A DNA stretch of 64,000 nt from Glycera tridactyla (taxonomy: Eukaryota). A model generated the notes under the pieces. It made no database searches. It was not told where the DNA came from and saw only the letters and a list, made by a program, of their open reading frames with translations. The stretch is taken from positions 76,384,001-76,448,000 of the forward strand of contig OZ286465.1 in assembly GCA_965644265.1 (NCBI GenBank). The letters are read 5' to 3'. Position numbers and translations under genes: made by a program. Shown here piece by piece: positions 1 through 64,000 of the stretch (position 1 is the first letter of the stretch; the number at the start of each line of letters is the position of its first letter).

Positions 1-1114
1 CGAGTGGCATCCACTATTTCTGTAGATTATAATAAACCCAAGGTGAATGGATAAAAATGCTGGTAAATCAATCATAATAGGACCATGAAAGGAAAATTTG
101 AGCATGGCCTCACCCTGTGCTTGCGTGCTGAAGAAATCAAGCACTCAAGTGAGGGGGATAGGGAGCAGACGGGGAAGCAATAAACCATGGCTGATGTGAC
201 TGATAGCCGTGTCTGTATCGTGGACAAGACCAATACATGCACATGACTAGTCAATGATGGTGTCGATTGCAACGCGCTTCATCGAGCAAGGAGTCAATAG
301 CTTCACGCCACACTGCGCGCGGGCCTGATTGATCTGTCTCCACAACAGACAATCCAATTTTTTGCGTCCGTTTCCTACTTTGGCCTACAATGACGTCAGA
401 TCCGGATGTGACAAGTTGCCCCCCCCCCCCCCATTCTAAAACTAGTAAATCTTATCGGATAGAAATGAATCTCACCCGCAGACTTTGTTCACATTCCCGG
501 TAACAGAAATGTAACCACTCGTACATTTCAACCCTGCTGGCCAAATATGTTGAATCCATTCTATTTTTATGGAGCCCGCAGCGGCCATAACCCTCCGATT
601 TCAAGCACCACAACAGCCTTTAATGTTTGCAGATTCACTATATGAATACAATGCGATGAAAGTGCTTTCTCGTCGATTAGAGCGTGCAGAGTGCCATTGC
701 TCATTAAAATCGAACTCAAATTTGATCGGAATTGGGAAATGTATGTCAATCCTCGAACCCTATCAAGTGAATCGGAGACATCCCCATCACCTACATTGTC
801 TTCCTCATCAACTGCATGTAGTCCTCTGAGGTCAAATCGTAGAAAAGAGCAAGCAGAACAGTATTATGTCTTGCTGTCTGACAAGAGACGTATCAATATA
901 GAAGGATGATCAATTGGATAAATGATGACAGAATGGAAATATGAGGGAAAGAATAGGAAAGGGATACACTGGTACAAGGGGAGATGTATTCCGAGGAACT
1001 CGCCTCGGAGAGTAAGATGAAGATTCCAAACAACCATCACAATTTCCGCCCAATTCAACAATAAAAGGACAAAACCAAAAACAAGAACAGCATAATCCAC
1101 CACCAATACAATTC

Positions 1115-1115
1115 C

Positions 1116-1162
<47 letters not shown>
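1115..1162 (+). repeat. (CAA)16 microsatellite
   Basis: Perfect CAA run read directly; it explains the poly-Cys pseudo-ORF at 910..1182. Confidence 0.97.
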
Positions 1163-1644
1163 CTGTGGGACAACATCATCATCTCATCAGATCAGGCTAC
1201 ACCATCCTAGGCGTCTCCACTGCGAACACCACCACTGCGACCGCTACTACCATCAACATCATCTAACCATCAATCTGTATGGATATTGATATAAACCAGC
1301 GTTAGTGTGGGCGCCTCTGGTCGAAATTTCCAAGTGATCTCCTCAAGACGGCGTTAGGGAATAGCCAAGCTCGGGGCAATTAAAGGAGGACATAGGCACG
1401 CAACAGTTGGCTACTAGCCTGATGTCTCACGTGACCAGTGGGACGTGCTGACGGAGCTACAAGCCTAATCAAGACCAGTGTTGTGTAATTAAGTTATAGA
1501 AAGTGATATAAGCAAGCATCAGTAGACGACAGGAATCCGGCCCCCGGGGACACACAACTGTCCACTCAGAAAACTTGGAAATATAACTGCCCCGATGGTA
1601 GAGCAGTAATATATCTGCAGCAGCAACGGCAGCAGCAATGGCAG

Positions 1645-1702
1645 CATCATCCTCATCTTCATCATCATCATCATCATCATCCTCATCATCATCATCATCA
1701 TC
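1645..1702 (+). repeat. imperfect (CAT/TCA)n microsatellite
   Basis: CAT repeats with a few CCT/CTT interruptions; they explain the poly-Met and poly-Ser pseudo-ORFs. Confidence 0.95.
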
Positions 1703-4700
1703 CCTAACAGCTTTTTTAAATGCTCTTCTCCAATTTCCTCATTGCTATCCATATCGTCAGGAACTATCAAGCCTTCCTGAGCCCTACTTTCGGTGCAAAG
1801 GTCGGCATGAATATAAATGCTTCGAAATGACTGAATGCCTCCCGAACTTCAGATCGGCTTAAAAACCGCCTCAAATCGAATCAACTGCCTGCTGAATTTA
1901 GGCGCACCAAAATTGATGATGACAGTGTCGATAGTAATAGGTCAGATTTCTCAAAAACGCATTTCCGATACTTCTTACCATGCGTATTCCTATTGACGAA
2001 TGCCTCCCACGTGGATCATTCAGGGATAATGCAAACAGATGAAAATGAATACTGCTATTGTGTGGTGATTGGTAACGATGATAGATGGCGGTTTGCATGA
2101 ACGCCAGTCAATGATCGAGTATGACTTATGGCCGGTTTATTTGACCATCCTGTCCCTCTCGCAAGCTGTTATAGAGACCTGATTAGATCAAACGCACGCA
2201 ATACGCTACTTAGTTTACGCCAATTCACTCTACCTGTTTATCTCCCCACCATAACCGAGACGGTTTCTTTAATATAACGCCACTATTGACATTTGGGCGG
2301 GCAGCCAATGTTTTTTGTCTCTGGTGAGAATCATAAGTGTGAGTTGAAGCATGTATATCTGAGAATATGTTAGAATTGTTTGCACATGGAAGCTTCGAGA
2401 ACAAATCCCGCTACTCATGCATGATTCTTTTTCCCTATCTGTCTGTCTGCCAGTCTGGTTAAGTGTTTATACATCTCCCTTGAGCGTCCAAAATAACTCG
2501 TCTATTTACATCTTCTTGCNNNNNNNNNNNNNNNNNNNNNNNNNNNNNNNNNNNNNNNNNNNNNNNNNNNNNNNNNNNNNNNNNNNNNNNNNNNNNNNNN
2601 NNNNNNNNNNNNNNNNNNNNNNNNNNNNNNNNNNNNNNNNNNNNNNNNNNNNNNNNNNNNNNNNNNNNNNNNNNNNNNNNNNNNNNNNNNNNNNNNNNNN
2701 NATAGACTTGGTGACGAAGCATTGAATGTTCAGGTTGTCAGCGTGTTGTTTGCTGTTCGTATCAGACTTATTCGGAGCAATATTCAGGAGTTGAATGATT
2801 CATAAGTTCGCTGTATACAGCTGTTCCCTCAGTGAATACAAATTACCTCTGCTTCGCTGAATATTTATCCGGTTATTTCCCATGAAGCTATGATGATACT
2901 CATGAGTAATATTCCTTCCATCCCAATGAATGTTGTATTCGCTGTTGTTATTATTGTCATCGATGTTTTGTTGACGGTGGTGCCCTGGTTGGCATTGATA
3001 TTGCTGTAATGCAATGCCATCATCTCTTGTCTTGCTACCTTGCTGAAGTCAGCATCATTGATGGTATTTCAATAATGGTACCTCATTTATTCGATACAAC
3101 ATGATTGGAGCATCAGATCTTGTTTGTTCTCATTTTTTGCTAGAATTATGCGAGATGAGATGGAATATTCAAGGTGGAAAGTATTCCTGAATGATTGCGC
3201 AGTTTCTAACCTGCTAATAGAACCAGAAAATCAGTATTTCATACGGAGCTCCCTCTCATAGAGTATGCGAGGTGAGTCAGATGAATGGATAAAAACCACA
3301 TTTTCCTCACCTACTTGTAGATGGGCGGACAGTTCACAATCTCATCAAACACGCTGCTGAGATGCAATGAGCAACGACGCATGAGTACGGAAATCATTGC
3401 TGATGAGCGGTACTTACAGCAAAAAGGTCGAGCGGAGCAACACATATAACACATGTTATTTGACTTTATTGTCCCGAATGAATGCTGGTTGTGAGACAGA
3501 TGGTGGAGAGTGAGATAAAGTTATGCTTACTTGGGCATGAAACTGTCTGTTACACGTGATTTATACACGAGGACGCTATTTCGCGCGACACCTAAAGCTC
3601 GGGGCGTGTGTATGAGCGTTTGCTGATCTTGGTGGCTTTTCGGTCTGTGAATCTAACCCCTTGTATCTCATGCATTCCAGTGGTGTTGTAAGACTAATGT
3701 GTCAGCTAGGGGATTAACACCGGTAGAGATCTTTAGAAAACACACTGACGAGGATTTCTGTAGCTTGAAGCTATTTAATCGTACAAGATGTTCAATACAG
3801 GTGCCGACCATTGGATGGAAGATATTTATAATATTCATGCATCCGGGTTGAATCCCAGATCCGGACAGCTCTACCCAGCCGGAAACCTGGGTTTTGGGAA
3901 GATTTCCCGATCTTCCCATCATTCTCCATAATTGTAGGACCGGGCTGAAAATCGTACAGTATTCCACAATGAAAAGATTGGTTGAACTAATCATCACCGC
4001 TACTGGTTCATGCAGCAAAGTGGGTGCATCAGCGTGCACGATGGACGGCCGTCGACACGTTTGACTGCGTCAAAGACACGGGATTCTAAGCTGCTTTCCG
4101 ACTTGCCATCCAATGAGGATGTGTTAAGGGTCAAGACATGCGTGGTCACCAACTTTCACTAACTTTGTGAAGAAAGTCACAGCACTGATTGGCAAGCACC
4201 AGTCATGCTAGGTTTCAAACTGATATTGATATCTCCGGTGTCCACGAGAGGCCACTGCCATCAATTGTGTGTGGGTGAGAAATATGAGATCGCATCCACT
4301 GCTACTTCCCACTCGACTGATTCTTTCTTNNNNNNNNNNNNNNNNNNNNNNNNNNNNNNNNNNNNNNNNNNNNNNNNNNNNNNNNNNNNNNNNNNNNNNN
4401 NNNNNNNNNNNNNNNNNNNNNNNNNNNNNNNNNNNNNNNNNNNNNNNNNNNNNNNNNNNNNNNNNNNNNNNNNNNNNNNNNNNNNNNNNNNNNNNNNNNN
4501 NNNNNNNNNNNNNNNNNNNNNNNNNNNNNNNNNNNNNNNNNNNNNNNNTGTCCACCTGTCTGTCCACCTGTCTGTCCACCTGTCTGTCTATCCATCGATA
4601 TATCCTTCCGTCTGCCTGTCTGTCTGTCTGTGGATGACCCAAGTTGGCAGCATCTTACCGAACACCTCTACCCTCCATGAAAACTCAGCTCTACTTCAAC

Positions 4701-6799
4701 TCATCAAATCTCAGACTGCCGGCCTTTTGTGAACGTGTGCGTATCCCAACGCAGTACGCTCAAGTACCTGGCTTCCTCTACAGTTACTCTGCTGTCACCC
4801 ATGACCAGTTCGCATCCAGGATTCTGAGAGTCCTTTATAATCTTCAAATCCCTGGAAACTTCTCCAAGATATTCACTGTTGAGCCTCCAGTTATGAAACT
4901 GTTGGTTTCCCAGTTGTGTCACAGGTACTGTCTTAGCTGAAGACTGCGCCATTCACCCTATCATGACACCAGTGTTTGCTGTTGAAAATGTTGTTTTGCT
5001 AGCTCTCGCATCTAACTGAGGTTGGGGTGATCTGCCAAGCATGTCGAGTACACCAGATGGTATCTGGCTTCACCAGGGACCTTTCTAGTATCATCTCGAT
5101 TGACGAACCTGGATCATCGCTCAAAATCAGGCCCTGATAGACTGTCACTGACATGTTTTTTCCTTTTCTGTCTTTTTTCAGAAGTGATTCGTGTCACTGA
5201 CTCGTGCTTATGCCCATTTTGATCAGTTCGCATTTAACATAAGTTCCCTAATTTATCCTACAAATGGTATATGCGTGTTTTGTGCGGCGAGAATGGTTAA
5301 GTCTTTTGTGATCAGCAAGTCAGTGACGTTCTTCTGATCTTAGGAGATTCTTTTAGGAGATCGAATGGTCATTCCCCGATCATCTGCGTTCTATTTCTAC
5401 TCAATTTTGAGGCATGATGGATATGATATACCCACATCATCGTAGGTTCATTTATTTCATTTGGGCTAAGTACATACCTGTCTTCTATTCTACGCCCCCC
5501 CCCCCCTCCTCTTCTCCGTAATCAATTGGTTGTCATGGATGGTATGCGTAGGTGCAATGGGAGCAACGTCTCCGACTAGCTGTTTCCACAGGCGAAATAA
5601 GGAAGCGAGCAGAGATATGCTCAATTAGTGGCATTTCAAAGGACTGGGAATTCTGAGTTTGGAGGGGAAATACGTATTTCATACTTTCAAGGTCAAGAGA
5701 TAAACAAAGAAAAGGCCATTATCCTAAAATGTTGCGAGAACCTTTTGATGCATGATTAGGAATTCCACTTCGCAGAAAATGCATTCTATGTCAAGAAAGT
5801 AATAAAACGCTGCTACAGAGTAAGTTGTGGCATCACACTATAATTCTGCTTCCATGTATTGAGAGAGATGGTGAAGGCATAATCAAGTTGCTTTGCAATA
5901 GCTGATAATATATCGGATGTGGCTTATTTCCCCTGTGGAGTTGTTGGGCGATGGGATTACTAATAATTTCGACCTGTTAAATAGAGGGATCAGCCGGTGT
6001 CCTGTTTTTACTAGCCCTGTAAGCCCAACATTAACATAACACCTTATCGCACTGCATTAAATACCCACGCACAAACGCAGACACACACTTGTGTAACACT
6101 AAAATGCATAGCTGACTACCAAGTTACTCATCCATACCATCCTACTTCGATTCCTACTTACCTACCAACCTACCCACCTACTTATCTGCCTGCTCACCTA
6201 TCTACTCACATTCCCAGGCCCTTACTACCTGTATACACACATACACACAAAGGTCGCTCGTCTACATTCGCCAATACCTGACGTGGCTGATGAAAGACTA
6301 TATATTCAGGTTTCACTATACACTCGCCTCATTATCATTTACCNNNNNNNNNNNNNNNNNNNNNNNNNNNNNNNNNNNNNNNNNNNNNNNNNNNNNNNNN
6401 NNNNNNNNNNNNNNNNNNNNNNNNNNNNNNNNNNNNNNNNNNNNNNNNNNNNNNNNNNNNNNNNNNNNNNNNNNNNNNNNNNNNNNNNNNNNNNAATTGT
6501 GAAGTTGGTATTAGTGTTGATGATGACAGTGAAGCAATACATGTGCTTCATTTAGACCATACTTGCTTGTGTGGCCGCTGGAGGCAGGGATATCATCATT
6601 GCCATCGGCGTTGACATGGCAACGTCATCAGATAATATCAGAGGTCACGGCAGCTGGCGTTGACAAGGGGGCTCTTCTCGGCAGATATAGGCTGTCATTC
6701 ATCGCACAACATGGTGCTGCCAACTATAGGCATTAAGATGTCAGTGATATCAGAGTTCTAAATCCCAGCTATGCCTTTGGGAATCATCCCTGGCCAGGA

Positions 6800-7340
6800 T
6801 CCAGGCCATTGTCGCCCAGGATGAACCTGGGATCCGTTACGCCATCCTGGATCTCTATTTTAACCTACATAGCAACTACTACACCCTCCGACTGAAATGA
6901 ACCGCGATACACTTTATATCGTAGTGCCTCATAGGAGAACATTCGCTGACTCTCCACCTTGATCACAATATACCACTGACTACTATAGTGATTTAATATT
7001 ATTAGACAAGACTGAATCTAAGTGATACAAAGACCGATTACTACACAATGGAGTTTTGAGGCTACCTATCATGAATCATCAGGGGTTAGTCGGTATCTTG
7101 GCATGATTAGAACGTCATACCAGGACATTTGATCCCTAATGGATGGGATATTTCTGTAAGAGCTCGTCGCCATCAGAGCAGCCCGCTTCCAACGTCCGCA
7201 TCATGGCTTATCGGCTGATCAGTGATAGCACAACCATCACTATATACCGACCATTACACTGGAAACCGACATCATTCGCTCGCCAATTCAGAACTACTCG
7301 AAATTCTCAATCTGTTTTAGGCATATATACCACCAAATGA
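6800..7340 (+). pseudogene. decayed L2-clade LINE RT C-terminal fragment
   Basis: Broken frames give RLNLSDTKTD (cf. LKLNxxKTE), SRYLGMI, GYFCKSS...AYRLI (cf. LDYCNS...AARLI) and IYRPLHWKPTSF (cf. LxxLHWLPV), in the expected order. Confidence 0.55.
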
Positions 7341-9018
7341 CACTATCGATAATCTTCACCATCGCTGTGATGGTCTTGACATAGGTAGCTGACAGTTTGC
7401 CTATAGGTGATACTATCATCATGCAAAAATGGTACCATGCAGGCACAACAGTTCTGAGTTACCACAGCTGCGACTAATTTTGAAGGAAGTTTGATCGTGT
7501 TATACTGCAAGCATATGGAGGGCGATATATCATTTCTGTAGGCTATAGCGATCTCTTCATGATAGGCAGTTAAAGGTTATGTAGCCATGATAAGATAAGG
7601 AAAGTATCAGCACTTGCATAGCATCAGTGATATGTGATACTAATTCAGTGGAATCTGTTCGTTTTTTTGTCAGAAAGTCACAGCCCGCCATATTTCAAGG
7701 CAGTGAAGCCTTCTGGGACATGTCATGTCATGAGAGAGAGAACATAGGAATGTGAAGAGATACAGGCTAGAAAAAATCTATTGGCTGTTTGCAGAGAGTT
7801 GTGTATCTTGTAACTGTTTTCTCAGCTTCCTGGATTTGTGATGAAGTGTTCTAAGACGTTGACTAAGCGCAAACATTAGAACGTGATCAAGCTGCCCAAG
7901 TACCTCAGTGCCAGCTGCTTCTATTACAGCAAAGTGGTGTCAATCATTTCCCCACCACAATACACCACTACGAACATATCATATATGAAAATTCGGACAC
8001 TGTCTTATCTATGGTATATAAAATTATGGGTTCGAAAGCAGAATCTCAAACTTGATGATGGTGGAGTGCGGGTGGAGCAGTCCCCCTTGTTACCATCAGT
8101 GATGTCCTTTATTGATTTCTGGAAGTGTGGTTGCCACGAACGCCAGCTCTACTGCCATTAATACAATGAAAAGATATTCAGGATTGTATGTGTTGTGAAA
8201 GCAGGAACACATCACTGCGAGCTCAAGTCGAAAGATAACCGTCCATTGCCTACACAATCTAGTGGTATTTCAATCGTATAACGGGTGATTCGATCTAGCA
8301 CTATTCCAACATTAGCCATTGTCCTACCCCACAATGGCGCCTTGAGTAACACCCCTCCAACACTACCAGCATGCTCTGATCACTCGAGTCCTCCGTTTAA
8401 TCAGGTCACGTCTTCAATGCTCACATTATTCTGTGCTTGGTAGAATAAGAGGCTGCTTGACAGTGCCTGTCTATTATTAATCCCTCCATTAATTACACTA
8501 ATCAGCCCATCTATCCAGCCCTATCTAATCCCATCATTGTGCAGCCACTCACTGGGAATCAACCATCTTTTTTATCAGGACTCTATCGTACTGATGATGC
8601 TGATGATGCTGTTGGCCCTACATCTAGGTCACTCCCGCACCTAATCCCATTCTATCCCTTCTTCTCTCAATCATCTTGCCTCTACATCCCTCGTTCCCAC
8701 CTCATGTCAACCTACCATATATAGTACCTTATTCTACCCTATCTTCTTCTTCATATATCCTTACTGCTATCGATTTCTCTCGCCACTGATACCACTCCCA
8801 GTCCCCTGTGAGTGTCCCTCTCAAGAGTGGAAACACGTTATTGCATTGCCTCCACCATCCCTATCCTACCTTATGTTATCAAAATCAAGATCTACTGATA
8901 TCCGTCTCACCTCTACTGTTGTCGCTACCATTTCTACCGCTACTGTTGCTACTTCTTGTCCGTATCATCCTCCGCTACAACTGCTAGTTGTGACACTACT
9001 ATCACTGCCACTGATACA

Positions 9019-9076
9019 ACTACTACGACTACTACTACCAGTACTACTACTACTACCACTACTACTACTACTACTT

Positions 9077-9108
<32 letters not shown>

Positions 9109-9144
9109 GCTACTACTGCTACTACTACTCACACTACTACTACT
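9019..9144 (+). repeat. imperfect (ACT)n microsatellite
   Basis: Read directly; it explains the poly-Thr, poly-Leu and poly-Ser pseudo-ORFs at 8846-9252. Confidence 0.95.
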
Positions 9145-10270
9145 TTGACAACTACACCTGATACTTTCCATAAAACTAGTGAGAATCCTTCTACTGCATG
9201 TACACCATGCTCATTGAAATTGGATGTTCTACATTTGAAGGCGTTGAAGTAGGTCCGTGAATAAAAGATTGTTGAAAGCCACAATCAAATTAACTCCACC
9301 ACCATCCATGTTGTTGCCTCATCACTCTCTCCAGCATGACTAATTATGTGATGATGCGATCGGCGCCAGCCTTTATCCGCCATGCAGGAAACCATTCCCA
9401 AGACCCGGCGTTGTGATTTCCTTTTTCCATCGCCTGAACCATCATCTCCACGATGACAACCCAATAAGAATGATAGATAATATTGACAAAAAGGATACTA
9501 ATTGGTATAGTATCTTCTATCATAAAAGTAGGTATAATACTGATAATCGAAAACGGCGATGATGACGATGATGATGACGAGGTGACTGACGACAGAGACG
9601 GGAGGATGACGATGACGAACCTGGATGCTCATTGTGATGATGCAGATGTTGATGCTGATTCTGATGTTGATGCTGATTCTGATNNNNNNNNNNNNNNNNN
9701 NNNNNNNNNNNNNNNNNNNNNNNNNNNNNNNNNNNNNNNNNNNNNNNNNNNNNNNNNNNNNNNNNNNNNNNNNNNNNNNNNNNNNNNNNNNNNNNNNNNN
9801 NNNNNNNNNNNNNNNNNNNNNNNNNNNNNNNNNNNNNNNNNNNNNNNNNNNNNNNNNNNNNNNNNNNNNNNNNNNNNNNNNNNNNNNNNNNNNNNNNNNN
9901 NNNNNNNNNNNNNNNNNNNNNNNNNNNNNNNNNNNNNNNNNNNNNNNNNNNNNNNNNNNNNNNNNNNNNTAACCCTGGGAAAAGGGTTCAGTCCAAATAT
10001 ACATTCCAGCAAAATTCCCGATTCATTCTACCAATCAATTTCAATCGATTCAAAGCATGATGAATACTGTTAAATTCGATGCGGTTGGGAATTCAACAAA
10101 TCACAAGACTGGAGTGCACGTAATTATGGGGTAATGACGTACATAAATTTCAATTATGGTTTGCGTCAGATGTCATGTATTGAGTGCTTAATCGAGAAGA
10201 AGCGGCAGCAGGTTATCCCCCTTCTCATTAATTAGGTGGTTGGGGTGATACAAAAGAGATGATTGGGTTC

Positions 10271-10548
10271 CAGATGTGAAACGACTTACCACCAGACATC
10301 AAACAATCAGAAACAATAGCCAGTTTCAAACGTGAGTTGCTCAAAAAGTTGTGTCCAGTTAGGAGCTAGTGTACTGTGTTTGTCCTGAATTGTCAATGAT
10401 TTATACATATGTATATGTATTCTATATTGATGTTATGATGTACTTGTTTTGTTGGATTTGTATTGTGTTTCTTGCGCTCCATTGGGGAAGTGATAGTCTC
10501 CGGACCTCCCCAAAAGAGCTAAATAAAGCTTTCAAATTCAAATTCGAA
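10271..10548 (+). mobile_element. 5'-truncated CR1/Crack-like LINE 3' end
   Basis: Encodes NDLPPDIKQSETIASFKRELLKK, the WNxLP...FK ORF2 C-terminus. It is followed by a GT-rich 3'UTR, AATAAA at 10522-10527 and a TTCAAA-TTCAAA-TTCGAA tail at 10531-10548. Confidence 0.75.
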
Positions 10549-11169
10549 TATCTGTCTGGCAAATGCTACAAACTCTTCCTTATCAAATGGGGAATTAATC
10601 AATGGGTCTGCAATACACATTCTTGTAAAATCTAAACTCAAACTTATCCTCAAAGTGAACGTATCGGCCACTACCAGCATTCACAAATAGTCATCCGGAC
10701 AAAGTGCACATTTATTCACATTCAGAAGCAATAGGACCCGAATACATGCCACATTGCAGCAATACAGAATACATCAACACTTATATATAAATGCCATAAC
10801 ACAAGTCTCTATTATGTTATGAATTATTGTATATCACATATGTGCGTTACACATGTGCATGTTGTGTCTTATGCTATATGTCAATTCTCGAATCTTGCAT
10901 ATACCATTGTCTGGAGTGGTAGTATTTATCCTGGATATGATATTGATATCGACAGCCAATCACATGCAGCAGAATGAAAATCACTTTTGAGGCAGAACGA
11001 AAATGGACGAGAGCCTATATTCCGTATTCCACACGGGCTATACAGTTTAAATTCCTACTTGATGTTTGACGAGAAGGGCCTGGTTATACCATCATCGTAT
11101 TTTGTCCAGCTACAGATAAATCTAAAATCCTGCCTCGAAATCGCACATGAGTGGTCAATTCACCATTCC

Positions 11170-11491
11170 AATAAGCGCCACAACTCTCATGTGTTTTTGG
11201 AACGATAGCTGCTTGAAGCAGTTGCTTCGATTTCACTCAAACACGAACTTTACTTGATGATATTCAATCCAAGTTGATTTTCCCCTAAGGAAAATCCGAT
11301 ACACATGAACTGAGATAGCATCTATCCCGAGAATACACCATGGAATTATATTTGCATTCTCCGAACCAGATGTAATTTATAGTTCCATGTGCTACGCCAA
11401 GGATAACAGCATCACTATCAGCCAAGAATGTCTGCTTCCAACGAGCTACATATTCAAAAACGCCACATGTTAGTCCATCCTGATGGTTGAT
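11170..11491 (-). pseudogene. older antisense LINE ORF2 relic, post-endonuclease linker (left half of the split target)
   Basis: The minus strand reads INHQDGLTCGVFEYVARWKQTFLADSDAV...GKSTWI, resembling the linker FxxDL and xPWI motifs. It joins in frame with the relic at 20797-21300. Confidence 0.55.
11489..11491 (+). repeat. candidate 3-bp target-site duplication GAT (partner at 20797-20799)
   Basis: GAT flanks both ends. Removing 11492-20799 restores an in-frame antisense reading ...QEHLYPL-I-NHQDG... Confidence 0.7.
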
Positions 11492-11495
11492 GTGT

Positions 11496-11504
11496 GAGAT
11501 GGCG
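11496..11504 (+). promoter_or_regulatory. YY1-like AGATGGCG motif at the element 5' end (internal Pol II promoter)
   Basis: GAGATGGCG lies 4 nt inside the inferred 5' end, followed by a CpG-rich stretch (GACGCGCGCGAC). Such motifs are known from LINE 5' internal promoters. Confidence 0.5.
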
Positions 11505-11662
11505 TCCAAACCGAGCTGACGCGCGCGACATCGGGGAGAGTGATATGGACTGATTTATACTCATGACAGTTACATCCAGCTACAATATCACGTGGAATAA
11601 TTGCCGAAGGACTTATCAAACTAACACAGTCACTTAAAGGACCATAGTTACGGTACACCGAG

Positions 11663-13837
11663 ATGAAATTCAAACACCCTTTCAAGAACTCGACGCCAGA
11701 GAAGGTGAGCGATAATAGCCAAACCAGAACACCAGAAAACAACACATCGGAACAGTCTAGCATTGGATTCGAACCCAAAGCTGTGCCCACGCTAAAACTC
11801 AAGCCTAGAACAATGCTAGACTCCAACACGGGCGATGGGATATCTGGGTCAAGCAGGCAGAGCGGAACCACAGCTGATGAAAACGAATTCGAGCAGGGGG
11901 GTCACTCGTCAAGATATGGGGCATCATCCCCGGCGCTATGTCGGGGATACACCGAATCAGACACCGACCCCCGCGTGCACACTAAGAAGAATCTTCCTGT
12001 ATCAACCTCACCATCCTCCACGCTATGTGGGGGAAAATGCGCTAATGCTGAGGAATGTGATGCAGGTCCACTGAATCTCTCATCAGATGTAGGGTCAGAA
12101 TCATCCGTTGTCATCTATGAAAGTGCAAATGTAGACGAAGATGAGGGTGGGGACGAGGACCAGTCCCATATAGGCAGAAATGAGCGAATAGGTGTAATGA
12201 CCAGATCAAATTCGTCAAAACTAGATGTAAACTTTCTACAAAAGTCGGAGGTGCACCCCCCAAACATCGAGACGCAATATGAATCTACGATCTCCAGAGC
12301 GAAACCCCTGCCCGCCAATACCAACGCAGGAAAGGTCTCATTCATATCGCACTTCAAAGCGTGGAATGCACCACACTGGCATAGACTAACTAAATCGAAG
12401 AGATCGCGAAGCTGTGCCAGTATCAATCATCTAGCAAAAACAGACCAAATCGCCTACGAAAAAACCCAGGACGACCAGAACGTAGAATGCTCAGATGAAG
12501 CTTTCATGAACTTGCTAAGGCCGTCTAATATAAACCAAACACAAGCGCAATCATTACCTACGATAGACCCACCCAAAAGACGCAGCATGGCGAAAACACC
12601 AGCCGGGAAACAACTCAGAATGTTCGAAATCTTTAAGCCCGAATCCACTAGGAATAAGCGAGAATTTGATGTAATAACGTCTCCAGAACAAATTCTCCCC
12701 CACGAAACACCAAGTGAAAAAAGGGCACACAAAAAATCGTCATCAGCATCTCCAGAATGCCCTGCTCTTAACCTATCACTCAGTGACGATGATGGCGAAA
12801 TTAGTCCTATACAATCAGCACAAAGATCTCCGAAGCTAGATGAATCAAACATGGAAGTTGATTCCCATGCAAATGCAATCTCTCCAAGCGTTCATTCAAA
12901 TAATCCACCAGATCCACCAGGTAACACCTCGAATGTAGAGACTGCACACATGCAAAGTCTCCGCGCGAAAACCTCTCCAACAACTGATGTGTGCAAAAAC
13001 ATCAATGGAACTGGGAAAAATGATCTAGTGTCGTTGCGGGAAGAAATCAAAGCTGACCTTTACGAACTACTGAAAGCTGAACTGCGCACAGAGATAATTC
13101 ATGAAGTGACAGTTGAAGTCAAAATGAAGATCAAGGAAGAGCTACTAGAAGACATGGCAAAAGAGAAGCATGAAGACCTCGAGGCAAAGATCCAAGTTGC
13201 GATGAAGTCATACGACAAGGCCAAAGAAGAGATAAGTAAAGTGCAAGATATAGCCAAACGCAGAGAAATAAAACAAGAAATCACCACAGAAATTGGAAAA
13301 GAACTTGTCGCAATCAACATCAAAATGGACACGTTGAGCAAAAAAGTCATTAATCCAAAACATGACGATGTATTAGAACCTAGGACGCTTGAGGGGCCAA
13401 CAATAGAACAACCACCACAAGGATGTGTGAACTGTACTAAAATCGAACAATTGGCTACTCGCATTGAAAATCTTGAACTGATGGATAGACTTGGCAGTCT
13501 CGTGATTGAAGGGGTACCAATCGACCCCGAATACTCGATCAGTGAAAACGTAGCTTATCACATAAATCTCTGGTTAGGCTTGAGCATAGGTCAAGAGCAC
13601 ATAGTGAAGTGTTCCTTCCTGGGAAAGCCCGGAAAAGGACAACGGCCCGTCCTCATAAGGTTGAATAGTTTACATCTCAAACGTCACATCTTGAAATCCA
13701 AAGGTAAGCTGAGAGGGTCACATATCTTCGTGAAGGAGTTTCTCACGACTAAAAACAATAGAGTAATGTACAACGCCAGACACGCAGGTAAAGCCAAGTC
13801 ACTGGCAAAGGTATGGACCCATGATGGGCTCATTTGA
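11663..13837 (+). CDS. LINE ORF1p: long S/T/P/E-rich disordered N-terminus, coiled coil, CxxC, L1-type RRM + CTD
   Basis: 724-aa ORF. The E/K/L heptad-like region lies at about 13020-13340. The C-terminus, LELMDRLGSLVIEGVP...RPVLIRL...KLRGSHIFVKEFLT...WTHDGLI, matches the RRM/CTD ORF1 pattern of L1-type and CR1/Crack-group elements. Confidence 0.85.
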   Translation: MKFKHPFKNSTPEKVSDNSQTRTPENNTSEQSSIGFEPKAVPTLKLKPRTMLDSNTGDGISGSSRQSGTTADENEFEQGGHSSRYGASSPALCRGYTESDTDPRVHTKKNLPVSTSPSSTLCGGKCANAEECDAGPLNLSSDVGSESSVVIYESANVDEDEGGDEDQSHIGRNERIGVMTRSNSSKLDVNFLQKSEVHPPNIETQYESTISRAKPLPANTNAGKVSFISHFKAWNAPHWHRLTKSKRSRSCASINHLAKTDQIAYEKTQDDQNVECSDEAFMNLLRPSNINQTQAQSLPTIDPPKRRSMAKTPAGKQLRMFEIFKPESTRNKREFDVITSPEQILPHETPSEKRAHKKSSSASPECPALNLSLSDDDGEISPIQSAQRSPKLDESNMEVDSHANAISPSVHSNNPPDPPGNTSNVETAHMQSLRAKTSPTTDVCKNINGTGKNDLVSLREEIKADLYELLKAELRTEIIHEVTVEVKMKIKEELLEDMAKEKHEDLEAKIQVAMKSYDKAKEEISKVQDIAKRREIKQEITTEIGKELVAINIKMDTLSKKVINPKHDDVLEPRTLEGPTIEQPPQGCVNCTKIEQLATRIENLELMDRLGSLVIEGVPIDPEYSISENVAYHINLWLGLSIGQEHIVKCSFLGKPGKGQRPVLIRLNSLHLKRHILKSKGKLRGSHIFVKEFLTTKNNRVMYNARHAGKAKSLAKVWTHDGLI

Positions 13838-14368
13838 AATGAAGACAGCCAACCAGAACTGATTACTGAGACTTCAGATTTCCGCTCGACAGGTAAACCC
13901 GACCAAAGACAGGTATCAAACAACGATTCTGCCCCATCCAACAACCCAAACCCAAACGTAGCAAGTCAAACTCTACCGAATTACAACTATAATGAGAAAA
14001 ACATAGTGGGGATGGGATCCACAGAGGGTAAGAGACCTGAAACCATGGCGCATCGATCACACCCCAACACCTTGCATACACACCCAAGGCCCAATACAGT
14101 GGAATCTATCTACCAGGCGCAGACCCAATTAAACTTGACACAGGTACCTATAAACGAAAATAAGTACCTAACCAATGCACAAAACATGGGTCCACGAAGC
14201 AATCTGAGAGCAAGCGCATCCCCATACGTACCAACCTATCAACATAGATATCCCCTACAAATCATGCGCCCTCTTTTGAGGCCGACAGGCCCAATCGACA
14301 GAATACTGCCCACGCCTATTGGGTGGCAATACCCACCAGGTCCGACACGCATGCCCTGGCAATCATAA
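13838..14368 (+). CDS. in-frame 176-codon continuation of ORF1 after a single TGA (N/P/Q/R-rich tail)
   Basis: I translated 13838-14005 by hand: it has no stops and is in the same frame as 11663 and the listed ORF 14006..14368. Only the TGA at 13835-13837 interrupts a 901-codon frame. Confidence 0.65.
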   Translation, partial: NEDSQPELITETSDFRSTGKPDQRQVSNNDSAPSNNPNPNVASQTLPNYNYNEKNIVGMGSTEGKRPETMAHRSHPNTLHTHPRPNTVESIYQAQTQLNLTQVPINENKYLTNAQNMGPRSNLRASASPYVPTYQHRYPLQIMRPLLRPTGPIDRILPTPIGWQYPPGPTRMPWQS

Positions 14369-14845
14369 ACCGATTATACAACGACGATATCATGGCTTAT
14401 GTGCCAATCTATCGAAGAAATTACATTCGACGACCTGCACCTAAACTTGTAAGTACTTTGCGTTTAATCACACGACTTCATATCGAATATAAACGCACTG
14501 AACTTTAATATTCGACGAACTCAAATGTAAACAAGTCAAAGACAACACCGCTAGCAGAATAGCAGTCATGGTTGACCGATCGCAATCTGAACGACCTGGC
14601 GTGTCCTGAGCAGGACAACCACAATCAGCTGATCGACGCTCTCGAACTTCGGTGACATCGAAAAGTGAAGGCAGATACTCATATCATAAGACCAATTCAG
14701 AAGCTGGTCTTGAATTCACGCTACACGAAATAGATCCTTGAATAAAATAAAATAATATCGCAGCTGTATAAATTTAATGATGTACACCACTATAAAAATC
14801 ATATGGTTAGCAATGAAATTAACCAAAGCCTGATTATGTTCCTAG

Positions 14846-15670
14846 GTGTGCACGACTGGCGATGAAAACCAGGCCAGACAGCGCTTACACCCCACTGGGC
14901 CGGATAAACTACACAACGCTAGTAAGATACTGCGCGACTATGGGCATCCGAATATCCTATTCCTGGGAGCCTCTCAAGTATGCCGATTAGAGACAGCATT
15001 GAAGGAGCTCCATCACTCAAATGAGGTGAAACCATTCTTACGCGGCGCGAAATATCTAGGAATTGGAGGATCGAAGTTCTGGCGACTCATTCCCAATCTA
15101 AATGGCACCGAAATGAGTCCCAAAAAAATCATTCAGTATGGAAATCAATGGTCTTCCCTGTTAGACAGTGGCTGGTCCCCTGATTACATTATATTTATGG
15201 TGGGAGGGAACGACTGTGACGATTGGTACTCTCACACAGTCACCATTCGTTCGGTATACGAAGAACCGCAGGTCTCAGAAGTAATCAAGTCAGACATGAA
15301 AACTTGGGAGGAAGAGTTACTACCAGAAATAAAGGCAATGATGAAAACCGTTGCTGACACCTTTCCATCTGCGCAAATGGGATTTGTGCCCATTTTTCCA
15401 CGCAGCTGGTGGAACAAAGATACCAGAGACCTACTTCACCACCTCAACTTCAAGTTTCATAAAGACCTCAAAAAGTCTTTCAAGATTAAACCAATCGAGA
15501 TGCGCCATCTGTATGTCAAAGTACAGAAACCCCCAATTGGGTCCGGCATCCCCGATGATATCATGCCGGGTCTACTAATGAAGGATAATGTCCACCTGAA
15601 CCGAAATGGCTATCAGGTGATGCTCAGAGACCTGCTCCCCACAATCATGGATTTTTGGAAAAATAAATAG
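14846..15670 (+). CDS. SGNH/GDSL-family hydrolase (esterase), standalone ORF inside the LINE
   Basis: All four blocks are present in order: I NILFLGASQV (Ser codon 14972-14974), II GIGGS, III IFMVGGND, V KDNVHLNRNGY. There is no in-frame ATG before block I; the ORF starts at a GTG directly after a TAG. Confidence 0.85.
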   Translation: MCTTGDENQARQRLHPTGPDKLHNASKILRDYGHPNILFLGASQVCRLETALKELHHSNEVKPFLRGAKYLGIGGSKFWRLIPNLNGTEMSPKKIIQYGNQWSSLLDSGWSPDYIIFMVGGNDCDDWYSHTVTIRSVYEEPQVSEVIKSDMKTWEEELLPEIKAMMKTVADTFPSAQMGFVPIFPRSWWNKDTRDLLHHLNFKFHKDLKKSFKIKPIEMRHLYVKVQKPPIGSGIPDDIMPGLLMKDNVHLNRNGYQVMLRDLLPTIMDFWKNK

Positions 15671-16033
15671 GCTACTTGTTGACCCAAGACCATCCAGAGT
15701 TTAAATATCAGCTACGGATTAAATCAGATTGTTTGAAACACAGACGATGACATCAGATGAATACTATGAAATTGTTGGCACTTTAGCAGCCTAGACATTC
15801 AAGTGAATATTGTTTTAAAATACGTGAACCTACAATGTTATCACAATGCTGTCATGATCTGTTGTTGTAAATGCAGAACTTATAATACAGACTGGAAGTG
15901 AACTTGAGTAACTCACAACATATTGATTGAAGTCGTCGAAACTTTCTCCAGTATATGAGGTAATGCTCACAAAGAATATACACCAAAATCTGATCGCTAT
16001 TGATGCTTAGCCAACTGGTGCGTATGCCATGAT

Positions 16034-16589
16034 GGGATGAAAGGGGGAGCAGAGGGGGGAGGGGAGGATGTCGTGTTCACATATATATGTTTGATATGCA
16101 ACTCTTCTTCCTTTACCTCACTTTCTTTGACTATGGACCATCTCACAAGTGTGCCCAACTAAGTGGTGGGATGTAGGGATGAAAGGGAATAGGGGTAGGG
16201 GGACTCGACATAACGCAACCAATCCAATGTTTGTATTACAATGCAGCTACCTGCAACCTCGAACTTATGTTGTATAACAAATAAACCAATTCTGTAGAGG
16301 TTATATATCCATCAAAAAATTATACCACTCGTTAAACTAAGGCCTGCCCGATCAATCAATATCAATGAATTAAATAAGTCTATAACTTTCAAGGACACAT
16401 GAATAACAGCAAGGTTTGGGATGAGGGGAGGGGGGGGGGCGGAGTGTCCAAGCATAAATCACTCTACATATAGGTACTTTTCTCGCCATATATTTCTCCA
16501 TATTTAGCTACCTTTCTTAAAATCTGGGCGATCTCGAGCCCATGCTTGCCATCGATAGTAGGAAGGGGTGGGGTAGGGGGGGGGGGGGG
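16034..16589 (+). repeat. four sense-strand G-tract clusters (putative G-quadruplexes) in a degenerate repeat
   Basis: Clusters at 16034-16064, 16168-16202, 16418-16439 and 16565-16589. Shared flanking words are GGGATGA(AA)GGG, CATAACGCA(A/C)CCAA and TGTTTGATATG(C/T)AACTCTT. Confidence 0.7.
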
Positions 16590-17111
16590 TTGTACGTCTC
16601 ATCATAACGCACCCAAGCTGGTGCTTGCATTGTCAGGTAGCAGACTGCTGCGCCGAATCCCTAGAGGGCCTGTTATAATGTCCATCCTTACTGCATGGAT
16701 CATCTGCCCAACCTATCGTGAGAGCGGAGTACAGTATTTGATGTCTGTTTGATATGTAACTCTTATACTGTATACTTTAAATGTCTACACTTGTGATAAT
16801 CAATGCTTTGTCTGTACTATGAGTATGTGTAGTTTCCTTCAAGTGCGGGAAATGAACTTGAATCACTCTCCCCTATGATGATGTATGATCTTTTTTGATT
16901 CTGGATTTGAGATCTAGGATCTTTGTACAAACACAATCAACAAACTACTTGATAGACTCCTGTTAGGAAACAGGAATCAATACTAGAGAACACGCTATCC
17001 TTCACTGTGTCATAATAGACCCGTGAAGATCTGATCTTTGATGTCAGTAAATAAGAGGTAAATTTTTTATCTGTCTCTCAAGAAAACCCATACAGAGACA
17101 AGCCAATCAAC

Positions 17112-20066
17112 ATGCCGCGATCAAGGAAATTCAAGTATCGATTTCCGAGTAACATGCCATTAAGCAACAGCACGTACAGCAGTATGTGTCTTTCTAACTT
17201 GCCAGGCATAGTAATAGGATCCCTGAATCTCCACAGTATCAGCAGGAAACTTGAAGATCTGTCTATCCTCTTGCATCATAGCCGAATTGATATAATTGGA
17301 ATTTCGGAAACTTATTTGAATAACTCAATAAGTGATGAGGAATTAATAATTAATGGCTACAAAGCCTACAGACAAGACAGAACGAGTGCCAGCAATAAAC
17401 GAGGAGGTGGAGGGATGCTTGTTTACTACCGGGACAGATATAACCTTGAATGTATACCAAGTCTATGTTTATGCACCCCAGATATTGAATTATTGACAGT
17501 ATGTTTGTATCTCAACAAGGCTCGCCCTGTTTATATTTTCTATGTGTATCGACCCCCAGACGGATCCATAATAAACTTCATTGAAAGCCTAGATAAATGT
17601 ATATCTAGCAAAGAGCTTCATTCCACCTGTGACATCATAGTTGAAGGGGATACGAACATCAACCTGCTGGACCCACTGACAACCAATAATCAATATGTAT
17701 TATTTACGGAAAAACATGGACTGCACCATATGATGAAAAGTCCCACACGTGTCACCCCACACAGTCAAACATGTATAGATCATGTAATTGTCTCAAGCCC
17801 AGAGTACTATGTATATGGTGGAACAGTTGATCCAGGATTAAGTGATCATAATCTAGTATACATCTCACGCCACCGCCCAAAAATATCAAATTTGAAAAAA
17901 ATGTCTGAAATTAGATCAAAAAAGAATTTCAATGCAGACAACTTCAGCAAAGACCTTACAACCCAGGACTGGTCTGATGTACTAGAATGTCAAGATACGT
18001 CCTTGGCGACCGAACATTTTAACAACAAATTCTTAAGTACGCTCGATATGCATGCCCCGAAGAAACTAATTCCCCTACGAGAACATCACTTCCCATGGCT
18101 GAATGAGGACTATAGATTGTTACAGGAACTGTGTACTAAGCTTAGCAAAAAATATAACAAGCATCCTACAGCTCTATCCCTGGCTATGAAAAAGGACGCT
18201 TATCTACATCGTAATATTCTAAAGCGCTTGCTCAAGCGTGACTATATAATGACTAGATTACTCAAAAATAAAAATAATAGTAAAAAATTGTGGCAAGATA
18301 TTAAAAAGCTGTGGCCCTTCAAACGAAAGGGACACACAACCCCATGTATCGAAGATTTACCAGATGAAAATAAGACATTACATATAGCAAATAATATGAA
18401 TAAATATCTCATCAATGTGAGTACAGAACTTGATAAGAAAATTGGTCAACCAACAAATATTGGTGACGCTATGTACATGAATAAAAGTCAAAATTTTGAG
18501 TTATCTGAGATAGATGATATGACCTTACTTAAGAGCATTAAGCGACTAAGTAACTCACCAGCAATTGGAAGTGATGGACTCAGCAGCTCATATCTGAAAA
18601 TAGCGAGCCAAGGAATCCTGCTGCCCTTGAGACATATCTGTAATAAGTCCATCAATAGCAACACCTTCCCAAGTATGTGGAAAAAAGCAATTGTTACCAT
18701 ACTTCACAAAGGGGGATCACCATCTGATCTTGGGAACTTCAGGCCCATATCTGTACTCCCAGTACCTAGCAAAGTCCTTGAACGACTAGTTCACGACCAG
18801 ATTTACGACTATGTAACAAAAAACGATTTACTGTGTCGAAGGCAGTTTGGGTTCAGGAAGGGACACTCGACTGGTACATGTCTCCTTGATTTCTTAGATG
18901 GAGTTTATAGCAATGCTGATCAAGGTAGATTATGTGGTGTGCTCTTCCTGGACCTGAAAAAGGCCTTCGACACGGTAAACCACTCTGTATTACTCAGAAT
19001 TCTTAGGAACATAGGCATGGGGGAAAGTCTTATCTGCTGGGTTAGGTCATATTTGTCGTCTCGAATTCAATGTGTGAAGATTGACCAAACCAAATCTGAA
19101 TATGAATCTGTCCTATGTGGAGTGCCCCAAGGTTCAATCTTGGGGCCACTCTTGTTTATTTTATATATTGATGACATCTCGCGACAAGTGAAATACAGTA
19201 CACTGTTTCTTTACGCAGACGACACTGCGGTTTGTGTTTATGGGAATGATGTTAGCGAGATTGAGAGAGAATTGAGTCACGACTTGCTGCATATTTCAGA
19301 ATGGTTCAAGAATGTCAGGCTTTCGCTAAATCTGAGCAAAACAAAAAGTATGTTACTCGGTACTCATCAACGTATTAGACTCGCTAGAAAGCTCAACATA
19401 ACTGTAGATAATGTTGAAATACAAAATGTCACGAGATTTAAATACTTAGGAACAATGTTGGACAGCAGCCTGACATTCAAGGACCATGTGGATTATGTAA
19501 TCAAAAAGGTTGATACCAGGAGACGAGCATTGTACCATCTACGGCCCTCGATCTCCAAGGATGTTGCTATATTTTTGTATAAAACTCTCATACACCCACT
19601 CTTTCTATACGTTGACTACGTATATGATGCATGTGGCAAAACATCTGGCACTCGACTCCAGACATGCCAAAACAGATGCCTCAGCGTGATCTGTGAACGT
19701 GGCTGGCACTACTCAGCCAGTGATTTGCATAGGGAGCTAGAAATTGAATCATTAAGAATTACCAGACAGAAAAATGTGCTAATTGAAGTCTTCAAGGCTG
19801 TTAATAATTTAGGACCACCGAGAATGTCAGAACTGTTTGAAAAAATAAAACCAAACCCATGTGTGAACACCAGGTCAAACACTAGAATAGAAAATACGTA
19901 TGATCTCAGGCGAAAAAGGACCAAGTTACATTTTGCAGATGCTAATATTAGCATCAGAGGGGTGATATATTGGAACAATCTGAGCAGTGATTTGCGTGGA
20001 CATCAGACACTAAACGGCTTCAGGAATGCGATAAAGACTGTCGCACTATGTGACAGCCACCTTTAG
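17112..20066 (+). CDS. LINE ORF2p: apurinic-like endonuclease + reverse transcriptase
   Basis: 984 aa with no stops. APE motifs: GSLNLHS, ISETYL, DR..GGGM, VYRPP, GDTN, IDH, SDH. RT motifs: NFRPIS, QFGFR, FLDLKKAFDTV, GVPQGSILGPLLF, YADD, LNLSKTK, FKYLG. The terminus has WNNL...GFR. Confidence 0.97.
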   Translation: MPRSRKFKYRFPSNMPLSNSTYSSMCLSNLPGIVIGSLNLHSISRKLEDLSILLHHSRIDIIGISETYLNNSISDEELIINGYKAYRQDRTSASNKRGGGGMLVYYRDRYNLECIPSLCLCTPDIELLTVCLYLNKARPVYIFYVYRPPDGSIINFIESLDKCISSKELHSTCDIIVEGDTNINLLDPLTTNNQYVLFTEKHGLHHMMKSPTRVTPHSQTCIDHVIVSSPEYYVYGGTVDPGLSDHNLVYISRHRPKISNLKKMSEIRSKKNFNADNFSKDLTTQDWSDVLECQDTSLATEHFNNKFLSTLDMHAPKKLIPLREHHFPWLNEDYRLLQELCTKLSKKYNKHPTALSLAMKKDAYLHRNILKRLLKRDYIMTRLLKNKNNSKKLWQDIKKLWPFKRKGHTTPCIEDLPDENKTLHIANNMNKYLINVSTELDKKIGQPTNIGDAMYMNKSQNFELSEIDDMTLLKSIKRLSNSPAIGSDGLSSSYLKIASQGILLPLRHICNKSINSNTFPSMWKKAIVTILHKGGSPSDLGNFRPISVLPVPSKVLERLVHDQIYDYVTKNDLLCRRQFGFRKGHSTGTCLLDFLDGVYSNADQGRLCGVLFLDLKKAFDTVNHSVLLRILRNIGMGESLICWVRSYLSSRIQCVKIDQTKSEYESVLCGVPQGSILGPLLFILYIDDISRQVKYSTLFLYADDTAVCVYGNDVSEIERELSHDLLHISEWFKNVRLSLNLSKTKSMLLGTHQRIRLARKLNITVDNVEIQNVTRFKYLGTMLDSSLTFKDHVDYVIKKVDTRRRALYHLRPSISKDVAIFLYKTLIHPLFLYVDYVYDACGKTSGTRLQTCQNRCLSVICERGWHYSASDLHRELEIESLRITRQKNVLIEVFKAVNNLGPPRMSELFEKIKPNPCVNTRSNTRIENTYDLRRKRTKLHFADANISIRGVIYWNNLSSDLRGHQTLNGFRNAIKTVALCDSHL

Positions 20067-20391
20067 TGCATGCTGAGCATGGGTGCTGGTGTCTGGGCTG
20101 ATGGCTGCAATGATCGTTCCGGTATCTAAATCTTTGGGCTATATACTCATAACATGCATAGAAATCAAATCAAATTGCTAATGCCAATATGTTTCTAATA
20201 TCAATTCACATTATTACCAACGGTCTGGAGACTGATGCGCTATGTATCAGCCAACTCCAACCCGGGATATGGCATCCCTAACGGCCAGGAGCGGAACTAC
20301 ACTAATATACCATCACCACTAGATGGATGCTTACACAACAACCACGACAAAAGGTATGCATACAATAGCAGGGTGTATGCACGTGCTCTGT

Positions 20392-20550
20392 ATGCCTGAT
20401 AATGATATGCTGGTCTGTCTGTGGACAGCAAGCAGCGTATCAAATTGTATATATGGTAGCAAAAATGTGAAAGAATGCCTGAACAAGATATGCCGGTCTG
20501 TCTGCGAACAGTAAGCAGCGTATCTAATTGCATAGATGATAGCAAAAATG
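20392..20550 (+). repeat. 83-bp-period imperfect tandem duplication in the LINE 3'UTR
   Basis: 20392-20467 aligns with 20475-20550 with 11 mismatches in 76 nt by manual count. Confidence 0.9.
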
Positions 20551-20729
20551 AGCATGAATGGGATATAAAAGTGAAGCAAGGATGTGATTATAAGTGCTGC
20601 AACACGATTCAGAACCTGAACAGCTACAAAATGACTACCACGCACATGGTTGATATGACATCTGTATATATTGGGAAAATTGTTATGAGAAATTGTCTGT
20701 TGTTACTCGTCCGCAGAAGCGCGTAATAC

Positions 20730-20797
20730 GACTCTACGGAGTCTCACTGTACTTTTGCTGAAATACATTTTTTTACAAGTTTTACAAGTTTTACAAG
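20730..20797 (+). terminator. LINE 3' end: GACTC-TACG-GAGTC stem-loop, AATACA poly(A)-signal variant, (TTTTACAAG)3 tail
   Basis: Stem-loop at 20730-20743 and 9-mer repeats at 20771, 20780 and 20789. A stem-loop plus short tandem tail is the known 3' structure of L2/CR1-group elements. Confidence 0.75.
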
Positions 20798-21300
20798 ATA
20801 AGCGGGTAGAGGTGTTCTTGCATCTTCTGCTGCTTGACAACTTTCATGGCTCCCATCACGTGTCCAGAGTCTTTGAGAGTGACGTGTACTAGTGACGAAG
20901 TATCGGTATACATATTCGTCCTGTTGATGCATGTCGTTGAATTCTGACAAACCAAACAACAATCTATGCTACATTTGTTGGACATTCCCCTTAAGCATCC
21001 TACACAGTGAGGTTTGGTATACACTGAATATATTGGACACCTCCACGCAGTTATGCTCCTCGTGGAGGCCATCGATTTCCATTGATGCCGTGAGCTGAAT
21101 GTGGGGCAGGTGGCAAATATTGACAAGCGGAAATGTAAATGTTGCGGTTTAATGTGAGATCGCCTTGACGCGTTCATCCCGACCTCACAATTACACCTCC
21201 TCTCGGGCATGTTGAGGTTTGACCTCTAGCAAAGCAAGGAGGAGTATTCAGTTGAACCTGTATGAGAGACCATATTCACAAATAGCACCTGCCTAAAATA
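20797..21300 (-). pseudogene. older antisense LINE APE endonuclease relic (right half of the split target)
   Basis: Minus-strand frames give AICEYGL (cf. ITETWL), RGGVIV, IYSVYTKP (cf. VYRPP), LSEFN (cf. GDFN) and QEHLYPLI (cf. SDHxPI), in order. Confidence 0.6.
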
Positions 21301-22063
21301 CCCTGATCTGTGACCACTCTGGTATCTTCCTCAGTAATTGGTCTCCGTACAAAGGCCACCTTTTGATGCGACCGCGAATGTTATTTATGGACTAGTCCAA
21401 CTGTTAAACCCAAAATACCCATGTTCATAACATAGTCTCCAATGAACATTGATGAGGGAAGTACTCATTCCGATTTCAGTCTCCAAATACATGAGAGATA
21501 TGGATAGGCATGTTGTAAGTGAAGCATAGCGTTATCCTATTGATTCACTTTCCAAAATGGGTGGTTATTCACCATACTTGTCTCTTTTTTAAATATTCCT
21601 GCTGGATACAAGCTGTCAAGCGCCCTCTATGTCATTCACCACCTCGGTCTATGAAAGAATACCAAATCACACCTGGGTAGAGTGAAGTGGTATAGGATGT
21701 AGTTATCAATTGGCTTCCTCCATTCAGTGCTGCCCCCTTTCCCATCCATATATACACACTCACACCAGACTTGCAAGAGGAGACCTTGGTTACAATGCGA
21801 GTCCAGGACCGAATGGCTTAACCTGTTAACCTTGGTCACTTATCAACTGACTATGGTGGAGAGGCGAAGTGGATGCATCTAATTTGCTCCGAGGGAAAAT
21901 AGATGACAAGAGACGGGCCACTTCTTCGTCGGATGTGATCAGACTAAATGCACATCACTTCCTGCTCAACACTTTCCTGGTGCTGATGACAGAAAGTAAT
22001 CTGACACTCAAGGCAATGTGCCTGCTTCTATTTGTCAACTGCCAGTGACTTTAAACCCAGCAT

Positions 22064-22555
22064 ACAGATGCTTCCAGTCACCAATGCTCACAGCAATGAT
22101 GTTACTTTACCTGAGCTGATATCACACCTATTGGTAGTGGGGACACCGTTGAAGGTTGGTACAACCAGCTGACAAGAGCATCGAAAGTATCATATCAAAC
22201 AGACGGTTGGAGGCACTCCGGTTTTCAACTGAGCAGCACTGTTTACAACACTCAGCAGGGATCCTCCTCAGATGGATCACAAGGATCACCACTTCATACC
22301 AGACCTGCACCACTACAGAGGTCTGTATTATCTGCACTTTTCACTGAGCAGGCACTTCTGTGTTGAGGTAACTGAGTGGAACCTCCATGCTTCGACACTC
22401 CACTCCACTAAATGGGTACTTGGCATATAGGCAGTGATGGTGAATGAAGAGTGCTTAGCACATGCATTCAACTCTGTGCCTGTGGTTGTTTACTCCCCAG
22501 GGAGATGAAAAAGACTCGAGTTTGAACAGGCCCACCAAGGGATGTAATTGTGAAG
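22064..22555 (+). pseudogene. decayed DIRS-like (tyrosine-recombinase retrotransposon) RNase H region, copy A
   Basis: TDAS at 22064, then a frameshifted D..VSY.NR.GGT, HFIP and LSR...TEWNLH...AFN...VYSP, resembling the DIRS RH/MT consensus. Homologous to 54700-55070. Confidence 0.55.
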
Positions 22556-24426
22556 TCGAGTGAGCTCGATGACGATACCAGACTCTAAACTACTACATTT
22601 ATATTTTTATGATAACGAAGTAAAGTTTCTTAAAATATTTATATAAGTGAAATTTCTATGACACTGGTGGGTAGATTGTTGGAATTTGTCTTAGTCAAGT
22701 GGGATAAATCGCTCTTGGATGATGTGATAAGGAGATCATCCAAGATGTATTGATTGTATCTTCGGTTTCATGTAGTAGTTGGTCCATGCTTTAATGCATC
22801 TTATCTGTGACATACATATTTACCACTTGGTTATTTCCATACACTTATGCTTTCATAACACAGATAAGTCATGTCTGAGTGTTTTTTCTCGACATACTTG
22901 AATCTACCGATCTGTGTGGTTGGTTTTGGAATCAATAGATACCTATTCATGTTTCAGACGCTGATAGAAAAGTGAGTGAAATGGATAACAACAGAAATTG
23001 AGCTTTTCGTAATATTGTCAATTCAACCTTTACAAGTGATGGCAATAGCTATCTTTTTTTCGACCCACTGCAGGATACTGTGACATATGAGCTTATTTCA
23101 TATGAGTATCATTGAAATTGGTCGATGGAATCACCATATCAGTTCAGCCGATAGGGGAAAGTATTCACTGTGCGCCTTGGCGCCCTTGTTCCATTACAGG
23201 CTAAAATTCACATCTTTGTGCGTGATTAATATCAATGGCATAGGTAGCATTGGGATGATTCAATAGGATCCGAATCACTGTGGTATTGGCGCCAATTGGA
23301 GCCATAGATGGTCCTCAGTATGTTTCACACAGATTCCCATGAGCCCTCACTCGGTACCACTTTGTGTAGTGATTATAATATCTTCGGAACGGGTTCCCGG
23401 GAAACATGAGCTGATAAGATGATGTAAGGAGTGGCTGAAGTAATCACTGTATCCTGATTATTCACGACATGTCCTCTCGTCTATTATGTAGAGCATCCGA
23501 TTGGATTCAGAAATGAGATTCTGTAATATGAATAGCAAAGCTAATGGATCTTTTGTCCCATACTATGGAGAGCACGACCGCCCGTGGTCCCTTATAAGCC
23601 TTGTTGGATCACACATATAATACATGTATGTATATCTTATATACTGTCCTTTGTCGGGAAGCAGTGCCCGTTACACATGTGGGTATCTATGTCCGCCTCC
23701 ATCCATTTACAATTGTCGTTATGCCATATATGGTTTATCTGTGTCGAGAAGGCAGATATTTCTTGACTTGATATATCTTTTTTAGGAACTCCCTTACTAG
23801 AATCCTCAAAATGTTAGAGACTGTACATGTTCGACTGTAAATGCGTTGACGATCATGTATACCATCTGAGAATAAGCATTGTTCTACCACGCCAGAGCGG
23901 ATTACGGTCCTCCTGTGCGGTGATCGCTAGCGGGCGCACCCCCTCTGCTTCGTTAGCAGCCTGCTGATAATTGCCGCTGTATGGAGGGGGTGTGCGTATC
24001 AATTGTAAGATCATGCTCGAGGACTGTGGTAGCGCGACCCCGGTCCTCCTTCCTAGTTATCTGTTTCGCCGACAGAGGCGTTAGTCTGTATGCATGATTA
24101 TTCAGATCGGAGTAGTCTCAATTGAACATATTTTCTCATTTATTCCACTATAAACTCAGTTTGATATGTTTTTAGATTGAAGTGCACTATTTCTTCATTC
24201 TTGATTATATTCTAATTGAGATATATCGTGATATGGCTCCTTGATTTCATTTTTGAGAAGTAATTCATCGCAACCCTATTCTAGTGATATTGGCCCCATT
24301 CAGATATTCAATGTTGCCTATTTTCTGGCCATTTTTTGACAATTTTACAGGGTTTTCAGGCGTAATCATCATTGATCAGTGTTGCTTAGACATTTATCAT
24401 TCATTAATGGTGTGGCAGTACTATGA

Positions 24427-24562
24427 TTAACCCCTCCCGAGCGTACAGGTTCGGCACTACCACGTCCTCCGCCCGCGCTACCGTCCTCGGCCCTGCGGGC
24501 CTCGGACGGTGCTCGTTCGTCGGACGTGGTAGCGCCGACCCTGTACACGCGGTCGTGGTTAA
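24427..24562. mobile_element. TTAA-flanked GC-rich palindromic MITE (piggyBac-like)
   Basis: TTAA at 24427-24430 and 24559-24562. About 64-bp imperfect inverted arms (24423-24486 vs 24504-24566) surround a GGCCC-TGC-GGGCC core. The left end starts CCC. Confidence 0.7.
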
Positions 24563-26149
24563 TCATTAAGTCCACGCCTTGAAAATTGGACACATACAGA
24601 AATAATTGCAGACGTCACTTCATAATGACGTATCATTATTGTGAGCATTGCTCAAATGAAATAGGTGTAGAATTGTCAGATTGTCATTGGTAGAACATTA
24701 GCGTTGTCTCTCAACTGATGGTGTTTTACCCTACCTCCATCTTCAAAACAGCCTCAGCTGACCTGCTCACTCTGAATCGATCACCAACACATCATTGTGT
24801 CACATCAGTCAGTAGCTACTATATGATTTTATTTCGGCGGGAAACGTCGACAGTCATTCTCTCATTGGAAGGATGGTTTGGGAGAGGCCTTTTCCAAAAC
24901 ATCATCACACCTATTAGATAGAAACAGTCACAGCTATGGACCGGCTGATAGCAACAATTTATTTTCCAGCACGGTGGCTATGCATGGAGCTGAGTGAATC
25001 AATATGATCGGTCATATGTGTATTCATGAGTCATTCAGATTTTCTGGCCGATGCTACCTGCGGGCATATTCTTCGATCAGATCAGCGAGCATGTTCATGT
25101 GTTGGTGCGTAAGTGGATGTGTGAGAGGGTATGGTGAGCCATTATTCTCGTAATCCAGCTGCCAGGAAACCAGGCTGAGATAGATTGTATATGTCATATG
25201 ATGGGTGCAGTTACGATAATATTCACATTCTCTTCTCTGTGTGAAACATTACCCCGGAATATTGTTTAAGCAATCACTATCTAAGCCAGATCGATATTGA
25301 CAGGCTAGCTTCACAGACATGAAATCACAGAGAAAAACCAAAATCATATTTTTATATTGTACCTGGGATAAATCAAGACATAGGGTACCGTATTGGAGTT
25401 GGTGAAACAGGCCCAATGACACCAGAGTAACTGACACCACCGCAGCTGTTTTTCGGCATCATCAGCTGGGCAATACACACACCTAGCAACGCATCACAAT
25501 CGGCTATCACCTTGCCTAGCAACGGGTCAACTATTAATCGTGGTGACTGCCAATACAGTAGAGCGAGAGGCAACCTTTCACTATGATGACAGAGGCGTTC
25601 TCGGCTAATATAAATGAAAAACATCAACAGCTGGTACAACTCCAACGACAAACACAGATTCATTTTAAACAACTCCTCCCACTATCATCTATTGCCATCA
25701 TGTCTCATTGGTGTGGATTTATCCAGTGTACTTCGAGTGCCCTTGAGTTCATACTCATTTTTCTGGTTTCTCTGGCTAGTGACTACTTTCTCTGAACACT
25801 CAGGTTTCTTGTCTGAGTGGTGCGAACGAAAAGAGAAACATCCGATCTTACTTCGGAATCGGCTCTTGTATCGATGTACTGGTCCTGTTTGACAAAATTG
25901 AAATGGTGACATTAAATTACTCCTCTTGAAACCTCTGAGGCACAGCGTTATCAGTGATGCCGTTGGTGAATCAACTAATGAGTCGAGGAAAAGCATCTAG
26001 TTGATATTCCGATGTATTCTCACCCCTCAGTCACACTTGTGCTTGGTCATATCGAGTGTGCCATGTCGTGATTGTCAGGGCACTTTGGTAGGGGCTGGCT
26101 CGCATCGCCCGATATTTATCATATTCATTGTCAGGGTCCCATCTTGTCA

Positions 26150-26630
26150 GAGGCAAGTACAGAAAGCAGTGACAAAAACAACGATCCTGAATGATAGCGC
26201 ACAGTCATTGAAGGACGGGTTGATCCCATGATCTGAACATTTTTCTGTGCAAAGTGATCTGAAGTACAGAAAATTGCCATTGCAATAATCGGTCAGGACA
26301 GAAATATAGCTGTGGATGATACTTTCTCTGCTTTGTTCCCACACACACTAGTTAATATTCTCTGGTTTATGCTGCAGATCTTGATGCTTTTTTTTCAGAC
26401 TTGAATGCAGGGACCTTTGATAGGTTCAGCTTAAGGTTCAGGGAAGGAATTCCTTGCATGATTATGAAATGAAATTGCAGTATCTGCAATGCCAGTGAAG
26501 AAGCAGATGGTTTGAGGGAATGTAATGGATACTGAAATATCATGAAGCCTTTCGTCGGCCTAGCTGCAATGGTGGGAAATACCTCAGTTATGGCAAAACA
26601 GATAATGCAATTATTCAATACTGGCACATA
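26150..26630 (-). pseudogene. decayed L2-clade LINE RT C-terminal fragment
   Basis: LKLNLSK, IIHSYISVLTDYCNG (cf. LVHAFVTSRLDYCNS) and DHGINPS...SFRIVVF (cf. DHITPVL...RIxFK). Confidence 0.6.
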
Positions 26631-29600
26631 GAGTAGAACTGCGGGGTATAACTCATCATTGGTCCTGTAAGAATGGACAATACTGCTGCTGTGAACACCG
26701 AATTTTTGTTTATGACAGGAAGGTTAATGCAGCTGTCTGACAATACTGAATTTTAATGATGCAAGAAGGGAAAAGGCGATTGTGAAGAAATGCTGGTCGA
26801 ACCTTGCAGTGGCGGGATTGTATGTCGGTGGTGGTAGGAGGGTTTGTGTACCTGTATACAAATGATTAGTCTTTATGGTAACTGGATGGTTGATGCAAAA
26901 CAATTTTGAACCTTGTGGGAGCGTTGAGACTGCAAGCTAAAGCTAGGCTCTCTGGTCGATGGATGGATGATGACATTGCAGAAGGATACTGCACCTTAGC
27001 AATGCCAGGTGTGATGAAGGGAAATCAAGCATGTGGTATACTGACAGGAAGAAAGGTACAATGGTAGAATATATTGATATAGTGTCTATTATATTTGTTA
27101 ATACAGTAGTTTTTGTACGAGGGTAAAGAGTATACGAGACAACCAATGAGCTCTATCATCTAGATCGTGGTACAGTCATGAGGGGATGCTATACTATGTT
27201 AGCTAAAGGAGGATGGGGAGTCGCATGATAGTAGTAGTGGTTTGATGACGATGGTCCATTGCCAAACCTACTTATCATCGTTAATCCACCAACTGCTCAG
27301 TTATTCTAGACGGTGGGAACAACACCACGTGCTCAGCTGGCTTCTTTCACCAGGATATACAATACCCTTCGACGATGTGAGCACACATTCGCTGCGATGA
27401 TCTTAGTCGTTTCGAAATGGACCTTGGGATCTAGCGACATCTCCAGCCACTACGTCCTAGATATATCTACCAGCTATATCCAGGCAAGCCCTCTATGGCA
27501 AAGCAGTATTTGATATTGCTGAAGGACGGCGTCCCAAGACCGCAAGTACTGAATACAAGCCACAATATAGCAATAACGATCCGTCACTTCACATGCTTAC
27601 TTCATCGGTCTTATTCGATTGTGACACGTGTTGAGGTGGGCATGGGTCTGTTCTGAGATAAAATCGAATATGGACAAAGACACAAATATTTTCCTGAAAA
27701 CAAAGGGTACGTGACAGCTGGTGGATCTCTCGACTTGGTTGAAATTCTCAGCAATGATACCTTTTTTTAGGAGCATTGGTCGAGTGTGGTCAGTAACGCG
27801 CATATGGTGATTTTTGCATTGTTTGTATGGGTATTGATTATTTATTTTCTTATGTGTTGTAGGTAAGTCAATTGTCATGTAACCATCTGGATTCTACTCA
27901 ACTTGTATGAGAAAAGTCAGTAAAGCATTTTCATATCTTCTTTCCTGTGTGCGTGGATAGCTAAGACTGGGTCAGCTAGATAGTGATGATGAGGCGCGGA
28001 AAGAAGGAGCCCATCGGTGAGCACATGCANNNNNNNNNNNNNNNNNNNNNNNNNNNNNNNNNNNNNNNNNNNNNNNNNNNNNNNNNNNNNNNNNNNNNNN
28101 NNNNNNNNNNNNNNNNNNNNNNNNNNNNNNNNNNNNNNNNNNNNNNNNNNNNNNNNNNNNNNNNNNNNNNNNNNNNNNNNNNNNNNNNNNNNNNNNNNNN
28201 NNNNNNNNNNNNNATCACCAATAATACCACGACGGCTACATGATCAAACGAGAGCAGGAGTGGCAAAAGCAGCACCGCATAATCAGCAACAAGACAGCAT
28301 TGAGATAATGGTATTTCCATTTCACAAGTAACACCATGAGATGGGAGAGGAGGTTGCCGTGTGAGCAGGATGATGCTCATGTTGCCGGCGGCCATCTACC
28401 CTAGGGACCTAGTTACAGGGCTCACCGCTGTCTCATCCATCTTTATTGAACGCTCATCAGAAGTGGGTCACGATCGCGATGACAACAAGACATGGCGGGA
28501 TGATGAGTGGGTAGTGACGTCACGAAATGGGGCTGCCCGCGCCAAAGCTCAGCCTCTCTTCCACGCTATCGTCCTATGTGGCCACTACCTGTCAGCCGAC
28601 GAGAGAAGTGCCCCAGGTCCTGCGTGATGGACGATAGGTTGGATATGTCAGGGGACCGGAAACTGCCGAAAGCGACCCATGGGAATATCATCAGTGCTTG
28701 GTCCATCGTGAGCATAGTTCAATTGTGAGAAATCCCTGCGCTGTCAGACTGAGAGCATGCGCCAGTGTCGTGAACACCAATATTCGAGTATGGTGTATCA
28801 TCATCAGCAGCAGCAGCAGCATTCCTCATTATCATTATTATCATCATCATCATTATCGTTTTTTATCATTATCATCATTATTTCCCCCTCTCACGGTTCT
28901 CTGGGATATCGACAAAATGCCAGCAGTGAACTCCCCGTGTCTGTTATCGATGATTGTAAAGATCCTTGTCTGTGAGAAATGATGAATGTAAGATGGGTAT
29001 TGGTGGATGAGAACAAACTAGGCAACGTGGTTATATAAAGTACCAACACTGTTATCATTTATAGACAGCGTAATGTTTATGTTCGAATCGGTATTTGTGC
29101 ACTGTGAACGACCCGATGCTAGAATGGCACAGATCGGTTCAGACGAGTTCTTATCTGTCTCGAATGATGGAAGTCTTTGGGTTTAGTTTCCAACCACTGA
29201 GTGTAGTTCAGCTGAATCGACTTGATGATGGTGTAACCGATTGAAGAAGCGGCTTCGGTCTGTGAATGGAGCTGTACACTCAACTCAGTTCACCTGAGCA
29301 GTTCTATTGAAAATCAAATGAATTAGATTTCAGCTTGGTTATTGCCGATGTGTGACACAACGAATTCGACTGGTGTTGGGAATGAAAATAATAGGATGAA
29401 AATTTTACTACCTCAATGTAACACCGTAGAATTTGTCAAAGTGTTAAAACAATAAGATAAAAGGGTGACCCGCAAAAGTGTTTCATATGTAACTTCCGTT
29501 TCGTTTATATGTATTTGAATGCAATAAGTGATACAGATGACCTGAAATAAGATACGTGTGAAGTTTGGAAGTGAAGACAATGACATGATGGACATGAATG

Positions 29601-29949
29601 AATTGGGCGTGATTTGTTCGTGATATTCAGGAATCATGATGACAATTAGCAGTTAATGATAGTGGCATCAGATATCACATGTCTGCTACAGGGGTATGTA
29701 TATCAGTCCACCTGGATGAGTCACGGTGTTCATCTTCATTCATAGCAGGCCTTGAGTCAATATAGAAGACAGGTGCAAATCAATCCGGTCTACAAAATAT
29801 AGGGCTACTGATGCAGTAAAACCTACTCTAAGCAGTCATACATTGGGAGAAAAACGTTCTGCCTAGTACAGGTAGCCGCTTGAACAGGTTGAGTATGGTG
29901 ATTGTAGCATTATGAGGGAATGATACAACTGGGCTTCAGGTGGTTGTTT

Positions 29950-30330
29950 TTCGTATCGGCCGATCAGGACTGTTCATCCACCACTTCTATCAAAGTATAA
30001 ATACCTAGCATTAGTTACAAGGAGGTAGGTACGGGTGGATAGATGGAGACGGATAGAGGCTGCGAGTGTAAAAAGTCATTATGTAACATTTACCTATGCG
30101 AGGCTGGGATCCCCTTGTTTAAGTGCCCTTCGCATCAAAATGGAGTCGGTTTTCAGATGTCAAAGAATAATTTCAACCTCTGTATTGTCAAGCATGATTA
30201 AGATCTAAGGCAGTTATGTGAAGATCTTTTTTGAATTGTCAGGAACTTTCGTTACACATCATTTCAAGTTTCCATTATCTTCCTTTCATGGATCATGATC
30301 TTGTGGGTTGATACATGTTGTCATGCTCTA
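29950..30330 (-). pseudogene. decayed non-LTR RT core (RTE/L1-like QGDP type)
   Basis: ITALDLNHA* (cf. xxDxxKAFD) followed by KTDSILMRRALKQGDP at 30106-30150. Confidence 0.55.
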
Positions 30331-31544
30331 ACCGAACCACCGATCTAGGTTGCTATCGCGAGAAATACAATCAGCATGACTCCGATATCCTGATGTGTGT
30401 CTAATTTGCATATCGGGAGAGCATGGCGTGCGTATAGTATAGTAAAATAGTCCCTGCTATCATATTCAATCTATCTTTAATTGGCGAGTGCCAGTAAAAG
30501 TTTGCATATTGTGGGAAAATGTAAAGGTCAATATCTCAAGATTTTTTTCAGGAGAACATTTCTGCAAACTGTGAAACAAGCGTTCAGAAACGTATTCGAG
30601 GCTCTTTGCAAGATCTACACAAACCGTATGAGAAAATAGCGGATCATTATCGAATGGGGCATTTCTTTTTCACAACTCTATCTGCGTATGTGGGTCCTAG
30701 AAAAGAAATGTAGAGAGATCCCATCCATGATTTTCCCCCTGGCGTCTCGATATAGATCCTGCACCAGGGATGAGATGATAAAGAATAAAGCAGCAGTTTG
30801 GGCTGTCACACAGGTCTGGCGAATTCCAACACCTGCATATGTATAATACGATCGCCTGTCAGTGCCAGCAGATAAAACTGCACGCACAATTACTCCGCGT
30901 ATTCATCACGCCATCCTTGCATTATTCTCCATACTCTGCCGAACTCACAAAACGTGCTGATCTCGAGTAAACATCAATAGCACAAATATGGGGTGTATCC
31001 GTCAGATTGTCGTCTGGGTGATCTTGTTGTGATGACTGTCTTTGAATTGGGTCATTGCTGATTAGAAAAACGGGGGTGAGACTTTTTTGAATTCGTCAGC
31101 ACATACATCTGTTGATTATATGAGCATATATGATGAGATAAAACACGTCCTTCTCCAATGCTAATATTCTGTATCTGTTTATTCTTTCATCCATTTATTT
31201 ATTCATCTAATCGATTTCATTCATTTTTCGTTTTTCTTTATTTATATATTTTTCTATAATTTCATNNNNNNNNNNNNNNNNNNNNNNNNNNNNNNNNNNN
31301 NNNNNNNNNNNNNNNNNNNNNNNNNNNNNNNNNNNNNNNNNNNNNNNNNNNNNNNNNNNNNNNNNNNNNNNNNNNNNNNNNNNNNNNNNNNNNNNNNNNN
31401 NNNNNNNNNNNNNNNNNNNNNNNNNNNNNNNNNNNNNNNNNNNNNNNNNNNNNNNNNNNNNNNNNNNNNNNNNNNNNNNNNNNNNNNNNNNNNNNNNNNN
31501 NNNNNNNNNNNNNNNNNNNNNNNNNNNNNNNNNNNNNNNNNNNT

Positions 31545-32100
31545 TATTCATTTATCTATTCATCTATGTATTTAATAATCTATATATTTATTCATCTATT
31601 CATTCATTTATATATATTTCTTTTTATTCATTCATTTTTTATATATATTTCTTTTTATTCATTCATTTATTCATCTATTCATTCATCCATTCGATCATTC
31701 ATTTATCCATTTATCTATCCATCCATCCATGTATCCATTTATTTATTCATTTATTCATTCATCTATTCATTCATTATTTATATATTCATTCAATAATCCG
31801 CTTGTTTATTTATTCATTCATCCATGTTTTTTATTCATTCATTTATTGTTCATCCATTTGTTCATTCATTCATTCATTCATTCATTATTTATATATTCAT
31901 TCAATAATCCGCTTGTTTATTTATTCATTCATCCATGTTTTTTATTCATTCATTTATTGTTCATCCATTTGTTCATTCATTCATTCATTCATTCATCCAT
32001 TTATCCATTCATCTATCTATCCAATCATTTATCCATCTATTTATTCATGTACCTATTCATCTAATCATCCATTCATTTATCTATCTTTCTATTTATTTAT
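31545..32100 (+). repeat. (ATTC/ATCC/ATTT)n low-complexity tract with a near-exact 111-bp tandem duplication
   Basis: The unique anchor AATAATCCGCTTGTTTAT occurs at 31792 and 31903. Confidence 0.92.
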
Positions 32101-35100
32101 GAAGTAGCAATGATGGAAGTGGAACGAGGGAAGTTCAATCTTGCTGAGCCTTTCTAAGAGTTCTGTTCATTCTGTGGAACTGTGTTTGGCCAGGGTATAT
32201 TTCATGTCTAGTTGTTGGAGCTCATGACCCGACCGTGAAAGAAATATGTTGGTGTTGCGTGCAATGGTATACTTCACCTGGAGGGACCGTTATTTGTGCG
32301 GCACAGTACATTATCAGGGTGAATCTCACCGAGTTTCACAGCTAACTGAGTTATATTGAGTCGAGTCAGGCCCTCCCTGCTAGTCATGAGATATACGAGT
32401 TTGTGCAAGTTGTGGGCAAGTTAGCATGCATGATGAATACAACTACATCCGGTTGCAGAATATATGACAGTGATCTCTCCTCTCCACTCAGAAATATAAA
32501 TTCACAAATGAAACGAAGTACTAAACAGAATTGCTGATTACAATTTGGAGATGGCAGATCTCGATACATGTTCATTTCGTTAATATAGCTTCACTAAGCA
32601 GTTCAAGCTCTGAACAACCTGAATCAGAAAAAAAAATTTCATCTGAATATATCAGGGTAGCATCAATTCCGCTGAATCAAATACGTCAACCTACTGGTAT
32701 TTGTGTGTAGGTGTTCACTCTTTCTTATGTGAAGATATATAATCTTATCACTATTTGGACTTTCAACTCAAAGGGTCATGTATCTACTGCTGGGAAGTCA
32801 AATGATGAACATTGTCAGACGTGGACTGCATTTCAAAAATGAGGGATGATGTAACACGGTATCTGCTGACGGCAAACCAGAATGCCTATACTTTGGTCGT
32901 TCTCATTCATATCCTCTCATTAGATCAAGGAAGCATGTGTGTGCATCTATATCTTAGTCATATGATTGCCACATGCTCGTGTTTCCGCTATTTTTTTCTC
33001 ATTATATCCTAACTGCAAGTAACGTTTGACGGAGAGAAGGGTGATGGGTTGGATTTCCTCAAACTCACTTTTCACCTCATACAAATTGCAACAGCAGCAG
33101 AGTGGATAGTAGTTTGTGGCTGTAATACGTTTTGAATCAGAATATTATTCCAAACATGTTTCATCGCAAAGTTTGAACGAGAGATACAAAAGATAATGTG
33201 TGCAGAAAAAATGTTTGATTCTGAATGACATTCATGTAGTATCGAATTAGGCACATAGCACCAGCTGATAATGAGCCACACACCACTGGTGTTGTGTGAT
33301 TGTGTGAGCACCTGGTCCTGAATATTTTACCAATAAACCCGGGGAAGCGACCTGACTGAAACAGGTATCCACAAGCCGACCAGGAATACTTTCTTCTAAG
33401 CATACTCACACACGTATACAAACATCTGGAATGACGTGTCCAAGGGTCAATCACAGAATAGAGGTATCACCCTACCAAGATGTGACCGCTTATAATCAGG
33501 GCCCTTCGATCTTTTTGCAGATTAATGTGGCATTATGACGCAATAAATTCGATGGGATCACCCAACATAATCACATAAACTTAGATGGCCTATTACCCAA
33601 AGTCTCAATATTACAACATCTACTTTTGGTGATGGTTGGGAGAATACACAAATCAAATTTACTTAAATGATATATCTCAGAGATATGCTTGCTTGAAATG
33701 GTATTATCAGGTGAGTGTTATCGAGGTAGATATGATGGATCGAGGTGCCAAGATCACCGATATAAACCTGGGGAGTGAAGACGCGTCCATGCTGAATCAC
33801 CACATCGCCAGTCAGCGGATGGAAAAAAAACTAAATGAAGCCATTTTCGTCCGATCAAGCAGGTCCAATTAGGGCGATCCGGCGCCCGTTTGAGAGGCAT
33901 ATGCGGTCTCATTTGGCCATATCAGCTTGGCATGTAGGAGGATCGAGTTCGCAGCGCACTCCAACAACCAGACACAGAACCGAATCCAACCAAACCCACC
34001 GAAAAAGAAATACACTTCCAACAACAACCGCCATCAAAACTACACTATCAGATTTCATGCAGAGAGGGATAATGCAACTCTTGCGATCGTTATGTCCATG
34101 TTTTGTGACGTCATGTACATGTTCAGATGATTCTGCTCGTTCGGTTAGATTAAGTATTTACGTGAGCAATCGTAGGACGATTAATCGACGTGGTCTTCAT
34201 GTCTTCGTTAATGTGATAGATGAAGCTGGTTCCTTGTTGGCCGAGTAAATGTCGATGCCTCACAGGAAGACGTACAGAAACATGCCTACAGAAAATACCG
34301 GACCAGTTGGTAAAGTCCATATAATTTCTTCAAATATGTTCCTGAATAGTCCTTGCACAATGCTGATTCCGACAGTTTTCGATCCTACTTGTGAGTTTTA
34401 TGAAGCAGTTTTCACTATGTTTTGTCTATTCAGTAGATATGATAAAGGACATCATTTGATGGACGTCGGGTTAATGGTACGCCATCTATGGTTAGCACAT
34501 GTCATTAATAACATAGAATACGGTGGATACCACCAGCCTTTTGACCACACTCCATAAATGTGAAAGAATCACTGCTATTGTGTCCTGCATTGGTTTCTGC
34601 CGCCAAATCTAATACATTCGCTTGTATTCTGTTTTGGTGAGTTTCATAGCCTTCAATGTTGAGTGACAACTTCTAGCCAATCACCTGTTTGCCTAAGCTA
34701 TACATAGCTACATCTATGTGATAGAATGTTGGCAAAGATGTGTCCCAAATTACAGCTCACTTTAAGATTAAGGGTCTAACACAGTGACCAACTAATCGGC
34801 CAAAATGTTCTACCTCTCATTATTCCTTCTTCAGATATCCCCAGAAGACAGGAACCCTGGTTCTAACCTGGTAAAAACATATTCTCTTCTTTCAATACTC
34901 ATCCCTGGTTATACAGAGGCAATATTCATTCAGTGCTCCATGTTCGACGATGCCAATCCTAATCTGTGGGTTTAACAATGGTCATCATTGTACATAATTC
35001 CTCCACGGATTCTTGATTGATTTTCACTCACAGAACATTGGTTCTAAGCCTCCAAATTCGACTTTTTTTCAGCTAAAGTTACCGCACGTGCATTGTTTGT

Positions 35101-38100
35101 GCCTCATTTCCAGATGCTGGATTGGTCGATTGGTTTTTGGTTGATTGGTTGGTTGTTCAATGACTCGTGACCACCAGCAGGGGTAGATTGAGACCCGAGA
35201 CCCTTTACTTGTTTCCGTTGAATTGCTCCACGCATTATCGTTTGTTCAGGGAATTAGGGTACTAATTCACACAATAGGAAAGTAGGCGTATGACAGAGTA
35301 GGGACCCAGCCAATAAGGAATCTTTACCAAGGTTCCACTCAACAACTTGAAGTGGTTGATAATGGTTAGTTAGAGATGCGAATTTACTTGATGGTAGTGG
35401 TGATATGATCTTGTTTGAGCTAGTTCGAGTTTTTGATCGAAGAGAACTGACTATTTACTGTCCCGCATACAAGACGACATACCAGAAGAACAGGGTGTAT
35501 CTTCTCAAGATGTAGCTCAGGGAGGTCAAAACTGTCAGTACAATACTTCTGTCGCTCATTCAGTCAAGGCAATCTGCTTTTTTCTGGCTAATGCAACTTC
35601 CGACTCTGGCTTTGTGGCATGTACTACTTCTGTGGCTTCCATTCTACTCAGCCACAATTGGAAACTGCCGCATTCGCTTCTTGGTGTTTTCTTCCCGGCG
35701 TCACACTTTGCCGAAGGGGACACACTTGAACCCCCGTGATACTTGAAAATTTCGAGTAGATATCAACCAGCAACATGTTCTTTTACAGATAAATCTAAGT
35801 TGCCCTCTCGACCAAACTTGGATTTGAAAATGCACTATTCCCCTGTTGGTACAGGCTACCCAGCAATAAAATCTGAAACCTGAAGAACATAAAATCCCGC
35901 AATACTCAAAAAGATTTTAAACATCCCATGCTCACACACTCCCCTCTGGAATGCAAATGCTAGCTTCTAGTTTAGGTGCTCATTGTATACACGTATTCAC
36001 ACCATCGTATTCACGTCAAAGATCTCTCACATTTACAATGATTACCACAATCGCGTTCGGTGCTGGGAGTGTGACATTCTGTCCCTAGATCCATGGCAGG
36101 GAAAGTTATCGCTATAAGATAAAGCCAATCAATATGAGTAGGAATCTGCTTGTCACTATGGCGATTAGATATGTAAGAGATTAATGTACATTCCAATTAT
36201 GGATCGTGTCAGCTCGATGACGATCCAATATTCATGAAGAGTGTGCACAATAGCCTATGCCAATTATGTATAATAAAGTGAGCACATTCAGAACATGAAC
36301 CTGGTTTCCAGTATTGCGAGTCATTATAAATCATGCACATCTCAAAAAGGAGTCTCGTCGCTCCCATGATGGTTGAATATGTTAACTCATCCACACTTTC
36401 CATATCTAAACTTTGTCGCTTCATATGGTATGACCTTGTACTTTTTTGCTTATATACTACATAGACAAAAAAGAATCAGGTTATACTACGATGGCATTGT
36501 TTGTTGGGAGGAGGTAACAGCCGAACGCGATGACAATTACAGGATTAGTGAAATGAAAAATTAGAAAAAATATGCTCAGTGTGTTGCTGAAAAGCTTTTA
36601 ACGTATCAGTATTCCAGGACGGTACAACCTTTTTTTTGTCTGGATTCAGAACAATCAGGATCGATCCGTGCGTGGTTATTTGGTGAATTGTGAGAATCTC
36701 GGGGAGTGTGTTTGCAAGTTATATTTGTGAATATCGGATGACGCTCATATTCACCATTTATGTTTCGGTGCCTCGACATTCTCTTTTTATTACCAACAGA
36801 CACGCCAAAATGATGATGTTCACAGGGCAGGCTTTTAATCTCTATGTGAAAACATGGTGATTGACTACACCTCAACTCCTTTTCAACATTTTCACATTGG
36901 TCAATTTGGCCGAAATCAATATAAGCTTTTGAAATGTTGATTGAGATTTTCTCACACTGTAAATATGGATGTTGCCCGAATCGAACTCGACCTATTGGAT
37001 CCATCATTGTCGTGTGGCATCTGAGAGTATATCAAGGTGATAATTCTTTTTAGGCATTTGCGAACTTTTTCTGCCTGGAGAAATGCATACAAAAACTGAA
37101 TATTAGAGGTTCATATTCAACCATGTGTCTAGGGTTGGTATATAGGGTCTCAATTACGATTTCTGGTGAATGCAATCCTCGATTTTTTTTCATCAAAGTC
37201 GACGTGGGAATAAGGGATGCAAGGCTTCTTGTTTTATTTCGCTCGCATGAATAAGGTAATAAAATGATGGAATGATGTACACGCTCGCTGTTCATAATCT
37301 AGTTGCCCGGGATCCGTCTCAACGGGGTTTATGTGGTACCAGTAGAATAGTACGTCCATGACCTCAGGAGCAGATCATATCAATACGAAACATCTATTCC
37401 AATATTGACTGCGCCTAGATGTTATTGATGTGGCCCCTGCCCAGAACAGCAGCCTCCGCCACCATTCGATTGTTTCCCTGGAACATCTGTACATCATCTA
37501 GCACACAGAAGAGATTGCCATCTTGGGAAATCAATGACCGATGAGATGCTAGAACCACTCATCTGAGTCTGTGATCAGATGAAAATATTCGCCTATTATC
37601 GCCCACGTTTGCCCTGCGACGAAACACATTCGAACGTGGACTCCTAACCATAAATTAACCAAATGTGCCCACCTTCCTCCCTTTCATGCGATATCATACG
37701 ATCTTTCTGGTTCTTACAAATGCAATTCGTTTTTGTTTATTCTCTACAGTAGTGGCTTCAGGAGCAGTTAGCCTGGACAGCAAGTCTGGGAATTCCGCAA
37801 AAATGGGTTCGCTTTAATCGTGCTACCCATGGCTTGCTATCAGGTTGATACGCCTATATATAATATAGGTGCACTGACCTTGAATTGTGAAGCAGGGTGC
37901 CTTTCAAAAGGCATTTATGGATATTGATGGTATGGTTTCGCTGGATCAAACATTGTGACCTTCTCAGAAACAGGCTCTATGTCCATGCACTGCCGGCAAA
38001 TTAGCATATTCCGATCAGACCGACCATGGTCCACATCAGAAACCAAATCGGCCATTGAAATATTCTTACTTGGTGTACATTATCCCTTCTTACATGGTAT

Positions 38101-40319
38101 ACATTGTTTATCCTTGGTATCATCTCGGTATACATTCTCCATTGAATGTTCATTATAAAAAAACCGAGTGGCTACTATCTATTTGCCACTAGATTCTCGT
38201 AGTGGTGCTTCATTCATATAGATATCTCAACCATTCTTATCCACGTATCTCCATTGACCCCTCTGTATCATGTATATATCGCACTTGCAAGAACATGTCG
38301 CCATTCAATGCAGTTATCATACATATGAAACCTCAGATGTACACGAATGACATCACAAAACTCTAGGTGGAATGAATTTTGCGGAGTGAGAGTCATCTCC
38401 TTGAAGAAAAGGTGCATTCGGTAAGGAGGCTTTTTTCTATAGAGAAGACCTTTGTGTCGAAGAATATGTTGACCTCAATAAATCAAATCAAGTTTGTAGA
38501 TTCCAAAATTTTCAGCTTTGATTCAAATTATTTCTGGGTTCTGTCCCGCTCAAATCCGCCCCTGGGCCAATCAGACAGCAAAAGCCTTCTTATAAATCAG
38601 ATCAGGTGTGAGACAGTAGGTGGAACATGCGGTATCAATCTCGGGTCATCTAATATGTCTGAATTTTCCAACCCACATTGGCTGACTATTGGGAAGCGTA
38701 ATGTACAGGTGAGACACGCCCATCAAAAGTAATTATAACTACGGATGACACTGANNNNNNNNNNNNNNNNNNNNNNNNNNNNNNNNNNNNNNNNNNNNNN
38801 NNNNNNNNNNNNNNNNNNNNNNNNNNNNNNNNNNNNNNNNNNNNNNNNNNNNNNNNNNNNNNNNNNNNNNNNNNNNNNNNNNNNNNNNNNNNNNNNNNNN
38901 NNNNNNNNNNNNNNNNNNNNNNNNNNNNNNNNNNNNNNNNNNNNNNNNNNNNNNNNNNNNNNNNNNNNNNNNNNNNNNNNNNNNNNNNNNNNNNNNNNNN
39001 NNNNNNNNNNNNNNNNNNNNNNNNNNNNNNNNNNNNNNNNNNNNNNNNNNNNNNNNNNNNNNNNNNNNNNNNNNNNNNNNNNNNNNNNNNNNNNNNNNNN
39101 NNNNNNNNNNNNNNNNNNNNNNNNNNNNNNNNNNNNNNNNNNNNNNNNNNNNNNNNNNNNNNNNNNNNNNNNNNNNNNNNNNNNNNNNNNNNNNNNNNNN
39201 NNNNNNNNNNNNNNNNNNNNNNNCAAAAATCCATCCACTTAGTTTCCTTTGCGAGTTACAGATATGGCTAGCATGGACTCAGTCCTCATTTACACCCCGG
39301 GAAACCCCCTGAGATTTATTCGCTATCGTGAGCTGATCACAATTTGCACACCTCGTTAGCATTAGCCATTGATGGCATGCTTGATGTAGGTCAACCTAGT
39401 CACTACCCTCGCCCTCGAAGTGAGTGTGCATCAACGGCTATCGAGGGATGGTGCTATTCAGCATCCAAGGGCAACGCAATTTACTGGTTGTTTTCGTGGA
39501 GTCTAACATTCAATTACGCTAATTCATGCCCCGATAGATACGCGAGATGATTCTCCAACTGCTATGCGAGATACTTTTGGAACAGGAAGAAGAAAAACGA
39601 TCCCGTGTGGATGCTATTCATGAACTTATGAAATGTTAATAGACATCCCCATATAGCCAACTGTGTGGCACCTTCCTTTTTTATATATGCTTCCAGTCTT
39701 TCGAGTAGGCACTATCGCCGCCTTCCATATACATCGCCCTCGTCATCAACCACGTCATCTTATCAGCCACGTCATCATCACCATCGTCATCGTCATTATC
39801 ATGATCACCACTTTCATTTTTACAGTTGGCGCCATTTTTCCATCAAGAATATGGTGATTCCAAATAAGTTCGCTGTCTGCAGTGGCTGGCATTGTTGTCA
39901 TATATTCTTTTTTGGGGTTGTTGCTGCTACTTCTGTTATTATTGTTGCCACTCCTGCTGCTGTTGCTGACAATCGTCAATGGCTCACAAAGAGCAGGGCG
40001 AATAATAAGAATCCAATTTGGCGAATGGGAGAGCGTGTGGCGGGGTCGCTGGCGGGTATGTCCTAGAGAGACCTGTAGAGATGGCAGCAGGCCGAGTCGA
40101 ATGCACTTGATTGAGATGTCCGTGGGGTGCCCTTATTCAGCTCCCATTATACGTATCCAAATCGAACGCACCCTACCGAAAATGACCGAAGCAGTTTGCA
40201 TTATCTTAAGGAAATAGGAAGGAAAATATATTCACACGCGACAGAACACGTGCGTTCATGTATGTTAATGATTGTATGGACGTAGACTGTACGTCTATCT
40301 CCCCATCCATCATTTCTTC

Positions 40320-40550
40320 CATCGCTACTTCAACCCATCCTTCCATCCATCCATCTTTCCATCCATTCCTCCATCTGTCTGTCTGTCTGTCTGGCTGGCT
40401 GGCTGGCTGGCTGACTGGCTGTCTATATCCGTCAATTCATTCATCTGGCTGTATGCCAATGTATTTGTCTGTCTGTCTGGCTATCTATCTCGCTATTTAT
40501 CTGTCTCTCTGTATTTAGGTATGTTTGTCTGTCGGTCGGTCTGTCTGTCT
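40320..40550 (+). repeat. compound (CCAT)/(CTGT)/(CTGG) microsatellite
   Basis: Read directly. Confidence 0.9.
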
Positions 40551-40734
40551 GCTGCCATGACCGGTGTCGACCGGGTGGACACTATCGAGCATTACCCCTC
40601 GCAGTCTGGATTGCAGACATACGAATTTTCAATTTGTCACCTCGTGTAAGTGTCCTAGATAGATGAACAAACAAGCCAGCCAATCACATCGATCAATCCA
40701 CAACAGTGGCGAAGGGTTCTGTCTGGTGATCAGG

Positions 40735-41031
40735 TCAGTCTGATCGAAAGAACACGTGCGTTTCAGACTGTTCCACCTGCGAACCATTGGCTCTTCTAAT
40801 AGAGGTTATCACAAATCGTTTTTTGATCGTTTGGATCTTTCGGTGGAGTAGGGTAAGTTTCGTTTTGTGTTGATGAGATGTTATTCCAATAAGTGGGATG
40901 GCGACCCCTCCTTGGCTGCGGACTGTAGAAAAGACATTTGTTTCGTGCGATATGGCCATATCCTCTGCCCTCCACGTCATAGTATCCACCGTTTTGGCGC
41001 CAGGATGTGTTTTTTTGCTGATGGGATACAA
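40735..41031 (-). pseudogene. possible decayed LINE APE endonuclease fragment
   Basis: DTMTW...STVRSQGGVAI...FVITSI resembles the ETxW...GGVAI...IxSVY order. Confidence 0.4.
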
Positions 41032-42399
41032 CCAAGCCAGCTCATATAATGCTCAATAGAAAGCGCTGTGGGTTGACTTATGCGTGTACAATCCATGTTT
41101 CTGATTACGTCAGAATCCTAGAATGCTTAGCAGTGGTATAGCCAATGTCGGGAAACAATTTGGATTTGTGTGTTGCACATTCTTGTTGAGATTGATGGTA
41201 AGAGTCACTGTACACCAGCCCACTTCACCTATATTCGGAGTGCTTCCTCCGTGTCAGCGAATTCATATTAATGTATCAAAAGCTTAGAAATACCAATTAT
41301 GGTGTCTTTATGGTTTACTAATGTTACACCATATGAAATAGTTTGGGAAACACCATGAACACTGCGAAAAATCCAGCTGAATCGGGAAAAATGGGGGAAA
41401 GTTTGTATTGGCTTCTAGGACTTCACCACGTTTTTTTTTTCAAGAAGAATATCGTATTCCAATTTCCAGTTGTGCTCATGGATATAACTAATTCACGTAT
41501 ATACATTCAGAATATACTGTAATATACAATACAAATATCTCATCTTCATGTAATGCATGGATCGTAACAAATTAGTTTGACCTCTCATGCCATGCATATT
41601 GAAACAATGCCAGCAAGTTTTCCCATCATAGCTACACTATCAAAAAAGCACTTTCTGGATACTCTACCCTTTTCGTAATTGTGTGGGACGGTACGAAATA
41701 TCTAAGAGCATATAATGATGAAGATCAATATAATTGATCCGATCATCTGTGATGATAACATATCTCTTAGTACAGGGGCATTTCGGGGCATCAGGGGTGA
41801 GCCTGGCTTATTCGGTTCTCACATAAAAACTTTTGTGATTTTTTTATCACAGGGATCCTTCTCTTCTCATTACCAGCAATGTATTGATGGATGCGCATTG
41901 CATGACAACATTTTTGTGTGGACTGGCCAACGTGAAATCTGATGAGCTCATTAAAGCCTCCGAGATTAGATCATGCGATAAACGTAGGGAAGTGAGGTGA
42001 ACGGAGTGATATCCATGAAGAATAAATCTGACTCAACTATATCGCCCAAACTGTTACTACTCTAAAGAGTTGGAATCGCAAACCCGTCTGTCTCGATGGG
42101 TACGTTATGAACTCATCATTGATAGGATGTATACCGTCATAGATATTGTCACACACGTGACTTTTTACTATGACATCCATCAGGGAATCTCGTATATACT
42201 TTTCATATATGATGTGATTAGGGATGATGTCCTTTTTTCTCTTGCATTATTCTTCCCTTTCCCGATGAGTTTAGATCAGACCAAAGAAATAATATGCTCA
42301 AATCACTCCATGTAATCTTCAGCGAAATTGGCCCGGTTGTAGATGTTTGGTGGCTTTGCCATCTTAATGTACAAGGTTTTACAGATATCAAAGCAGAAG

Positions 42400-42850
42400 G
42401 TAGGTTCATCAGGTGCATAGTGACAGTCCATGACTGGATAGGGTGGTGAGTATCTCTTGGGCCCGATTTGTCATTCCGAGTTTTCCATTCGAACCTACAG
42501 CCATGTTTCAAGCTTGATTGTCGGCCTTCGACCAGAGAATACTCTGACATGCTTCGGTCAGATGTAGGGGGAAGTGTATATTATCCGGCTCCTATATCGA
42601 GTTGACGTACTTTCTGGCCAAGTATGTTCAGATGTGTGAAGTAATCTTCACGGGGAAGGGGCACTCACCTCGCAATCACCTCACCAACAAGGCATCTGCG
42701 TCTTTGTTATACATAGTCATCAATATACTGTGTTCGAGAGCAATATCTATTCTTTATTTTGACCAAGCAATGAGAGCTACCTGTGCCTCTCATTTGGACG
42801 GGAATGTTCCAACATCACACATGTGTGAGCGTACCGATTGGATCTAGTTC
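42400..42850 (-). pseudogene. possible Penelope-like RT relic
   Basis: VQMRGTG (cf. QxxGTAMG), QYIDD at 42712-42730 and a later RPT (cf. YRKPT). Confidence 0.33.
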
Positions 42851-44113
42851 AGATTGACACATCTGAGCTGAGAATGTCCTGACCATCTCTACATAGCTGC
42901 GGACATCTCATGAATATCACAAGACCCAGTAGAGACCTCTTGCTCATTCCCGTTAAATGGGATCAAGGGGAACACAGTGATTCAATGTGGTTGTTGTCAC
43001 CAGCGGTTGACTATATCAATACAAGATTTATGTGAATCGGATAATTTCAGTTGGTGAGATGCATTCAACGATGTAACGCGGAATCAGTCAATTGTTTCGT
43101 GCCCTTTGGGCTAACCACTGAACAAGCTTTAATTTGCGTAATCGCCTGCTTCGTCCAATTGAATAATGAGAGAGAATTCCCGCTAGCAGCTGTCCCTTTC
43201 CTCCCCAAGAGGAATGATTGAGGTAATTCTGGACTGGTTGTAGTTCCCCTCCCCGCCACGTATTGTGATGAAGTAAAGCCCTCAAGTATCTCATGAAGCA
43301 AACCTGAGGGCTTGGCTTTTGTATCCCTAATGAAGCTGAGAATCACGTTGATGGCAGGAAACTCGAAACAAAAAGTAAGAACTTGACTCATAATATTCAT
43401 TTTCTCAATAACTGTTTGTGGTTGTATCGTCCTCAGGGAGGTGGAAAAGGCTCAAGCTTAGACAGGTCTGCCAATGAATGTAGTCAGGGGAACCTATCGG
43501 AGGTACTTGACTGTGAACCCGTAAATTTACATTCATACATAATAGACCATACTATCGGCAATGATAAATATACTGCAAGCACCCACGTTTATAATGACCA
43601 TTTTATGACGTTCTTCAGTTCTATGGGTAGATGGCAAACTTCAGGAATCCAAAAACAAAGCTGATTTACTGTGTATCTACTGTCCTCGTTACAATCTAGG
43701 GCACTACAGGACTACCAGATGTCAAACTTAGACGCACCGGCAGGGGGGATCGTTGCAGAAAGTATCAAACAGTTGGCATTGGTCCAGCGCGAGGCTGACT
43801 GAGAGAAACCGACCAACTACAGCCAATTGCTCGAATGTTGTTAATCAGCGTCAGCAACCATTCGAAACCATTGCAAATTCTGAATATATCTATGGTTGCT
43901 GGAGTTTGTTCCCTACCCATTCTTCATTCATGCCTGTATCCCTGGTCTTTGAAAGTTGACTGTTCTGTCGGCGTCAGCATCACATCACAACCCCCGAACA
44001 CGATAAGATTGAGAATTGGAGAAGTTGTCAAATGAAAGTGACTGAACCTCTTCCTGTAACACTCCTCTACCTGTCTGACATGAACATGCTGAACAAATCA
44101 ACGGGATATACAA

Positions 44114-44443
44114 CTATTCAATTTGCCGGAAGCTACCACTCATGCCTGGTAGCAATGCAGCCCTGTACCTGAAATTAGGAAACGCACTAGTATGGAGTCT
44201 TCTCATCCATTTTCCCCTTCTACCAGATACCGAGACGAGAAGTCCCAAGTAATCTATCCCCATGGCCATTCCATCTGCATCACAATATAGCCCTTCCGTG
44301 AGCAACCTACTCACCGAACAAGTGCGATATGAGAGGAACTCGCAACTACGGCTCAGCTGAACATTTGAAAGGGAGTTTTGATAGGGACCCTCATGTTCTG
44401 TGAGCTGCACCTGGGATTGCATAGACCCATTGTAACCAGGCAA
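44114..44443 (-). pseudogene. possible Penelope-like RT relic
   Basis: GLYCDADGMAMG resembles the Penelope motif YxQxDGxAMG. Confidence 0.33.
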
Positions 44444-47400
44444 CCGTTGCAGACTATTAAAGACCGAAGTAAGCGGTGTCTAGCGACTCATAAATGCCAA
44501 ACCAAGACCAAACAGCCATGGCTAGCAGTGTAAATGAACTTCATGAGGGCTAAAAATTTACACAAGACTTAAACCGGCCCATAAAACGGTTACCACACGC
44601 TGCAGTCCGATGCACCAGGGAGTTTCCCCATCGTCAATTAAAATTAACCTTCACCTCTACTGTCTCTGGCTGGAGCATGACTTATTCTATATTGGATTCT
44701 GGGGAATCGGGTTGATGAATGCTCATCGTCCACAACTTGAATCATCAATCATATGAAAGAAGGACCGGAGAATGCCTGCGGTAGACAAATATATCTGCTA
44801 TCATTTTCGTGCATTATCTTTGAAATAAAACACTTCTTCAAAGATATATTCCAAATCGCCTCATTAACATACACGGACAACTTGAAATGTCTTCGTCATC
44901 TCGGTAATTTGGGATGTATGGAAAAACGTTCTTTCAAGTTTTATTCGGAATATTCTTTCATGATTCTTCAAAAACTGACCCAAAGAATCACATTCGGTGT
45001 GGAAATCCAAACGGGTTTGATATTGTTCGTGGTTACGAAGATGCATCTCTTTCTACTGTTAGGACATCCATAAACAGTTGCAAAATAGTTGCTGTGCCAG
45101 TCTGTGTTTCTGATATAGTCTGCCACTTCAAGCTAGCTGGTCCTCTTAGACCAACTTCAGAAAAGAGGTTTCATCGCTTACAAGAAACAATCCTGCTTCA
45201 TAAATTCTTATCAATGATAATTTCTGACGGCTCTGTCAACTCCTCATCATAGCAAAGTCCAGTGAGTCGTTGTAATCGGGCAACTAAAATAAATGAGGGG
45301 GGAGGCGAAGGACAAAAGGGTTTTTTCTATCAAAACCCTGGCACGAAGATCAATCCCCAGATATATTCGCTACTGATGGCCTGTCAGGTTTTGCAAAATC
45401 CTTCCAGAAGACGTTGACTTCTGGCCCAGATGGAGCCACAATACTCTCGCCAATGTACATTTGAATGTGAATCCCACATCACATGGATTCCTCCAGGAAA
45501 TACACAGTGCCCACCAGAGTGCAATATTTCTTCTCTCGGACGTAATGTTCACATGCTATTGAAGCACTGTGTCTGCAAGAATCAAGTGGACAGTTGACCT
45601 TGAAGTAACAACCGTAATCTCCCTCAATGCTTAATGAATTCCTATCATTGATTTCTATCAGAACATTGGTCCAATTCCACCTGGGCAGCATTCATCGGTC
45701 TGGGGTGCTGTGGTAAGACCTTGGCCTATCTTGAACCTGCTGTAGGCTGCATTATTGGACATAAGACCCCAATCTTTCAGTATCTAGCCATCAGGTGTTG
45801 TCTAATCGTCTTGCTATACGTTGACTCAGGTCTTATTTCATCGATTCCCAATACAAGATGCCAGGATCGATGGTGGATGAGACGACTGGGGTGAAGAACG
45901 CCGGAAACATGTCGAAGAATGCCGATCACATAAGTGAACTCGATGGTAACCAATTCCTGTTTGTGATAGCTAACCAATCCACCCATGAATCTTCAACAGA
46001 CAGACGGACTTACGTAAGATTCAGCCCTAGCAACGTGCGAGATTCGAATTGCAGAAACATACGATGATACTTTGTTTTGGAAGGACACTATAGGAAACTA
46101 ACCAGGCAATGCATGTATACATGTGCACTATCATAGACCCTATTTCTATCCATTCGGATGTTTCGACATTCATTCCGAAACCACAGCAGTTCCAGTCATC
46201 TTTGAAAATAATATTGTTGTTTGACTTCTCTTACACGTGGTGAATCAACGGTTCGAATGATATGCCTAAATTCAAGGAATCCCTGGAATACACCATTCTT
46301 GAGATGGGCATATGTGCGAGACTACGATAATGAAGCAATCACGAGAATCGACGAGCTTAGCTTGTTACGTGGACGGATGATGTAGAGGTTGAGGATGGCA
46401 GCCAGGGATGCTGGATGATGCTGGATGATGCTTGATGTCTGAGTGGCAACCATGACCATGCGCCATTCTTGCAAGTGTCATCAATCAAGCTTATGAGTGT
46501 TCCATTAATTACGAAATTAGGCAGGGTTTACGCAGCGGAAGCATGTCACTACCAAGCCCCCTTCAGCAACAATCACTGCACTCCCGATTCCACTCAGAGC
46601 ATCCTCATCAAAAAATCATAAGTATTCATAAAGGCCTCATAAATCTGCGTGATATTTGTGTAGTTTCCGAGTTGTATCTCACGGACACCACTACCTCTCA
46701 GATAGGGAAGAGAGCGTGAAACACTCAGTGGCTTCAACAGACACGGCAGTGAGTAATGGATTCTTGGTGAGTGCACCTGACTGTTTGAGGTTTTCTCCGA
46801 TGTTGGGATCCAAGTGAACTAATTCAAGTCTTCTTTTATTGACTCTTGGGAGAATATGGAGAATCATAGGTTAAGGAGCTTTGAGAATAGAACTGATCCC
46901 GCATCGTTAAGCTGATTGTTTTTCAGTCATTTTGGCGGATAGACATACACAATTCATTCCATCGCCTACGCAAGGTCGTTGAATGCATCGAAACTTGGAA
47001 AATTGCCTCGTCAAGAATGGATGATTGTTCAAAATTTCTCATTATCCTTATCAAAAGATTATTAGGACGAATGTGGATGGGTGGTTCAGAACAGCATCGT
47101 GCATCGAGCAGTCAGTTAGCCTTCCCTGCTTGATATTTACCATATCTTGTGGGAAAACTATTGTCAATGCTTGGATAGGGTGTAGGGAAGGATGTGTCTG
47201 AAGCGACATCTCTCGGGATTAATCTTCATTTGTATCGTGAGTTCGTGGTGGTAATACTAAAAAGGAAAATGCTCCGCGCTCGCACTGATGTAGAGAACAT
47301 GGCATGCATACCATCAAAGTCTCAAATGGCCAATTAAAACTCAATTAATCAATCACTTATTGTCAAACAATGTGCCTTTTCCATCTATCTAGAAACCATT

Positions 47401-50400
47401 CGGTCATTGCTCAATTCAAATCTAGCAATCAATCAATCAGTCGCAACCAATCAAGGGACATCCACATATAAAGCGATTGCTTCCCCAACTAATCGATCAG
47501 GAGGAATCGCCAGTACAGTGTCGAGGAACGTGGCTAGGATTGGAATGATCCACGTTCACTTGTACAGATAGCTTGGGAGTATGTTCTCTGTCATTCATTA
47601 CACGTGGGCAATTCCAGACAGCAGTTATGAGTGATTCCCAATGGACAATTCAAACCTGCAAATAGAGGTACTCAATGGATAACATTTTGAATCTGCTCTT
47701 ATTCAGAGGTGTCTCATTAGCCCGAGGAAATGACATAAACACGTTAATTTTCATCTTCACCTCATCGAATTTTCTTCCAGCTATCTGCCAATGGAGTCAA
47801 TGGCATCCTGAAAACTCCTTGTCATCTCCTCCGTCACTCAGCCAGACAGTAAACGAATCGAAGAGGTCAACAATTACGAACAGCGTCCAGAATATGACGG
47901 TTTTTATTTTGAAACAATATGTTCTCGTTCGTTTCTCATCTTGTTTGTTCATGTGTATTTGGCTGTCCCGCATGATGAATGTAATTTCAGGCCTCACATA
48001 TAACTTATCTCACTACATGTGTGGTCATAGCTCATCTTGGAGGAGAAGATATTGGTTAGGGACAACCATCTACCTCACTGAATGTTGAAACATCTTTCTC
48101 AGGTTTCTTCATATAGCTAGTTTTAGCAACACCACTATCTGGTGACCCGACAAAATCAACCAGCCAATGGTCTGTCGTTAATACATGCTTCCAACAGATC
48201 AATTGGTGGTTTTAGTGATTCAGACTCAGGTACAATGGGTCAATATCCCCTCACAAACACAACGATTTTGTATTACTACCATATTATGGTCCGGGTTTGT
48301 TATTCATTCCCGTCGTTCCTGCATTGGATGCAGTACTACCCGTGGGTTGATTGGTGATCCGACTGATTCGGACTTGGATACAGTGGGTTAATTCTTCATT
48401 ACAAACACAATAGTGTTTTGCTGCGATGGGCTGGTAGCATCAGGCCGGTTTAGATTAAGTCTGCTGGCGCCAAGTAAGAGTCTAGAGGATGCTGGTACTA
48501 TCTGCTCCAAAGATGCCAAAATCATCCTTCTTATCGTGTCTAATAAAGGTCAAGTTCCAGCAATAAATGAGGGATTCCTGAAAATACAGATCTCCACGCT
48601 GTTTGATGAACGCTGTGGATCTTGAGTTCATCCCACCGATCGTTGACATAACACTCAGAGATTTTATGGTGGATGTAGGTAAATTAGATCTGGTATTCAA
48701 AGTGTTAATTAGCAACAGAATGAAGCAATTCCATGGCGCACATAGAGGCATCCCATACACCACCTGACCTTTTAAGAGCCGAGAATAAAAACAACATAGT
48801 GGTGTTTAAACTAGGGAGATTGTCTCACATGTAAGGCTCTTCTGTTGCGTTGGTCCCATCCCAAATGACTAGTGGCATATACCACGAATTAATATACCAT
48901 GGTAATTCTCACTATCCCATATCGCAGCCATGTATATAACCCCCGTACACGAACTGCCACCATTCGCCACCGCAATTGTTACTGTTCCTAATATGATATA
49001 GGTATGTCGCATTGATCAATACGACCTATGTATTCTTTAACTAGTGCTATGAAACTTACCTGTGTTCTTTGCCACTTAGGACTCTGTAAGATAGAATTGA
49101 TATTTATGAGACTTTGTTCGCATGAAATCATTCATGTCCCTAATATGATTAAGATACGACCCATCACCTAATACGACGTATATATTCGTTAGCTGGTGGT
49201 ATAAAACTCATCCGTGTCTCTGTCACTGGGTACACTTTGTAAGGTAGAGATCATAATTCGCGGACACTCGGTCTTCCTGAAAATCTTTATAACTTTTCTG
49301 GTGATCCGATAGATCCCATGCTCCAATGATTCCAAGATTGGTATGAAATTGGACTTACATGACCACAAGAGCACTTTCATCATGAGGAAACCTGTTCGGG
49401 CTCATCATATGAATTGCATTTATTTGATTTTGCATCGTGTCTCCTAAACCTTTTGACTCGAGCTCCCATGTAACACTGGAAATTTATTGCTCCATACGTG
49501 TATGTCAGATGTACATGTAACCATTGAAATTCATCAGCTGGCCTGACTGACACATCTGTCCACCGTATGAGGAGAATACGGACCTCATGATTTATTCTCA
49601 GAACACATATTTGCTAGAAATGATATCTACAACCGATTGTATCCCCTCTCACATACGTTATAATCTGCGATATCTGCCATTTCAGAAATACCACCGTAGA
49701 CAGATGTTCAACTCAGGTCAGAGATCAGAAAATGTAAGCAGATATGAGTTATATTACAACCTCGGGATGAAGGGTCATCCAGCTGGGCTCTGAAAATAAT
49801 GGTATCGGGTACATATCATCATGGACAGCAGTTCCACCTATATTTCCATCTATTTCAATTGTTAGACCCAACGCATGTTTTGCATGTGTGAAGTAATTCC
49901 CTACACCACATATCGGATATTTTGACAGGATTCCTCATATCCAGACGGTTGTCTAGATTCGCAAGTGTATTTCGCATGTACTGATATCAGGTTGCAGTGA
50001 TGATGAAGCCACTTTGATCGACTCGTGAGTATCTCTGCTAGAATATGTTTTTGTTGACTTTTAGTGGTATGCGACCACCACTCGACCACAATCTGATCAT
50101 CACAATCGAATGAGTTTGGATTAGCGATTGCCCATTCGTCACAAAGAAAGATTGTTAGAAGAGAGATATGTTTCAGTGATCCTGTTGACTTTTAGGCGAT
50201 TAGAAATCAATTCAACGTTTGTTGGTTCGAGTCTTCGGGTGTTCAATAGATTTCAATTCGCATCGAAGGTACTGTCATATCCTGAAAAGTGCTGATTTTC
50301 CCAGCACTACACTTATAGCTTTCCTGGAGCTAGGTTTGGTTTCGGTAGAGCACTATACTCTACCTGGGATCCGATTTGGAATCCCCATTTTTGTGCTTGT

Positions 50401-52524
50401 ATGTGTATTTTGTCTGGTGGTGAATGATAAGTTTTGGCTGATAGTGGCCTCTTGTTATGATCCGGTCGTTCCATTGACCGATGTTTTCTCTGTTATGGAT
50501 GAGTCGATAGTAACTACCCAAAAGAATATTGAGATATTAGCAATTTACGCAGTGGCCTTTATCACCATCACCATCACCATCACCACCATCATCCACAACA
50601 ATCTGTGGGATAAAAGAGAGACTCGAGACAGTGAGGTGGATTGGCGTATGTCAAGTGACAGTGACATCTAGAGACTGTTTTATTGATGGTGGCGCCGCCT
50701 TGTGTTTGTTCAATTGATCACGCTGTTGTTGGCCCCGCGCCGCCATAGTGGCGTTCTTATCACGATTTCCACTTGGTTGAAGAACTTGAAAGGCCTATTT
50801 CTCGCCGACAGGACAAGGCAAGATGGTCACGTCATATTAACCACTCAAACAAGCTGAAGGAATATGTAAATCACGCCCACACAACGTACACCCCACAGAG
50901 AAGACGCTTAGAAAAGCCGTCTACTTGGCGGATAATGACTGTATCGACACGATCCACCTGCAGTAACCATGGAGATGATATTTCTCATTAGGTAAACGGG
51001 GTAGTCGCGGCTAGAAAACGGACCTAATATTCCATCACGTCCATCTAGTTTGTTTTGCAATACATAATAGACTGGTGGAATATCATAGATTATACCCGAC
51101 ATTCAAGATGCAGCAATATTTGCAAGACTATGCAGGGATACAGATCGCTCGTCATGGTATCTATGCACCATTCACTAGACTATGCATAGCTGAAGTTCAT
51201 TCATAATAGTATCTGAGTAACATCAACCAGACTATATAGAGAAGATCATTCATAATCTAATCAATATTCACTAGACTATGCAGCGATGAATGTCGATCAC
51301 GATTGTTGCTAGACTTTGCAGTGATAATTTTCATTTATAATGGAATTTGGTGACCCATTACTATGAAGAAGTTAGGATAATGGATCTCATCAAATCAGAT
51401 TTGAAGATTCAGTGAGATCCATAAAATGTTGTATGGAGAACCGTGATGTCATCATGTGCGATTGGGATTGTTGATTTTATTCACCTCACTGATCATCAAT
51501 ATGGCTATTTCCAATTGAATCCTGGACTTTGGAAGGTACTACAGGAAATGCAAGATCATATGGTAAAACTTGGTTTATACAGAATGGTTGATTTATGCAC
51601 AGTATCATACGTAGGGGGGATCTGAGAGTGATTTGAGACACTCAAGATAGTTCAGTCGTGCTGCTATATGGACACATAGCTTGCCATAGTACGAATTATG
51701 GAAACTCCAAAAGTGAGTAAAGTCTGTGATGGCGTTACAGAGAGATCGTGCTACTCTTCGTATATCCAGAAAGACATCCTGCAAAGCGAGTCCGATCCAT
51801 CTTCTTGTTGTAATCCCACGGTAGTGTAATAGTCCTATCCATCAGGCTCGTAACAATAACCTTCAGATGTGCCTTGATTGCTCATTTTTTTCTAAGAGAA
51901 AGTTTTAGCCTTTGTAGTCTTTCGAAGCCGTATTCACTGTAACTGGAGACTTCCTGAATCCGTTCACCCAGTGGCTACAGGGCGAGAACTGTTGTCTCTT
52001 TCCCTCTTCGACACCCTTTAACGGAATAGAATGTTACACGTTAGACATTCGAATACAATTTCTTATTGAAATTGGATGTGACAGCTCGAGTAGTGTCCAG
52101 TAGGCGTGGGCATTTTCTGAAAAGGTTCCGCATCTTGTTGTGAGCACTTTAGCTATACCTATACCCCCCGACATTGTTGCCATTATTTGATAGGGACGTG
52201 TCATGATCAAGATGGTTTGGGTTTTCCTTCAAATATTATTCACTTCTCCAAAAGCTTTTTGAATGAATATGATATAGGATTGGTCCGGAGGTATTGGTGA
52301 TATGTGTGTGACTGAGCAGTGTTCCCATGTGTCTAATGTACCGTTGCGACTTATGTATTCATTATTCGTCAAATCAATAATATGTGCACATGTTCATTTT
52401 ATCAACGGGTTAACATGACTAGTTCTTTCCTGCAACTGATGATTCCATGCGACCCATGATGTGACAAAAAGTTATTTTGTGTTCATGTTACTTATGTGTA
52501 TATGTGTGACTACCTTAAAATTGC

Positions 52525-53883
52525 GACTGATGGTTTCATGTGACTAATGTGTTCGTGCGAGTATCGTGTTCATGAGACTTTATTTGTTTATGTGACTAAC
52601 GAGTTCTTGTTACTAACGTATTAATGTGACCGATGGTTTCATGTGACTAATGTGTCCATGCAAGTTTCGTGTTTATGAGACTTTATTTGTTTATGTGACT
52701 AATGAGTTCTTGTTACTAATGTATTAATGTGACTGGTGGTTTCATGTGACTAATGTGTCCATGCGAGTTTCGTGTTCATGAGACTTTATTTGTTTATGTG
52801 ACTGATGAGTTCTTGTTACTAACGTATTAATGTGACTGGTGGTTTCATGTGACTAATGTGTTCGTGCGAGTATCGTGTTCATGAGACTTTATTTGTTTAT
52901 GTGACTAACGAGTTCTTGTTACTAACGTATTAATGTGACCGATGGTTTCATGTGACTAATGTGTTCATGCGAGTATCGTATTCATGAGACTTTATTTGTT
53001 TATGTGACTAATGAGTTCTTGTTACTAATGTATTAATGTGACTGATGTTACATGTGACTAATGTGTTCATGCGAGTATCGTATTCATGAGACTTTATTTG
53101 TTTATGTGACTAATGAGTTCTTGTTACTAATGTATTAATGTGACTGATGTTACATGTGACTAATGTGTTCATGCGAGTATCGTATTCATGAGACTTTATT
53201 TGTTTATGTGACTAATGAGTTCTTGTTACTAATGTATTAATGTGACTGATGTTACATGTGACTAATGTGTTCATGCGAGTATCGTGTTCATGAGACTTTA
53301 TTTGTTTATGTGACTAATGAGTTCTTGTTACTAATGTATTAATGTGACTGATGGTTTCATGTGACTAATGTGTTCATGCGAGTATCGTATTCATGAGACT
53401 TTATTTGTTTATGTGACTGATGAGTTCTTGTTACTAACGTATTAATGTGACTGATGTTACATGTGACTAATGTGTTCATGCGAGTATCGTGTTCATGAGA
53501 CTTTATTTGTCTATGTGACTAATGAGTTCTTGTTACTAATGTATTAATGTGACTGATGGTTTCATGTGACTAATGTGTTCATGCGAGTATCGTATTCATG
53601 AGACTTTATTTGTTTATGTGACTGATGAGTTCTTGTTACTAACGTATTAATGTGACTGATGTTACATGTGACTAATGTGTTCATGCGAGTATCGTGTTCA
53701 TGAGACTTTATTTGTTTATGTGACTAATGAGTTCTTGTTACTAATGTATTAATGTGACTGGTGGTTTCATGTGACTAATGTGTTCATGCGAGTATCGTGT
53801 TCATGAGACTTTATTTGTTTATGTGAATGATGAGTTCTTGTTACTAACGTATTAATGTGACTGGTGGTTTCATGTAACTAATG
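52525..53883 (+). repeat. satellite array, about 13 units of 102/103 bp
   Basis: The GAGACTT anchor occurs at 52574, 52677, 52780, 52883, 52986, 53088, 53190, 53292, 53395, 53497, 53600, 53702 and 53805. Each unit contains ATGTGACT sub-repeats. Confidence 0.98.
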
Positions 53884-54699
53884 GGGTAATTTATCTTCTG
53901 TTGTAGGTGAGTGTACATCAGTTTGAGCGAACAACTTATCTTATCGCATGGTGTGTATATCCGATCCTTCTTTTTCACATTGATATGCAGATATTCTCTC
54001 AGCTCAGAGATGAACAGATGCCATGGATCAGGAAATAGCCTCAATCAAAGATCTTAGTGCAGACATATAGGAGTGATATCGAATACGTAGGCAGATTGTA
54101 ATGACTTCGGCGAAGCTTCTAATTTGGGTAACTCTCAATTATTTAACATAAAGAAATATTGCGAACTGATGCTGAATAGCTTAAAGCAATTTCGGCAGAA
54201 TATCATCGTCATATGCATGTATATCAAAATACTCACCAGATCCTCCACACATAGTGTTTTACCCCTAGGAGGTTTTTCATTACGTTAGGTTTTTATGAGG
54301 TGAGGGATATATGTTATTTCCATTATATGGAATCGATGAATTTGATCTATTTGGCTTATAATTCTGTGCGGTACTGACCATTGCAAACAGGCCTCATATC
54401 AACCTGCCCTTATACTCTGGTGCAATGGCTGATTGATCGATTGACAGACTGGTTGGCTGCTTGGTTGTTTGGTTGATTATGATTGAATGCCTTTGCTAAG
54501 GTTAATTTTTTGATTGATTGATTGGCCGATCGAATGATTGTTTTTTTCTTCGCTTGCTCGCTCGAGGAGCCGACTGACCGACTGATTGTTTGACTGCTTG
54601 GGTGGTTCATGATTGTTTCAAGTGACATCTTTTGACACATGATATTATACCTACCATGCATAGTGTATCCATGAGTGTTACGTGCCTTCTTCGCTATAT

Positions 54700-55070
54700 G
54701 GTTGGCGAGTCAGGTGGTGCCACTTCGCTTCTCAACTGAGCAGCACTGTTTGAAATAGCTAGCACCGCTCCTTCTCGGATAAGTGAGCAACATGGACAAA
54801 GTTCACCTTTCCATACTGGACATGAACCATTACAAATATCTGTATTATTCGCACTTCTCACTAAGGAGGCGCTTTGTGCTGAGGTAACTGAGTGTAACCT
54901 CTTTCCTCCACCCCCTCACTTCACCCAGGTGTGAAGGGGCACATGGGTAGTGATGGTGGAGTGCTTAGCCCATACAGTTGATTTTGTGTTTGTGGTTGTA
55001 TACTCTCTTGGAGATAAAAAGGTTCCGGCATGAACAGGCCCACCGACGGTTGTAATTGTAATATTGGGTG
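54700..55070 (+). pseudogene. decayed DIRS-like RNase H region, copy B
   Basis: Shares exact words with copy A: TCAACTGAGCAGCACTGTTT (22225/54732), TGAGGTAACTGAGTG (22364/54880) and TGAACAGGCCCACC (22523/55031). Confidence 0.6.
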
Positions 55071-58000
55071 AACTTGCTAAGGATACTAGACAGTAAACAA
55101 CTGCATTTACATACTGTGAGCACTACTCTCACAAACACAGATGGTCGAGAGCAAGTGAAGCGGACACTTCTCCAGCTCGTGCACAATCTTTTCCTAGTTA
55201 ACGTGATACGGATGGGCTTGTGTCTGTCATGTCTATGTGATTAACTGTAACCTGAAAGTTGACCAGCGCTGTTTAATGGAGCAATATATCCCGGACCGTT
55301 ATCAGATTCAAGAAATATTGAGGCAATACAGTGCGTTAAGAAAGGTTGCACTGGTCGTATATACTAGCCTATACGTTAAAAATGTGCCCACCGGTGCACA
55401 AATACAAACACTACCACGATCAATGAACACATTTATGATATACATTTATATGCCCTCCAATTTGGGCGGCCATCCCTATGCTCAGCAAACAAAAGTTAGT
55501 TGGCGCTTGGATGATCGGAAGGCTGTTTCACACATCGTAAGATAAATCGTCCACCGCCTGAAAGTCGCGTTTCACAGTTTGAAATATTCATACATTTAGG
55601 AACTTACCCTGTACAATGAATGTCTCACAGATGTTCTCGCCTACTGGGTGGCCCTAATAGATTTCGCGTGTGCTGTTGACTGTGGTGTAAAGACAGGGAC
55701 CTGCTTCACACATATGTAAGTGACGTACGAATTTCATGGATATGTTTCTTTTGTAATGATGATCGAGAATCAGAACGAATGTTTCTATTCGAGTTCATCT
55801 TGGCCGTGCTTTTACCTTTGTGAGGGGCGTCCAGTGTATTGTTGATCTCCCCCCCCCCCCACTACCGATGATGATCAAGACTGCAATGGGGATCCCTCCC
55901 CAAAATGCTCGAGAAGATGATCATTATCATAAAGTTTCTGCAATGACAGGTACAATAGAAAGCTGGGTATTCTCAGAAATAAACTATATGATGCAGTGAA
56001 GATACGGTTGATAGTTGAAAAATTCGTCCAGTGATCATATAGAATATGGTGATGTCCAACGAAAGATAAATCATGTGATTTGTAGAGCAGCCGAAGAATC
56101 GATAGCAATTTATATGACTTCCCCACTGTGAAATAAGTGAAATGAGTAATAGCATATATCATATAGCATCAAACAAATCGGATTTCGATCCGGGTCCTAG
56201 ACTATACCTACTCCTCATATCTCCAGATCGATGACATCTGACATTTCGATAGTTCGAATCAGCTCTCATGTGCATTCAATTGAAGAGCATCAATGATGTG
56301 TGCTACATATACACGGCTCGATCGTCACTCTCTAGGGATTGATACATATTGATGGTGTAGGTATCAACGCGTATACTCTTACATATATCCAACCACCAAA
56401 ACCTCTGTATTGGGGACAATGCTTATCACCCATTCTTAGCTAAAGTAGATTCGCCGGACCTTCCACGATGACTGTGACATTACACACATATATCGTCAGA
56501 TATGATTAGCGGAATACTTAGACTTATTATTGGCGCATCATCCAAGACAGAGGGGCAATCACAATAATGAGGTAGTATGCATTTCAGAAGTCCTTGGATC
56601 TGTATGACAGGACATATGTTTTCGAAGTCCCTGTCTTGCATGATTAGGGTTGGAGATAAGTGTCCGTAGGGTTAGAATTTGGCTTGGGTAGGGTCAGGAT
56701 GAGGCTCAAAATTCGTCATGATCTTACCAAAAACTTCCAGACTATGCAGAATGAACTGGGGACTTCTAGAGTGCATGTACCCCATCAATGATATAGGATT
56801 CCTTTGATATCATATGATGATTAAGTTGATTTAGTATAGGAATCAAACGCTTCGTCATCGTCGATCGGGTCGAATAAATCCCTGAACGTTGCTCTCAAGC
56901 AATGCAGACCGAGACCATAGTGATGCGTTACGGGGCATTCGCTGCTGCTGAGGATACTGCTGCTGCCATGGATGCTGTTGGTATGATGTATAGGAGCGGT
57001 GCCCGAAGGGGCTCTAATTTACCGTTATGCAGCTCATGGTCATGGTCTATACACTCGAGATTTGCGGCCTCGCTACTTGGGTGGGCCAATCATACAATCT
57101 ATACACTCTACTATGGCCTAGAATTGTCTACTATTACTCCATCTAGAACCTTTTCTCCCCCTTTTAAACATAAAAATGCATATTTATTTCATCTCAGTCC
57201 GACCTGCGATCATTCTCAAGACAGATGGATGCAGAAAAGGTTGAAATGTATGTCCATACTCAGGTGACAAAAGCTGTGCGCACGAAGTGGGAGGCTTTTT
57301 ATGTGGGCCACAAGAGCCGTACCACATACGATTCCTCATATCCCAAGTTACCTCATCCGCTGACTCATCACAAGACTGTCTTACAAGTGTACTCTTTCGA
57401 ATTTTTGGATGCTGAAAACGATGATGAATTCATCATCAAGATTTCAACCTACCAATAGCTATGGAACATTTTTACCCTGCTCAAAGATTCATACGCAATA
57501 ACCTTTGACATGATCTATATTTAGATGGCCGTCGAGCAAAAGCTGTCATAGAATTAATATCATGACATTGAATGCCCTCGCATTCACAATGACCCAATAC
57601 CATCGGTACCACTCAAGCTATCTGACTGAGACGCATAATAGGCCATGTCAGAGAAATGGGCAAATCTGAAACTTACTCGAATTCTGAGCAATACCCGACC
57701 GGCTGTGCAAACTACCACCTCTCTCTCTTTCTCCCTCTCTCTTCCTATCTCTANNNNNNNNNNNNNNNNNNNNNNNNNNNNNNNNNNNNNNNNNNNNNNN
57801 NNNNNNNNNNNNNNNNNNNNNNNNNNNNNNNNNNNNNNNNNNNNNNNNNNNNNNNNNNNNNNNNNNNNNNNNNNNNNNNNNNNNNNNNNNNTCTCTGCCC
57901 TCCCCTCTCTCACTCTCACGCTACTCTTTGTAAGACTCACGACTAAAATTCTACCAGAAGTTGTTCGANNNNNNNNNNNNNNNNNNNNNNNNNNNNNNNN

Positions 58001-58999
58001 NNNNNNNNNNNNNNNNNNNNNNNNNNNNNNNNNNNNNNNNNNNNNNNNNNNNNNNNNNNNNNNNNNNNNNNNNNNNNNNNNNNNNNNNNNNNNNNNNNNN
58101 NNNNNNNNNNNNNNNNNNNNNNNNNNNGACCGACTGTCTGTCTGTATGTGTATCTTGGTGTATGTGTGTGTGTGTGTCTGTCTGTCTGTCTGACTCACTC
58201 GATCATTCACCCACCCACACACTCACCCACTCACTCACTCAATCACTCCGCCAGTTGCTGACTATTCCGTGCCGACCACCTCATTCGACCCCAACTTGCC
58301 AATTCTGACTTCCACATACTCCTTTTCCCCTCTCCTTTTTGTTTGTCTACTCGCTCACTGTCTCCCCAATCTCCCACTCAGCTAGATGATTATCACATAG
58401 ACACTCATCTACTCACTCTTGTTCACACTCACTCACTCATTTGTGTTATTTCTCTCAAAACCAACACATCACTTGATGCGCTACACAACACACTCTTTCA
58501 ACATTGGTGGATGAATAGAAGAGTAGTCTTGGGGTGAAATGGTGGGGGCATAGGGCACGTCACTCCGTCAATTAGTTGGAGATTGCAAAGTATATATTAT
58601 GCATAGGGCTACGACAGATCACGAGCAGTGCGTGTTATCACGTGATTCTCCCTGTGTAACGTACACCAACACCAACTTGCAAGCCAACAGGATAGAAACC
58701 ATCGTCATCATCAAAGTCATTTCATGTTCGATTTATCATAAAGAAGCACACGCCCAAAACATGCTTCGGCTTTAACTAATCAATTTTCACCAAACCTTTT
58801 TTTGCAATAACAACAAATATCATATTCAGAAAGAGTGGATCATTATGATATATTTTTCACAATATGCAGATTTATAGAATGAAGTCTGAGCATAGAAATA
58901 CACCAACACTAGTGACACGCGCGATAAAAAGTGATCCCAATGTTTCCGTTGCCTTCTAGTTACCCGTAGCCTGTATTGATTTCAAGAGATATTGATTCT

Positions 59000-59937
59000 A
59001 CTTGAAGGATCGTGTGAGATTCAGTCCTACGACTGCTACTCTGGCAGTAAGGTGATGATCATAGCAGTTTTGCTGACCATAATTCGTGCGTCTGAGCATA
59101 TCTTTCTCATCATTGTGTATTGCTACCAGGCTTGAGTGTCTGCCTTCAGGCAGTTACATACTTGAATATGCCACTGATAACGACCCTAGTCAAGTCCGAA
59201 TTAGCTCCTGATATGGGATACATTTTCGGACAATATACAACATTCCCTGTAGCTGTTCATATGATGAATCATCTCTCAAATGTAGATGGAAGAAGAAGTT
59301 ATCTTTGAAGACAGGTTGCTTTTGTACAGAGTTATTCACATGAAGATTACCATGCTGTTCCCGAATCAGGATGGCCTTTGTACAGGGATGGATCCTCAAG
59401 CGAATCCGACTGTGATGGTAACCTCAACTCATTCAACCTACGTTATAATTACGTTTTCTGATTTGCCAGTTCAAGCTCGTCTTTCCTAGCTATATGATGT
59501 GAATAATAACTTAGGGGACTGTGGAATACATTGGCTGAGGTATCCAGTCACCATTCTGAGTAAGCTGCACCCCCTGGAATTGGTAGAGCACTAGATTGAC
59601 GACATTTTTTCCTTTAATACTGAGTCTTCTAAGTTGGAAGCTCAATTCATATGAATATGTGTGATGGTGCAGGTCAGTGACTAACTGACAGGTCAATTTC
59701 GTAGTCTCATTTGAGCAGAGGTTTGGCTGGTAGTCAAGTGATGAGGCTGGAGATCTGGTATTACTGCTTATAACAGCACTTACCATGTACACTCCCAAAC
59801 CAGTAGTTATGTAAACAGTCAAACCCGCCTGCGAGATCACCCTTGATTCATCAAAAAGTAGTCTCTGTCGATAGGTGGCCTCGGCGGGGATGTTGTTCAC
59901 TGACAAAAACACTGTCATCTTCACGGCTCCGAGTGGT
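59000..59937 (-). pseudogene. decayed Ty3/Gypsy pol (RT to RNase H) relic
   Basis: ATYRQRLLFDESR...TVYITTGLGVY (cf. YxQIPLDEESR..TAFxTxxGLY), FQGVQLTQNG..PQP (cf. FLGHxISxxGIxPDP), and in the next frame QPVF....FHLHLRDDSS...LQGMLY (cf. PVL....FxLxTDAS..LGAVL). Confidence 0.5.
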
Positions 59938-61589
59938 CTTTAAAGGCAGGTGACCTCCATATAAGGGTGGTCTCTCGGACAAATATACCGTATGTTGAAC
60001 CTCAGCCATATTCTGATATCATTTACAAATTATTTTTCGAATTGCTTGATAGATACGAGGTGAGTTGATGCTTGTATTCGGCAGAAAGAAGTGTTGGGGT
60101 CAGGACTATAGGGTTCAAATCTCGGTGAGGATGACTGTTCGACTTTTGAATGCAAATCGACTCGTGAAGTTGAAGAAAAATTCATGCTATTGATGATGGA
60201 CTTTCAACTCAACGGAGAATCGGATCGTTAGATTGAATGTCGTGCTATCAGCCTGCCTGAATGGGATTGTTTTTTCACCACATATCGACCCAGTAAATAG
60301 ATCAATCACTGCATCCATCCTGCTTCGTGTAAGGAGATGGCCAGACCACAGACTATGCCCGCGTTATATATTGTACGCACTAAATACTTAATACATGTAT
60401 GATAGTGCCGTACTGACTAACGCTTCATTGGTTTAGCTGTTCTTGTGTATAACTTGGCCTCCTCATAACAGTGATACCCCGTTTGTATGCACAACAAATC
60501 GGAGCTGACACCACCGTATGCAAATTATTTTCCAATACACCCAAGCAAAGCAACCCCTTTTGATTTTAATAAACAGACAACGCTGTCTGAGAGCCTATGA
60601 ATCAGCTTTACGAATCATCCCTGTAGACATAGAGGAGTGATGTACGTGTTCATAAGCTGTAATTTCCGAACATCTTGCTCATGTGATTATTGTTCTGAAG
60701 CTAAGACTGTGGAGCAACTGGGAACTCAGGCATGCTAAGGGAGGTGGGTAACTCCAATCGTACCTGATTTTGAGATCCACTGCTATTGACTGGGATGAGA
60801 TAGCCAAAAATATGTTAATGAATATGCGCTTAAGGCATACCCGCCAGCTTCTTCAACAAAGTATTGTTCAAAAGTCAGTACATTCTGTCTTCAAGAATAA
60901 ACCAGAAATGACCTGTAAGTATCTTTGAGTCTCTCAAACTTCGACTTGCCGTCATATATCCTTAGGGGGATTCTTATCTTGTTCCTGTCAATTCTGATTA
61001 TATTGGCATCCCAATGCCGCCCAGCTGATACTGAGGGGGTGAACAACAACCCATGTCATAAAGTGAACACGGAAAGTTTAAGGCTTCTGGCATGTCTATC
61101 CATCTAATGGTGCGCCTGTCACCCGTGTTTGCTGAAACTGTAAATCCATTAAGTGAGCCATGATATCTTCCGGTTGGTGACATGCTGATCGTGCCATATG
61201 ATGGATGCCAGGATGCAACAAAAACAAATAAATTGACATCGATCAGAGCTGAATCGCTTGATTACCAGATTGCACCAAACGCCCCGAATTCTGTAACAAC
61301 ATCAGTAACATATCGAATAGCATATCGAAATTGGTTACGTTTACGACGTGGCATACTTATACCTGACTAGATGCACTTAATTAGAGAACGAATTTGATGA
61401 CTTGTGTAGCAAGTAGAAGTATCATGAAGTGTCCTTAAACAGTACTCAAATGCAGATCCGTCAGACATAACCAAATACTCCTAATATCTCAAATTAGCGC
61501 GGTAAACATCTACAGCAAGGAAAATTGTCTGTTACCACAGAGGTATTTTACCAATCCACCTGGTCACTAATGGTGGCAGTGATCAGAAT

Positions 61590-61980
61590 GGTTACAGTGC
61601 TATCAGACATTGTTTTTTTTTCGGATTCGGTGCTTTCAGACGTGATGCTATCCCATATCAGTGCTACCAGATCTCGGTGCTATCATATTTGGATGATATA
61701 ACATCTCGGTGCTATCAGATTATGATGGTACCATATCTTGGTGCCATCACATCTCAGTACTACCACATGTTGGTGCTATCAGATCGCAGTGATATCGGTT
61801 CTGGTGCTAGCAGATCTCCGTCTTGATGGGAACTTGTCTGAGTGTCATCTGATTTGTCACTGTCAGACTGTATTGCTACCAGAGATTGTCACTATCTGTC
61901 AGTGCTATCAATCCATGGTACTATGGGATATTGGTATCATTTCATATCGGCGTAATCAGATCTCAGTGCTATCAGATGCT
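61590..61980 (+). repeat. degenerate minisatellite of about 16 bp (consensus close to TCTCGGTGCTATCAGA)
   Basis: GTGCTATCAGA and variants recur many times at irregular short spacing. Confidence 0.8.
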
Positions 61981-62040
61981 GTGAGTGCTTCGCTTCCTTT
62001 TTCAGTTGAAAGTGGCTGTGAAACACATATTGGTGTATCC

Positions 62041-62675
62041 GGATAGGGAAAGGCAATAATGTAGTCAGGCATATCAAGTCCATGATAGCAACTCATAGTC
62101 ACGTACGGACCTGTGACACAGTGCATGTATATCCATCATTTTGTGGCCGACCATTGATTGAAACAAATGTTTGTTCGAATCAGACCCCATGCACAATCTT
62201 AGATCACTATATCTATCATAGGTATGATCGCGAGCTCATTAAAGTATGACAGCTAAACTGGGATTCACTTGTATGTATCCACTGATTATTTCATTTTCTC
62301 TGTGATTCCTAGCAATTGCTTTATTCTCACATTGATCTAAAGCGAATCACTATATTTATGTGTATCTGGATAGGGCAAGGCGATAATGTAGTGAGGTTTC
62401 TCAAGTCCATGATAGCAACTCATAGTGACCTACGAACCTGTGACACAGTGCATGTATATTCATCATTTTGTGGCCAACCATTGATTGAAACAGTTGTTTG
62501 TTTGAATCGGACACCATGAACAATCTTAGATCACTTTATCTATCATGGGTATGATCGCGAGCTCATTAAAGTATGACAGCTAAACTGTGATCCACTGGGA
62601 TTTTGTATGTATCCACTGATTATTTCATCTTCTCATATTGATCTCAGGCGAATTGCTATGCTTATGTATTTGTGT
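62041..62675 (+). repeat. 327-bp-period tandem duplication
   Basis: GGATAGGG(A/C)AAGGC(A/G)ATAATGTAGT starts at 62041 and 62368. Long exact stretches are shared (e.g. GGTATGATCGCGAGCTCATTAAAGTATGACAGCTAAACTG), with indels near the unit ends. Confidence 0.95.
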
Positions 62676-64000
62676 ATAGTGAATTGCCACTTTCACAAAT
62701 TCATCAGAAGTGACTCACTATGTTCAGACATTCGTCCATATTGAAATCTCCATTTTGATTCATCGACATATACAGTATCACACAGTTGCTCAAATATGAG
62801 TCAGCTCCTATCTATAAAGGCCATGCAGGTATTTGGTAAAACAGAAAAATCAAACCTAGAATTACACGTACTCATCGAAGTCTGTGATTTCGTAGAAAAA
62901 TATCCGTTTTATCCTCTAATCAAATTGTGTTCAGGCACACAGATTGCATTTATTTCGAGTTGTCAAATGTATAGTACACTTGATCATGAGTAATATAACA
63001 GGGTGACGGAGGTACAGGGAGGGGTCTCGCATCTCACCACTCTCAGTATATCACATGCATGGCCATGTTCCCGGGGTGCCACAGCATATGTATGTAAATA
63101 TTCGGTTATACGGGAAACCGCAGGTCGGAAATGGATACCCTCGATGGACGAGCCTGCAATAATCGGATCATCGAAGTATTTATCAGAATTTTAGTCACTT
63201 TAGCACGTTCATTCTCAGAATTCCCAGAGATTCACGTATCCAGAAACTGTGCAAATTTGGGAACACACCACGTGTCTCAGAGAAATGAAAACCATACAGT
63301 GTCCATCCAGCTGAAAGCAAAACCTGGTGAAATACATTTCATGAGATTTGAACTTCACTGATTGAACCAATGATTCATTGATTCACTGATTGCCTGAAAT
63401 ACATCGACCCTATGAATATCTGCTTCTTCGATCAATCAATCAACCCATTCATAGCCCTGACGTTGTTGGTTAGTTCGTTTGTATTGACTGATAGATTTCA
63501 TTCTGGCCAGACCTTGAGAGTCTCGGCTTTTCCTGGTGGTGATGCTTCTTGGGGGTAAAATGTCTCATCTTTGTCAGTTGCAACCCCCCAGCCGTGATTA
63601 GATTCCGAACTCTCCTCTCTTGTGCTTGCATTTGCATGTACTTTTGCAGAGAGGTGCACTTTTTCTAGATACTCACATAGTCACCCAGCCTTAGTTGTGT
63701 GTTGCTACTCGCAGCTTACATGTTCTGACCTCGAGATTAGGGACAGTCATGTCTTGTAAACTGTGATCCAGTGTAGATGTATGTTCCCTGCATGCAGGTT
63801 AGCCAGCCTCACCCTTCTCTCGCGATTACCCATTCGAATAAGCTCTTACCCTTGGGTGAGGACGATACCCCTGCGCCACGCGATACTCACTCAAAAGACG
63901 CCTGGAGTTTCTGCTGTGTGCTCGTTCCAAAGCAGAATTCATTTGTATACTTGTATGATTTTAATGGTTTAATTGCATGGATCTCATCAAATGGAAATAA

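What the first reader, a model, noticed from the sequence alone, without database searches (positions are those of the whole stretch)
11702..14848. Esterase ORF has no usable ATG but sits behind a splice acceptor with two in-phase donors: possible subgenomic spliced mRNA
Seen: the first in-frame ATG lies after blocks I and II. Immediately upstream is TTAAC(14819)...TTATGTTCCTAG|GTG, with AG at 14844-14845. Donor 1, AAG|GTGAGC at 11704/11705, follows ORF1 codon 14 and gives MKFKHPFKNSTPEK-VCTT... in frame (288 aa). Donor 2, CTT|GTAAGT at 14448/14449, follows a strong-context ATG at 14392 and gives MAYVPIYRRNYIRRPAPKL-VCTT... in frame (293 aa, 397-nt intron). Inference: retrovirus-style differential splicing, with unspliced RNA serving as the genome. 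Caveat: each donor is in phase 1 time in 3 by chance. Competing model: TATAAAA at 14791 plus ATG at 14836, with a 2-nt loss in GTGTG in this copy.
Basis: partly seen in the sequence, partly recalled or inferred. Interest (0 to 1): 0.75.

Follow-up and report, generated by a model that had tools for sequence, protein, structure and literature searches.

The report
LINE retrotransposon with intron-split esterase gene
This jumping gene (a LINE retrotransposon) carries an extra third gene, an esterase, that is most likely split by a 397-base intron at a position likely shared with distant relatives, so the element would have to copy itself from unspliced RNA while making the enzyme from spliced RNA.

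Summary
All coordinates check out. The region belongs to a 9.3-kb CR1-type LINE with three ORFs: a likely RRM-type ORF1, a separate SGNH esterase, and APE-RT ORF2. A distant full-length relative (L002) has the same order.

Donor 2 is very likely real. Its 19 codons are the best match among 46,210 peptides in the window to the conserved PIYRR N-terminus of homologous esterases (23.1; next best 8.1), at the right spacing. The donor-1 exon (-14.0) and the ATG-14836 model (-15.7) do not match. So 14449-14845 is most likely a phase-0 GT-AG intron.

Eleven of 34 homologs show a translated polypyrimidine+CAG footprint at the same codon, which suggests an old intron; their DNA was not obtainable. All 10 relatives whose DNA covers the site are intron-less there.

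Donor 1 is unproven. L002 has a similar 5' donor in frame with an acceptor before its esterase ATG.

No junction reads could be obtained. I found no paper on an intron inside a LINE ORF, or on RRM-ORF1 plus a separate esterase ORF, and no earlier scan note of this.

The parts
11497..11662 (+). Likely 5' end and 5' UTR of the LINE, starting at an AGATGGCG motif (boundary inferred)
   Evidence: Same motif at nt 365 of full-length relative L002, ahead of its ORF1; no target-site duplication of 7 nt or more found
11663..14368 (+). ORF1: long low-complexity N-terminus, charged helical region, likely L1-type RRM plus C-terminal domain, proline-rich tail. Interrupted in this copy by an in-frame TGA at 13835-13837; the frame continues 176 codons
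   Evidence: relatives L002 and L005 are open at this position; best fold match human L1 ORF1p RRM 2yko, Z 6.0, rmsd 2.9, 70 aligned (modest)
11702..11710 (+). Donor 1 (AAG|GTGAGC), 207 nt after the 5' motif; use unproven
   Evidence: Rank 2 of 128 GT sites; one of 2 sites scoring 6.0 or more in the element; L002 has CAG|GTGAGC 205 nt after its motif
14392..14448 (+). Esterase exon 1: 19 codons with the conserved arginine-rich PIYRR motif; ATG lies 23 nt after the ORF1 stop
   Evidence: Top of 46,210 stop-free 19-mers in six frames of the window against a profile of 13 homolog N-termini; spacing
14449..14845 (+). Inferred 397-nt phase-0 GT-AG spliceosomal intron; candidate branch point TTAAC 14819; two AATAAA at 14741 and 14746; stops in all three frames
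   Evidence: removal restores motif-to-block-I spacing of 55 residues (54-56 in 13 homologs); no unusual RNA structure, z -0.25
14846..15670 (+). Esterase exon 2: SGNH hydrolase with S (14972), G (15068), N (15209), D (15584), H (15593) present
   Evidence: Pfam PF00657 E 5.5e-6; model pLDDT 95; SGNH folds at Z 14-15
15671..17111 (+). 1,441-nt non-coding spacer with 41 ATGs, AATAAA at 15662 and 16280, and three G-rich runs
   Evidence: L002 has a 1.1-kb spacer with 16 ATGs
17112..20066 (+). ORF2: APE endonuclease plus reverse transcriptase (YADD at 19212), intact frame (open from 17055)
   Evidence: PF00078 E 1e-36, PF14529, PF03372; 40% identical to L002 ORF2 over 973 aa
20067..20797 (+). 3' UTR ending in a hairpin (20730-20743) and three TTTTACAAG repeats (20771-20797)

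Best explanation
This is a three-ORF CR1-type LINE whose separate SGNH esterase gene is most likely split by a 397-nt spliceosomal intron (14449-14845), likely an old one, so the esterase would be made from spliced RNA while new copies would come from unspliced full-length RNA. Shown: the three ORFs, the GT-AG ends, the in-frame join, the conserved exon-1 motif, the same gene order in relatives. Inferred with high confidence: splicing of donor 2 to 14845. Inferred with moderate confidence: the intron is shared with distant esterase lineages and was lost in the sister clade by retrotransposition of a spliced RNA. Inferred, untested: the RNA is processed in three ways. (1) Cleavage at the AATAAA pair inside the intron would give an ORF1-only message. 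(2) Splicing plus cleavage at AATAAA 15662 or 16280 would give an ORF1-esterase message, with ribosomes re-initiating at ATG 14392, 23 nt after the ORF1 stop. (3) Unspliced read-through RNA keeps the 3' hairpin and repeats. Because stringent-type LINE ORF2 proteins copy only RNA bearing their own 3' tail (PMC4176376, abstract), truncated spliced messages would not be copied, which would explain why the intron persists.
For: Exon 1 scores 23.1 against a homolog-only profile, next best in the 64-kb window 8.1 of 46,210. 13 of 34 homologs with a long enough N-terminus carry the motif 54-56 residues before the block-I Gly; the spliced window protein gives 55. 11 of 34 have Gln at exactly -42 (0 at -41, 1 of 33 at -43; background 3.2%), always after F, L or M; 32 of 37 residues just upstream are of T-rich codon type against 29 of 103 in the others and 5 of 55 just downstream. 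That is what a polypyrimidine tract plus CAG read in phase 0 gives, at the codon of the window's acceptor. A twelfth case, P0243, turned up afterwards (offset -43). A quick tree on sequence downstream of the junction puts 10 such rows in three clades and the window next to an 18-row clade that holds all PIYRR-contiguous rows. L002 is a genomic contig with ORF1, esterase, ORF2 and a (TAA)n tail; L005 and L011 also have ORF1 directly upstream of the esterase. Sister contigs in runs X1/X2 bridge esterase-spacer and spacer-ORF2 (table 8).
Against: The 11 Gln-footprint proteins have no DNA here, so neither their introns nor their place inside LINEs is shown, and they are related, so not 11 independent cases. 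All 10 relatives whose DNA covers the site are intron-less there. The tree is a quick one with a midpoint root; the window's position has support 85 and lies in no starred set. Donor 2 and the acceptor are only moderate by a generic matrix. The poly(A) and re-initiation steps rest on motifs only; AATAAA occurs 12 times on the element's + strand, and the matching spacers of L002 and L005 have none. This copy's ORF1 has a premature stop, so it may be inactive.
Confidence: 0.7

Rival explanations
1. The intron is real, but the esterase is a passenger transcription unit with its own internal promoter in the ORF1 tail; the genomic RNA keeps the intron simply because it is spliced inefficiently.
For: Same homology evidence for the intron. 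Long ATG-rich spacers (41 ATGs before ORF2) suggest the ORFs are not all read from one message. A candidate poly(A) signal follows the esterase.
Against: The ATG lies only 23 nt after the ORF1 stop with no ATG or AG between, the spacing expected for re-initiation. No promoter evidence was obtained.
Confidence: 0.13
2. Retrovirus-env-like splicing from the 5' donor (11704) to 14845 is the main esterase message.
For: Donor 1 is one of only 2 sites scoring 6.0 or more in the 9.3-kb element (0.16 per kb on the window's + strand). In L002 the best of 118 donors lies 205 nt from the 5' motif and joins in frame to the best of 590 acceptors, 11 nt before the esterase ATG. 3 of 10 relatives have an acceptor scoring 3.5 or more within 30 nt of the ATG, against 5% of 665 ATGs at 3 or more.
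Against: In the window this join drops the conserved PIYRR exon (score -14.0), which is intact and so appears to be under selection. One relative only; features chosen after the fact; the two 5' regions do not align beyond the anchors (316 of 500 shuffles score as well). 2 of 10 relatives have no AG within 30 nt of the ATG. Acceptors before an ATG could also serve trans-splicing.
Confidence: 0.09
3. The 397 nt are a recent insertion in this copy or family that happens to have GT-AG ends (intron gain or a disrupting insertion); the Gln footprint in homologs is unrelated.
For: All 10 relatives with DNA over the site lack it; only one copy of this family could be read here.
Against: No target-site duplication beyond GT and no match of the intron elsewhere in the window or loci. 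The homolog footprint falls on the same codon and phase. The downstream exon has kept an open frame and all catalytic residues.
Confidence: 0.06
4. No splicing: TATAAAA 14791 drives a transcript that starts the esterase at ATG 14836, and this copy lost 2 nt.
For: The TATA-like box and ATG exist.
Against: The sequence upstream of 14846 scores -15.7, -22.8 and -26.5 in the three frames against the homolog N-terminal profile, while the real motif sits 397 nt upstream.
Confidence: 0.02

Closest known systems
CR1/L2 elements with esterase-type (type IV) ORF1, e.g. zebrafish ZfL2-1 (PMC3905857, PMC4120745, PMC13343379)
   Same: APE-RT LINE with an SGNH esterase upstream of ORF2, catalytic residues present, and an arginine-rich motif N-terminal to the esterase domain.
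   Different: There the esterase is ORF1 itself, after a coiled coil. PMC3905857 states that no esterase-containing ORF1p in Repbase had an RRM; PMC4120745 found the esterase type only in vertebrate subgroups. Here the esterase is a separate middle ORF beside a likely RRM-type ORF1, is larger (293 aa), and is split by an intron. 'splic' occurs 0 times in the main text of all three papers.
CR1/L2/Daphne elements with L1-like (Tnp22, type II) ORF1 (PMC4120745, PMC13343379)
   Same: ORF1 with helical region, RRM-like and C-terminal domain; APE-RT ORF2; repeat tail without poly(A).
   Different: Two ORFs only as described there; no extra esterase ORF, no intron.
Penelope-like elements (PMC8557442)
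   Same: Retroelements that keep spliceosomal introns through retrotransposition; the paper calls this highly unusual among retroelements and of unknown significance.
   Different: Different RT class with GIY-YIG or no endonuclease; this element has an APE domain and a LINE-type 3' tail.
Ty1/Copia shGAG splicing plus premature termination (PMC5580714); retroviral and gypsy env splicing (recalled)
   Same: Works like it: spliced subgenomic RNA for one protein, unspliced RNA as genome.
   Different: Those are LTR elements with packaging into particles; no long terminal repeats were found here, and the intron lies inside the accessory gene.
Human L1 SpIREs (PMC5860796) and Drosophila TART splicing (PMC1636488)
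   Same: Splicing of non-LTR element RNA, and integration of spliced copies.
   Different: L1 splicing inhibits retrotransposition and gives dead ends; TART introns are in antisense RNA. Here splicing appears necessary to build an element-encoded enzyme.
Bdelloid Vesta LTR elements and Athena PLEs with a GDSL extra ORF (PMC5408684)
   Same: A GDSL/SGNH esterase carried as an additional ORF.
   Different: LTR or PLE hosts; 'intron' occurs 0 times in that paper's main text.

Membership tests
CR1-group LINE (Jockey superfamily) | ORF2 with N-terminal APE endonuclease and RT | tested here: met
   PF14529, PF03372, PF00078; YADD at 19212
CR1-group LINE (Jockey superfamily) | No RNase H or C-terminal CCHC knuckle (feature recalled) | tested here: met
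   No such Pfam hit at E up to 1; no CCHC pattern after residue 800
CR1-group LINE (Jockey superfamily) | 3' hairpin followed by short tandem repeats, no poly(A) (feature partly recalled; stem-loop per PMC4176376) | tested here: met
   Hairpin 20730-20743 and three TTTTACAAG repeats
CR1-group LINE (Jockey superfamily) | RT phylogeny placing it in a named clade (CR1, L2, Crack, Daphne, Kiri) | not testable with these tools
   No named reference set available; RT tree holds unnamed relatives only
Esterase-type (type IV) ORF1 elements | SGNH domain with S, G, N, D, H | tested here: met
Esterase-type (type IV) ORF1 elements | Esterase is part of ORF1, and the element has no RRM-type ORF1 | tested here: not met
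   Separate ORF downstream of a stop-terminated ORF1 in the window, L002, L005 and L011
L1-like (type II, Tnp22) ORF1 | L1ORF1p-type RRM fold | tested here: inconclusive
   Top hit of 48,161 chains is 2yko, Z 6.0, rmsd 2.9, 70 aligned, within 1 Z of unrelated rows; Foldseek E 0.16; no Pfam or PDB sequence hit; Atlas lead Baculo_FP on 12% of one cluster
U2-type spliceosomal intron | GT...AG ends with branch point and pyrimidine tract | tested here: met
   GTAAGT, TTAAC at -27, TTCCTAG; moderate matrix scores
U2-type spliceosomal intron | Removal restores a conserved protein | tested here: met
U2-type spliceosomal intron | Junction seen in RNA | not testable with these tools
   Only sparse contigs of two runs were available
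LTR retrotransposon or retrovirus with spliced env | Long terminal repeats, integrase | tested here: not met
   No flanking direct repeats among those listed; APE instead of integrase
Penelope-like element | GIY-YIG or no endonuclease; PLE-type RT | tested here: not met
   APE endonuclease present

The most novel reading that the evidence does not exclude
A whole undescribed clade of three-ORF LINEs runs a retrovirus-like RNA programme: an ancient spliceosomal intron, kept at one codon across lineages only about 25% identical, gates esterase expression; alternative splicing and poly(A) choice give separate ORF1, esterase and genomic RNAs; and lineages that lost the intron re-established a 3' splice site just ahead of the esterase ATG, fed by a major donor about 205 nt from the 5' end.
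Probability: 0.35. Interest if true: 0.88.

Novelty: new variant of a known kind. Interest (0 to 1): 0.72.

Why it matters
LINEs are copied through RNA, so an intron should be lost at the first round, and splicing of human L1 is described as a dead end (PMC5860796). Intron retention is treated as a peculiarity of Penelope-like elements (PMC8557442). An APE-type LINE that needs splicing to build one of its proteins, and keeps the intron, would show that LINEs can separate genome RNA from messenger RNA as retroviruses and copia elements do. The element also carries a likely RRM-type ORF1 and an esterase side by side, two functions suggested to be redundant or mutually exclusive within ORF1p (PMC3905857). 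That makes the role of the esterase testable apart from RNA packaging, in a standard retrotransposition assay.

Tried and rejected
RNA evidence: no RNA holder listed; 2 runs with shares 0.09 and 0.07, RNA status only guessed. Laying them (75 and 73 contigs) gave 4 joints, all at 18815-19122 and none at either proposed junction; cover over 14392-14930 was too thin to say anything, so this blank counts neither way. No whole genome is held, so sister copies could not be aligned. Word-index searches found no homolog of the esterase or ORF1; the full HMMER scan found 112, of which I dropped 2 long repetitive hits (P0217, P0224); 62 of the 110 had a block-I motif my pattern could locate, and 34 of those reach the junction. 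DNA for the Gln-footprint group: no locus returned from genome contigs or viral contigs; the single metagenome scan went to the PIYRR group. Splice acceptors at the start of ORF2 (window 17205, L002 6886) were considered and rejected: the same residues are conserved coding sequence in relatives, and donor 1 is out of phase with 17205. An acceptor upstream of 14392 that would let donor 1 keep exon 1: the only in-frame candidate I noted ends in GAG at 14280, a rare acceptor type. Self-splicing or structured intron: z -0.25. Target-site duplication: none of 7 nt or more. 5' sequence similarity to L002: none beyond the two anchors. ZfL2-1 esterase was not among the listed fold or sequence hits, which does not exclude kinship. 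The careful tree did not finish; the quick tree is reported. Kapitonov and Jurka 2003 is not held. Earlier scan notes: none on this DNA or arrangement.
Full report
**Verdict.** The esterase of this LINE is very likely encoded in two exons, joined from donor 2 to the 14845 acceptor. Donor 1 is unproven and the frameshift model is rejected. No RNA junction could be examined, so splicing is inferred from protein homology.

**1. The element.** The window looks like animal genomic DNA with simple repeats and assembly gaps; no whole genome is held. The finding lies in a LINE of about 9.3 kb on the + strand. ORF1 starts at 11663, has an in-frame TGA at 13835-13837 and stays open to 14368; relatives are open at that position, so this copy is probably damaged there. 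The esterase frame runs 14846-15670. ORF2 (17112-20066) has APE and RT domains. The 3' end is a hairpin at 20730-20743 plus three TTTTACAAG repeats; no target-site duplication of 7 nt or more was found. These features fit the CR1 group (criteria partly recalled); I could not assign a clade. The ORF1 domain's best fold match is the human L1 ORF1p RRM (2yko, Z 6.0, rmsd 2.9, 70 aligned), a modest result. The esterase has S, G, N, D and H in place and a confident SGNH fold.

**2. Observation check.** Every coordinate and product length is reproduced. By a generic splice matrix the sites are good but not decisive: donor 1 ranks 2 and donor 2 ranks 8 of 128 GT sites, and the acceptor ranks 9 of 580 AG sites.

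**3. Donor 2 is the partner.** A full HMMER scan found 112 relatives of exon 2. I used 110; 62 had a locatable block I, and 34 of those extend to the junction. Thirteen of the 34 carry a PIYRR-like motif 54-56 residues before the block-I glycine, contiguous with the rest. A profile made only from those 13 N-termini scores the 19 codons at 14392-14448 at 23.1, the best of 46,210 stop-free 19-mers in all six frames of the window; the next is 8.1. Removing 14449-14845 gives a spacing of 55. The donor-1 leader scores -14.0, and the three frames just upstream of the acceptor -15.7, -22.8 and -26.5. The unspliced exon-1 frame stops 20 codons into the intron. The intron has no unusual structure and no second copy in the window or loci.

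**4. The intron looks old.** Eleven of the 34 homologs have Gln at exactly -42, which is the codon occupied by the window's acceptor once the motif spacing is aligned. The background Gln rate is 3.2%, and neighbouring offsets show 0 to 2. The preceding residue is always F, L or M. Of the residues just upstream, 32 of 37 are of T-rich codon type, against 29 of 103 in the other homologs and 5 of 55 just downstream. This is what a gene caller produces when it reads through a pyrimidine tract and CAG in phase 0. P0243, seen later, shows the same. On a quick tree built from sequence downstream of the junction (56 rows), 10 of these proteins fall in three clades, and the window branches next to an 18-row clade (support 95) that holds the PIYRR-contiguous forms; the window's own position has support 85 and the root is only a midpoint. 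The simplest reading is an ancestral intron, lost in the sister clade and in a few other rows. Limits: no DNA for these 11, so neither their introns nor their residence in LINEs is shown, and they are not independent.

**5. Relatives with DNA.** One scan gave 12 contigs. L002 (10,385 nt) is a complete element with ORF1, esterase, a 1.1-kb spacer, ORF2 and a (TAA)n tail within flanking DNA; its ORF2 is 40% and its esterase 31% identical to the window's. L005 and L011 also have ORF1 just upstream. So the three-ORF layout is a clade feature and not a nested insertion.

**6. Donor 1.** In L002 the best of 590 acceptors lies 11 nt before the esterase ATG, and the best of 118 donors (nt 570) joins it in frame. 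That donor is 205 nt after an AGATGGCG motif; the window's donor 1 is 207 nt after the same motif. Donors this strong occur at 0.16 per kb on the window's + strand. Three of 10 relatives have a fair acceptor within 30 nt of the ATG (background 5%), but two have no AG there at all. Their ORF1-esterase spacers are longer (145 nt in L002, 374 in L005, 494 in L011) and hold several ATGs, while the window's is 23 nt with none. This is suggestive for the intron-less clade, but it rests on one full element and on features chosen after the fact, and the 5' regions do not otherwise align. In the window a donor-1 join would drop the conserved exon, so I rate it a minor isoform at most (about 0.3 that it occurs, 0.09 that it is the main route).

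**7. How it most likely works.** A copy that carries an old intron must have been made from unspliced RNA. The esterase needs spliced RNA. I propose, untested, that spliced RNAs mostly end at a poly(A) signal after the esterase (15662 or 16280) and so lack the 3' hairpin that stringent LINE ORF2 proteins require (PMC4176376, abstract), which would keep them from being copied. The esterase would be translated by re-initiation 23 nt after ORF1, and the AATAAA pair in the intron could yield an ORF1-only message, as splicing and premature termination do for copia Gag (PMC5580714, abstract). The arginine-rich exon 1 may serve as the RNA-binding arm, by analogy to the ZfL2-1 ARM (PMC3905857, passages). 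How ORF2 is translated behind 41 ATGs is unexplained; a splice into ORF2 was considered and rejected.

**8. Comparison with print.** Seen: PMC3905857 (first of six parts and passages), PMC4120745, PMC13343379, PMC5408684, PMC8557442, PMC7140322 and PMC11203168 (passages), PMC5860796, PMC1636488, PMC5580714 and PMC4176376 (abstracts). These describe the esterase as ORF1 itself, never with an RRM, and treat intron retention as a Penelope peculiarity. Ten searches listed no paper on a three-ORF CR1-type LINE with a separate esterase or with an intron in an ORF; I read only the top listings. Kapitonov and Jurka 2003, Repbase Reports and the supplementary table of PMC3905857 were not seen and may mention such families.

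**9. Scores.** Intron 14449-14845 real: about 0.9. Ancient and shared: about 0.7. Whole best explanation: 0.7. Novelty: new variant of a known kind. Interest 0.72.

Noticed in passing
window 15671-17111; L002 5775-6870: Both full-length elements have a spacer over 1 kb with many ATGs (41 and 16) before ORF2, so ORF2 cannot be reached by simple scanning; the window's spacer has three G-rich runs near 16042-16066, 16417-16442 and 16560-16590.
   Followed up: partly
window 14741-14751: Two overlapping AATAAA signals inside the intron, downstream of ORF1; could end an ORF1-only message.
   Followed up: partly
window 13835-13837: In-frame TGA inside ORF1 where relatives are open; frame continues 176 codons with a proline-rich tail like that of L002 and L005.
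   Followed up: yes
L002 3423-5774: The esterase of this relative has a C-terminal extension of about 480 residues of low complexity, rich in Y, H, N, Q, S and T, open in all 4 cluster members.
   Followed up: no
L002 2417-2447: ORF1 of this relative changes frame at an A-rich run inside the RRM/C-terminal region.
   Followed up: no
window 11188-11225 and 11428-11470: Degenerate inverted repeat just upstream of the LINE; several contigs of runs X1 and X2 start matching at 11408 with shared foreign sequence before it. Probably a separate MITE-like repeat.
   Followed up: partly
window 20392-20557: 83-nt tandem duplication (83% identical) in the 3' UTR, also covered by contigs of both runs.
   Followed up: no
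window 11499-11522; L002 367-381: The AGATGGCG motif opens a very short upstream ORF in both elements.
   Followed up: no
window 22201-22604 and 54708-55112: Two diverged copies (74-76%) of a dispersed repeat of about 400 nt.
   Followed up: no
window 52431-53858: Tandem array with a period of 102-103 nt and an apparent two-unit higher-order repeat.
   Followed up: no
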